A stretch of 64,000 nucleotides of DNA from Callorhinchus milii (Eukaryota): the NCBI RefSeq assembly GCF_018977255.1, contig NW_024704745.1:46376001-46440000 (forward strand), given 5' to 3'. Positions within the stretch are counted from its first letter, which is position 1. The number at the start of each line of letters is the position of its first letter. Below, piece after piece: positions 1-64,000 of this stretch. A model generated the notes under the pieces. It was not told the DNA's origin and did not search any database. It saw only the letters and a list, made by a program, of their open reading frames with translations. The translations under genes and the position numbers were made by a program.

Positions 1-489
1 ATATTCATTCTAAACTTTCTTCCTATAATATACAAAATATGAATAGGCATGGGAAATGGGTAGGTGAGGGAGCTGTGCACTAAAACATTACGTTGTCATC
101 AACATTTTCATTCTCACTATAGACATTTGTCATAGATGCAAAGATGTTATAACGGCAGAATCCTCTTGTTCTAGCATTTATTCTTTTGGCACAATTCAAA
201 GGAACTCAGTGCTTCAAAGCACTTAAATCTGATGGAACAATAGGTAATAGAAATGACACTGTGCTCCTTAAAGTAATCCTGGACTCATACATTTAAAAGT
301 GAGGAAAAATAACATCAGAAACGTCATCATTTTAAAATAATGAATTAAAAGAGGAATAAGACAAAATTGCTATAGTTGTTTGTTTGATAAATCTACCTGA
401 ATTACAAAGTCATAAAATAAATGGAAATTGATTTTGGCCAACAACTGTCCTACTCCATGATTCAAACTTTATTAAAGCATGAATTAATA

Positions 490-690
490 TCATGGATTTA
501 GGGAGTTTCTCTCAGTGTCTTGGCCAACGATCCCCCAAATAAAATTGGTCATTCACCTCATGGCTGCTTGTGAGCCAATGCTGTGCACAAATTGGCTGCT
601 GAGTTAGCCTACAAATCACACAATCACTGCACTTTACAGTATATCCTCCTGTCATGTAAGGCACTACACTAAATGTAAGGATTATTATTA
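490..690 (+). mobile_element. Deu-domain SINE, 3' part
   Basis: Contains the Deu core 'gctgtgcacaaattggctgc' and ends in aaggattattatta, like other copies in the window. Confidence 0.75.
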
Positions 691-999
691 CTAAGTTCGG
701 CAATATCACAAAATTGCCCCAGTTAAGAGCAACTGTTCATTTTGTGAATTAATGGTACAATCCAATTTCAAACTCAACTTTTTAAAGTTGAAAATCAATG
801 TCTAATATTACTGTATAAACCAACTGAATTAAGTTTCTCTACTGCAGCGACAATCTGCCTTTGGGAAGGCAGATTTGAGCAATTCCAATTCTGTTTTGTA
901 CAAAATTAGATCCCAATAGAGAATGCTGCTTAAATCTCTCATAATAACTGTCAAGTACTAACCAGAATGTAAACAAAATAAATAATTTACTGTAATAGT

Positions 1000-1320
1000 C
1001 CTTGCATTGTTATGGCACCTAATCATCTCAAAATGCTTTTCAAGTAATTGTTTTCAAGTGTAGTGACTATCAATCTGTAGGCAACCAATTTGCACACAAG
1101 ATACCACAATCAGTCATGAAGAAAATGATTAATTTATCTAGAGGATTGTTGGCCAAGATACCAGGAAAATTCCTTTTTTTGAATAATGTTTTGAGAACTT
1201 TAACGTCCACCTGAAAAGGCAGACTGAACCTTGGTTTAATGTTTCATTTGAAGAATGGCACAATACAGGGCTCCCTCAGCACTTCATTGGAGTGTCAGCC
1301 TGGTCTGTGAGCTCAAAGTA
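1000..1320 (-). mobile_element. Old Deu-domain SINE (AmnSINE/SacSINE-like)
   Basis: Reverse complement matches the 'caggtggac...aaagatcccatgg...cctggccaa' Deu 5' block seen in the copy at 59555-59940. Confidence 0.65.
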
Positions 1321-1487
1321 CCGATGACATCAGGCTATCACATCAGGCTATTGGGAAGCAGGAGTGCTACAAACTAAGCAAATCTAACGCTATCTGTGAG
1401 CTTGATCATGGAATTTCTTTCCACAAAAAATAATCTTTGTAAAGCTAACATAGATTTTTGACTTTCAAGAAATTCCAAGAACTCACA

Positions 1488-1796
1488 TAATAATAATAAT
1501 AATAATAATAATAATCCTTGCATTTGATATAGTGCTTTTCACGTCGGGAGGACGTCCCAAAGCGCTTCACAGAACACACTGTAAAGTGAATTGACTGTAT
1601 ATTTGTGGGCGAACGCGGCAGCCAATTGCGCACAGCAATGTCCCACAAACAGTCGTAGATTGAAAATGACCAATTTAATTATTGTTTTTAGTTTTGGAGG
1701 GATTATTATTAGGCGTGTGGAGTAAGGAAACTTGCCCAAGGTTTCGCCCTGCCGGGAATTGAACTCAGGTCTCTCACTTGCAAAGCGAGTGCTCTA
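1488..1796 (-). mobile_element. Young tRNA-derived SINE (short subfamily), split by an L2 insertion; rest of head at 2632-2648
   Basis: (TAA)n tail at 1488-1515; body nearly identical to 22324-22636 and to the reverse complement of 55874-56188; head 'accactgagctacagga' resumes at 2632. Confidence 0.92.
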
Positions 1797-2625
1797 CAAC
1801 AACAACAACAACAAGATTCCATTTATAGAGCGCCTTTCACGTCAGGAGGACGTCCCAAGGCGCTGCACAGTTGGGTCATGACCCGAGCAGGGGGGAAATG
1901 GTCAGGGTGAGGGGAGGGAAGGGAGGGAGAGAGGAGGGGGAAATGGTCAGGGTGAGGGAGGGAAGGGAGGGAGCGAGGAGGAGGAAGAGAGTCGAGAGGG
2001 GAGCTGAAGGCTCGGTCAAAGAGAAAGGTTTTGAGACCGGCCTTGAAGGAGGAAAGGGAGGAAGCAAGGCGAAGGCACTGGGGGATGGAGTTCCAGAGCC
2101 TCGGGGCTGAGAGGCTGAAGGCCCGACCACCGATAGTAGGGCGGTTGGGGCGGGGGACGTGGAGCAGACCGGAGCCAGAGGAACGGAGGGTACGGGCAGG
2201 TAGGTAGGGGGATAGTAGGTTGGAGAGGTAGGAGGGAGCAAGGCCGTGAATGGCCTTGTAGGTGAGGATGAGGATCTTGAAATCAATCCTCTGGGGGATG
2301 GGGAGCCAGTGGAGGCGAGCGAGGGTAGGAGTGATGTGGTCCCGAAGCCTGGTGCGGGACAGTACACGAGCTGCAGAGTTCTGAATGACCTGCAGCTTGT
2401 GGAGGGAGGTGGCGGGAAGGCCGGCGAGGAGAGAGTTCCCATAGTCCAGCCTTGAGGTGACAAAGGCGTGAACCAGGGTTTCAGCAGCGTGAGGGTGAGG
2501 TAGTGCCGTAATCTGGCGATATTCCGGAGGTGATGGAAGGCGGTGCCAGTTGTGGTGCGGATGTGAGGGAGAAAGGACAGCTCAGGGTCAAACAAAACGC
2601 CGAGGTTCCTGACTGGCTTTGAGAG
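1797..2625 (-). mobile_element. Young 5'-truncated L2 LINE (RT C-terminus + 3' UTR)
   Basis: Translation FDPELSFLPHIRTTTGTAFHHLRNIARLRHYLT; (CAA)n tail; TSD gctcta at 1791-1796 and 2626-2631. Confidence 0.95.
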
Positions 2626-2978
2626 GCTCTAACCACTGAGCTACAGGACATCTATTTAGAGATACCATATAAAGTGTAATTTGTACCTGACTTCAAAAGA
2701 ACACATTTATGAATCAGTTAGGGGATAACCAAAAATTTATTCCACATTTAAAATTATATTTAGAGTTCAGTTACTTCATATTTTGGCTTAATAGGCATGA
2801 AATAATGAAATAAAGTCCTGATCCGTTCTACTGAACTATTCAGGTTGTATAATCCCCAAACAATCTATACAAATATGCTTCCTTTGATTCGCTCACATTT
2901 TTTGCATTTGGTTTTGGTTTGATTGATTCCACTGGCATTTTCAATGTTGTGTTCTATGAAACAAAATAGCAGACTTAC

Positions 2979-3045
2979 CAGTCACAAACAGGAAGCAAAT
3001 AGCAACTGTTTTCACCATGTTCATGAAAAGTCGCTTCCTAATCAT
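2979..3045 (-). CDS. Signal-peptide (leader) exon of a putative second IgSF receptor gene, 'gene B'; remainder expected left of the window
   Basis: First ATG after an in-frame stop; MIRKRLFMNMVKTVAICFLFVT + 1 nt, then a G|GTAAGT donor in phase 1 (67 nt). Start context tggatgat is shared with the gene A leader. Confidence 0.65.
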
Positions 3046-3127
3046 CCAGATATCAAATCAGCTCGAAGTAACACAGGCTTGATTTGTCTCTTAAACAAAA
3101 ACAATAGCACTTGTGGAAAGTCTCGTA

Positions 3128-3138
3128 AAAACGAAACT
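3128..3138 (+). promoter_or_regulatory. IRF/ISRE-like element about 85 nt upstream of the gene B ATG
   Basis: AAAACGAAACT resembles the ISRE consensus GAAANNGAAACT but is not a perfect match. Confidence 0.3.
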
Positions 3139-3684
3139 GCTAGTAGGAGCCACTTATTTACATATGTGAAAAAAACAGGTCTTCATCTTGGGGTGGAGTC
3201 TGGGGAGGTTAAAAGGCAAATACGATTACCATTTCTTGAAAAGAACGAAGTTGAGGATAAATGGCATTGTCCACCATTCATGATTTGATAATCTTGATAT
3301 TTCTTATTGATCTGAAGCTGTGACCTCCTAGAGTTCACTTCTCTGATGTACATGCTAAACAAAGTTATTGCTCATTAACACTAATGTGACATTTTTACAG
3401 AGGCAGTGGTAGGTGGAAATTCGACAGCTACAATTGGCCTTAGGACCCATCCATACAGAATTGGGAAAGTGTTTCATCAGGCCATAGAAAGCTTTTTTTT
3501 TGACAGACACTGGTCTCAAAATAATTTTAGAAGTAAAAATTAAAGTAGAAAGCTGATCAAGCTGTTTTGAGTGAACAAATTGCCTCTCACTAAATTAAAA
3601 AACAGATGTTATTATCTCCATTCTGAAAGTCTGGAGGGAAAAAGCATTCTTGCAAAGTCAGGGGTGTTCCATTCCAATCTCTTC

Positions 3685-4300
3685 ATTGAGGACAGGTTTT
3701 AAAACTAAAACTCTCTGAACCCATACACAACCTAGGCGTCAGGTTCAACCCACAATTATCCTTCCTCCCCCATATCCAGTCCCTCACCAGCATCGCCTTC
3801 TTCCACCTCCAACGCATCACCCGTCTCCGCCAATACCTCTTTCCAAAAGGCGCTGAAACCCTAGTCCATGCCTTTGTCACCTCTCGGCTGGACTATTCCA
3901 ATGCGCTCCTCGCCAGTCTCCCATCCACTACCATCCATAAAACCCAGATCATTCAAAACTCTGCCGACCGCATTCTCACCCGCACCAAACTCCGCTCTCC
4001 GATCACCCCAGTCTTTGCCAGACTGCACTGGCTGCCTATCCCAGAGAGGATCGACTTCAAGATCCTCACCCTTGTATTCAAATCCCTCCACTCTTCTGCA
4101 ACCCCCTACCTCTCTGACCTCTTCTCTTCTCAAAACAGTACCCATTGCCTTTGTTCCTCCGGGTCTGGCGTCCTCCTCGTCCCCCAAGTACTCCGCTCCA
4201 CCCTCGGTGGCCGTGCCTTCAGCCACTACGCCCCGAGGCTCTGGAACTCTCTTCCTCCCTCCCTTCACCTCGTTCCCTCGCTTCCTATTTTCAGGTCCCT
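3685..4300 (+). mobile_element. L2 LINE fragment (RT C-terminus)
   Basis: Frameshifted 'AFVTSRLDYSNALL...LHWLPIPERIDFKIL' motifs. Confidence 0.9.
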
Positions 4301-4301
4301 G

Positions 4302-4367
4302 CTGAAATTGATCCCAGGTCTCTCGCTTACGAGGCGAGTGCTCTAACCACTGAGCTACAGGACTCCA
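4302..4367 (-). mobile_element. tRNA-derived SINE head
   Basis: Reverse complement ggagtcctgtagctcagtggttagagcactcg carries an A box and a B-box-like segment. Confidence 0.8.
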
Positions 4368-4761
4368 TGATACAATTCTAAGAATGTAAAATTTTGATTG
4401 ATCAGAATATAATGGATGTCACATTATCCTTCCTTAGTCTTCCGGAGATGTATAAAATTGCATTCAATTGCCTTTCATGTCAGGAGGACATATGACATGA
4501 CTTCCCTCCTTCCCTAATAATGTGGTCACTCAATCCATGACTTTTTGTGGGATGCTGCTGTGCGTGATTGGCTGTGGGTTTCACCCACAAAATACACAGT
4601 CACTCCACTTTACAGTATATTCTATGAAGTGCTTTGAGACGTCTCGAAGACTTGAAAAGGGGCTATATCAATGTAAGGATGATTATTATAATTAGTATCT
4701 GAAAATGCTTCACAGGATATACTGTAAAGTGGGTGACTATATTGTATGTGAGAAAAAAATG

Positions 4762-5025
4762 CTACCTCCGCTCAGCTGGCTCCGGCCTCCTGTTTATCCC
4801 TCGTCCCCTCCGCTTCACCATTGGTGGCCGTGTCTTCAGCCACTACACCCCAAAATCCTGGAACTCTCTCTCTCAATCCCTCTGCCTTGCCCACTTCTTC
4901 CCCACTTTCAAATGCCACCCTTCCCACTCCCTCTCCCCCTGGCTCGGTGTCAACCGCTACTGTCAATGCTCCAGGACGCTACCCCATGTGAAGGGCGCTA
5001 TATAAATACAAGTTGTTGCTGTTGT
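4762..5025 (+). mobile_element. L2 3' end
   Basis: 'GGRVFSHYTPKSWNSL' and tail gggcgctatataaatacaagttgttg. Confidence 0.8.
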
Positions 5026-6404
5026 AAATAATTCACAGTTGTTTAGTTATTATACAGTTTACATGTAGAATGGAGGTCTGGATGCAAAAAAATATATAAA
5101 ACTAATAGATTTTATTGGACACAATGATTTGTCACTTATGATTATGACCTAGATCTTCTCATTGTTTAATGTTCAGTCACACTGGGCCAATTTCAGTGTC
5201 CTTATTTCTCGTCTCAGATTGATTCACTATGTTAGAATTTTGATGTGTTTTCTCCTTGGAAGGATTGATAAAGTAGTTCTTAAAAGAGCTTACAGTCTGT
5301 TCCAACCATTTGTGAAGAAAGAGATTCTAAAGTACAGTCCTTTAATTTTTCTTACTGGAAATAATATTGCTGGAACTGATGATTATTTTCAGAAGAGTGA
5401 TTTTCTAATCTGCAACCTGATTATTTTTACCACACTGCTGAATTTAATATCTTTCATGGTCATCGAATTACTGCCAATTGACAACTGCAAAATGAATCTG
5501 AGCTCTTATAAATAATTAATCTGTCAAAGCATCTAATTTTTACAGTTTGTTATTTGATTTTTTAAATGTGAAGTGGAAACATACAGCACAGATAAGGTAA
5601 GATAAACGTTTAGAAAATGTATCATTATATTGACATATTTTCCTTTTACTGCTTGGTGATTTCCTGTAGCCCAATAGTCTTTGTGTTATCAGTAGAGATC
5701 AAACTTGCATAGCTCAAGATACAGAGCACAGTTTCCTGCCTTGCTTAGTGAACCACATTTGTCTGTAAGCTTCACTCCAGTGACCACTTCTATTTGGGCC
5801 ATTTAGATTGACCTTTACAGATAAACACATTTAAAGGAGCACTATCTTCATGGGAGACATAAAAGTGTTCAGCAGAACATTTTTTTCTTTGAACTGATGA
5901 ACACTGCGTTATTTCAGTAACGGTAATACCACAGACAAATGGCACATATGCATTGGAACACAAATCATGAGTGTTTGTACATAGATGATTTTAAAAATTG
6001 CACTAAATACTTGTTCATGAAGTTTGTGGGCGTTTAAAATAATTGAATTCTCAAAAGCTCATACAAATGATTCAGCTTTGCTACTGTATAATATTTTTTC
6101 TTGGCAGCAACACGATTGACTAATTTGGTGTTATTGCCATTCTGAATTAATGTATTTAAAAATGTCAAGGTTAAAAGATGTATTGATCAAGAGTGATTTC
6201 TGAATGTGATCAAACCCATTCCCTGCAGAATAATGTGATGGATTGCGTAAAAAGGGAGGATACATGATGAAAATTAGACATGTGTGTAGCAAAAATGGGT
6301 CTTTTTTTCAAGTTCTTGATTAATTTTTATTGATTAATTTTAGTCTATTGAATCACCAAAACATTTTAATTTCTGTGCCTATTCCCGAAGTGATTCATGA
6401 AGGG

Positions 6405-7035
6405 AAATGCAGAAGAGTGGAGGAAGAAATAAACAGGCTAGTAGAATCAGCAGACAGACGGCAAATTAAGTTTAATATGGGAAAGTGAGGAGGTGCTGTT
6501 GAATTTATACAAAACCTTGGTTAGACCACATTTGTGTCCAATTCTGGTCTCCACACAATAAGAAGGATTTAGCAGCAATGGAAAGAACACAACATAAATT
6601 TACGAAGATGATACCAGGGCTGGCAGATCATTGCTAGCAGGATATGGGATAAGTTAAGCCTTTTTTGCAAGAGAAGAACCATTTGAAGGGGGACTTAATA
6701 AAAGTGTTTAAAATTACAAAAGGGTTCAGTGAGGTTAACGTAGATAGGCTGTTTCCACTGGTTGAGGAGTCTGTAACCAAGGGATACAAATATAAAAAGA
6801 ATTTAGGGGGAACTAGAGAGTAGTAAGATTGTGGTACTCGCTGGCTGAAGTAATAGTTGAATTAGATAGTGTAGATGCGTTCAAGAGGAAGCTCAACCTT
6901 CACATGAGGGAGAGGGGAATTAAAGGTTATTGGAGAGAGTAAAGGAATGGGTGGAGTTTCATGTGGAATGTAAACACAGGCATGCTCTGGTTGAGCCAAA
7001 TTTCCTGTTTTGTGCTGTACATACTTTGTAAACCT
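6405..7035 (+). mobile_element. CR1 LINE 3' fragment
   Basis: Degenerate '[10 protein letters not shown]' and 'GDLIKVFKI' motifs; CR1-type 3' UTR. Confidence 0.75.
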
Positions 7036-9369
7036 TATTTGCAAGTCTCAGCAGTCAGGTTCACAAGGTCACAAGCTTTATTTGGATGAAAAAGGCCCTT
7101 CCATTCTCATCTTCCAGAACGTCCACCTTAAACAGCATCAAGCTGCTTTTTTAAATGAGTTTGGTGTCCTGGTATCAACCACCATTCCTGGCAACCTGCT
7201 CTCGTCATTGATTACCCTCTGGGTAAAGAAAAAACATCTTCTTGGAATTTGCTGTTAATTGCATTGATCATTTTACGCTTATGTTTTTCTGCAGTAAATC
7301 CTGTGATAATAATTTGTGTAAAACACATTGTAACTAGATGCAGCAAGCTAATAGAGTTGTTTTAAATACCATTTTTATACTGAATACCACAAATCAAAAT
7401 TATTGCGCAGTTCAAGTTTTGGATGTCAGTTTATTTTCTCACACCAGAATTACTCCTCCCAACTTTAGACTTGTCCTGCTGGGCTCCCTTTTGTTTTCCC
7501 TAGCAACGCTTTCAACTGTTTTTTAATAATAATAATCCTTGCATTTGATATAGCGCATTATCACATCGTCAAGATATCTCAAAGCACTTCACAAGATATA
7601 CTGTGAAATGGATTGACTGTGTATTTTGTGGGCAAGACCTAAGGACTAAGAAAACTAAAGTTTCAATACTCCCGAAGCTGAATTTGCAATACAAACATTA
7701 TCCATATTTGTCCAAATCACATATTTAGTTAAAATTTATCCAAATCCAATTTTAACCAAATCACACATTGCAATTTTATAGATATTTATTTAGATAAGAC
7801 TTATACAACTGCACATGGTTTGAGTTGAGGAGAATTACAGGTTCCATGATACAAGGAACTGGGCCAATACTTCCTGATGTTTTTCCATCTCCACAATCAA
7901 TTGCACATTGTTCCCTCAGATTGGGAAACAATAATAATAATCCTTGCATTTGATTTAGCGCCTTATCACATCTTCTAGAAGTCTCAAAACGCTTAACAGA
8001 ATATAATGTAAAGTGAATTGACTGTATGTTTTGTGGGAGAAACGTGGCAGTCAATTGGAACAGCAGAAATGATCCACATCTGTTTTGGTCTGCATGGGTG
8101 TGTGTGGGGTGGGTGGTTGGGTGTCAGGTGGAGGCAGGGAGTTGTATCAAAGGGGATGTATTTTCATCAATGTATGTACCATCAAAGGGGATGTATTTTC
8201 ACAGCTGGAAGCGAGAAATTGGGCCAGTTTCTGATTGAGAATTCGCTTGTCCTGTCTACCTCTCTTATGGGTAACGAATTTGACAGCATCTGGCTGAATG
8301 CATTCAATTTTGTTGTTGTTTTGAGTTCACTATTATTTACATTAAAGCTAATTAAAACTGTGCCAGAAGAGCATTTCTGTTGTACTGTTTTGCTGGATCA
8401 CCGCACAGAAGAGCTGTGGTGCTGCTGCAAATTTCACAATCTGGAAGACATCTGCTAGTGTATATCTGTTTCCATAGCAATTGGAGAGGCACAGTGTTCC
8501 ACTGAGCATATTAACTGTTTTCACTTTATGTTTTTCATTTTAATATATTTTCATGTTTGAGTTCTTCCCTGATAATTGTACCTAAGGCCTATCCCCATTC
8601 CAATGACAATTCACCATGAAACTTGATAGAGTAACATAATACTATTTCTCAGGCAAAATGTTCCACAGAGCATCTCAAAGCTCACGTCCAAAAAATCTAT
8701 TCTAAAAGGCAGCCCAGCAGGGTAGAGCAAACATGTGTTGTCCCATTGACTGAGAGATTAAATCGAATAATTGACTTTTGCTGGCATTTCTTGATCTAAC
8801 TGCTGAATTGCTGATCGTAGCTACAGTGTAAATACAAAAGGCCACTTTCTATCAATCTGGCTAAAGAAAAATCTGTTCTGTGGCAACAGCCATGATTTAA
8901 CATTTGGATAAAATTAGTCTTTGGATTTGAATTCAGCAGCAGAGCTTTAGAAATTTAGCTCCACCAAAATCATATCCAAAAAATACTAAATAATATAATA
9001 ATAATCATTATAATATGTGATAAGGCACTATATCAAATGCAATGATTATTATTACTAGTAGTATAACATGATAATTTTCCGGTGACTGTAAGTACATCAC
9101 TCAGGTACAATCCACTTCTGGAACTCTTCACTCTTTCTATCCTGACAATGTATCCAGCATATTATGTGATTTTAACTATAGAGAGCAAAAGAGACTTCAA
9201 AGGTGAAACTACGCCCATGCTGCAGCAATAAATAAAACTCTGACAATTTATTATATTTATTATAATGAATAATCTGTACAGTTTGTCCAGAATAAAATTG
9301 CTATAGTCTTTTACTTTTCATTATTCGGAAAAACTCTTATTGAAAGAAAGTTTATCTCCTTGTCAATCG

Positions 9370-12365
9370 TGCACGAGGGACATGCAGAAGGCCAGAACCA
9401 GTCGAGCAGAGGCAGCGAATTTTGGGTTGGGGGGTAAGCAGGTCGAAGAAGGAGGTGCCAGGGGATGAAGGGATTTGAAAACAAGTGTGAGGATCTTGAA
9501 ATCGATCTGTTTAGCGATAGGGAGCCAGTGGAGCCTGGCTAGAACTGGTATGAGTAAGGAGTTCAGTGCAGGTGAGTATACAGGCAGCAGAGTTTTGGAT
9601 GAGCTGGATCCTGTACATGGTAGAAACCCACAAAGAGGGCAGTTGAGAAATCAAGTTGCGAGGTGATGAACTCATGGACGAGTCTTTCGGCTGAGTCCAG
9701 GGTAAGGTACGGTCAGAGGTGAGTAACATGGCGGTGGTGGAGGAAGGCGACCCAGGTCAGGGGAAGCAAGTACGGACGTGGGGAAGCAAGGACGGACAGC
9801 TGTGGGTCGAACCTGATACCTGGTTTGCGCACTGGTTCGGTGAGTCTGAGGGATATTCCGGGGAGGTAGAGCCACAGGACAGAAGATGTTGATGGGAGCC
9901 AAGGAGTATGGCTTCAGTCTTGTCAACAATTAGTTGTAAGAATGTTTCACTCATCCAGGCCCTGATGTCCGCCAGACAAGCTGACAGAACATCAGGGGGC
10001 CTGGAGTTGCAGCTGGAGGAGGAGTAGATCTGTGTGTCATCCATGTACATGTGGAAGTTTACCACGCATCTACGGATGACATCGGCAAGGATGGAGCCCT
10101 AGGCTACACCACAGATGACCGGGTGTGGGGTGGGGGGAAGGAAACTGTTTGAAGAGACAAAGTAAAGGTGATTTGTTAGGTAGGAACATCGCCAGACTAC
10201 GGCATTACCTCACCCCTCACGCTGCTGAAACTCTGGTTCACGCCTTTGTCACCTCAAGGCTGGACTATGGGAACTCTCTCCTCGCCGGCCTTCCCGCCAC
10301 CTCCCTCCACAAGCTGCAGGTCATTCAGAACTCTGCAGCTCGTGTACTGTCCCGCACCAGACTTCGCGACCACATCACTCCCACCCTCGCTCACCTCCAC
10401 TGGCTTCCCATCCCCCAGAGGATTGATTTCAAGATCCTCATCCTCACCTACAAGGCCATTCACGGCCTCGCTCCCTCCTACCTCTCCGACCTACTATCTC
10501 CCTACCTACCTGCCCGTACCCTCCGTTCCTCCGGCTCCGGTCTGCTCCACGTCCCCCGCCCCAACCGCCCTACCATCGGTGGTCGGGCCTTCAGCCTCTC
10601 AGCCCCCAGGCTCTGGAACTCCATCCCCCAGTGCCTTCGCCGCCTCCTCCCTTTCCTCCTTCAAGGCCGGTCTCAAAACCTTTCTCTTTGACCGAGCCTT
10701 CAGCTCCCCTCTCGACTCTCTTCCCCCTCCTCGCTCCCTCCCTTCCCTCCCCTCACCCTGACCATTTCCCCCCTCCTCGCTCCCTCCCTTCCCTCCCCTC
10801 ACCCTGACCATTTCCCCCCTGCTCGGGTCATGACCCAACTGTGCAGCGCCTTGGGACGTCCTCCTGACGTGAAAGGCGCTTTATAAATGGAATCTTGTTG
10901 TTGTTGTTGTAGGATTCAAACTAGTATAGTGCGCTCCCACTGAGGTGGATGAGGGAAGAGAAGCAGTGAAGGAGGATGGCGTGGTCGACTTTGTCAAACG
11001 CGGCAGGAAGGACGAGGAGGCAGAAGGATCCCTGTTCACAGAGAGAGGACATTATTTGTGATCTTGACAAGTCTCTGTGCTGTGGGTGTGGCAGAAACCA
11101 GACTGGAGGTGGTCGAGGAGGGAGTGGAGGGAGAGGTGTATGCAAAACTGGTTAGCAATAACACATTCCAGAGGTTTGGCAAGGAAGGGCAGATTGGAAA
11201 TGAGATGATAATTTGTGAGGTTGTAGGGGTCAAAGGTGGGGTTTTGGGGAGTGGTGTGATGACAGCAGATTTAAGGGGGAGAGGAACAGAACCTGAAGAG
11301 AGCGACTGGTTGAATGTCAGCCAGCAACGGGGGGAAGAAGGGAAGTTGGGTGACCAGCAACTGAGTGGGGAGGAGGTCTATGTAACATGTGGTGGGCTTC
11401 ATCTGGGAGATGGAGGTTGAGAGGGAGGGGGGAGCAATCAAGGCAAAGGAGTGCAGGGATTGGTAGGGGCCATGGTGAAAGGAGGGTGGGTGGGGGGAGG
11501 GGGTAGACAGTCTGGGGGCTCAGAATGGAACGTAGGGGAGGAGGATGCAGCCAAGCAGATATTTTAAATCTTTGACGCAAAGAAGTCTAGGACCTCTTCA
11601 CAATTGCCGTTTGAAGTGAGGATGGAGGCAGCTTAGGGGGTGTGTGGAGGTGGTGCTGGGTGGTGGAAAACAGTGCGTTTGGGTTAGTTGTGGAGCAAAA
11701 GGCCTGCGAGAGGGAGAGGCAATAGTTGCAGAGCTCCTTGAACCACAACTGCTGATGGATTGTGAGGCTGGATTTCTGCCATCTGGGCTTAAGTGTCCAG
11801 GTGTTCATTTTGAGGGAGTGGAGGTGACTGTTATACTAGGGGGAGTGGGTAGATTTGGATACATACCTGGATTTCAGGGGGGCAAGGGAGTTGAGGGTTG
11901 TAGGGAGGTGATTGTTTAGCAGCTTGATGGCTGCATCAGGATCCCTGCAGGTGAAAGTCAGAGGGAGAAGAGATCTAAGGAAAGAGGATATTTGTGAGGG
12001 ACTTAGGTGGAAGCTTTTTCCAAGGTTAGAAAAAGAAGATGGAGGGCTTGGAAGAGAGGAGGTGGATGTGAGAGGAAAGGAAGATGAGGAAATAGTTTGT
12101 GATGGATAGATCGGAGATGTCAAGGCCATGAGTGATAACGAGGTCGAGGGGTGGCTACAGCTGTGGATCGGGGAGTTTATATTGAGGATGAGGTTTAGTG
12201 TGGAGGGCAGTGTAGTCAGAGGAATTGGTACAAGAGGAGTTCAGGTGGGGGCTGAAATCGCCCATTATTTTCACAGGTTCAGGGCAGAGGCAGAGGGATG
12301 AGAGGAGGGAGGGGATGTTATGGATGAAGCAACCATACCAACTAAAACAGTTTGAGGTTTGAAAA
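9370..12365 (-). mobile_element. Older L2 LINE (EN/RT remnants), interrupted at 10186-10908 by a younger L2
   Basis: 'FHMYMDDTQIY' (9757-10065), 'LLVLPAAFDKVDHAILL' (10921-11145) and 'IMGDFSPHLN' (12155-12454). Sequence is continuous across the insertion when compared with the L2 at 23340. Confidence 0.9.
10186..10908 (+). mobile_element. Young 5'-truncated L2 LINE with open RT C-terminus
   Basis: Open frame NIARLRHYLTPHAAETLVHAFVTSRLDYGNSLL...GGRAFSLSAPRLWNSIP; (TTG)n tail; TSD gtagga at 10180-10185 and 10909-10914. Confidence 0.95.
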
Positions 12366-14344
12366 GCTGGTTTGCTCTTACGTTCAAGCCATATGAAAAA
12401 TGTTGAGATGTACAATGTCAGACACTCTTCAAAATAAATACTGATAAGTTTCAAGCCTCCACATTGTAAATAATTGAACTCTGAATCAAGAGAATAACTT
12501 TAATAAATGGTAACAATAATGTTTGGGCAGATATGCTGTTTTTTTTCCATAAGCTGCTTGTTGACTACAGTACTATATTTACAATCCAATTTACATTTTT
12601 ATAGCATCTTTTGCATTAGGAGGACATTGTGCTTGGACTAGTATTAGTAATACAACTGTAGGATGACTCAGAAGACAGAGAGGGTGGTCATTGAGGGGAC
12701 CCACAACCAACTTGCTTCCCTGCTGGATCTGCCGAAGGAGCTAGTAGGAACCCTTGAGCAATAACTTGCTGGTTGCAGCTTGGAGCAGAGGAAAGTGGTA
12801 GAGAATGGGTCAGACTGGGACTTTCACACAGTCACTCCCCAAGAATCCCAATGTGACCATAATTGGTCAAGTGTCACCTTATCTTACTGCTCTCCAAGGG
12901 TCAGGAGTCATTCCCTCTCTTTGTCATGACATTGTGAGGACTCCTGGGAGGGTAGCCAATGGGGGCCAAGAAAAATCTCCTGGCTGCAAGTTGGCAGCAG
13001 AAGCTCTATGGTATCAATACTGAAACTAGATCAAGTACCAATGTGCCAGAAGGTTGTGAGTTCAAGCATATGTTGGGACTTTGAATTCACAGTTTGGGCT
13101 GACATTCCAAATCTGTGCTGGGGTCTGCTGTCTTGTTATATTAAGAAAAGTTAATAGCAACAGCAATAAAATATTTCCCATCTTTACATTCCTCTTATTG
13201 GCTTGACACACAAGCCTACTATGGCTGAAGAATAAAGAACACTGGTGTTCCAAGAGGTAAAGAGCTCAATAAATAATGTGAAATGAGGATGGAAGGACAA
13301 AAAGAGTATACAAGTTTGATTATGGAGCAGAAATTCTGACAGTATAGAATGAATATTACACTAGTCTGAAAATACTGTCCATAATACTCTACAATACTAA
13401 ATTTGCACCATATTATCAGGAATCTGATAGAAGACATCACCAACATCACCATTGATTAACAGGTATTTTTCTATGAAAACAAAGAGAAACAGTAAAACAA
13501 TTTGCATTTACTATATAAATCATGAATTTACATTCAGTGTAAATGAACAATTGAATTACATTTGTTACTGTAATTACAATATATTGTAATATATTGCATA
13601 GATTATTATTAGATTAAATGTTCTCAGCAACTATGGAAATTCTTCCCTTTAATTTGGGACATCAATATAACCATAAGGCCTCAGTAGATTTACAGTATGG
13701 CATTGTGATGTGACTGCAATAATGAATTAACAACCATTGTTTTTCTTGTTCTAATATTTTTCAATGAGTTGTACCCAAAATTAGGGCAACAGCTACTATG
13801 ATTCTGGAATAGGAATATAAGTACTAAAAAGTGATGTTAAGTTTTGTCAAACTCCAACTCTGAAAACTTCTGCTGGTGAATTAAGGACTCCTGCCCAGTT
13901 AGCATAGCCATACAGATCAAGCATTTGAAGATCTCAAACATAGAAGGGACTTGTTGTGTTGCTGTAATGATAGTGTTGACATAATGCAGTACAAATATAA
14001 TGCTAAGCTTTTGAAGATACAATGGGGCAGAGTTCAAAATAACATAAGAGGTTCAGATGAAGTAAAGCCATTTCCCCGTATGATATCATCCTTCCAGAAT
14101 ACTGACCCTGTTGTTGCCCTTTTTTTAGCATCAAACTATTTCTCAAACAAGTCTAGCATTCTAGCATTGATCAGCTTCCCTGGGAACCCATTGAACAATT
14201 AATTCCCCTCTGTGTAAAGAAATATTTCCTGGTGTCTGGTCCTGAAATTACCTTTCGCACTTATGAATCTGTGCCCTTTTGACCTGTTGCTCTACTTACT
14301 CAATTCTGTCTTTTATATCTCTATTAAGGGATACAGTTTCTGAA

Positions 14345-14930
14345 CTACATAGAGTCATAGAATTATACAGCACAGAAGGAGGCCATTTGGCCTATTTGGC
14401 CATTTGCCGGCTCTTTGAAAAAAGCTATCCAATTCAATCCCACTCCCCTGCTCTTTCCCCATAGCCCTGCAAACTTGTCCTCCCCAAATAATTGTCTACT
14501 TCTCTCTTAAAAGTTGTTATTGAATCGGCTTCCACCGCCCTTTCAGGCAATGTATTCCAGATCCGAACAACTCGCTGTGTGAAAAAATTTCTCCTCACCT
14601 CCCCTCTGTTTCTTTTAACAACTATTTTAAATTGGTGGCCTCAGGTTACCAACCCACCCGCCAGTGGTAATAGGTTGTCCTTGTTCATCCTATCAAATCC
14701 CCTCATAATTTTGAAAACTTCTATTAAGTCTCCTCTTAACCTTCTCTGCTCCAAGGAGAATAATCCTAGCTTCTCTAGCCTCTCCTGATAACTGTAGTCC
14801 CTCATTCCTGGTACCATCCTGGTAAATCTCCTTTGCACCCTCTCCAATGCCTTGACATCCTTCCTAAAGTGTGGTGCCCAGAACTGAACACAGTACTCTA
14901 GCTGAGGCCTAACCAGTGTTTTATAAAGGG
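14345..14930 (-). mobile_element. CR1 LINE 3' end
   Basis: ORF 14641-14847 [48 protein letters not shown]; catagagtcatagaa tail. Confidence 0.92.
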
Positions 14931-15764
14931 ATTATCATGACATCATAACTTCTAAGATAGCCAAACATTCCTTGCTCCCACCCATCGCTTTAAAAAGAAG
15001 AATTACTACAAGAGAACCTCAGGACTAATTTCTCTGACAGGGCAAAAGTGGAGAACTCCATGACGCTGGAAAACATGTACCTCACAGTTGGGATCAAAAA
15101 GAACATGTTGCTTTATCTGACAAAGTTTGCAAATGTTTCAGATCACAGTTCCCAAAATAAACTCTTTGATTCAGGGACTGCTAAATATTTTAATAGTAAG
15201 TGCCTAAGCATGGCATCAGTAACAATATACCAGTTCTATCCTGCACAATGTTCAATTTATTAAATTATAATGATGCATTTTTGCCTTTAAATAACTGATT
15301 TATTTTCTTTCACAGAAGCAGGGCATAAACTGTCTAATTATACTCATCTGTATTACTTAGCTGGCGTGTCCCTGAAATACATTGCCTGCCAGTCAGTTTC
15401 ATGACCTGTATGCTGTGTAGACCAATCCATTGTAACTGTTTTCTTATTATGTTAAAACCTTTTTACCCTATGTCAATACTATGCCTGTGCTTCCGCTTCT
15501 TCAATTATAATTGGTATATTTTTCTTGAAATATAGCTAACCTCAATGCAATAGAGATTTTTACTCCACATAAAAGTGGATCTGTTATTTAGGAAGGCATA
15601 GTCACCCATGCATTTGATATTGGGTTTTATGATGCCAAAGCATCTTAAAGAGTTTTCCATAAAATGTAATGACTGTGCATTTCTAGGCAAAGCATGGCAG
15701 CAGATTTGCATAGAGCGATATTCCAAATATACCGATGAAGTGAATAATAAGGCTAATTTTTTTA

Positions 15765-16010
15765 ATCTCAGGGATTGTTAGCCAAGTCTCTGGGAGAAAC
15801 TCCCTTCTCTTTTTGATTAATGCCATGGAATCTTTATCATCCACTTAACAGGCAGAGGAGACTTCAATGTAATTCGAAGGGCAGCACCTCTGGTAATACA
15901 ATACTCCACCAGCACTGCATTGAAGTGCCAGGCTAGACTATGAGCTCAAAGACCCAACATTGAGCTTTAATCCACAACCTTTTGACACTGAGGAGAGTGT
16001 GCTTCCAACT
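15765..16010 (-). mobile_element. Old Deu-domain SINE
   Basis: Reverse match to the gatcccatggca...ggagttctcc Deu block. Confidence 0.6.
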
Positions 16011-16284
16011 AAAAGTTAGGGGTGATGTAGGCCGTCAAATAATTAAATTAAATTTGCCCACAAAATACACAGTCAGTCCATTTTACAATATATTCTGTAA
16101 AGTGCTTTAAGACGTCTCAACAATGTGATAAGACGCTATATCAAATGCAAGGATTATTATTATTAAATATTAATTTTAATTTGAGGGATTTCAATAAATT
16201 ATATAGTACATTTAAATGTCACTACCTATTATTAACTGCTCACAGAAGGATGGATTGGATTTATTGTAAATTACTTGATTATAA

Positions 16285-17400
16285 TGGAACATAGGAATGG
16301 GAGAGGTCATTCAGCCCATCAAACTTGTTCCACTAGTTTGTTAGAGCGTGCCAGATCTCTTAATCCCATTTCCTATCTTTTCTCCATTCCCTTTATTATT
16401 TTTACTTTCCATATATCTTTCTGTCTCTTTTTAAAACATTCCCAATTGATTCTGCCTCTGTGACCTTCTGGTGCCCTTCTGTGTGAATAATTGTTTTCTG
16501 ACCTCACTTCAAAACATTTTAGATCTTAATTTTATCAGAGGAATGAGTTGTCCACTGTTCAGGTGATCAATTCCCTTCATGAGTTCAAATAATTCAATCA
16601 CAATTTCCCTTAACTTCCTCAAATCTAAGGAATATAGCCCAAGTCTACTCATCCAAATCCTAACCAATCCCATCATCCCTGGTAGCAATAGAATCAAATG
16701 TTACTGAATGATGTCCAAGGCTAATGTATCCTCTTTAAGATTGGATGCTCACAACTGGAGCAACATTCTCTTTTATATTTTATATTCCTTGTTTTAATGC
16801 CTTGTTTAATTTTAATAGTTTAAAGACTTGGACTCCTAGATCAAATGCTCCATCATTTAATGCATATTCCTACCTGTTATTCTTGCTAGTAATCTCATAC
16901 AAGGCATTTTAAGGCCTTCTGAAAATTCATATAATGATATTCATCAATCCTCTTTTATTTCGTACATCTGTGGGTCTGGCAAAAAACTCTGTGGTTCGGT
17001 CAAATATATCTATTAGGTTTGCCAGGCGTGATCTACATTTTACAAACCATGCTGATTCTCCCTTCTTTGTGCAAATTTATCCAGATGCTCAGTTAGTATG
17101 TCCCTGATGATCGGTTCCAGTAATTTGCCACCTATTATACTCACAGGTCTGTAGATAGTAGATTTGTCCCTTCTTTCTTTCGTGGCATCACATTTGCTGT
17201 TTTCCAATTTTCTGGTATAATTCCCATATCTAGCAATCTTTGGGAATCATAAATAAAGTACAATTTATTCACTTACTTTAATATCCTGGGGTTCAAATCA
17301 TCTGGGCCTGGAGATTTGCCTGACTTCATTCCCATTAGTTTACCCATTACAATTTTTCTGTTTCTATAAAGGCCTATAATATAACCTCTTCCTGGTACCT
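16285..17400 (-). mobile_element. Degenerate CR1 LINE
   Basis: 'SRLGLYSLDLRKLRE.VIELFELMKG' (16509-16697) plus upstream RT remnants. Confidence 0.75.
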
Positions 17401-18243
17401 CTGGTATCAAATTCTACTTCTTCAATTTGAAGACTGAACCAAAATATTTATTTAACTGTACTGCACTTGTGCTACATATACAGTATTTATATTCATATAT
17501 TATATATAAAGTATGTATCAAAGTCTATTTCACTTTAGAAGGACATTCAACTTGAAAGATTCTTACAAAGATATTGTCAGCTAATTAAAAGTAGACTGAA
17601 TAATGCCATTAATATAATTGTACCTCAAATGTTTAAGTCTGTTACAAAGCAAAGTGGGCAGACACAAATGCACAGGGATATAAACATGCTTCCCAAAATG
17701 ATCACAAACATTTCAAGAATGTTAACAATAGCAGTAACCTTACAACAATCTATTACCATAAGTTGTATACAATGTTCTGTAAATCTGCATCAGTTCTCAT
17801 GATCAGAAAGGTGACATTTCATTTTCATGAATGACTGAGCGGTGATCTTTTAGGTGTAATCTTTGCAATCTTTACACCTTCAGAAAGCAATGTCTCTGAA
17901 GCTTTTGGACTGTGAAAGCAGTTGTAACTCAAATTGAAGAGACATTAGCCATGAAGAGGAGGGTCACTTGAGGTAGTATATATTCCTGGTAAACATCAAG
18001 TTGCAAAGGTGGAGAAGGGTCCCTCTACCAAGAAGGCAGTGATGTTTGCTAAAGCTATCTCCAAGCTGGTTGGATTTGCTTGCTGCCCCCTGCCTCTTTC
18101 TGTGGAAGTTTGCCCATTTAGAATGCCATTGTTGAAAGTGTCTGCTCTACCCCTGGTTGTAGGGAAAGTGCCATTGCTTTGAACACTAGGCATTGCCACA
18201 GGAATAGTTGAGGGGCAGGAAACAGTGTGAATCATCAGGGATG

Positions 18244-18830
18244 AACAACAACAACAAAATTACATTTGTAAACACCTTTCAGGTCAGGAGGAAGTCTCAA
18301 GGCGCTGAATGGTCGGGGATCAGGTCTCGAGTGTGGGGGGGGGCAGGGTTGGGATGAGGTGGGCAGAGAGCTAGGAGGGCGGCTGAAGGCATGTTTGAAA
18401 AGGAGGGTCTTGAGTCGTGCCTTGAAGGAGGGAGGAAGCAAGAGGAAGGGATTGTGGGATGGAGTTCCAAAGAACTGGGGCAGAGAGGCTGAGAGCTCAG
18501 ATGCCGATGGTAGGGCGGATCGGGCGGGAGACCTGGATCAGGCTGGAGCTGCTGAACGGAGGGAGAGGATAGGTTAACAGGGGGTCAGCAGGTCAGAGAT
18601 GTAGGAGGGGGTAAGGCCGTGGAGGGCCTTGAAAGTGAGGATGAGGATTTTGAATTCTATCCTGAGGGATGGGAAGCCAGTGGAGCCGGGCGAGGTTGAG
18701 GGTGATGGGGTCCCAGAACCCGATGCGGGAGAGGACACGAGCTGCAGAGTTCTGGATGATCTGCAACTTGCAGAGGGAAGTGTTGCGGAGGCTGACAAGG
18801 AGGGAGTTTCCATAGTCGAGCCTTGAAACA
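18244..18830 (-). mobile_element. L2 3' fragment
   Basis: FVSRLDYGNSLLVSL...IIQNSAARVL; (CAA)n tail at 18245. Confidence 0.9.
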
Positions 18831-19223
18831 AACAAAAAAGCATTCTTTTGTAAATCTTTTAGAGGTTTTATGTTTAGGCAATTTGAAGAGCTGCTTTATG
18901 TTGAACAGTGTCTGCTGTTTTTTCCTGATGGTTTCTCAATGCAGCTATTTTTCATAATGGCTTCTTTCAGACGTTGAGTGTTTGAAGAGTCACCACATCC
19001 CCAGCCTGCCCTCTCCCCGAGTAGAATATCTAGTAAATGTGAACTGGTATGCTGTATATGTCCTAAATGTTAAAATTATTGTGTAGAGAAACTCTTTCTA
19101 TAGCAGCATGGCGAAGGAAGTGGGACTTCTTCATGGCAAAGCATTCTGAAGATCAGCAAAGCAAATGGAGGAGCAGACCTCCCATGGTGCTAATGGATGA
19201 GGAACTATTTTGCCTAAGAGCCA

Positions 19224-19229
19224 TTTATT
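19224..19229 (-). promoter_or_regulatory. Candidate polyadenylation signal of gene A
   Basis: AATAAA on the minus strand about 380 nt downstream of the stop at 19607. Confidence 0.35.
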
Positions 19230-19606
19230 TATGATTAAAGGCAACAATAGAACTATAAAACATGTGAGGATATCTAATAGCTAAAAATAAAGTTTCCCTT
19301 AAAGGACAAGTTACCCTACCTACCTGCTGTGCAATTCACCGTGATTGTCCCTTCTATAGTGAACTGCAGCATGTTTACAGACACATATAGCAGACGTAAA
19401 TCAGCACAAGTCGTAAAGCAATCTTAAATTGTGGACTTTACAGAATAAACTAACAGTGGTATGAACCTCAACTCTTAACGAGGGTCAATAAAGTTTTTAG
19501 GTTGATAATATAGAAATGTTTATACCAGAAAATATGGTTCACAGAATTTCTCTTGGATCTTCAGACAAACTTGTGATATTTTACCCACCAAACTCTGTCA
19601 TTAATG

Positions 19607-19716
19607 TTAATGTTTGGAAGGCAATTTGTGCTTGTTATCCATAATACTCACTTTATGTGGTGTGTAATCACAATTTGCATAGATTGGGTCATCATTGTAT
19701 GGTATTTGCTTATTTT
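19607..19716 (-). CDS. Gene A cytoplasmic exon: (K)NKQIPYNDDPIYANCDYTPHK, then either a donor at 19651 or read-through VSIMDNKHKLPSKH*
   Basis: Strong acceptor tattttgtttttcttaacAG in phase 1, matching the TM exon end; tyrosine motif IYAN; internal AAA|GTGAGT donor after 19652. Confidence 0.8.
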
Positions 19717-20162
19717 CTGTTAAGAAAAACAAAATACAGTACTCATAAATCAATTTGTGAAAACATCTTCCTTGCACTTGATATAATGTCTTGCAATAAT
19801 CCTTCCATTTATTATAGCACCTTATCATATTGCCGAAACATCTCAATCTTCAAAGTCTATGTGCACATTCCCTTGACATCCAATTTTCCATTCATACAGA
19901 ATTTTATGATGCAGGGTAACTCCTGGTTCTAATTCTCCATGGTACAGACATGACTTTGGATCCTGTTACTCCATTTTGTATTGCATTGTTACAGAATGCA
20001 AAATATCTTTGTGGCTATATTATAATAATAATCTTTGCATTTGCTAGAGTTATCATGTCGTTGAGACACCTCAAATCGCTTTTTCTTATTACATTTTAAG
20101 TGCTTAAAGAGACCTGGAAGCAAATTAATGTGAGGAGACAAAGCAATAATGAATGTACTTAC

Positions 20163-20240
20163 TTGGCAATGTTTTTTTCTTGACTTTCCATATCACCATA
20201 GCAAGTATCACAGCTACAGCTACAGCTCCAGCAATTGATA
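20163..20240 (-). CDS. Gene A transmembrane exon: (V)SIAGAVAVAVILAMVIWKVKKKTLP
   Basis: cAG acceptor, A|GTAAGT donor, 78 nt, phase 1-1; hydrophobic helix followed by a basic stop-transfer segment KVKKK. Confidence 0.88.
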
Positions 20241-20274
20241 CTGTTTTGAATTGTATAGATTAATACATCTTACA

Positions 20275-20440
20275 TGAAGACAGTATAGAGTAATAGATGA
20301 TACAGTATATAGGAGCAGGATAGTGTAACACATAATGTATAGGGATAGAATAGAGTAATATGTAATGTACAGAGCCGCGATAGAGTAATAGATGATGCAA
20401 AGAGGCAATAGATAATGCATAGAGGCACTATACTGTAATA
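20275..20440. repeat. Degenerate tandem repeat (tagagtaatagatgat-like units)
   Basis: Several imperfect copies of agtaatagatgat in the intron just before the TM exon. Confidence 0.5.
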
Positions 20441-21657
20441 ATTAATGATTGTAAATTGCAAGTACTGTTTTTATTATTTACTGAATATGGGTGAGGGGAC
20501 TGGAGGCTGTATTAGCAGTGATAATTAACGAAATGCAGTTAAAACATACCTTTGCAACCTACTTTTAACATCAAGTTTGGACTGAACACCACATCCCCCA
20601 CTTCTAGGGAATGTTTTCAGAATCTTAAAGTGCTTCTGTTATAATATTGTAATACACAGTTTTTCTTTCCATTTTGTTACCAACAAAAAGGAGGTATTTG
20701 TGTCAGGCATCAGAGTAATACATTTTAATTTTATTTTCAATCTCATTTCTAAGACAATTTTTTGAGTAATTTAACAGTGTTTCATAGCCTTTCAATGTAT
20801 TACAGTAATTATCAAAACATGCCAATTATGGTCAATGAAAATTATCACAGATCGAGTCTGCAATCATTTGTGTTCAAGGATAAGTGACGACTTTGGGCAG
20901 AACAGCTCTCCTTCCAATTCCAGAAAATAGTTTTTCCCATCAGCTTTTCATCTGCTCATTTGCTTTTAAATTTCAAATGTAACAGCAAGATTTAAATTTT
21001 AAACTCTTTAATTGTTAAGGTTTTATAGTTTGAGAAATAAATGCCATGGAAAGGAGCTTAAGTTAACAGTTTAGTTGTTCAGTGTATATTTAATATCATT
21101 CCTTAACATTGGGGTAACATTTGCAGGGTTCCTTATTCAATGTTGATGTAAACTATCAGGGGGCAGGACTCAGTTCAAACTAAGCAGTTTCTTCCTTTTC
21201 AGAATCTAGTTTTAATTTTATTTTGTTAGATTATTTTCCAGATTATTTGATTTGCCGAGGATGTCTGAAATCCGATAAAATTAACCTTTAGTGTTCCAAT
21301 GGGCTGGGCTCGAAACCTCTACGCCCTTTGTTAACAGTTTTTGGCTGAGGAGAGTGTGAATTTCAGCTTGTTGAAAAATAAATATCTCACAAAAACATTA
21401 ACTTAGAACACAATGCTCTTTTCTTGTACCCTAGAAAAAGCATTCACCATGGATTAAAAAGAAATAAGGCTTGAAAAACAGGCATTCACTTGTCTGAAGG
21501 GTTGGGGTGTTACCTCGCAGGTGCCACAAATTTTACCCTTCTTATTCATAAGGTGTGGACATTAAGATGCATGGTATCAATACACCAGAGTTCGTATGAG
21601 TGACTTAGTGGACATTTAAATAAGTAAAAATTTAAATTGTATTTAAAATATTATCAC

Positions 21658-21714
21658 CTGAGAGGTAGGTTATTAAAGATGTCATATGAAGATGATTCCA
21701 TATATCTTTATCAT
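21658..21714 (-). CDS. Gene A juxtamembrane exon copy b: (D)DKDIWNHLHMTSLITYLS
   Basis: Acceptor actttccttttaatcactAG, donor CAG|GTGATA, 57 nt, phase 1-1, open frame. Confidence 0.55.
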
Positions 21715-21902
21715 CTAGTGATTAAAAGGAAAGTTAACAACAAACAATTTTTAAGGTAATTTTTAAAGCTCTCTGGGATACTATCCCGCTCAAAGGGCTC
21801 TATACAAATGCAAGATGTTGTTCTAGTTGTTTAGATTTCTTATTTTGGATGAATAATTTAGTGAACATTTAAATTAAATTCAAATTGCATTTAAAATATT
21901 AC

Positions 21903-21965
21903 CACCTGAGAGGTAAGCTATTAAAGATGTCATATGAAGATCATTCAACTTATTTTTGTCATCAT
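21903..21965 (-). CDS. Gene A juxtamembrane exon copy a: (D)DDKNKLNDLHMTSLIAYLSG
   Basis: Acceptor actttctttttagtcaatAG; two in-frame donors (after 21906 CAG|GTGGTA, after 21903 G|GTAATA); phase 1-1. LIAYLSG extends the short TM helix of the next exon. Confidence 0.7.
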
Positions 21966-22029
21966 CTATTGACTAAAAAGAAAGTTAACCATAAAAATTT
22001 TCAAGGCTGAGTAGATTCTTATGCAATTA

Positions 22030-25000
22030 ACAACAATAAACAACAACAACTTGCACTTATATAGCGCCCTCCACACAATGTAGAGTCTCAGAGCACTTAA
22101 AGCTGGGGGGAGGGGAGAGTTGGCAGCAGGCATAGTCGAAGAGGAAAGTTTCAGGTGGGATTTGAAAAAGGGGAGAAAGGACAAGGTGGAGGGATTGGGG
22201 GAGAGTGTTCCAGAGTTTCGGAGCATAGTGACTGAAAGCGCGACCTCCAATGGTGGGGCGGAGGGTGCGAGGGATGAGCAGGAGGCACTAGGTGGTGGAT
22301 TGGGGTTTGAGGAGGTTGGAGATATAATAATAATAATAATAATCTTTGCATTTGATATAGCGCTTTTCACATCTTCTAGACGTCCCAAAGCGCTTCACAG
22401 AATATACTGTAAAGTGAATTGACTGTATATTTGTGGGCGAACGCGGCAGCCAATTGCGCTCAGCAATGTCCCACAAACAGTCATGGATTGAAAATGACCA
22501 ATTTATTATTGTTTTTTTTGGAGGGATTATTATTAGGCGTGTGGAGTAAGGAAACTTGCCCAAGGTTTCGCCCTGCCTGGAATTGAACTCAGGTCTCTCA
22601 CTTGCAAAGCGAGTGCTCTAACCACTGAGCTACAGGTAGGGAGTGAATGGATTTGAACACAAGAATGAGGATCTTGAAGTCAATCCATTTGGTGATGGAG
22701 AGCCAGTAGAGCCTGGCCAGAACTGGTGAAATGTGGGTATGGAGTTTGGTCCAAGTCAGCATGCAGGCAGCAGAGTTTTGAATTCACCTTGTGAATGTGG
22801 AGCTAGTGAGACCGGTGAGGAGTGTGTTGGATTATTCCAGGTGGGAGGTGACAAATGCATACACAACGATTTCGGCTGCAAGGTACAGTTGGAGGCGAGC
22901 AATGGGTGGAGGTGGAAGAAAGTGGTACTGGTCAGGACTGGATGTGGGGGAGGAAGGACAGTTGAGGGTCGAACCGGACGTCTAGGTTGCGCACTGGTTA
23001 GTGAGTCTGAGGGAGAGCTCAGGGAAGTTGAGGAGTTTAAATCCGTAGGAATGAAGACGTTGATGGCTTCCGTCTTGTCAATATTCAGCTGCAGGAAGTT
23101 TGTACTCATCCAAGCCTTGATGTCTACCAGACAAGCTGATAGAACATCGGCAGACCTGGAGTTGGTACTGGACGAGGCAAAGTAGATTTGTGTGTCGTCC
23201 GCATACATGGGGAAGTTTATCCCATGTCTGCGGATGACATCACCCAGTGGAAGCATATAAATAAGGAAAAGAAGAGGGGCAAGGATGGAGCCCTGGGGTA
23301 ACCTGTAGCTCACTGGGCGGGGCAGAAGGAGAAACCATTTGCTGAGATGAAATGGAGGCAGTTGGTTAAGTAGGATTCAAACCATGTGAGTGTGGTCCCA
23401 CTAAAGCAGATGAGGGAGGAGAAGCCGTGGAAGAGGATGACGTGGTCGACAGTGTCGAATGCGGCAGAGAGATCCAGGAGGACGAGGAGGCAGAGGGAGC
23501 CCTGGTCACAGATATAGACAATGTCATTTGTGACTTTGACAAGCGCTGTCTCTGTGCTGTGGAAAACCAGACTGCAGGGAATCGAGGAAGAGGTGGAGGG
23601 AGAGGTGCGATTGAAGTTGACCTGCAACAATGCGTTCCAGGACTTTGGCAAGGAAGGGTAGGTTGGAGATGGGACAGTAGTGTGAGAGATTGGAGGGGTT
23701 GAGGGTGTGTTCTTTGAAGAGGGGTGTGATGGCATTGGCTTTCAGGGGCAGTGGAACGGAGCCTGAGGAGAAAGACTGGTTGACTGTGCTGGCCAGCAGG
23801 GGGAGAGAAGGGGTAGTTGATGAACCTCATCCGGGTGATTGCGATTGAGAGGAAGAAGGAAGAAATGAGGGCAAAGGAGTGTAAGGAGAGGGGAGTGGCA
23901 GAAGCCGTGATAGAGGGAGAAGGCTGTGTGGATGGTCTGGGTGGGATGGAAGGGGACATGGTGGGGGTGGAGGACAATGCAGCCAAGCGGATATTTTCAA
24001 TTTTTGAGGGAAAGAAGTCTAGGACCTCTTTGCACTTGGTGTTTGACGTGAGAATAGAGGGGGCTTGAGGGGGTGCACAGAGGAGGTGATGGATGGTGGA
24101 AAACAGTCTTTGGATTGTTGTTTGTCTCCAGGATGACTTTGGAGTAAAAGTCAGTTTTGGCCTGTGAAAGGGAGAGGGTGTAGAAGTGCTCGAACCACAA
24201 CTGGCAGTGAATCGTGAGTCCAGAATTTCTGCCATGTGCGCTCAAGCATCCGGCTTTGTGTTTTGAGTGAGCGGAGATGAATGTTGTACCAGGCGGAGCA
24301 GGTAAGTTTGGAATAGACCCTAGATTTCAGGGGAGCCAGGGAATTTAAGGTTGTGGAGAGACGGTCATTCAGCAGCTTGACAGCTGCATTAGGATGGCTG
24401 CGGGTGGAGGGCCAGAGGGAGAGGAGGTCCGAGGACTCAGGCAGAAGCTTTTTCCAGAGGCGGAAAAAAATGGTGGTGGGCTTGGAAGAGGAGAGGAGGA
24501 TGTGGGAGAGAGGGAGATGGTCCGCGATACCCTGTCCGTGACTGACAGGTCGGAAATGTCAAGGCCATGCGAGATGACAAGGTCGAGGGAATGGCCATGG
24601 TTGTGGGTCAGCAAGTTGATGTGGAGAGTGAGGTTTAAGGAGGAGAGGAGGGCAGTGAAATCCGAGGAGGTGGTGCAAGGGGAGTTTAGGTGGAGGTTGA
24701 AATCACCCATTATTAGCAGGTGTTCAGTGCAGAGGGACAGGGATGAGAGGAGAGAGGAAATATCAGTGAGGAAGGAGCCAGGAGCTTTGGGGGTGGGGGG
24801 GTGCTAAACTAAGAGGATTTTAAGGGAGAGAGTGGAGGGATAGTCGAAGGTGAGGTGTTCAAAGGAGGAGAAATAGCCAGAGGAATAAGGGGATAGAACA
24901 AGGGAAGTTCGGGAGATGAGGGCCACTTTGCTGCCATGTTGGTTGGGGCATGGGGTGTGGTGAAAAGTGTAACCAGGAGGGGAGGCTTTGACGAGGGGGA

Positions 25001-25700
25001 CGGGGTCACCAGGGGAAAGCCAGGTTTCTGTAAGCCCAAGAATATCAATGTGCTCATCCAGGATGAGGTTGTGTATAGTAAGGGCTTTGTTGGAGAGCGG
25101 ATATTTTGGAAGGAAATGCTGATAGGTTTGCTGGTTGTGAGGTGGTGATGAGGAAGGTGGTATAGAGAGGATTTGGGGTGGTGGGGAAGAAGTGACCATG
25201 GAATTTGAGGAGCAGGGAGAGTTGAGGAGGGTACAGATGAGGGAGGGGAAAGGGGTGTTTGCCTTTCAAAGGCGGTTGCTGCAGAGAGAGTGAATGATGG
25301 GACAGTTGAGGTGGCTGATCTGGGACAACCAACGCCGAGAGCATCAATGGGCCTGGTGGAGGATGCCCAGATTGGAACAGAGGGAGGTAATGGTGGGGTC
25401 CACGAGGGAGAGAAGGCAAGGAGGGCGGTGGGAGACAAGGACAGAGTACGAGTAGTGGAATGTGGGGGATGGGAGCAGGAACATTTTCAGGGAGAGTGGC
25501 TCGGATCAGAGCGCAGCCAAAATGGGCACGAGCGATCAGTGGGGCAGCATCGGCCTGCGGGCTATGGGAGACAGGTGCAATGGGAGTTGAGGGGACCTGG
25601 TGGAGCAATGGAGAGGGGATGGCAGTCATAGCTTAGATGCTAGAAACCAGGAGGGAAGGGAGGACCAGGTAGCAGAAGGGTAGTAGAATATACACTATAC
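22030..25700 (-). mobile_element. Near full-length but frameshifted L2 ORF2 (APE endonuclease + RT + 3' tail) in gene A intron
   Basis: EN motifs 'ILGLTETWL' and 'MGDFNLHLN'; RT motifs 'LLDLSAAFDTVDH', 'PQGSILAPLLF' and 'YADDTQIY'; (CAA)n tail near 22040. Confidence 0.95.
22324..22636 (-). mobile_element. Young tRNA-derived SINE (short subfamily) inserted into the L2
   Basis: Complete copy, nearly identical to 1488-1796; L2 sequence continues on both sides. Confidence 0.93.
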
Positions 25701-26630
25701 TTACCCTAGCCTGGCAGATTTGAAAAAAAAACTAACAAGTGTCAACCTGGCACAATCACTAGCACTGTTACATCTGGCTCAGAAGGTCGTGGGTAAATGT
25801 TAGTATTTGAGTTTATAGACCAGGCTGACAGTACAGTGCTGGGGAAAAGCTGCATTGTTGAAGTGCGCCCTTTACATTCGTCAAACTGAATTCCAGTCTA
25901 CCTGCTGGAGATCCAATGACACTATTTTTCTTCTTGTATACAGGCTCACAATTCACCAAAATAAAAATCATTCATTCCTGGATTGTTAGTGGACCTTGCA
26001 GTTTGTAAAATTGGCTGCTTTAGTTGCCTGCTAAAACATAGTACTTAAACAGGAATTACTGTTCCATAGAACCACAGAAATCTACAACACAGTAGGAGGG
26101 ATTCAACAGTGTATTAATATTAGTTCCTTCGATAAAGTCATCTGTCCTAGTCCCAATGTTCTGCTCTTGTACCCTCGAATAACGTTCCACTTCATCTGTT
26201 TATTTACTTACTGTAGAAATCCAAAGAATTCTGCTCCAACACATACCACTGATAAATCATTCCAGACTGATAGTGCTACACTTTATTAGGTGCAAAGTGA
26301 TGACCTATAATATGGAATATGAAACTTACACATTTTGAAAAATATTTGTGGCCGATTAAAAAAATGTAGCTACATATGCATACACATCGGGACCCTATAG
26401 TCGAGTTTGAATACGCTTAAGCGTGGTTTAGGGTTTTGCATGTGTCAAACACTCGGGTGACCCCAAAAATACAAAAATTATCCCCAGAAAGTTTATAAAA
26501 AAGTGCAAATATTCATTTATTTTGTTAAAGGGACAACTCTGCCATGAACTTCAATATGTAAATTTACACTGCTCAAATTAGTTTAGAATACATTTGAAAT
26601 ATTTTTGCAAGTGATTATATATTTTTTTAC

Positions 26631-26969
26631 CTTTTATATCCAAATAGATTTTCTGCACTACTTTTCCTCCTGGAAAACTGTGAACTTGGCAGGAATACCA
26701 GCCTTTGTCAGATTCCTGAGCTTCTTTAATAATAATGGTGACACTGTTTTCGGTGACTTCCAATGTTGCTCTCAGTTTGTATGAAGAATTAAGTATTTTG
26801 TTCACTGGTGGATTGTAGATTGCAATCATTGTGTTGTTATCCTCCTTATTCACCTGAAATTGTACTGGTTTGTTGGAACTTTTACCAGGAGCTTCACATT
26901 GCAGGATAGCTTCATAGCCTTTCACTGCCGTTACATTCATAACACCTTCAATCTGCTGTGTTTCAAAGC
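26631..26969 (-). CDS. Gene A Ig V-set exon, nectin-receptor-like (CD226/CD96/TIGIT group)
   Basis: Acceptor tttctctcttttcaaaatAG, donor G|GTAAAA, 339 nt, phase 1-1. Cys pair 68 residues apart, DKGWYSC (DxGxYxC), 'IAIYNP' and 'HSFPGG' motifs, N-glycan sequons NVT, NNT, NSS. Confidence 0.95.
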
Positions 26970-27039
26970 CTATTTTGAAAAGAGAGAAAATGCAATTACC
27001 ACGACGAACCATATAAATTCTTCTCTAGTAACCCTGGCA

Positions 27040-27290
27040 CAATTTGTAATGCACATCTATGGGACTATTTGAAAAGGGAAGGACGTTCCTCATTTTGTCT
27101 GGCCAATAATCTCCCAAATAAAGTTTATCACTCACTCCATCACTGTTTGTGGGACAAATAGGCTGTCGTGTTTGCCTACAAAATACACACAGTCACACCA
27201 ATTTACATTTACTATGAAGTGCTTTGAGATGTCTTGATGACATGATAAGGTGTTATATCAAATGCAAGAATTATTATACTATTATTATAA
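27040..27290 (+). mobile_element. Deu-domain SINE
   Basis: Deu block and the atcaaatgcaagaattatt tail. Confidence 0.7.
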
Positions 27291-27299
27291 GATTGATTT

Positions 27300-27800
27300 G
27301 AATGAAGGCTCTTCAGCCCATTTGATATCTGCTGTCCTTCCATCACAATATTAAGTTACTTTTAAAATGAGTCCTGACCTCAATCACCTGTCCTGGCAAC
27401 CTATTCCAGTTATTAATTACCCATGCATAAAGAAAAACTTCCTGGTATCAATCCTGAAATTGTCTTTTGCAACTCTAAACCTATGTCCTATTTTTCTTCT
27501 GTCTTGGTACATCCCAAAGTATTGTCTTGGGTTCACTTTTTCAATCCCATTTAATATTTTATACATATCTATGAGTCATTTTCTTTCAAGGCTGAGGAAC
27601 CCTAGTTGTCTAATATTGATCATACCTCATTCTTCTAACACTGGAAATTATCCTAGTAGCTCTTGTCTGCACTGCCTCTCAGGCCTGGCAGCCCCTTTAT
27701 ATCATGGTGACCAGAAGTTATGCAGTATTCAAAGTGAGGTCTGACCTGAGGCCTGAATATGATGTCTGGGGAGCTAAACTTACTTAGCAATATAGCCCAA
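27300..27800 (-). mobile_element. Degenerate CR1 fragment
   Basis: Antisense ORF 27367-27744 resembles the antisense of the CR1 at 14492-14788. Confidence 0.65.
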
Positions 27801-27829
27801 CATCATCTTTGCCTTGTTTAGATTAGATT

Positions 27830-28490
27830 TCAGGTTCGACCCATAGCTGTCTTTCCTACCCCACATCTGGTTCCTGACCAGGATTTCTTTTCTTCATATT
27901 GCCCGCCTGTTTGACCCAGCCACACCCAAAACATTCGGCCATGTGTTTGTCACCTCTCATATCGATTATTCAAATGCCCTCCTCGCCGGTCTCCCCAGCT
28001 CCACCATTCTCAATTCCAGCTGATCCAAAACTTTGCCACCTGCATACATGCCTGCACTAAACTCCATACCCCCATCACACCAGTTCTAGCAAGGCTTCCT
28101 ATCACCAAACAGATTGACTTCAAGATCCTCACACACGTTTTCAAATCCCTTTATGCCCTGGCACCTCCCTACCCTTCGACTTGCTACCTTTCCAACCCAC
28201 AACCCGTTGCCTCCACTCGACTGGCTCTGGCCTTCCACATATCCCTCGTGCCCTCCGTTCCATCAGTGGCCACGCTTTCAGCCACTACGACTGTAACACT
28301 CTTCCTTTATCCCTCCGCCTTGCCCCTCCTTCCCATTTTCAGGTAGCACCTGAAGACCTTCCTCTTCGACCTTGCCTATGGTCACCTTCCCTCTCCTACT
28401 AGCTTGTGTTTGTGCTCCGTCATCGTTAAACGGTCTGGGATGTGACCCTGAGTGATGGGCGCTATATAAATACAGGTTGTTGTTGTTCCT
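27830..28490 (+). mobile_element. L2 3' fragment
   Basis: 'VFVTSHIDYSNALLAGLP' remnant and gggcgctatataaatacaggttgttg tail. Confidence 0.85.
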
Positions 28491-29933
28491 GTTTATTGCT
28501 GCCTCCCACAATTTTGACTTATTAAGTGACGATCTCTTGGTCCCTCTTGGTAAGTTCTATCCTATCCATAGAGTAGTTATGTTTCCTTAAAAAAGTCTAT
28601 GATATAGGTCAGACAAGACCTTCCCTTTCCGAACCCATGTTATCTATCATAGGGTCTTCCTAAAATAAAGAACTTGTAATAGTGTTTCTAAACCAGCTCT
28701 GTTATGTACAAAGTCAAATATTCTATCTCTGTGCCACTGTTAAAGATGTTTGTGTTACACCCTTGTACTTGCAGCAAGCAAGTCAGCATCTAAGACATTG
28801 GAGTTATTGCTGGTCCAAAAGAGAGTTTCTTTGCATTTTACAAATGTACATAAACTTTTTTGTTACAGTAACCAATTTAGCAATGAATGTTATACAAGAC
28901 TTAACCGTCCATTCAATCTACATACAGATTTGTTACATATTTTCCATCTGCACCTTTCAATAAACATCAGCTTTCAAAAGATATGTGAAATGATACTTTT
29001 CAGAAAAAAAACTTTAAAGACTTAGCTGCTGTAACTTTAGAGACTAGAAGCAAGGAGGGTCTGTGTTATAGATGTTAGCAAAACAATCCTTTGACTTGCG
29101 TTGAACCTTCAACAAATGTACGAATACCACAAGAAAGGGGCAGATGCATATCTAAATTGTTTCTGCACATCAGTTGGCATTATCAAGTGTCTTTTTGCAG
29201 TACTATAACATAGCAGTTAGAAATGCTGCTGTTACTCATTTCAAGAACTGTACTAATTAAATTATCAAAACTGCATTTATTTTGCTCATCCATGTATCTG
29301 ACACATGGGGCAGTCCATCATGATGATTAATAGTCTCCAAACAAAACTACTGACAATTCCACATATGTACGGTTTCCATTTGACTGGCACATATTGCGTA
29401 ATTTCTCGTTCTTGCTTCTTTTGAAAATAATCTGTCTACACGTAATCCACAATATCTTTCAATAGTTAAATAAATTAGCTTTGGGTCAATTGTTGAATTC
29501 AGTCCAAACTTTGAAGTGGTTTTCTCAAGAATTTATAGAAAACTGGACTCAGAGTAGACTGTATTTAAGTACTGTAGTTGACAAATTCTGAACTCTCTGA
29601 ATGGTACATTAATCTACTTAAAAATCTAGACCCTAGGTGGAATTTTCCCCCTGAAATAGCAAATAAAAATCCATGGAATTTTAAAAAACAATAACATTAA
29701 GGGAAAACTTCTACACTCTTTACAAAATATACATGGTATAAGTCCAAAGTATGTTACAGCAGTTAAGTGAAGTTCAAGAGTTTGTAGATATGAAAAAAAT
29801 GTGTACATCTGTATTTCAGAATAAAATGTTGAAAACAAAATAGTATTAATCTTACATCTTATTATTTTATTCTGCAAAATGCTATTTGGATTTAAATGGT
29901 TTTCTTGTAGAGTAATAGGAATCGCATACTTAC

Positions 29934-29991
29934 TAAGTCCAAAAAGCACATAGATACCAATGATCTTTAACATCTTGAGCATAGACATCAT
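29934..29991 (-). CDS. Gene A leader exon MMSMLKMLKIIGIYVLFGL(S)
   Basis: ATG to A|GTAAGT donor, 58 nt, phase 1; joins the V exon in frame (A+GC = Ser); hydrophobic core IIGIYVLFGL. Confidence 0.85.
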
Positions 29992-30582
29992 CCAAAATCT
30001 TCTATTAAAGCTGTTTTAATGAAAATGTGGGCTCCAACGATCAGCTTAGTTGAGCAATATAAGTAACAGGAACTTGCTAGTCAAACCAAAACCATCATTT
30101 GACCAAATTAGGGAAGTGGATAATGTTGTGTACAATGCTGTCACTTCGCTCCTAGTTAGAAATGAATGTCTTTTGCCTGGGATAACCAGATTCTAGCCCA
30201 AGATTACTTTGTACTTTGAATGAGACATTAAACCAAGACCCTGTCTACCTGTTCAGATGGACATTAAAGATCACATGACACTATTCAACAACAACAACAA
30301 CTTGCACTTATATAGCGCCCTCCAGAGCGCTTAACAGTGGCGGAGCCTGATTCTGAGCCGGGGGTGGGGATTGGCCGTAAGCCACCTATTCGCAAAGAAA
30401 AGAAAGTTTTTCCAGGTGTCCTGGACATTCTTGTCAGTGCTGTTCTTTCCACAGATTACCTAAACCCCACCCTGCCCCAAACTATGTACTTAATGATATT
30501 TACGGTACCTTCACTGTGAAATTGCATTCTTAGTTTAACTGAACCCTCCAACTAAAAAGTTATGTGCTATCACCTGAGCCAA

Positions 30583-30741
30583 GCTGATAACGAGATATAT
30601 GACAATTTTAGTGACCCCAGATAGAATAAATGATGTGTCAATGTCACTATTAAAGATTAACAACTGTGATACAAAATTGACAAGTGATAATATGAAGATC
30701 ATTATCAGGAAACAAGTGCCTGGATATTTTATTACTCTCAA
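30583..30741 (+). pseudogene. Possible decayed WW-domain exon (ARHGAP12/27-type)
   Basis: ADNEIYDNF...YEDHYQETSAWIFYY resembles 'PVYANL...WETHxDxxSGRxYYY'; it needs frameshifts to connect and has no second Trp. Confidence 0.25.
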
Positions 30742-32672
30742 CTGCCTGTTAGTTCTCATCTGCCCAGCAGTGATCTATAGTGATCGCAGTATGCTAGGTA
30801 GAAGATACAATATTTTCTTAACCACAGTTTCCTGTTTTCTGAGGTAGTGTATTCAACTTTTATCTTGTAAACTTCATAATTCAGTGCTCAGAGAAGTTGC
30901 AGAGAAATAAAGGGCGCAACTTAAATGCCAGTTGTTTTATTGAAATTGTCACCCTGATTTTGGCTATTATTTCAGAAATATCAGTAAAAAAATCGAATAA
31001 GTCAATACAATCTGTCTTGATAAGGCAAGGTATGAGAATGACAAATTTATATGTAGAGGAGAAGTGTTGACAATGTTGCAAGCTAAAATATATTGTACAG
31101 CAAATTTTAAACTGGAGCAAGTCATGTCCAATGTTTTTAGAACACTTGGTTTAGTATTTTTAAAGAAAATGGAGAAAAAATAGGTTACGTGAAGTCATTA
31201 TGGGCATAAAATGTGTTTAAAACATGTCTTTAAACCCATCCTTAATGGCAAGTTTGAGAGTGGACTATTCCTAACCACCAGAGAATAGTTCCGTCATTGG
31301 AAGATTAGCTCCATATTTTGTTTCTGTAAGCAAGCAACAAGTATAAATTAAGCCGATATCTGTTGTAACATGTTTGAGAATAATGGTAGCCCCACTTAGA
31401 TCAAAGTAACAAACAGGCAAGTGCAAACAAGGAGAAAATAAATATAAAGTAAGATATCATCCATATTATTAATTGAATCAATATTGTATTTCATTCACAA
31501 CGCTTGTTCATTATGAACATTTTAACATTTTAAAAATTGTTAATGTAAGCAATTAGAGCTTCATATCAAAATTATACTGAGCTGATTTAATGCTACTGTT
31601 TTTTGAAGTACTGTCTGAATAAAGACTTGGAAATAGAACAAAGGGCTGTTGAATCTCTGCTGAAACACAGAATGATTCCTGACTGACACTTAAGTGGCAC
31701 TTGTGTGTTCAGCAAATAAATTCACTTTTTGGTTGCTAGTGGAGCTTTAGAAAATGGATGTAAATAGATTCTGACAAGCAACAGGAAGCAATTTGACATC
31801 ATAACACTGAGGCTTGCAGTCACAGACACCGGACGTTCACTCAAACTGATTCTGACGGTCAGTCAGACTTTGCTGCCTTGAAATGTGGCATTTGCAGCAA
31901 CAGATATCAGGATAAAATTTGCAATCCGATGTGCAAAAAACAGAAATCGCATTTAATGTAACAAATCCAGTTTACACATTTTGAATTTTCAACCTTTTGC
32001 AGGTGTACTGGATTAAAATACAGGAACCCTAATTTTTTTCTGTCCATATTCAGCCACTACACCCTGAAACTCTGGGACACTCTTCCTCTATCCCTCTCCC
32101 TTGCCCCCATCTTCCCCATCTTCAGGTCACGCCTGGATGGTATCCTGTCACTATATAAATGCAAGTTGTTGTTATTCTTGAAGACCTTCCTCTTCGCCTG
32201 TGCCTCCCACTGGGAGACATGGAGTATTGTTCTTGCCTTACTTCTGTTCGGTTACTTAATAAATCATTCTCACTCTCAAATCATCATGAGACTGAACGAT
32301 ATTACGTCTAAAAGATTTATCAAAGACTCGATAGGCTTACATACAGGAGAAACTTCATACAATCAGTTAAACTGCATTAGATAGTAATACAGAACAAAAA
32401 ACACAATACATGCCTGTCCTGGAAGCTGGCGGAGACTGTCTCTCGATTGTCTGCAGCTCAACTCAAGAACAAACTCTTTATCCTTTATTACATTACGCGC
32501 TACACTTGCAAGCAGTTTCATTTAATCGGCCTTCTCTCTTTCGTCTGGCATTTTTATTTGTCCTTGAAAGGCTTGATCTTCACTTCTTAGGTATCTTTAT
32601 CCCTTAAGATTAAGAAAATGTGCTATTGTTAGTATCCCTTGTTCACATATTTGTACACATATCCTTTTAGTA

Positions 32673-32768
32673 GGACTCCTGTGGTGAGGACTCAGTGGGA
32701 GGGCTCAGTGGGAGGATTCCTGTTGGGAGGACTCCTGGTTGGAGAACTCCTGCACGGAGGATTCCTTG
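32673..32768. repeat. Tandem repeat, about 7 units of 13-15 nt (ggactcctgtggtga-like)
   Basis: Units ggactcctgtggtga, ggactcagtggga, gggctcagtggga, ggattcctgttggga, ggactcctggttgga, gaactcctgcacgga. Confidence 0.8.
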
Positions 32769-33204
32769 TTAGTCCATACATGTGTGATGAACTTGTTTAG
32801 GTCACGATAGGAGATCCCCCCTAAAATATGTTCATGACATTCCCTATACAAGACCTTTCCGATCATGTCTCTACATCAATCGGCTTTTGCGTTCTTCGCG
32901 GACGGACGGACATATTGTCTTTATCAGTATAGATAGATGACTCTTAAGTATGTAGCCTTTATGCCACATATGCATTGAAGTATTTTGTCAAGATGTGTCA
33001 AATGTCTTGTGTCTCTTTTGTTTTGCCCAAATCTTAGAAAATAAGTCAATCTTATTGTTCCTTCATTGCTCTTTACGTCTAAAATCTCTCATTCTGATAG
33101 TTACTACTTAGTTCTGCATTTTTGGACTTTGTCCACTGAGTCAATCCCATCATGCATTAAAATGGCCAATGGCAATATCATGAAGGATTCTGGATCTTTT
33201 GCAG

Positions 33205-33309
33205 TCCAAACTGAGTACATTATGCATGTTATTAAGACACGTGGATGACAACGGACAGAACTATTACTACAATCCTGACAGAGGGAGATCCGAATGGGAA
33301 CTTCCCCAA
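33205..33309 (+). CDS. WW-domain exon of an ARHGAP12/27/9/15-family RhoGAP (intact or relic)
   Basis: LLRHVDDNGQNYYYNPDRGRSEWELPQ versus recalled ARHGAP12 WLKHVDDQGRQYYYSADGSRSEWELPK; acceptor atcttttgcAG, donor CAA|GTAACA, 105 nt, phase 0-0. Confidence 0.65.
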
Positions 33310-33350
33310 GTAACACCCACAGTGAATGACTGCCGTGACCACATACCATA

Positions 33351-33722
33351 TACCTGTAGCTCAATGATTAGAGCACTCGTCTCGCAAGGAGAGGACCTCG
33401 GTTCAATTCCCGAGCAGGCAAAATCTTAGGCAAGTTTCCTTACTCCACACGCCTCTGTTTACCTAGCTGTAAGTAGGAACCCAGTTGTTAATCGATTGAC
33501 GGGTCGCTTTTCCGTAGGTAATAATGCTTTCAAAAAAATATATAATAGTAATTTGGTCACTCAATCCATAACTGTTTGTGGGACACTGTTTGTGTGCAAT
33601 TGGCTGCCGTGTTTCGCCCACAAAATATACAGCCAATTCACTTTGCAGTATATTTTGTGAAGCACTTTGAGATGTTTCGACGATGTGATAAGGCGCTATA
33701 ATAAAAGCAAGAATTATTATTA
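33351..33722 (+). mobile_element. tRNA-derived SINE, long subfamily
   Basis: Same head and tail as the short subfamily plus a 65-nt internal segment (33454-33518). Confidence 0.9.
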
Positions 33723-34684
33723 GTATTCCTGTATGTTTCCTATATTCCAACAGTTAAATTCATCTTTAAAAGTAAACACTTATCATTCTCCCAACTCACA
33801 GTAATTTTACAAACAAGGAGAGAATCATACATACTCGCCTCGCAAGTGAGAGGACCTAGAGTGCTACTTAGAGTGCCTGGTGTCACCAAACTTAGGAAAG
33901 GTTTTAGAATTATGAAAAATGTATGATGTATTATTGGTAATGAAACTATGGTGATAGCACGTTCATTTATTAAATGAAACTTCCAAAATACTGGTTCCTA
34001 TTTATCGAAAGTTCCCATTATTGCCAGAGATCCCATCGATATAATCTGACATTGTAGTTTTTACATCATTCCCAGTGTGGTGCGTGTGTCTTTGCCCAAT
34101 ATCCCTTTTGTCCTTTCATTACGAACATTTTAAAGTTTCCTACCATGCTGGAGATATATTATTCTGAAATCGCTATCTGTGAGGTTAATACAGAAAATAG
34201 TTAGTCAATATTTCATTTTGGCTTTGCTTTACGTCTGTATTATGCTTGTGTACACATTGGTTTGGGGATTATACATGTGATATATATTACTAACCGCACA
34301 CACATTGAGATGAAATGTGCGACATTTCATAACTTTCATAATTGTCACATTGAATTATTTATTAAACATCATATATTTCATCCAACAACGATGGTATTTG
34401 AAAATGTGCTACTGAACTCATTAGCATCTACTTGTTCACATATTTCCACACATATCCATTTGGGAAGCTCCTGTGTGAGGACTCAGTGGGAAGTGGGAAA
34501 ACATTTTGGTATATTTCACAACTTTTTTTATACTTAACCAACCAAAGAAACAGAGAGATTTCACCATAGAAGGAGACCATTCAATCCACCGTATCTGTGC
34601 CAAAACTGCTAATGAGCATTGATTAATGTTGCCTCATGTGCACTGATTGAACACAAATGGGGATTTAGATTATTTGACTGAGAT

Positions 34685-35985
34685 TACAACAACAACAACA
34701 AATTACATTTGTAAAGCATCTTTCATGTTGGCAGGACATCCCAAGCGCTGGCCAGTCAGGAATTGGACCCGAACAGGGGATTGGAACCATGGAGGGTAGG
34801 GGTAGGAGGTTGGCCGAATACGCGATCAAAGAGGAGGGTCTTGAGATGTGCTTCAAGGAGCCAATGGAGGGAGCAAGACAAAGGGACTGGGGATGGAGTT
34901 TCAAAAGGTGGGGGTAGAGAGGCTGAATGCTGGACCGCCAATGGTGGGGCGGGCCGGGTGGGGAAATGGAGCAGGCCAGAGCCTACTGAGCACAGAGGTT
35001 GATATGGGGTTAGAAGGTCACATAGGTAGAAAGAAGCAAGGCCACGGATGGAGGGCCTTGAAGGATTTTGAACTCTATCCTCTGGGGGATGGGGAACCAT
35101 GGAGCCGGGTGGGGGTGATAGGGTTACGGTGCCTGATATAGGAGAGGACATGAGCTGCAGAGTTCTGGATGATCACAGCTTGTGAAGGGAAGCGTTAGAA
35201 GGCTGACAAGCAGGGAAAATTGGTGTAGTCGAGCCTAGAAGTAATAATGCATGAATGAGGGTTTCAGTGGCCTGAGGGGTGAGGCAGTGGCATAGCTGGA
35301 CAATGTTGCGCAGGTGGTGGAAGCACTGATATGGGGATAGAAAGGACAGTTGAGGGTCAAACAAGATGCCAAGGTTCCAGACTGCCTCAGTGAGGTGGAG
35401 TGTGCATCCTTGCAATGAGGTGTGAAGGTGCTGACAGGAGCCAATCACGAGGGCCTCGATTTTGTTGATATTCAACTGGAGAAAGATTGCTCTCATACAG
35501 GACTTGATGTCTGACAGACATTGTGTCGGGACAGCAATGTTCTTGGAGTCGGGGGTGGAGGCAGAGAGAAAGAGTTGGGTGTCATACAAATGCATGTGAA
35601 AGTTTACTCCATATCTGTGGATGAAGTCATCAAGAAGGAGCATATAGATATTGAAGAGGAGCGGACCAAGGACAGAGCCCCGAGGAAAGTTGCAAGAGAT
35701 GGTGCGGAGGCTGGAAGAGAAGCCGTTTGTGGAGATAAAATGGAGACAGTGTGAAAGGTAGAATCTGAACCACTCAAGGACAGAACCATGAAGGCTGAGG
35801 TGAGAGAAGAGAACTGTGGAGGAGGATAGAGCTGTCAGTGGTGTCAAAAGCAGTAGAGAGGTCAAGGAGGATGAGAGGGAGCCCTGGTTACAGATGGACA
35901 AGATGTCATTTGTCACTTTGACCAAGGCTGTTTTTGTGCTTTGGATAGCACGGAACCCGATTGGAGGGGTTCTCAGAGGGAGATT
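34685..35985 (-). mobile_element. L2 LINE fragment (RT + 3' end)
   Basis: 'VKVTNDILSI', 'PRGSVLGPLLFNIYM' and 'HLRNIVQL'. Confidence 0.9.
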
Positions 35986-36139
35986 ACCGAGAGGATTACC
36001 TAGATTACTACATGTAAATGCAGAATTTATGTTTTGTTTAGTAATAGCAATAAAAGGAATGATATAATAAGAGGCACCCAGTAAATTCCTTTGTTTAATT
36101 CCAAAAATCTCTTTAGATATAGTGATGGCGTGAGTCAGG

Positions 36140-36360
36140 CTTATGTTAGATCACAGCTGTTGGCGAAGTAAATTCTTCTGAGAGCCTCTCTGCTGCATCT
36201 CAGGAGCTCAGATCCATAAATAAGGACTGTATGCCACAATAGTGACCTGCATTGGGACCTTGCTGTCCTTGAAGAGGGATGAGCATTACCAGAGTGCCCT
36301 TCACCCTTTTCAGTGACATACTTCAGGACAGTATCCTGGCTGAAGTTGGTAACCACCACA
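36140..36360 (-). mobile_element. Possible RTE-clade LINE fragment
   Basis: 'VLIYGSELL' resembles the RTE 'VLLYGSETW' motif. Confidence 0.4.
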
Positions 36361-36884
36361 ACTCCAAGGTCCCAATAAGAATCAACAATTAAGAGGAAGG
36401 AGCGATGGTTATGTAGTTATTTAGTCTAATTGAAAATGAAGCCAGAATCACAAATCTCAAAATGCATGGATCTCAAACTAAATATATTAACTTAATTGTT
36501 TAAACTGCGGTAAATATCATTCCTTCCACTTGTTTTTAACGAGCACATGCAAGAGACACATAGGGGCGATCGAGCAGTCAGTTGGAGACTCCTGCTGTAA
36601 ACGGATCACATCCTTACAGACATTTTTATATCAGGTTTTTCCTTGATAGAAAAACAATGATCTCACTGTTATCTGTATCTCAGTAATGTCACAACTAACG
36701 ATTTTATTGAAGGTCAGCAGTTAACCGCAAAAGCTTTAATGACAATCAATTACTAATCTGTTCTCAAGTTGCGTACTCGCACAGAGACTACAGATATGCT
36801 GGCAGTCTCCTAACTTTTTCAAAAATGTCCAAAATGCACAATCCAATAATTGGCTACAAATAAGTTGATTCTCCACATGGGCCA

Positions 36885-37290
36885 TGTTATCAAATCTCAC
36901 TCTCCTACTTGCTTCTCATAACCTCTGGTATTCCTCTATTTCAAGAATCAAATTATTTTTTAAAAGAATCTATGGACATTGCATCAACTATGGTTTGTGG
37001 CAGAGAATTCCACATTCTTTTTACTCAAAGTATAATAATTCTTTTTACTCAATCAAAGTATAATAAAGAAATAGTTCTGAATCTTCCCTTTGATTCTTTT
37101 TCTGAATATTTTAGATTGTGTCCTCTTATTACTGATGTGCCAACCAGTGAAAATGATCTATTGCTACCTACTTAATTATAACCCTTCACAAATTTGGAAG
37201 CCTCTTTCAGGGCACCCTTTAAATTTCTCAGCTCCAGTGAAAAACATCTATTTTTGTAAATCTCTACCCATAACTAAAACCCTATCAACC
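36885..37290 (-). mobile_element. Degenerate CR1 3' fragment
   Basis: Antisense resembles the CR1 at 38220-38600. Confidence 0.65.
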
Positions 37291-38134
37291 TGAAAAAGAT
37301 GATCTGACACCATTTATTTTTGTGTCACCTGCAAAATTCAGTTGGGTTATTGAACTGGCTTTATGTTTCTAACTTTATGATGAGAATAAAGCTGACTATT
37401 CAATAATCCCCTATGAAATGCCATCTGTAGTTGGAAGTCACAAAGCATGTATGCATATGCTTAAATATGCATTTATGAAGCTTGGCTTGCCATGAATGAT
37501 GCAAGTGGGCTGTATAACATCAGGCTAAACTAAAAATGGCAATAGTGGAGTGGATCTAAATTGTGAGATTCACAAAATATATTGGAAATAGCAAAGTCCG
37601 TGTATACATTGAAACCCCTCTTGAACCCCTCTCAATTTCAATACCTGGATTATGGCTTCAGTGCAGATTGATATTTGCATCAGCATAGATTCACTATTTG
37701 GAAATTGTTTTGTGAATCTTTGCAGTGTAGGCCCCATTATCAATAGTTCAACTGAGACATAAAGTATCCCTCATCTTTATACCAGAGTAAAGACTGGAGG
37801 GACTGGGCCAATTTTCACTGGACTAGTGAAGTTTGAGACAACTTGATAGACGTCTTTGAAATTAGGATAGGCACTCCTATCAACTGAAATTTCATTCAGT
37901 AGATAGGAAGGAATTATTTCCTTTGGTCGATGAATAGAGGACATTTGTTTTCAAGAGGGAACCAAATAGATACAGTGAGGTATCCCAGAAGGAGACTTGG
38001 CTGACAAGAAAAAGTTAGGTTTGCAATAAACCAAGACGTTGTTGATGGTTCATAACTTGGCTCGTCAATGCAATTCAGAAGTGTAGATATGGGCATGTTC
38101 TCAACCTTGTAAGCCAAGTAGTATGTAGAATCCA

Positions 38135-39680
38135 AACTCACCTTCAAGGCCCTCCACGGTCTTGCTCCCCCCTATTTCTCCAACCTCATAACCCCATGTC
38201 AGTCTGTCCGCTCCCTCCGCTCATAGGAACATAGGAACAGGAGTAGGCCATTCAGCCCATCGAGTCTGTTCCGCCATTTAATTAGATCATGGCTGATCTA
38301 TATCTTTACTGGAATTTCAAATCCAATTTCCTGCTGTCTCCCTGTATCCCTTAACACCCCGACCTATCAAAAATCTGTCAATTTCTTTCTTGAAGGTGTG
38401 AATGGAACCAGCATCCACAACATTTTTGGGGAGAGAGTTCCAGATTCCTACCACCCTTTGAGTGAAAAAAATGCTTCCTAACTTCACTCTTAAATGGTCT
38501 GGTTCTAATTTTAAGACTATGCCCGCTTGTTTTTCATTCCCCCAACATAGGAAATAGCTTTTCTGCATTTACCCTATCAAATCCCTTTATCATCCTAAAA
38601 AACCTCTATCAAATCACCCCTCATTCTTCTAAACTCGAGGGAATACAATCCAAGTTTACGCAGCCTTTCTTCGTAACTTAACCCTTTTTGGCCTGGTAAC
38701 ATTCTGGTGAACCTGCGCTGCACCCCCTCCAGAGCCAATATATCATTCCTGTGGTGCCCAAAACTGAACGCAGTACTCCAGGTTGGTCTGACTGACGCTC
38801 TGTACAGCTGAAGCATCATTTCTTCCCCTTTGTATTCCAGACCTCTCGAGACAAAGGCCAACATACCATTTGCCTTTTTGATTATGTTTTGCACCTGGGA
38901 ACTAGTTTTTAGTGATTTGTGGATACAGACACCCAAATCTTTTTGCTCTTCCATAACTCTTAATTTCTCTCCATTTAGAAAGTATTCTGCCCTATCTTTT
39001 TTTGGTCCATAGTGGATGACTTCGCACTTCCCGACATTGAACTCCATCTGCACAGCTTTGCCCAATCTGTTTAAGTGCCTCTGTAACTTCCTACTCCCAT
39101 CTTCACTACTTGCTGAGCCTCCTATCTTAGTGTCATCCGCAAACTTGTATATAAAACTTTTTATTTTTTCATCCAAATCATTTATGTATATGGCAAAAAG
39201 CTAAAGTCCCAGTACAGACCCTTGGGGGACTATCATGTCCGCCCAATCAGAGAACATTCCCTTAATCCCTACCCTCTGTTTTCTGCCTCCCAAACAATTG
39301 CGAAGCCACGTCACAAGGTTACCTCCGATTCCGTGCGCTTCTATTTTTGCTAATAAACTTTTGTGTGGAACCTTACACCGGCCTGCTTCAGGTCCCCCGC
39401 ACTTCCCACTCTACCATTGGTGATCGGGCATTCATCACCTCTGCCCTCACACTCTGGAAATCAATCCTGCAATCCCTCCGCCTCACCTCCTCTCTTGCCT
39501 CCTTCGAGTCCCGTCTAAAGACCTTCCTCTTCGATTGTACCTTGGGCCACCCTTCCAACCCCACCCTCCTCCCCTTCTGACCCCAACTCTCAGCTTGGGT
39601 CCAAACCCCACTGACTGTCCAGCACCCTGGGACATCTTTCCGATGTGAAGGGAGCTATACAAGTGTAATTTGTTGGTGTT
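38135..39680 (+). mobile_element. L2 3' fragment interrupted by a CR1 (38222-39372)
   Basis: L2 'ctcaccttcaaggccctccacgg...ctccctccgctc' resumes as 'accggcctgc' at 39377. Confidence 0.75.
38222..39372 (-). mobile_element. CR1 LINE 3' portion
   Basis: ORF 38595-39176 KFADDTKIGG...[14 protein letters not shown]...GDLIEVF; octamer tail repeat ataggaac x2. Confidence 0.95.
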
Positions 39681-40941
39681 GTTGTAGGTAATACTGTGCT
39701 GAATAGTCGCCATAATAATTTTTTATGGATCAGATGATTTTTAGACCCCAGCCCAGGGTGTTATGTCTAATCAAGTTTACCTGGGTTCTCCAGAGGGCTC
39801 TTTATTTATGAAGCAAACTATTTTGTAATTGATACCAGGTTGGTAGAAACATAGCTAAAATGAGGCTGTGTTTGGAAAATTTTTGAGACACAATCTTAAT
39901 CTATAGACACTAGTTCCTTAAGACTGCAACAAATATTACAATATTTGTTATAAACCATTTTTTAAAAGGTAAAAGTGCCTCCATTTAGAGTGAGATTTTT
40001 GTAGTACAGTTCCAAATGTAATCTATTAAATATTTATTTACAGAGAGGATCCACTACAATGTGCATGCATTAAACTCTAAATCATTTATTACTGCATGAC
40101 TCATTAATTATTTCTACAGTTGGATCCCTAAATAGAGGGCTCCAGCCAGGGTACGGTTAATCTCTTTAGTCCAAGGAAAACAACATTTTTTTTACAAATA
40201 TGTTGCTTTCTGTACCATTAGTTGACAACATTTTATTTTCCTCTATTGTGTATAACCTGACAAGCATTACAGCATTGGTGAAGAATCAATTAATGGTTCC
40301 TGCTCCTGAGTCCTTACAATCCTCAGAAACATTTGCGATATTGATTCCGCACAGTCACAGTCCTCTCACTATTATTAACTATTGCACTGCTCATCAAGTA
40401 GATGAACAGCATAGGAATGCAGAAGCACAATTTGTGATAGTGAAAAAATTACTTCCAAGGCTCATGTAATCAAATAGTCTTTAGTAAAATTAATCTAATG
40501 CACCTGAAGGTCAGCATCATATCTCATACCTCACATCGAAAAGAGTTGAAAGAAACGAACAAACCTTTCTTTGCAGCTTGACCCCAGCTGACAAAGACAA
40601 CAGACAACTTTTGAATAATAATAATAATCTTTATATTTTATATAGTGCCATTCACATCAGAGCGCTCAAAGCACTTCACATTATTTACTGTAAAGTGCAG
40701 TGATTGTGTATTTTGGAAGTAAATGCCAATTTGCATACAACAATATTCCACAAACATTCACTTCTGCAATTAAGTGAATGATTAATTTTATCTGAAGGAT
40801 TATTGGCCAGGACACTGGGATAAACTCACTTCTCTAGCATCAAAAATCGTCAAGCAATTATACTTACCTACATGTATAAAATAAATCTCAGCCATGCTGC
40901 ATGGGGAAGCACTGAGCAGAGGCTTGGCATTTCTCTACAGT

Positions 40942-41130
40942 ACAGTAGTGACCAACCTGTGGTCCGCGGGGCCGTGAACAGTCCATGTTCAATCATTAAT
41001 TTGTTTTCAGTTTTTTTCTTGATTGAATATTTCTTGAATTATGCCATAAATCAAGAAATATTCAATAATGAAGATGTATTCTGTTGGCCTACCATAAACA
41101 GGAATGGAAAATACTATGGGGTAGCTCGTC
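40942..41130 (+). mobile_element. hAT-like non-autonomous element (MITE) with internal hairpin
   Basis: TIR-like cagtagtgaccaacctgtggtccgcggg; 15-bp inverted repeat ttgaatatttcttga/tcaagaaatattcaa; related copy at 63278-63505. Confidence 0.6.
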
Positions 41131-41514
41131 AGCTGTTCTCATACATCTCCTGACACGAGCCAACAGCATCATTATCAGAGGTCTGGGAACAGACTGTCCT
41201 CATTCTCTCAACTGTAGAAAGTATTTAGTGGAAGACGAAAGGGAAAACGGTCTGCTAAGATGAGAAATGGAGCTCCATAGCAATACATACTCTTCAAAAA
41301 AGATAGTGGTATTACTGTCACTATACCTTCACTATAATGATCCTATTAATGCAGTCAGGACATAACCTGTGCATCACCAGTTTTTATGTTGAATAGTGCT
41401 GTGCCCTTAAGGTACCACATAAATATCTATTGTTTGTAATAGAGAACATAAGATTGAGGCAAGAATGTGATCCAGGTCTTTAAAAACCTAAGAGGCATTA
41501 ATAATATTGGTGTT

Positions 41515-41937
41515 ACCTACCTACCCCCTACCTACCTGCCCGTACCCTCCGTTCCTCTGGCTCCGGTCTGCTCCACGTCCCCCGCCCCAACCGCCCTACC
41601 ATCGGTGGTCGGGCCTTCAGCCTCTCAGCCCCCAGGCTCTGGAACTGCATACCCCAGTGCCTTCGCCGCTTCCTCCCTTTCCTCCTTCAAGGCCGGTCTC
41701 AAAACCTTTCTCTTTGACCGTGCCTTCAGCTCCCCTCTCGACTCTCTTCCCCCTCCTCGCTCCCTCCCTTCCCTCCCCTCACCCTGACCATTTCCCCCCT
41801 CCTTGCTCCCTCCCTTCCCTCACCCTGACCATTTCCCCCCTGCTCGGGTCATGACCCAACTGTGCAGCGCCTTGGGACGTCCTCCTGACGTGAAAGGCGC
41901 TTTATAAATGGAATCTTGTTGTTGTTGTTGTTGTTGT
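41515..41937 (+). mobile_element. Young, heavily 5'-truncated L2
   Basis: Nearly identical to 10490-10908; (TTG)n tail. Confidence 0.95.
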
Positions 41938-41959
41938 AAGCTATTGCAGTTAAACTGCA

Positions 41960-42285
41960 ACACAGGAACTGAGCACTACGTGCTGAGCACTGGGAGTGTA
42001 TCGCATTGTCAGAGGTGCTGTCCTTCGGATGAGCCATTAAACCCAGGTCCTTTCTGCTTGTTAAGGTGGATGTTAAAAACCCAATCACATTCTTCGAAAA
42101 GAGAAGGGAGTTTATCCAGTTGTCCAGGCCAACAATCCCCCAAATAAAAAAATGTCATTTACTTTGTGCTCTTCGTGGGACATTGTTCTGTGCAAATTGG
42201 CTGCTGCGTTCATCTTTAAATATACAGTCACAGGCTACAGTAAAATCCTGTGAAGTGGTTTGAGACGTCTTGACAATGTGGAAAA
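41960..42285 (+). mobile_element. Old Deu-domain SINE
   Basis: aggtggatgttaaaaacccaatc...gtgggacattgttctgtgcaaattggctgc. Confidence 0.75.
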
Positions 42286-42839
42286 GAAAGAATGGATTTA
42301 AAGAAGCAAGAATGCCAAATAGTCTGAGATGTAAATGAGCTGTTGTGTATGAGGATGCACAAAGTGCACTGAGTAAAAGTGGGAGCTCGAGGCACTAATC
42401 TCTCAGATGGTTGCCACAAGCGCAATGGCCAAGTGGCCTTCTTCTGTGCTGTATAATTCTGTAATTTTACAATCATTGTAATTTCTGCAATTTCATCAAA
42501 TTCATGACTAGCATTAGAGTGCCTCTGTTGGTAGTACTTCTGTCTCTGGGTTAGAAGGTTATGGGTTCTGACCCAATATGTGGCTTTGAGTTTACTGTCT
42601 AGGCTGAAAATCCAAAGCTGTGCCTGAGGATTCCTGTGTTGCTTGAGGTGCCGTCCTTTGGATGAAAAGTAAACTGAGATCCCATCTGCTTGTTCAGCTA
42701 AACCCTAAAGATCCCATCCACTATGAAAACAGTTTTTTCCCCCAGTGTCATGGTCAACAATCCTCCAGATAAATTGATTATTCTCTTAGTTGTTGTTCGT
42801 GGGTCCGTTGTGTGTATGAGGATGCACAAAGTGGACTGT

Positions 42840-43015
42840 CTCAAGATCCTTCTCTTCGATCGTGACTTTGTCACCCTCCCAACTCCCTGCCTTCCCTCAT
42901 CCCTACATCCCTCCTCCCTCATGCTCGGGACCCAATGCCTGACTGTTCAGCACTTTGGGACGTCCTCCCAACTTGAAGGGCGCTCCTTAAATGAAATTTT
43001 GTTGTTGTTGTTGCA
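42840..43015 (+). mobile_element. L2 3' end
   Basis: ttgggacgtcctcccaacttgaagggcgctccttaaatg followed by (ttg)n. Confidence 0.75.
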
Positions 43016-44660
43016 ACTTAACTGCTGCCAGTACAGTCACTACATTTGCCAGAACTAACCTGTTAAAATATGTTAGTTACTTATGAAATAAATTATTGTT
43101 ATTAATTATTGTATTCGTTATTCATCAAAATATAATTTCTTTACATCAGTAACTATTTTGGAAAATAAAATTTTAGCTGATGTTTGGATAGTGGCATCTC
43201 AGTGACTTATGCTTCATTATTACAAGTTATCAACAGAGCGGACAGTTCTTCATATATCAGGATATTGTCATCACATCTGGTCTCCCTGAGAGAATATACT
43301 CTGGGAGCAGTATTTGAGTGCTGCTTTGCAAGATACCAGGTGAATTAAGTCAATTTCCTGTTTCTAACTGTCTCAGTATTCAGGAAGAGTTTCAAAGTGG
43401 TACATACCGAGGCCACTGCACACGAGGGCTGAGGACTCATGGTGCAGGATAGCATGATCAAAATGAGTACCAGAGAAACAAGAGAAGTCATGAAGAAATT
43501 ATGGTAATATCAAGTTTGGAGTTTAAAGTTTGTTTGCGGTAAAGGTTTGCAGTCTTAAGATCCTAGTAAAAAAACAAAGTGGATTAGAACAGTCTTGCAA
43601 GTGCTGATGGCAGCCCACACTAGTAGATTTACATTGTCCCTTTGGCACCTGGGCAATATATAGCATTATCACTGTTGCAATAATATAGCTGTCAAGTATA
43701 AACCAGACAAATCCTCACATTATGAGTAATGTACTTTCTTTTTTTAAACAGGCAGCCCATAACATTACAGATTAAAATGTGCCAACTGTATTTGTAGTCA
43801 GCAAATGGATTATATTAATTTTGTGAAAAGTTTAATCGTAACTTTACCTACTACTGACAAAGGCAAGTAGGCTTGGAATAATCCCTTTAGAGGTACAATT
43901 TCACATGTATAATTTCTTTCATCAGTCAACTCTGCAGTCTGTATCTCGAGTCATGCTCCAAAATTTTGAGAGAACAATTTGGAATTATCTTCTTATTCAA
44001 GACTCTTGTTACTGCGTTTACATGTAGGTCATCTGTTTTGTTTCTTAGAAAAGCAAACCAGATGTTAGACATGCAAAAGGTGATATAGCTGTAAATATCT
44101 GAATAAAGAAATTCATAGATTCAAGCTATTTGCTTAATACTGCAACAGAAGGATAAATAATTACCTTGGATAGTTGAGATGTTTACAATAAATTATTTTA
44201 TCAATAACCAAAGTATAGTTGCTTTATTTTTTAACACCTATCCAGAAATATATGTAAAGAAATTAATATTCTATTTTTATAAATTACTCACAAAGTCAGC
44301 AACTCTTCATACGTCAGGATCGGGTCGGGATTGTGTAACTCTATCTTGTCTATTAGAACAGACTTAATGATCAAATGTTTTTAGTTTTGTTCCATAAGTT
44401 TTGTTTCACTTCATGGCTGTTTGGACATTGCTGTGCATAAATTGGCTACTGAGTTTGCCTACGAATACGCGTTTACAGAAAGCGTAAAGTGCTTTGAGAC
44501 ATCTCAATGAACTGATAAGTAATTATATACAATACAAATTTACATTCATATAGCGCTTTTCACAGGATATTGTACAGTCCAGGATTGGCAGCCTAGCAAA
44601 TTCAAGGACTATTAATGCTATTATTTATATAATATGTTCTTTTAACTGAACAATAGAAGT

Positions 44661-44970
44661 GGAGTCCCATAGCTCAGTGGTTAAAGCACTCCCCTCGCAA
44701 GTGAGAGACCTGGGTTCAATTACCAGCAGGCCGACACATTGGGCAAGTTTCGTTACTCCACACCCCTGATGATAATCCCTCAAGAAATAAAAAAAATAAA
44801 GTTGGTCACGCAGTCCACGACTGTTTGTGGGACACTGCTGTGCGCAATTAACTGCTACGTTTTGCCCACAAATATACAGTCAATTCTCTTTACAGTATAT
44901 TCTGTGAAGCCTTTTTGAGACGTCTCAAAGATATGAAAAGCACTATATCAAATGCAATGATTATTATTAT
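44661..44970 (+). mobile_element. tRNA-derived SINE, short subfamily
   Basis: Complete head-to-tail copy. Confidence 0.9.
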
Positions 44971-47900
44971 TAATAATAAATGTTCAATACCTAAAGGGAA
45001 GCCACCTCAATCCTTGAAGGATAGTACTTGATTGAAGGATAGCTTCAAAAATTAAAATTCAAGTTAAAGTAAAAGGCATTCAGAAGCCAATGTAAGCTCA
45101 AGCTGTGATCTCATAGTTTACTTCATCACCTGATTCCTTTGATTACTGTAAATTATGCTTAAATATTAGTTAAAGCCATTACCATCCATTATCAAATGCA
45201 CAGTCTTACAACTATCAGTGATTCATGGGTTTTATCTAACAAAATACAAACAAAAACATCTGCATTCACTGCCCATCTAGCAGATCATGTAACATACATC
45301 TAGCAGCTGAGTATGCAGTCATCATTGTAGATAACATTAGAGTGATATATCCCAACCTAATTAAGAATCTGTTTGTGAAAATAAAATTATAGCCCAAATG
45401 TAAAAGGAGATAAAGAAACACGATTGATATAATTTTTTTATAAAGCTGGAAATCCGTTGCAGAATCTGATAACAAATTATGGGTCACATAGAGTTACATG
45501 ACTGACACAGAATAGAAACAGGCCATTCGGCTCAAACAGTCCATACCAGTAAGTGGTTTGCCTTGGGCCCTTCATCAGTAAGGGTAGTCTGGGGGATATC
45601 CATATATATCCTTATATTATCTAGAAGATGGAAGGTACAAGGAACGCCCTGGGAGCTTGCCCACCGGGAAACTTGCAGGGAATTCCTTGTATCTACCATC
45701 TACCTAGTGAGGCTCACACCCACACTTGTCAGATGTCGAACGACCAACTGGCTCATCATCAAGACCTGGAAAGGCAGACCAGTCACTGGGGGCAGGGAAT
45801 CATCCTACCAAGCTTCTGTTAACTGTGCAAGCCAAAACCCTAACGGGTAGAGTGGTCCTAGCTGGACAACAGTGGGAAAGCTTGCCGGACAGCAATAGCA
45901 TTGGCAAGCTATGGGGTTTTAGCTGGTGAGACTCCAACAGTACCCCAACGCACACTTTGGGGTCACGAAACCTTGGCTCTTGCCAACCTGTGCCTAATAC
46001 TTTCTGGAATTAGATAAGCAGGATGCATCCCTCCAGGGAGAGAGTGTGCATTCCATTCCAACAATCTATCTCTGGGATTTCCATGTGCAGGTGGGATGCA
46101 CAGAAATCTCAGTTTGGTTTGGATAGTCTTATGTATGGTGATGGGTTTCTGCATCTGGCTGACCAAAAAAAAGAAGGCCAGCCAAGAAGATGAAGACATT
46201 AGGAAGAAAAATGATTACATGACAAAACAGCTGAAAGCTGTTAACAGTTTGTGAAATGCTATTATTGGGAGGATTAGGAATAAAAAAAATCAAATAAATC
46301 AGCAGTAAGGAGATGTGAAATTCAGGTACAATATAGGAAACAAAAGGATATGCATGGAAATTTCTGTTTGTGTGGAAAGGAGGGACGCACCCTGTTTACC
46401 AAATCTTGGAAAATCTAGGCAACCCTGCAAGTCAAAGGCCTAATTTAGGCAACAGCCAAGGCTTGAGGATATCATATGAATAGAAAAAAATCATAGAATT
46501 TTACAGCATAGAAGCCATTCAATCCATCATCCAAAATACCTTTCAGAGACAGAACCACTTTAAATGAGATCAGGGCTGCTGTTAAATGAAGCCGGATGGA
46601 ATCACAATAAACAAAGAACATCCAATAGATTGAGACTCTCCGAGACACTATCCCATGTGAAGGGCGCTATATAAATGTAAGTTGCTGTTGAATGAGTCTC
46701 TTGGAGATACATCTTCTGTGTCCTGTGCAGGCTCTCTTTATGTTTGAGCATTTCCATTCCAGCTCTGAACTTCAAAGTGCTTCATTTCCCGTTTTGAGTT
46801 TTTGTTTGCATATTTGTCTGAATGCCAAATTATGCAGTTTGCACAGTAACAATGATTTAAACACATAACCACACAGCTTCATTTCTCTCTGGCTTCTGTC
46901 GTGTTTTATAAACGGTGAAATATTTTAAATTAAGCTGAAAAATTGAAAGTATGGCAGTAAAAATGCAATAATATGCATCTTTTTTACTGGTCTATCAAAA
47001 GCAAATTTAATCCCCAGCACCTCTTTAAATTCAGTCTTGTGCATTCAGAATTAATATTGAAGTTTTATAGGGCCTTAGAGCTATTAATTTGAAAAGTAGT
47101 GTACTTTTTTTATTATATTTATTCAGGGTACATTCCACTTGAGATAAACAGTTGCGTTCTACAAGTCCTCAAAGGCTAATTTGTAGCAGGGCACTATGTC
47201 GTACACACAAAACTTCTTGAAATGATTTCTCCCCTTAATGTATGTTCCCTTCAGTTTGTTTTGCGTGGACATTGAACTATTCTTCCTATCTTTGCCTGAT
47301 TTATCTTTTTAGGTTAATCCATTTTTATATTTCTGTGTATACATTCTGTATTTATATTCAGACTATGGAAACTCTTTTCCTTGGGCCAAGTGGTTCTGTA
47401 CATTTTTAGCTCCTATCTATGATACTGAAAAGGTGCTACTTTTACAACAATTGCTCAAACATTAGAACAATGTTATTACTATAATATCCTATAATATCAA
47501 TATTGACTTTACATCACTAGAATAAGTCTTCGTTTTACAATTTTGGGTGTCCGATTATTTTTCTATTTCTTCCCTTTGGCATATGTCTCTGTACCTAATT
47601 GTCAGTTAGCCTCCTCGTGCTGGGTGCAGTTCCATGGGCACTGGCTCGCCTCAGATACATAGGCACTGATTACCCTCAGATACCCCACTCCATGGCAGTG
47701 AGCGTTACAGCTGAGCCGGACTCTTCTCACTCAGCCGTCACATGCACACAAGTAGAGGATGCTGAAGATGGTCCAGGACCCTGGCCAGCTTTTCTCTGTC
47801 TAGCACTGAGAAGACTGACATGAATTTAACCTCTTAATGCAGCCCAAATTGAGACCCACATTGAATTCAGCACAATATTTGAACCAGTGAGATCCCAGAC

Positions 47901-48289
47901 CATAAATCTGTCCACAACTCCATTGGGGCTACCCCAGAAGCATCACTTTGACTAAAATTAAACAAGTAAAGTAAAACGTGAGGACTTTGCTTCTATTTTT
48001 TTCTGAACGGTGATTATTTCTGTTTTCTGAGCAGTAATTATTTTAACTCTTTTACTATTTATGTTACCTCTTATATAGCTCATTTTCTAATTACTGTAGA
48101 TTTTTTCTTTGTTTTTTAATTATTTCTAGTATCCACTTTGCATAAGGTGAGTGAAGAGTCTCTTTAGAATTGAGCTACCCCCAAGGTTACATGCCTGGCA
48201 ATAGAAAAGCAAAATTAACTCAAACTTCAGTGGCGGTCTCAGTAATCCAGTTTCTGAGCCAGGTAGGTTTACAGTATTCAACAACAACA

Positions 48290-48620
48290 ACTTGTATTTA
48301 TATAGCACCCTCCACGCCGGGCGGCATCTCAGTGGAGTACAAGGCTGAGCCAGGGGAATGAGGAGGGGGAAGGTGACGGTAGGCACGGTCGAAGAGGAAG
48401 GTCTTCAGGCGCGACCTGAAGATGGGGAAGGAGGGGGCAAGGTGAAGGGGTTGAGGGAGAGAGTTCCAAAGTTCAGCGTGTAGTGGCTGAAGGCGCAGCT
48501 GCCGATGGTGGAGCAGAGGATTTGGGGGAAACGGAGGAGGCCGGACCCAGTAGAGCGGAGGCATCGGGCACTGCTGTGCGGAGAGAGGAGGTTAGAGAGA
48601 CAGGGGGATGCCAAGGAGAG
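48290..48620 (-). mobile_element. L2 3' fragment
   Basis: 'LRSTGSGLL...IGSCAFSHY' remnant; (CAA)n tail. Confidence 0.85.
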
Positions 48621-49404
48621 GAGGGATTCCATTCCAAGCACACTATTCCAAGCACTGTCGACCACAGACCATCCATACAACCTTCTTAGTGGCACTTGAA
48701 AGAGCAGAACAGTCACTGGAAACTAGGATTCTTCCCACTTGCTTGTTAACCCTGCAAGTCAAAGCCCTAACAGGTAGAGTGATCCTACTTGGACAAGCTA
48801 AGAAAGAAGCTTGCCAGTATTTGCAGTGGTAGGCTGTATGGTTTTAGCTAGTAAAACTCCAGCAGTATCATACTATATATTCTGAGGTCACCAAATCTTG
48901 GCTCTTGTCAACTTGCACCTTAATTCTCTGGTTTTAGGTACACAAGGTGCATTGTATCTATGGAGAGAGGGTGCACTCCATATCAAGCAAATCGTCATCA
49001 AACATTTGAAATTCTACAATCATACAAACTCTTAGTAATTTGGTCTGGAGATTTGTTTTGTTTGGATATTGCAATAGTTTCAAAGGAATACTAGGTTGTC
49101 TTTTTATTCGTAAAAGTAATGTATGATAATAAACTATAAGGATTTGCTGGAGATGTATGCTTCCTCTAACACACAAGCTTTTGTAATTATTTATATATAT
49201 CATCCAAAATACCTTTAAGAGACAGAACCATTCTAAATGAGATCAGGGTTGCTGTTAGTCGAGCCGGATGGAATCACAACACACAAAGAAACATCCAATA
49301 CCTCAAGATGCTCTGAGACACTACCCCATGTGAAGGGTGTTATATAAATGTAAATTGTTGTTGTTAAATGATCACAAGAAAAGCGAAAGGACAACGTATG
49401 AGAA

Positions 49405-49860
49405 TTTATTTCAACAATGGCAAGGAATTGCATTTACATATCACCATTACCTCGGGAGGATCTCCGAAGGCGCTGGAGGGTCAAGGGCTTGCACAAGATC
49501 TGGGGTTGAATTCGGGAGGAGTAGGGGGTCAATGAGGTGGGGTGAGAAGGTGACGGAAGGCATGGTCAAAGAGGAAGGTCTCGAGGCAGACCTTGAAGGA
49601 AGCAAGAAAAGCGGTGAGACGAAGGGATTCCGGGGTGTAATTCCACTGAGTGGAATGTGGATGATAGGTAGGTATGTGAAGCAGGCCAATGCCCGCTGAG
49701 CAGGGGGAGCAAGCGGGTTGGTAGGGTTTTAGAAGGTTACAGGGGTAGGGTGAGGCAAGACCGTGGAGGGATTTAAAAGTGAGGATGAGGATCTGGAACT
49801 TGATTTTCTGGGTGATGGGGAGCCAGTGGAGTTGTGCAAAGATCGAAATGGAGGCAGAGA
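49405..49860 (-). mobile_element. L2 3' fragment
   Basis: LHWLPITQKIKFQILILTFKSLHGLAS. Confidence 0.85.
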
Positions 49861-50934
49861 CCATGGTGGGTTTCAGGTATATGAAAGATAAAGACTGAAA
49901 GGAGTATAAGGATAGGGCAGCGTAGTGGAATTGATCGCCTTGTTCTGAGAGCTAGTACAGACACAATGGACCAAATGGCCTCCTACTGGGCTTTAAATGT
50001 CTATAATTCTATGATTTGGAACATACTCATCTCTTGGCCAGGACTCAGAAAAGCTCTTTCTCCAACAAGCTATTTAGCTATCACATTGCAATAGAAAATA
50101 GAATTGTATTTGCCATTAAACATCCAACATTGAATCTGGCGGAGGGCGTGGGGAGTTACAGAACCTAAATGAAAATTCTAAAGCCATCATAGTTTGCTCA
50201 CAAAAACTTGCACATGTAGCAGAATGGTTTTCCAATGTAAACTTGATGAAGTCAAAACATCTTTACATGACTTCTTGGGAGTTGAATTCTCTCCTGTTTA
50301 CCTTAGAAGGAGAGTGGGAGCAGAATATACCCCATCCCCTATCTCCTGATAATATGGAAACTGTACTTGAGTTCAGTGGTTTCATATCTTTATTCAGCAG
50401 GTCCCTGAATTTTGGAACAGGACTTGGACCCAGCACATACTTAAGAGACTTTCTCGAGGGCCATGATTTCCCAAAGAACACTTGATAATGTGGCAAATGT
50501 TGAAGTACTATTCATATTTTAGTAGCACATGACAGCAGTGAACAACACAAATCCATATGTTCAGTTCAGGTGGGGGTTCTTAATTTATTCTTTGGGCATC
50601 ACTAACAGGCAGGGCTCGCTGTGATGTTTAGCTTAGTGATTATGTATATTGATGAGAGATTCTTCAAAAAGAATGTGTGTTTTTGAGACAAGCCCAAAAT
50701 ACCCATAGGCATTTCCATCTCATTAGGTTCAATTATAAACATCATCAATATTGATTAAATATGTCATCTATCTATTGATGACATATTTATCACCTTGGGA
50801 CTTCCTCCCAATGTGAAAGGCGCTATACAAATGTAATTTTGTTGTTGTTGTTGATGAGCAGGTAGATGTTCACATTCAAAAGTGAAGTTGAGATTCAGAA
50901 ATGCACAGGCTTGTGGTGCCGTATGTATTCATAT

Positions 50935-51298
50935 CACTTCTTCTAGCGTCTCAAACCTCTTCACAGAATATACTGTAATATGAATCTACTGTATTTGTTG
51001 TGGGTGAAATGCAGTAGCCAATTGCGCCCAGCAGTATTCCACAAACAGTCATGGATTAAGTGACCAAATTATTGTTAAAAAAATGTTTTTTTTTATGATA
51101 AATGATTATTAGTAATAAATGATTATTACTCCCGGAAAAGCGATCCACCAATCGACTAACAAACAGGTTCCTACTTACTGCTAGGTAAACAGAGGCATGT
51201 GGAGTAAGGAAACTTGTCTAACGTTTCACCCTGCCCAAGAATCAAACCCAGATCTTCTCACTTGCGAGAATTTTCTAACCACTAAGCTATAGGACTCC
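50935..51298 (-). mobile_element. tRNA-derived SINE, long subfamily
   Basis: Carries the reverse complement of ctctgtttacctagcagtaagtagg, as at 33454. Confidence 0.85.
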
Positions 51299-54200
51299 AC
51301 AAATGTCTCAGAGCACTTCACATTATTTTACTTTAAAGTGTAGTTACTGTGTATTCATAGGGGAATAATAGGGGTATTGCACCATCATTAGAAGGACTGC
51401 ACCCAGGATTTGACTCATGGACCAAAATATTTTATAGGCTTCCCTTAACTCTGTTTCAAAGCAAAGGTACTTCTTATTGTACAAATCAATGAACAAATGT
51501 AAGTGTAAATACGTTTGACTGTGAAATAGAGAAAGGCTCTCTACACTGAGGATTCTGTTAACATTTTATTATAATTTCTAAAAAGAAGTGTCTACAGCAA
51601 TGCATAAGTAACATTATGAGGCAGTTTGCATTTCTAAAATCTTCCTGACATTGAAATATCTGTGAGGAACCTGAGAGATTCTTGCATCCTGTTCTCTCCA
51701 AAAGCCTGACACACAGGCTAGAGTAAAGTTAATTAATGATGAAGAATTTGATGCAGATACTTACACACAGCATTGGTTGATAATAGAAATTTAGTGAGTG
51801 AGAAGATAAACAAAGGTCCACCACAGATTTACTTAAAATTGAACAAGGAATGTACTTAATGCAGGAAGAGTTATTCTCTATATATTGTCATTGAGTCTAC
51901 ATCTTGTTCTAATGGAATTTCCTACACAATGAAGGAGGGAATGTGACCAGGATCATTTTGAGTGCAGCAAAGGTGAGCGCGCTCGAGTTAGCATCACAAG
52001 AACAACAAAATGGATGGAATCAGGAAGTGGTTATAGAAGATCTCTCAATGATATTAACATGGGTCTATGAAGTTTGTGAGAAGATATTAAATGGAACAGA
52101 ATATTGGACTTTGCTTCCTTGGACCAATCTGTCCTCCTTTAACAATCACACCTATGGTAGGCCATCTTGGACAGTTGCATTTTTCAAATAAATAATAATA
52201 AGACATGCCTCTTTGACTGGACTTTAGTTCGTCTTCCTATCCCCACACAATTCAGCGTCCATCCCGAGCTCGGGTGCCCAGTGTTAAACACTTTCGTACG
52301 TCTTCCCGATATGAAAGTGTCATTTAAAAGTAAATTGTATTACATAATAATGATCCTTAGATTTAATGCAGTCCTTTCACAACAAGAGGACATTTGAAAG
52401 TGCTGCATAGGACATGCTGTAAAGTATAATGACTGTATATTTTGGTAGGCGAATGTGGCAACCAGTAAATGTGGCAACCAATTTGGGTACTGCAAATTTA
52501 TTTATTTTGGGAGTTATTGGCTAGGACACTGGGAGAAACTACTTTCTCTCTTTGAGTAGTACCATGGGATATTTAACATCCAGCTGAACAGGCAGACAGA
52601 ATCTCAGTTAACATCTCATAATAACAACATTAATAATAATCCTTGCATTTGATATAGCACCTTATCACATCTTCGAGACCTCTCAAAGCACTTCATAGAA
52701 TATACTGTACAGTGACTGTACATTTTGTGGGAGAAACGTGGCAATGATGCAACTGTTCGGTCATAACCCTAATCATGAGTCAGATCGGTGTATGCACCTT
52801 TGTTCTCAAACCTAATAAAAATTATCTTGTAGAACATAATGATAATAATCCTTTATTATCTCAACAATATTCTGGAGAAATCTCCCTTGTGATCTCTTGT
52901 GTGGTTTAACCTTATTCTGTACAATGCTCTTGCAATGCATATTTATAGTTAGTAAAAGCTAGTGATACAGAAGGGTCTACAAACAGAATAGCATCCTTTT
53001 GATGTATAAATTATGAGCAAGAAGCAGTGAATCAACTTTAAATAGAATGCACTCTTACCAACTTACTCAATCTAACTTACTATACACATCCTATGATGCC
53101 GGTTACAGAGCCAACATGAATGTGAAAGACAATAAAAAATATTTTATTGGCAGCAGCAAGTGGGATCTAAAGATTTATTTTAGATGTATTGTATTGTTTT
53201 CGATGTATTGGCAGTTGATGGCATGATAAAGACCAACAATATTAAATGGAACATCAGGAAATGGAAGATGTTTTGAAGCAATTTTCCACATAATTTGTCA
53301 CGAATGAAGGCGATAGTCGCGGTCAAACCTGTCCCCTTCCTCCCACCTTCAAAACCCACCTTAAGATACTGTATATCTTTTTGACCACACTTTTGGACAC
53401 CTTTCCCCACCCCTGTGTGCTCCCTCCTCAGATATATAAATTGTTGCTATTGTTTGATATCCACTTGTTTTGACTCAGGTTATAGCAGTAGCTGGAGCAT
53501 CAGTTATGAAGAAACTGAAAGACATTTCGGGTACAATTTCCTCAGATTTCTCATGTTAGCAACAAATGGTTTAATTTGTGCTTGTATAAAAATCCATTTG
53601 TACATGAGGCGTTACAAGCCTCTTTAATTATGTTAATTATATCATTATTATATCTGTATGGGAAAGTATGGAAGTTTGTGAGTTTAGATTTTTGGTAGTA
53701 TGGGTGGATTGAATGACTAATTGACTATGTGACTGCCTGGGCAATTGTGTGTAATATCAAGAGTGAGACAAAGAGACGTCTATGGTTACATACAAGTATG
53801 GTTAGATGTACTTGTTAACTTATTAACTGCATCTTACACTTAGAACCATAAAGTCCCAAATTGACTATTTAGAATATATATAGTGTATAATCAGTATACA
53901 GTTGAATTAATTGTGTACATTTACTTTAATGTGCACTGATACATTTACCAAAAGGGTTAGCTACAAGACTAGTATAAGATTCATGGCTAAACATCAGATT
54001 AAATACATTATAAAAAATAATCCAAACAAATATGCACCTAGCATACTTAATAAAAAGCAGTATAGTTAAAAATGCTATGTACCTATGATTACATTTACTT
54101 TTGTCAACTTAATATCTTCTTTTTCTATTTTTTTTCAGAAATAGAAAACCACTTTTGCTCCAATTTTCTGAAGGCAATTGTCTTGGGGAATGGTTCCTTG

Positions 54201-55873
54201 CTGCTGGGAGCCCTCTTCCACTCAATTGAAGCGTTTCTTATTGGCTTCCCTGAACCAACCAGAGTCACCACTGTGAAATTATAGTACAGTAAAGAGCTGA
54301 TTATCCACACTACTAAAGATATAAAGAGAAATCCAGAACAATCATATTAAAATAGTACACCCACCCCGGCCCCCACTCCGAAAAATTAATTAATTAATGA
54401 TACGAGAGCAGACTAGGAGCATTGGTGAAAGCATTCATTTCACATCTGTGCTTCAGAATTTGAACCTAGAAATAGATTGTGTTACTCACAAGTGTCTATG
54501 ACTTCGGTTAGATTCCAAAATATACTGCTTAGTTGAAACAAACTATTTTACTTTTAAAAAATCTTAGGTTTGTTTAGTGTAGCTGTAAATTCTAATACTG
54601 TAGATGAACATGCAATCTGTGACACTATTAGTAAGAGTTTCTCTCATTGTTTTGGCCCATAATCTTCCAGGTAAATTGGTCATTCACTTGCTAGTTGACC
54701 ATTACTGCCTTGTTTGCTTACAAATACACAGTCACCACACTTGATGGTAATTACCTGTAAAGCACTCTGAGATGTTTCAACATCGTAGATGCTATATTAA
54801 ATGCCAGGATGATTATTATTTATTATTTATCGATAGTCCATATTTACAACCCTCTAACTAACTAATGCCTTAACCTGTATCTTAAACCACTAAATACAAT
54901 TTAAAAGCACAAACCGAACAACTTTATATGTAAATCAAACTGGCAGAGAAATGTGTTCCCTGCAACATTCAATTAGAGCAAAGGGATCATTTTTTATGAA
55001 ATGCAAATAGAAAGAAGGTGAATAATTTTAAATATGAAATGAGTGCACAGCCACTGCTGTGGATCCACTTAGAATATCCATTGTTATGAAATTAGTTGCT
55101 TAGTAATAATTAATAAACAAATCAAATCCAATGGTGAGGTCATACAAATGGCATATCGGACCATCGGTGGAATATACATTTTATTTGTAGTGGGGAAAGT
55201 GAGGAAGAAAACTAGGTAAGGCTCTAAAATATGTATAAACTTTAGTTATTCATGAAGCTGAAACAAGGAAACAGATACTCCAGGATGACACACATCAAGG
55301 AACACAAAATATCACTACAAAATACATTTGCTGCAACACCATATGGACGCATATGCACTGGTAAATTTCTTTTTGAATCATTGACCAGAAGAAAATGTGA
55401 ATGCATAACCACCTCTAGCATAGGTTTCTCTAATGTACCAGCCCAGGAACAGTGTCAGAATGCATCTGGAATTGAGCCACATTGACTTTATCTATGCTGC
55501 AGTGCGATGAAACAAAACACTGTCATTTAATTCCAAATTTGCTTCCAAATTGAGCTGCTAATCTTATATGTATACTATACTTTTCAATGTGACTTACTAT
55601 GAAAACCACTGTAAAAACACACCATAAGAATTGAGCATCATGTTAAAACAGCTGATGTTTTCAGTGTGTTTCAATTCATTGCCTTATAAAATTAAAGCAC
55701 AAGCAATAAGCTTCTTTAATGTGTCAGACAAGAAATACTTGCAAGTTTTATAACTAAGACGGACAAAATATTTCATTCAATAGTAATTTTAGGTTCAGCA
55801 TTTTTCTGTCCACGTAGATCATTGTTAAGGTGCTATGATAGCTGGCAGGATGAGACACAAAAAAGTTATTTGT

Positions 55874-56188
55874 GGAGCCCTGTAGCTCAGTGGTTAGAGC
55901 ACTCACTTTGCAAGCGAGAGACCTGAGTTCAATTCCAGGCAGGGCAAAACCTTGGGCAAGTTTCCTTACTCCACACGCCTAATAATAATCCCTCCAAAAA
56001 ACAAAAACAATAATAAATTTGGGCGTTTTCAATCTACGACTGTTTGTGGGACATTGTTGTGCGTAATTGGCTGCCGAGTTCGCCCACAAATATACGGTCA
56101 ATTCACTTTACAGTGTGTTCTGTGAAGCGCTTTGGGACATCCTCCCAACATGAAAAGCGCTATATCAAATGCAAGGATTATTATTATT
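55874..56188 (+). mobile_element. Young tRNA-derived SINE, short subfamily
   Basis: A box tagctcagtgg, B box gagttcaattcc, Deu 3' block, L2-like tail and (ATT)n. Confidence 0.93.
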
Positions 56189-57929
56189 GTATTTTTTGCT
56201 GAACTAATAGTACCCAATATTACTCAGTCAATTGTATGGATTCGTGAAGTCCATGCCAATTTTGAAAAGAATACGCTTATCTGATATACAAATTGATTCA
56301 TATTTATTTTAACCTCAGGGCTGTGTTATTAATTAACAAAAGGGTGCTTAGCTACAATATCACAGGAGACAAAAATTGCTTTCCCCATGGAAACAACTTA
56401 TTGCAGAATAATATATTGAAGTGTTTAACATTTCTGTTATTGAGATAAATTCTAATTAGTCAAACCTTTATTATTTGACCTAATATTCTTCCCATTCCTG
56501 GTGTTATTCTCTACGTTCTGACTTTTCATACTTAGGCAGAACAAAGATTTTAATAATAACAATAATGCATTTGATATGGCACCTTATCACGTCATCTAGA
56601 ATGTCTTAAAATGTTTCACAGGGTATCATAGAATCATAGAATTACACAGAACAGAGGGAGGCCATTTGGCCCATCTTGTCTGTGCCATATTTAAATATTT
56701 AATTTAAAGTGGTATGACTATGTATTTTATTTTACTGTGTCAGACAGTTGAACACAGCAAAATCCCATTAACAGCCATGGAGGGAGTAACCTCCTCTTTT
56801 GGTATCATGGGATCTTTAACATCCACCTGAACAGCAGACAGGACCTCGATTTAACATCTGATCCGAAGGATGGCACCTTCCACAATGCAACATCCCGAAG
56901 CACTTGCTTTGGAGAGTCAGTTTATTCAGGGTGGTCCAACTTTTTTGCTGCTGAGGGCTGGATGCCGTATTTGAGAAACGTCTGTCGGACGCATATGCAA
57001 TATTTTTGTGTTTCCCTTTCAGAAACATAACATAACATTTACGGGTTATGGAGGGAGAGGGTGGGCCAGAGGAAATGGAAGGTGAGGTGTGGGGGGGAAT
57101 TAATTTGGTCTGCGCACTGCACCCATGATTCCAAGTCCCAACATGGAGCTTGAACCCACAACTTTCTGTCTCAGAGGTAAGAGTGCAACCGCTAAGCTAG
57201 GCTGACACACTTTAACATGTAACATTGATAATGTTGATTTTACAGTTAACTAATGAACTAAAGTCAGTAACTGAACTGTCTCAGTATTGGATTGGAATTG
57301 TACTGTACTGAAAACCTATTTTTACCCAAAGCTAAACGAGTATGTTTAGAGCCTTTCAATATTCTCATCGGTAATATTAGTTTGAGTTTGATACATGGTT
57401 CGAGTCCGACTTAACCAACTGCCAGCACTTCAGCTCGGCCAATGGTTTTTCCTCTCGCCCCCACCCGGTCACCTGTGTTATATAAATGCAAGTTGTTTTT
57501 GCAGTTAAATTCACACTTGAAATGCACGATTAGGCTGAGATAAATATAAGAAGACCTACAATGATTTATCGGTTAAAGTTGAATTTTGCTTTGCCTAAAA
57601 ATGCTCTTTGCAAATGCTATCAACTTCTGGATGGAAATTCTAGGTATTCCTGGAAGATGCTCCTCAGACCTTGATTTGAGAGAAGTCAACATCAGAGAAA
57701 TAGTAGGAATAACATTTGATGATTAACAGATACTCTCTATCTCAAATCCATTTATTCATTTATAATAAGCAAATTGTACTATTCCTAAAGGCATTTCTAT
57801 TGCTAAATTGGACATAATAAAAAAGTGCGGAAAATGAATGGTTTTAAAAGTGAAATATAGTCTGAGTACAGATTCACTAGGATATTGGGTAATTAGACAA
57901 AATATGTTTAAGGACAGGTTAGTTAAACT

Positions 57930-58370
57930 GGGTTCTCAGCAACTTCTGTTTTTGTTTCAGATTTCCAGCATCTGCAGCATTTTGCATTTAGCTAAACTGT
58001 GGCTTTTTCCACTGGAGCAGAGATTTAGGGAGATGTGATACAGGCCTTTAACATTCTGACAAGTAATAACAAGATAAACAAGGAAATAAATATTTCCTTT
58101 ATCTGGAGAATCGATGACAATTGGGACAGTCAGAATTGTTTGCAAAAGGAACAGGGAAGAAGTTAGAAGGAATTTCTCCACATAAAGGTTTGATAGAGTG
58201 TGGAATTCATTAGTACGGATGGCAATTGAAGCTGGATTAATGGAATCATTCAACAACAACAACAACTTGCATTTATATAGTGCCCCTCACACAGGGTAGC
58301 ATCCCAGAGTGCTTGCAGTGGAATCATTCAGAAGGGAACTGGATTATCACCCAAGTAATAAAAACATTAA
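57930..58370 (+). mobile_element. CR1 3' fragment with an embedded L2 tail (about 58252-58315)
   Basis: 'LFPLEQRFRE' remnant; ggttcgatagagtgtggaattc-like CR1 block. Confidence 0.7.
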
Positions 58371-59554
58371 GTGATATGGGGTAAGAGCAGGAAAGCGGGA
58401 TGAATATTAAGGAACAACTCAGAATAAAAAACAGCACAATAAGCTTCATGGCTTTCTTCTGTGCAAAGAAATATGTTTTGGTATCCTGAAATCTTGTCCC
58501 TACTCCATTCAATGGTCAAAATGCTACAGAGAAAAGTAGAATTCTTCTGTTTCAAAGTCAATGATCATTCCACAAAATATATATTTTTGCTTCTGTCTAA
58601 GTAACTAAGTAGTCACTCCAGTGTAGTGGAGGAAATGCTGCCTTTTTAGAAATTTATCTGTCAGAGACATTAAACCAAATTCCTGTGTGGCAGTTCAGTT
58701 GGACACTAAAGATCCCTTGTCACTTGGTTAAAGAAGAGCAGGGAGTTCTCCCTACATACAAGCCAATATTCCATCCTCATTCAAAGTAAAAAAAGATTCA
58801 CTTGTCATTCATCTCATTGCTTTTGTTGAAAAGTTGCTGGTCCTGATTAACTGCTGTGTTTGGTGTAACAACAGTAACTACACTTCCAAAAATAACTCTT
58901 ACATTTGATGTAACATCTTATCCCATCAAGACATTTCAGAATTATTTTGTTATAAGTGTGTTCAAAATCTTCATAGTTTAATTCTATTAGAGCCCATTTC
59001 TCTCTCTTGGGACAATATTATGATTAGGTATTCTCCAGTTGAAGGATGGCATTTTCGACAATCCAGCAGCTCCCTATCACTGCACTGGAGTGTCAGCCTA
59101 GACTGCATGAGTTCAAAGTCCCAAAGTGGAACTTGGACATGCAACCTCCTGCCTCAGTGGCAAGAGTGTTTCCAACTGAGCAACTCTGACAAATTCGAAA
59201 ATTTGGCTAGACAACATTTTCTATTTTAGAAACGAATATCACAGTCAAATGCAATTATATGTTTCTTGGAATTCTCATGCAGCAGAAATGAGAAAGCCTC
59301 GATAAATGTTCTTATTAATTTTGTTGCTGGACAAATTTATAATGTCTTGGAAACGTATGTGTATGAAACTTAGTTCTGATGTAACAGGTGAAATAAATCC
59401 CTATGTTTGACAGAATACAAAATAAATGTGATATAACTGGAAATTTTCTAACATCCTTGTTGAGGTTGTGTTAGGAATTTTTAAACAATATGTAATGGCT
59501 ACTTGCCTGCTCTTTTAGGTTTGTATACATGCCATTCCTATGGAAGCTCTTTTG

Positions 59555-59940
59555 CCTCTGAGACAGCAGGTTGTAGGTTCAAGACCTACTCAAATAGTCT
59601 CGGCTGATACTCCAGTGCATTGCTGGAGGTTTGCTGCATTGTTGAAGGTGCCATCCTTCAGATGAGACAATAAACCAAGGTTCTATTTTCCTGTTCAGGT
59701 GGACTTCAAAGATCCCATGGCGCTATTTGGAAAGAGAAGAGAGTTTCTCTTGGTGTCTTGGCCACAATCCTCCAGGTAAAACTGATCATGCACTTGATGG
59801 CTGTTTGTGGAACATTGTTGTTTGCATATTGGCTGCCGCATTCACCTACAGTCACTAACTACACTTTATAGTAAAAGTTATTGTGAAATGCTTTGAGGAG
59901 TTTCAACAACATGGAAAGGCACTATACAAATGCAAGGGTT
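59555..59940 (+). mobile_element. Near full-length old Deu-domain SINE
   Basis: Degenerate tRNA head, cctgttcaggtggacttcaaagatcccatggcgctatt Deu block, and tail. Confidence 0.75.
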
Positions 59941-61006
59941 ATTTTTATACAGAGGAATAAGTTGAAGGTTTATGTGAGAAGTCCAGTAATTTCCTATCTT
60001 GCATGCTGAAGGCATATGAGTTGACATTAACATTTATATCTGGAATATATTATCCACTATAGTTAACTTTCAGAATGGTGACGGAAATTGATTCAGTCTC
60101 ATTTAAGAATGGTCCACAAAAACAAAATGATGCCAGCACTAGTTAACATATTTCTACACACATCTTCTTGCACATCCACAGCCACAGAAATCATCTCAGC
60201 TCTGCTGGAGTAGTAAGTGGAAATAAAACTTCCCATTTCAAATCATTCTGTTGTTGGAAGCAATAACAAATTGCTACCAACAATATAAAGTGGGCATGGG
60301 TCACTAAGTTAAACTTGAACATAAGACCATTTTAAATAATGCTTTTTATGATCGTGTCCTCGTCATTGTTCCCTTCTTGAATTTCTTTGTTCAACCTATT
60401 CTTCATCACCATTCTGGGTCCCAATTTAATATCTGATTCAAAAACTTTTTATTTCATTCTATTAATGGAGCTTTAATCTTCTCTACTTAATAGCACCGTA
60501 TTTCACTGATTGTTCTACTTGTGTTTTTTATTTGTTATACGGTCTTGTTGTTTCTTTTTCTATGTGTGGGTTCAGTTCAAGGTAACTTCTTTTTCTGTTT
60601 TAGAAAGATCAGAAATATAAAATAGTCTGGAAACAGCATTGTTAAAATGAGCAATTTTTGTTTTGACATTTATTTAACTTGATTTTTGAAGTTTCATTGA
60701 GAAGTTAATGTCTGTAATGCTTTATATTCTCATCACTTTTATGTCAGTTTAACTTACTTAGATGGACATTACCTTTAATACATTAATAAGATAATACAGT
60801 CTTAATATAGACTTTTCAGTTTCTATAATCTGCAGACCATCCAGAACTCTTCAGTCCTATCCCAATCAGCCCTGGAGCCTATCAATTCCACCCCCGGATG
60901 AATTCTTGTTCTCACTTTCAATTCCCTCCACAGATTTGCCGCAACTTATTTCTGTAATGTTTTGCAACCCTACTGACACTCAGTGAACAATGGCTTGCTT
61001 CACAGC

Positions 61007-61021
61007 CCCCCCCCCCCCCCC
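61007..61021. repeat. Poly-C tract
   Basis: Run of about 15 C within an L2 remnant. Confidence 0.8.
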
Positions 61022-63277
61022 ACTACAATCCACCCGCCATCAGTGGGCTGGCTTTAAGCCATTCAGCCCTCACTCTTTGGAAATCCCTCTGCTTCACCTC
61101 TTTCCTCCCAACCTTCAAATCACTCTTATTTTTATAAAGTATTTTCTTTTTAGAAAGTATTATTTTCTACTAAAATTTGGCTACCATAATAATAATAATC
61201 CTTGCATTTGATACAGCACCTTAGTATGTTGTCATGATGTCTCATAGTGCTTCACAGGATATACTGTAAATCGTGTTTTGTGGGCGAAACCTGTTTTCAT
61301 CAAATTTATCTGGCACTGGATTTATGTTACAGTTATTCCTTCCTATTTTCACCCCTTTTTGACAAAAACATGGGCTTTTATTTTGTGGATAAGAATGGCT
61401 TTAATGGTCCTTAAACCCTGAGCACTAAGAGGTTATGACACCAACCCGCACTCATGACATTATCACAAGGATGTGTAGCTTTAATACCAAATAAAATGTT
61501 CAGTGAACAAGCCCATCTATAAGCCATTTCAAATGGGGTGTTAAGCATGCCTGACCAGAATCCTCTAAAATGCAGCCAAAGTTATAGAAGATGGCATCTG
61601 GATCTCGAATGTGTGTTCCAGGAACCATCCTCTTTGAGCTTGGCTGCCTTTTGGGGTTTTCTGGTCAGTTGGGTGCTTGACACATTCAGAACACTATTAC
61701 TATACTATGTTTAAGAGAATCCAAACCAGACCCAGTGCTCCATGCATCCCACCTAAATATTTCTAAATATAGAAATTTCCATGTCTGGAATAAAATACTC
61801 ACTCACTCCCAGAGGGACAGTGCTGCCTGTTGCAATCCTCAAGTGAATGATCGACTTTATATGAGTGGATATGATTTCAGGGCACAACCAGAGGAATTTC
61901 AGCCTCTCCTTATATGAAAAATAAATACCATTAGTTTTCATTTGTTCCCTAATCGTGTCGTCCCACTTCAATTATAATAATTATTGTATTTGATATACTG
62001 CCAATAATATTGGGAAAAAAGCATAGCTAATTATAGCCAATGCTAATTTAAGAGGCATTTTGTGGGCAAATACAGTAGACAAGTGTGCCAACAAGATCAT
62101 ACAGTCATGAAGTGAATGATCAATTTATTCGGAAGTTTGTTTACCACGTAAACATTTCACAAAACATGTGACTGTTCAACTGCTAACTAAAGTGCTCATT
62201 TATCTCACCGAGATCATGGAAGGGATTAGAGATAAGCGCAGGGAATTTTGTTTTGTCAACTGTGTAATAGTTTTCTTTATGCTACGTAACAAGTATGAGC
62301 TGTGGCCTGATCTTTCACTTTCAGTGTGTGTTGGGTGTTCATTTGGTATAAAAACTCTCAAGATAATTTGTTTTTTAATTAGGTGTTACGACTATAATCA
62401 TTTACCTGTGGAGTGCTGAGTACAAGTGTAGTTCAGGGTTAAGTTCTAAACATTACCATTTACTAAAGGCTGCTGTAAAGGTCCCATGTGAAATAAATTC
62501 TGAATGTTTAGTTCTGAGTGGATAGGAACTGACAGCACAACACTGCTGTTAATTAAGAATGGTCCACTTCAGGAGAGCTTAGACTCAGCCTATGTAAGCA
62601 TGAATCATAATTAAGTTTGAGTAGGAAAATGTTTTTCTATAGTTTAAACTTCCACAATAATATACGAGGAAAACAAAAGACTTCCTATAGCACATGATTT
62701 AGAAGGACTTAATGCAGCTTTTAATTCACAAAGTAAAATAGTAGTGGATGCTACTAGGTTAGTTAAAATTAATCACTGTTTGTTATCATAAAGCTAATCT
62801 GGTCCAATGTGAATACGTTTTGCATTCATTAATTTTATTTCTGAGAGAATATTGTCTATTTTCTCAAACACACAATGGGGTTGAAGGTTTGATTTTCTAC
62901 AGCTTGGACTCAGAGTCAAAAACATTGACTCCTGACAGTAACCAGAAATGTGTCATGCTGAATGCAACCCACAGATTCTGGGCAGAATCTTTGGGTTTTG
63001 CTCAAACTCTCTTTTAAATCTTTTACTGAGGTATGACTAAGTTTGCTTCCCCTCATCACTTTAACATTGCCTGGTTCTGCAATCACCTCAACCTGCCCCC
63101 TGCCTCCTCCATGCAACTAAAGCGTCTTCCACATCTTTGCCACCTCCATTCTCAACTGTCTCAATGCTCTGTTCCCCACCTCAACTCGCCAGCACCAACA
63201 GACCATCTCAAACTCTACAGCCCACATCCTCTCTTGCACTAGGCTCATCTGTTTCCTCTGACTGCCTATGCTCCAGA

Positions 63278-63505
63278 GGAGTGTTAACCAAACTTTTTGG
63301 TCGGCCAACAAAAATAAATTTTCTTGACTGAATATTTCTTGATTTATGCCACAAATCAAGGAATATTCAATCAAGAAAAAATTGGGAACAAGACATTGAT
63401 TTAAAACAGACTCACATTGACTAGTGCGAATGTTCAGGGGGAGCACATCTTGATGGCCCCACGGGCAATTTCCGGTCCACGGGCCATGGACTGGCCACCG
63501 TTGCC
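63278..63505 (-). mobile_element. hAT-like MITE with about 25-bp-arm hairpin
   Basis: ttcttgactgaatatttcttgattt...aaatcaaggaatattcaatcaagaa; ends resemble hAT/Charlie TIRs. Confidence 0.65.
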
Positions 63506-64000
63506 CCAGGGGATCCTTACCTTACCATGTTGATCCCATTATTTTGTCTTGGGGAACCATGGATTAATGCGACTCAATGCAAATTCTCTAGGAACAGAAT
63601 GGATAACTGCACTACATTAACATTACACATTTCTCCATCACTTTTATTTTTACCTTCCTGCTTCCACCCTCAATTCCAGGACCACCATTGTTCTGACAGA
63701 TTCCCCTAGATATTTAGCTTGTCTCTTAGAGAATTGCACAATCACAATGGATTTGTATAGAGTACGTCTCTTCTGATCGGTAAATTTATTGAACTGAGGC
63801 AGCAAATAAATCTTATTCTTCATTGATTGTAACCTGACATTGCTGTGTGCAAATTGGCTGGTGCACTCACCTACATATACAGTCACTACACTTTACAGCA
63901 CTTTGTGATGTCCTCCTGACACAAAAGGCACTATACAATACAATTCAAAATTATATTAGTATAGTGCCTTTGACATCGGGAGGATGTCCCAAGGCTTTGG

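What the first reader, a model, noticed from the sequence alone, without database searches (positions are those of the whole stretch)
19607..29991. Complete single-V nectin-receptor-like immune receptor gene (TIGIT-like architecture, CD226-like tail) in a probable cartilaginous fish
Six GT-AG exons join in frame into a ~215-aa type I protein (234 aa with both stalk exons): signal peptide, one V-set domain, short stalk, uncharged TM helix and a ~44-aa tail. The V domain has nectin/PVR-family hallmarks (AIYNP, F-strand SFPGG matching T[F/Y]PxG). CD226 has two Ig domains and CD96 three; a single-V member of this group resembles TIGIT/PVRIG, which are best characterised in mammals. Only the V exon stands out in the ORF track, so the gene may be poorly annotated. 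I cannot tell whether it has been described.
Basis: partly seen in the sequence, partly recalled or inferred. Interest (0 to 1): 0.85.

Follow-up and report, generated by a model that had tools for sequence, protein, structure and literature searches.

The report
Elephant-shark TIGIT-like paired receptor gene
The interval holds a real, intact elephant-shark gene for a one-domain TIGIT-like surface receptor, and it is one half of an ancient tandem pair whose ligand-binding exons are kept nearly identical while their signalling tails differ, so a TIGIT/CD226-style "same ligand, two signals" arrangement appears to predate the split of chimaeras and sharks.

Summary
The window is Callorhinchus milii scaffold MU249835.1 (46,376,001-46,440,000). 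The gene is already annotated but unnamed: NCBI LOC103184848 and Ensembl A0A4W3HS01.

The V domain belongs to the nectin/PVR V-domain group. Human TIGIT is the best single-domain sequence match, and about the top 45 Foldseek hits are nectins, CD96, TIGIT, PVRIG and PVR. NCBI's pipeline calls most elasmobranch relatives "TIGIT-like".

The new finding is that this gene ("type A") is one half of a tandem pair. About 14-16 kb downstream on the same strand lies LOC103184826 ("type B"). The V exons of the two genes are 95% identical in DNA. Their introns do not align, and their leaders, TM regions and tails are no more than weakly similar.

Horn shark has the same A-then-B pair with the same V-exon-only homogenisation. 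White shark shows it at protein level. In zebra shark the two V domains are only 75% identical.

Type B has mouse Tigit's four-exon layout and a C-terminal DYxx(V/M) motif. Type A has a CD226-like IYxN motif.

The V-domain phylogeny cannot decide between TIGIT and CD226 affinity. Synteny, expression and ligand were not testable here. I rate it a new variant of a known kind, of moderate to good interest.

The parts
29934..29991 (-). Exon 1: start codon and signal peptide (MMSMLKMLKIIGIYVLFGLS). NCBI starts at the second ATG, 29988.
   Evidence: Donor TTA|gtaagt. 100% tblastn match to P0001 and P0002. The leader resembles shark type A leaders (..AVMKML..FAIYMLFVSG).
26631..26969 (-). Exon 2: the single V-set Ig domain, in splice phase 1-1. 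It has 3 N-glycosylation sequons, the canonical Cys pair, the F-strand motif SFPGG, and Val in place of the canonical strand-C Trp.
   Evidence: Pfam V-set scores 34.1 bits against a cut-off of 26. AF2 gives pLDDT 89. The exon is 95% identical in DNA to the paralog's V exon (17 of 339 nt differ; 96.2% over the 338-nt BLAST tract).
21903..21965 (-). Stalk exon, copy A (DDDKNKLNDLHMTSLIAYLSG), with a canonical GT donor.
   Evidence: It is homologous to the stalk of shark type A proteins (..NHLHMRNLSIYLS).
21658..21714 (-). Stalk exon, copy B (DDKDIWNHLHMTSLITYLS). The donor is shifted to CAG|gtgata. This is the copy used in the NCBI model.
   Evidence: It is part of a ~250-bp tandem duplication (22006-21849 versus 21756-21596, 81.7% identical).
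20163..20240 (-). TM exon (VSIAGAVAVAVILAMVIW plus KVKKKTLP). It is uncharged.
   Evidence: It is conserved in shark type A proteins (VSIVGAAVVIMIVALVIWKMKRKP).
19607..19716 (-). Cytoplasmic exon with the P-I-Y-A-N-C (YxN) motif and the TAA stop at 19609-19607. An internal alternative donor (AAA|gtgagt) lies after 19652.
   Evidence: The Ensembl model reads through to the stop. The NCBI model splices out after ..TPHK.
17040..17237 (-). Alternative terminal exon used only in the NCBI model (66 aa). It lies in a decayed non-LTR retrotransposon reverse-transcriptase fragment.
   Evidence: tblastn match is 100%. The acceptor AG is at 17239-17238. The sequence just upstream reads GKSPGPDDLNPRILK, and the exon contains YRPVS..GKLLE..QHGL. 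Recognising these as reverse-transcriptase motifs is from general knowledge. Pfam finds no family for this exon.
2977..3045 (-). Exon 1 of the tandem partner gene, type B (LOC103184826). The rest of that gene lies beyond the left edge of the window.
   Evidence: tblastn match to P0003 residues 1-23 is 100%. Locus L001 holds the remaining exons: V, stalk+TM, and cytoplasmic.
22700..25630 (-). Context: a degenerate LINE (endonuclease plus reverse transcriptase) in sense orientation. It fills most of the V-to-stalk intron. There is no Ig exon here.
   Evidence: Pfam Exo_endo_phos (E = 9.5e-08) and RVT_1 (E = 7.4e-13) on the ORFs.

Best explanation
The interval is an intact protein-coding gene of the elephant shark, LOC103184848.

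What it encodes. The product is a ~213-215-aa type I membrane receptor. It has a signal peptide, one V domain of the nectin/PVR type, a short stalk, an uncharged TM helix, and a 44-aa tail carrying a P-I-Y-A-N-C (YxN) tyrosine motif.

The pair. This gene is the upstream member ('type A') of a head-to-tail gene pair conserved in cartilaginous fishes. The downstream member ('type B', LOC103184826) has a V exon that is 95% identical in DNA. Its introns do not align with those of type A, and its leader and TM/tail are at most weakly similar (27% and 18% identity). Type B has the four-exon layout of mouse Tigit and a C-terminal DYxx(V/M) tyrosine like TIGIT's ITT-like motif.

Most likely mechanism. 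Both proteins bind the same nectin/Necl-type ligand through the shared V face. Recurrent V-exon gene conversion keeps that face matched. The two then deliver different signals. Type A would signal through phospho-YxN recruiting a Grb2-type adaptor, which is CD226-like and probably co-stimulatory. Type B would signal through a TIGIT-like tail.

Shown: gene structure, V-domain family, the tandem pair, its conservation, and V-exon-restricted concerted evolution.

Inferred: ligand, cell type, adaptor use and the sign of signalling.
For: Gene model. Public models.

V-domain family:
- Pfam V-set, 34.1 bits.
- PDB phmmer: CD226 D1 at 2e-7 and TIGIT at 1e-6.
- A profile of six chondrichthyan V domains gives human TIGIT as the best single domain, 47.9 bits over the whole V. 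Mouse CD226 D1 scores 38.8 and nectin-1 reaches E = 1e-10.
- The AF2 model (pLDDT 89, pTM 0.81) has about its top 45 Foldseek PDB hits among nectin-1/-2/-3/-4, CD96, TIGIT, PVRIG and PVR. TIGIT matches have rmsd 1.6-1.9 A and TM 0.84-0.86.

The pair in C. milii:
- The partner's exon 1 is at 3045-2977 on the same strand.
- DNA similarity between the two genes is confined to the V exon: 96.2% over 338 nt, with no collinear intron match.
- dN 0.035, dS 0.107, dN/dS 0.32.

Conservation across species:
- Twenty chondrichthyan proteins fall into two tail types.
- Within a species, A and B V domains are 92% (C. milii), 94% (horn shark), 97% (white shark) and 75% (zebra shark) identical. Their TM/tails are only 18-33% identical. 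The same tail type is 27-67% identical between species.
- Horn shark has A upstream of B on one strand, 68 kb apart. Its V exons are 97.9% identical, and similarity decays to background within ~150 bp of intron.
- A fused zebra-shark model (P0136) runs A then B.
- In trees the V domains cluster by species, not by type (99/97 for the whole clade).

Exon layouts: type B and mouse Tigit both have leader / V / stalk+TM / cytoplasmic exons, whereas type A has separate stalk, TM and cytoplasmic exons.

Tail motifs: P[ILF]YxN[VC] is conserved in type A. It matches the distal (D/E)x[IV]YxN of CD226 tails.
Against: - No expression or ligand data are available here.
- The three PVR-family signature motifs are only partly kept: QFQ instead of (V/I)(S/T)Q, A-x6-N instead of A-x6-G, and SFP instead of T(F/Y)P.
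- The canonical strand-C Trp is Val in both C. milii genes.
- Neither C. milii tail has a canonical ITIM. Neither TM has a charged residue, so this is not a classical ITIM/DAP12 pair.
- Tail resemblances to CD226 and TIGIT are short linear motifs only. hhalign probabilities are 30% and 2.4%.
- The V-domain phylogeny does not resolve TIGIT versus CD226 affinity. AU p = 0.28 and 0.32.
- In mammals a phospho-YxN motif on TIGIT is inhibitory, so the sign of type A signalling cannot be read from the motif.
- C. milii type A lacks the second YENV exon that sharks have, and no such exon was found downstream. Its stalk exon is duplicated with one damaged donor. This copy may therefore be partly degenerating.
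Confidence: 0.6

Rival explanations
1. Types A and B are simply two lineage-specific co-orthologues of TIGIT. On this view the window gene is an inhibitory TIGIT whose YxN acts like TIGIT's ITT-like motif (Grb2/SHIP1), not a CD226-like activator.
For: TIGIT is the best single-domain match. The gene has a single-V architecture. NCBI names most relatives TIGIT-like. The free tree puts the clade nearest a group that includes mammalian TIGIT, but with weak support, 51/79. A YxN motif is present.
Against: Leader, stalk, TM, tail and exon number of type A differ from both Tigit and type B. Both tail types are older than the chimaera/shark split. There is no ITIM. The AU test does not favour TIGIT over CD226.
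Confidence: 0.25
2. Type A is the cartilaginous-fish counterpart or orthologue of CD226. It would have lost its second Ig domain, and its first-domain exon would have been overwritten by gene conversion from the neighbouring TIGIT-like gene.
For: The distal tail motif DDPIYANC resembles EDPIYANW, EDIYINV, EGIYVNF and RPVYANI in CD226 tails. Shark type A and fish CD226 tails both have a two-tyrosine layout. Type A has a separate TM exon and split cytoplasmic exons, as in snake CD226. CD226 D1 is the top whole-sequence PDB hit. The AU test does not reject a clade with CD226 D1 (p = 0.32).
Against: The profile comparison aligns only 7 tail columns at 30% probability. The exon contents of the tails differ. 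No remnant of a D2 exon is present. Whether chondrichthyans also have a two-Ig CD226 was not determined.
Confidence: 0.15
3. The V domain is nectin-like in fold only. On this view the pair is a lineage-specific paired receptor for some other ligand, self or pathogen-derived, kept matched by gene conversion under host-pathogen pressure.
For: The signature motifs are degenerate, and sharks lack the key Gln. V domains diverge fast between species (37-68% identity) while staying matched within species. Insect DIP domains score almost as well as TIGIT.
Against: About the top 45 structural neighbours are nectin-family V domains. T(F/Y)PxG and A(I/V)Y(N/S)P are retained.
Confidence: 0.2
4. The window copy is a decaying duplicate or a non-functional gene that annotation pipelines stitched together.
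For: The core Trp is lost. The TFP motif has Thr replaced by Ser. The second tyrosine exon is missing. The stalk exon is duplicated with a damaged donor. The NCBI model has a retrotransposon-derived terminal exon.
Against: All exons are open and all junctions canonical. dN/dS is 0.32 against the partner. The Trp loss is shared by the partner gene. The V domain folds confidently in AF2. Type A is conserved in sharks.
Confidence: 0.07

Closest known systems
TIGIT (T-cell immunoreceptor with Ig and ITIM domains), mammals
   Same: One IgV domain of the nectin/PVR type, a short stalk, a single uncharged TM and a tyrosine-motif tail. TIGIT is the best single-domain sequence match (47.9 bits) and the lowest-rmsd structural match (1.6-1.9 A). 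The YxN motif resembles TIGIT's ITT-like motif. The partner gene (type B) shares mouse Tigit's four-exon layout and a C-terminal DYxx(V/M).
   Different: There is no ITIM. The (V/I)(S/T)Q and AX6G motifs are degenerate. The window gene has extra stalk, TM and cytoplasmic exons and an unrelated TM/tail. The V-domain tree does not show orthology. Synteny was not tested.
CD226 (DNAM-1)
   Same: It has the distal tail motif (D/E)x(I/V)YxN, with DDPIYANC here against EDPIYANW, EDIYINV and EGIYVNF in CD226 of bony vertebrates. The A(I/V)YNP motif occurs in the V domain. It is proposed to oppose TIGIT on shared ligands.
   Different: CD226 has two Ig domains, whereas this gene has one. Tail similarity is 7 columns only. 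In mammals CD226 is unlinked to TIGIT, whereas here the two partners are adjacent and share a V exon sequence.
Classical paired receptors with gene-converted ectodomains (e.g. SIRP alpha/beta, PILR alpha/beta, CD200R/CD200RLa, KIR; named from general knowledge)
   Same: Adjacent genes have near-identical ligand-binding domains and unrelated TM/tails. Homogenisation is limited to the ectodomain exon.
   Different: Neither member has a charged TM residue for DAP12/FcR-gamma, and the C. milii partner has no canonical ITIM. Both members carry their own tyrosine motifs. The pair appears to be about as old as the chimaera/shark split.
Predicted elasmobranch proteins, variously named 'TIGIT-like', 'CD226 antigen-like', 'nectin-1-like' or 'uncharacterized' (NCBI automated annotation)
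   Same: They are direct relatives. Type A members are P0005, P0009, P0145 and P0147. Type B members include P0137, P0013, P0138-P0144 and P0146.
   Different: They are 31-43% identical to the C. milii protein. Sharks keep the strand-C Trp and a second YENV exon. Their names are best-hit labels and are inconsistent between species. I found no experimental description.

Membership tests
Immunoglobulin V-set domain (Pfam PF07686) | Profile match above the curated cut-off | tested here: met
   34.1 bits against a cut-off of 26, E = 3.3e-08, residues 31-121.
Immunoglobulin V-set domain (Pfam PF07686) | Canonical B-F disulfide cysteines and the strand-C tryptophan | tested here: inconclusive
   Cys24 and Cys93 of the V domain are invariant in a 63-sequence alignment. 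The column that is Trp in at least 90% of rows is Val39 here, as it is in the partner gene. AF2 still gives pLDDT 89.
Nectin/PVR-family V domain (nectins, PVR, TIGIT, CD226, CD96, PVRIG) | Nearest sequence and structure neighbours are members of this group | tested here: met
   PDB phmmer and profile: CD226, TIGIT, nectin-1, CD96. About the top 45 Foldseek hits are nectin-1/-2/-3/-4, CD96, TIGIT, PVRIG and PVR. Caveat: the AF2 alignment contained TIGIT and CD226 sequences.
Nectin/PVR-family V domain | Signature motifs (V/I)(S/T)Q, AX6G and T(F/Y)P (motif definitions from the TIGIT literature, recalled) | tested here: inconclusive
   In the HMMER alignment to TIGIT, VTQ aligns with QFQ (only Gln kept), A-x6-G with A-IYNPPV-N, and TYP with SFP. 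The partner gene and the older assembly have TFP. Sharks keep T(F/Y)P only.
Nectin/PVR-family V domain | Binds a nectin/Necl ligand | not testable with these tools
   This needs recombinant ectodomain binding assays.
TIGIT orthologue | Single IgV, TM and cytoplasmic tail | tested here: met
   No further Ig exon is present.
TIGIT orthologue | ITIM (S/I/V/L)xYxx(I/V/L) in the tail | tested here: not met
   The tail is KVKKKTLPKNKQIPYNDDPIYANCDYTPHKVSIMDNKHKLPSKH. None of its three tyrosines fits an ITIM (direct reading). The partner's tail has none either.
TIGIT orthologue | ITT-like YxN tyrosine | tested here: met
   YANC is present here. It is conserved as P[ILF]YxN[VC] in type A proteins.
TIGIT orthologue | Gene layout of leader / V / stalk+TM / cytoplasmic (four coding exons) | tested here: not met
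   Mouse Tigit has four coding exons and the partner type B has the same four. The window gene has separate stalk, TM and tail exons, and horn-shark type A has six coding exons.
TIGIT orthologue | V domain is sister to TIGIT in a phylogeny | tested here: inconclusive
   The chondrichthyan clade has support 99/97 and mammalian TIGIT 100/100, but the backbone is unresolved (51/79). Forcing chondrichthyan+TIGIT costs 4.06 lnL (AU p = 0.28). Forcing chondrichthyan+CD226 costs 2.30 lnL (p = 0.32). Only placental TIGIT sequences were available.
TIGIT orthologue | Conserved synteny (in human, TIGIT lies between DRD3 and ZBTB20; recalled) | not testable with these tools
   No other gene is called within 10 kb of either gene, a span covering record 46,355,702-46,415,988. 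Neighbours further away could not be listed.
CD226 orthologue | Two Ig domains | tested here: not met
   There is one V exon only.
CD226 orthologue | Homologous TM/cytoplasmic region with the distal (D/E)x(I/V)YxN motif | tested here: inconclusive
   The motif is present. hhalign aligns 7 columns at 30% probability.
Paired receptors (two genes, one ectodomain, two signals) | Adjacent genes with near-identical ligand-binding domains and unrelated TM/tails, kept alike by gene conversion | tested here: met
   C. milii: 96.2% over 338 nt of the V exon only. Horn shark: 97.9% in the exon, decaying within ~150 bp. Identity table. V domains cluster by species.
Paired receptors | One member has an ITIM, and the other has a charged TM residue that recruits an ITAM adaptor | tested here: not met
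   Both TM segments are uncharged, and the C. milii tails have no canonical ITIM.

The most novel reading that the evidence does not exclude
The mammalian TIGIT/CD226 axis is two receptors with opposite signals competing for the same nectin-family ligands. It may have begun as a tandem paired-receptor locus in the jawed-vertebrate ancestor. Cartilaginous fishes would still keep that state: a TIGIT-type gene and a CD226-tailed gene side by side, with the ligand-binding exon kept matched by gene conversion for roughly 400 million years. Bony vertebrates would later have separated the two genes, and CD226 would have gained or kept a second domain.
Probability: 0.22. Interest if true: 0.8.

Novelty: new variant of a known kind. 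Interest (0 to 1): 0.58.

Why it matters
A 2026 survey of human IgSF families lists CD96, CD226 and TIGIT among families first seen in amniotes (PMC13262535, Table 1). I found no paper in the held library describing a cartilaginous-fish TIGIT or CD226. This locus places a TIGIT-type receptor at or before the chimaera/shark split. It also shows the receptor organised as a matched pair, so one ligand-binding module feeds two different tails.

That offers a concrete model for how checkpoint/co-stimulator pairs that share ligands arise. It also offers a clean natural example of exon-restricted concerted evolution. It can be tested directly with binding assays, phosphopeptide pull-downs and single-cell expression.

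The practical value is modest. It would allow better naming of a family that pipelines currently label TIGIT-like, CD226-like, nectin-1-like or uncharacterized.

Tried and rejected
- AF2 on the full-length protein with a 6-sequence alignment gave pLDDT 54.6 and was not used. It was replaced by a V-domain model from 63 sequences.
- V-domain trees, quick and careful, left the backbone unresolved. Two arthropod DIP-like sequences attached to the clade as long branches and were removed. AU tests rejected neither TIGIT nor CD226 affinity.
- Profile-profile comparison of tails gave only short-motif matches: type A with CD226, and type B with TIGIT. The two controls, type A against TIGIT tails and type B against CD226 tails, gave no motif match. 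So tail homology is not claimed.
- I searched 3,000-20,300 for a lost second YENV exon and found nothing.
- Pfam on the NCBI-only terminal exon found no family. Its retrotransposon origin rests on reading the flanking sequence.
- I searched with human TIGIT. Only the best 120 hits were listed and all were placental, so no bird, reptile, amphibian or fish TIGIT was obtained.
- Synteny could not be tested. The look-up tool shows only 10 kb flanks, and no neighbour genes are called there.
- I tried to learn whether the CD226-clade hits include chondrichthyans. P0045 is not on record. P0073 comes from assembly GCA_001077635.2, which I believe is a garter snake, though that is from memory.
- The idea of an extra Ig exon, which would make this an ordinary CD226 or CD96, was rejected.
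- A call with a mis-framed reference failed.

Full report
**1. Observation**

- 29991-29934: leader.
- 26969-26631: V domain.
- 21965-21903 and 21714-21658: two copies of a stalk exon.
- 20240-20163: TM.
- 19716-19607: tail, ending in TAA.

Every junction is GT-AG. For stalk copy B the usable donor is CAG|gtgata. The exons join in frame to 215 aa with stalk A, 213 aa with stalk B and 234 aa with both, and the tail is 44 aa. The TM segment is uncharged. The window has no N. No other Ig exon lies in the introns. The long ORFs between the V and stalk exons are a sense-oriented LINE, with Exo_endo_phos and RVT_1 matches.

**2. Where it is and what is annotated**

The predicted protein matches two public models from Callorhinchus milii:
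- NCBI 'uncharacterized protein LOC103184848', 263 aa.
- UniProt/Ensembl A0A4W3HS01, 194 aa.

The window is GCA_018977255.1 scaffold MU249835.1, positions 46,376,001-46,440,000.

Both models share the leader, V, TM and tail-exon junctions. The Ensembl model skips the stalk. The NCBI model uses stalk copy B, leaves the tail exon at an internal donor (AAA|gtgagt after 19652), and ends in an exon at 17237-17040. That exon lies inside a decayed retrotransposon reverse-transcriptase fragment. The sequence just upstream reads GKSPGPDDLNPRILK and the exon carries YRPVS..GKLLE..QHGL. Pfam itself finds nothing there.

Shark relatives all have one stalk segment. The stalk is therefore real, and the stalk-less Ensembl model is probably incomplete or a minor isoform.

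**3. Family of the V domain**

- Pfam V-set is above threshold.
- Against all PDB sequences the best matches are mouse CD226 and human TIGIT.
- A profile of six chondrichthyan V domains gives human TIGIT as the best single domain, 47.9 bits across the whole V. Mouse CD226 D1 scores 38.8, insect DIP-eta 38.1, and nectin-1 reaches E = 1e-10.
- An AF2 model built from 63 aligned relatives is confident, with pLDDT 89 and pTM 0.81.
- About the top 45 Foldseek hits of that model in the PDB are nectin-1/-2/-3/-4, CD96, TIGIT, PVRIG and PVR V domains. TIGIT gives the lowest rmsd, 1.6-1.9 A.

The three motifs usually quoted for this family are only partly kept. VTQ is QFQ, A-x6-G is A-x6-N, and T(F/Y)P is SFP here. 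The partner gene and the older assembly have TFP.

The strand-C tryptophan is present in at least 90% of the aligned relatives. It is Val in both C. milii genes.

**4. The neighbour and the pair**

tblastn with the paralog LOC103184826 (225 aa) places its first exon at 3045-2977 on the same strand. That is 14-16.5 kb downstream of the window gene. Its other exons lie beyond the window edge in locus L001.

The two proteins are 92% identical in the V domain but only 18% identical in TM and tail. At the DNA level the only collinear similarity between the two genes is the V exon itself, 96.2% over 338 nt. Everything else that matches is dispersed repeats. Between the two V exons dS is 0.107 and dN/dS is 0.32.

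**5. The pair is old**

A profile search recovers 20 chondrichthyan proteins and nothing else at that level. They fall into two types.

Type A resembles the window gene:
- Stalk ..HMR..YIS.
- TM ..VIWKxKRK.
- Tail MP[FL]YENV plus S[VI]YENVD.
- Found in horn shark, bamboo sharks, white shark, and the first half of a fused zebra-shark model.

Type B resembles the partner:
- Tail HQRKSRVNIPNQINIILKN ... D[ND]Y[MLF][NS]V at the C-terminus.
- Found in thirteen species, including rays and skates.

Identities follow a consistent pattern:
- Within a species, A and B V domains are 94% identical in horn shark, 97% in white shark and 75% in zebra shark.
- The same tail type is 27-67% identical between species.
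- A and B tails are 18-33% identical.

In the horn shark, A lies upstream of B on one strand, 68 kb apart. Its V exons are 97.9% identical. The flanks are 77-80% identical for about 100-150 bp, and beyond that they are at background.

In trees all A and B V domains form one clade (99/97) and group by species rather than by type.

I read this as two ancient genes whose V exon, and only that exon, is repeatedly homogenised by gene conversion.

**6. Relation to TIGIT and CD226**

Type B has the same four coding exons as mouse Tigit: leader, V, stalk+TM and cytoplasmic. It also has a C-terminal DYxx(V/M), which hhalign aligns to TIGIT's HDYFNV, though only at 2.4% probability.

Type A has separate stalk, TM and cytoplasmic exons; the horn shark gene has six coding exons. 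Its conserved P[ILF]YxN[VC] motif resembles the distal (D/E)x(I/V)YxN of CD226 tails from lungfish, sturgeon and other bony vertebrates. DDPIYANC here compares with EDPIYANW, EDIYINV and EGIYVNF. The profile comparison supports only those 7 columns, at 30% probability.

Neither C. milii tail has a canonical ITIM.

The V-domain phylogeny does not decide. The free tree puts the clade next to a group containing mammalian TIGIT with weak support (51/79). AU tests reject neither a clade with TIGIT (p = 0.28) nor one with CD226 D1 (p = 0.32). Because the V exon is shared by conversion, it cannot separate the histories of A and B in any case.

**7. How it most likely works**

What is shown is a type I receptor with a nectin-family V domain and a YxN tail, paired with a gene that has the same binding domain and a different tail.

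From the known behaviour of TIGIT and CD226, I infer that both bind the same nectin/Necl-type ligand on neighbouring cells. Tyrosine phosphorylation of the type A YxN would recruit a Grb2-type adaptor, and type B would signal through its own C-terminal tyrosine. The cell would then read one ligand through two channels, and gene conversion would keep the two specificities matched. The sign of each signal cannot be inferred, because a phospho-YxN motif is inhibitory on TIGIT and activating on CD226.

A white-shark isoform lacks the TM exon (P0148). The TM exon is also in-frame here (78 nt), so a soluble form is possible.

**8. Features peculiar to the C. milii copy**

- The stalk exon and its flanks are tandemly duplicated: 22006-21849 against 21756-21596, 81.7% identical.
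- The second cytoplasmic exon of sharks, which carries the second YENV, was not found downstream. The tail either reads through to a stop 14 codons later or splices to the retrotransposon-derived exon.
- The window has SFP where the older assembly and the partner gene have TFP.

These features fit either mild degeneration or lineage-specific remodelling. dN/dS of 0.32 and intact junctions argue against a pseudogene.

**9. Known or new**

The gene is annotated but unnamed. NCBI's pipeline labels its relatives TIGIT-like, CD226 antigen-like, nectin-1-like or uncharacterized. Automated CD226 annotations exist for lungfish, coelacanth, sturgeon and a teleost.

In the held literature I found no description of a cartilaginous-fish or teleost TIGIT. 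A 2026 survey lists CD96, CD226 and TIGIT among amniote-age families.

The conserved tandem pair with V-exon-only concerted evolution is, as far as I can tell, undescribed. I class the finding as a new variant of a known kind.

**10. Limits**

- There are no expression, ligand or synteny data.
- The TIGIT references were placental mammals only.
- The AF2 alignment contained TIGIT and CD226 sequences, which may bias the model towards that fold family.
- Motif definitions and the human gene order are recalled from general knowledge.

Noticed in passing
window 2977-3045 (-), continuing in L001: This is the first exon of a second gene, LOC103184826 (type B). Its V exon is ~95% identical in DNA to the one in the finding, but the rest of the gene differs.
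   Followed up: yes
window 21596-22006 (-): A ~250-bp tandem duplication contains the stalk exon (81.7% identity). Copy B has lost the original GT donor and uses one 3 nt upstream.
   Followed up: partly
window 17040-17237 (-): The terminal exon of the NCBI model lies inside a decayed LINE reverse-transcriptase fragment. It is either an exonised transposon or an annotation artefact.
   Followed up: partly
window 22700-25630 (-); also 9760-10065 (-) and 35176-35925 (-): Degenerate non-LTR retrotransposon ORFs (endonuclease, reverse transcriptase) are present. One fills the V-to-stalk intron in sense orientation.
   Followed up: partly
window 22568-22639 (-), 4293-4365 (-), 55877-55946 (+), 44663-44734 (+), 33353-33418 (+): These are tRNA-like sequences (Ala-TGC, Thr-CGT). 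The one in the intron is followed by a conserved core (..gtgaagcgctttgggac..gtgaaaagcgctatatcaaatgcaa..) and an (att)n tail. They are probably tRNA-derived SINE heads rather than tRNA genes.
   Followed up: no
window 26631-26969 (-), V-domain residue 39; L001 V exon: Both C. milii genes have Val where at least 90% of relatives, including all sharks and rays examined, have the canonical strand-C Trp. AF2 still folds the domain confidently.
   Followed up: partly
window ~26679-26681 (-), codon 97 of the V exon: The window and the NCBI model have AGT (Ser, giving SFP). The Ensembl protein from the older assembly and the partner gene have Thr (TFP). This is either a polymorphism or the trace of a conversion event in the key F-G loop motif.
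   Followed up: no
related proteins P0136 (Stegostoma), P0148 (Carcharodon), P0004 (Amblyraja): P0136 is a fused A-then-B gene model in zebra shark. P0148 is a TM-less, probably soluble type A isoform in white shark. P0004 is a 1,554-aa 'hemicentin-2-like' thorny-skate model with 13 matching stretches, possibly a mis-joined cluster of such V exons.
   Followed up: no
teleost proteins P0029, P0063, P0064, P0067, P0112, P0120: These are single-V teleost receptors, unnamed where names were looked up. They keep the (V/I)TQ and T(F/Y)P-type motifs (P0029 also has a full AX6G), and their full-length tails carry ITIM-like VTYxxV motifs. They may be bony-fish counterparts of this family.
   Followed up: no
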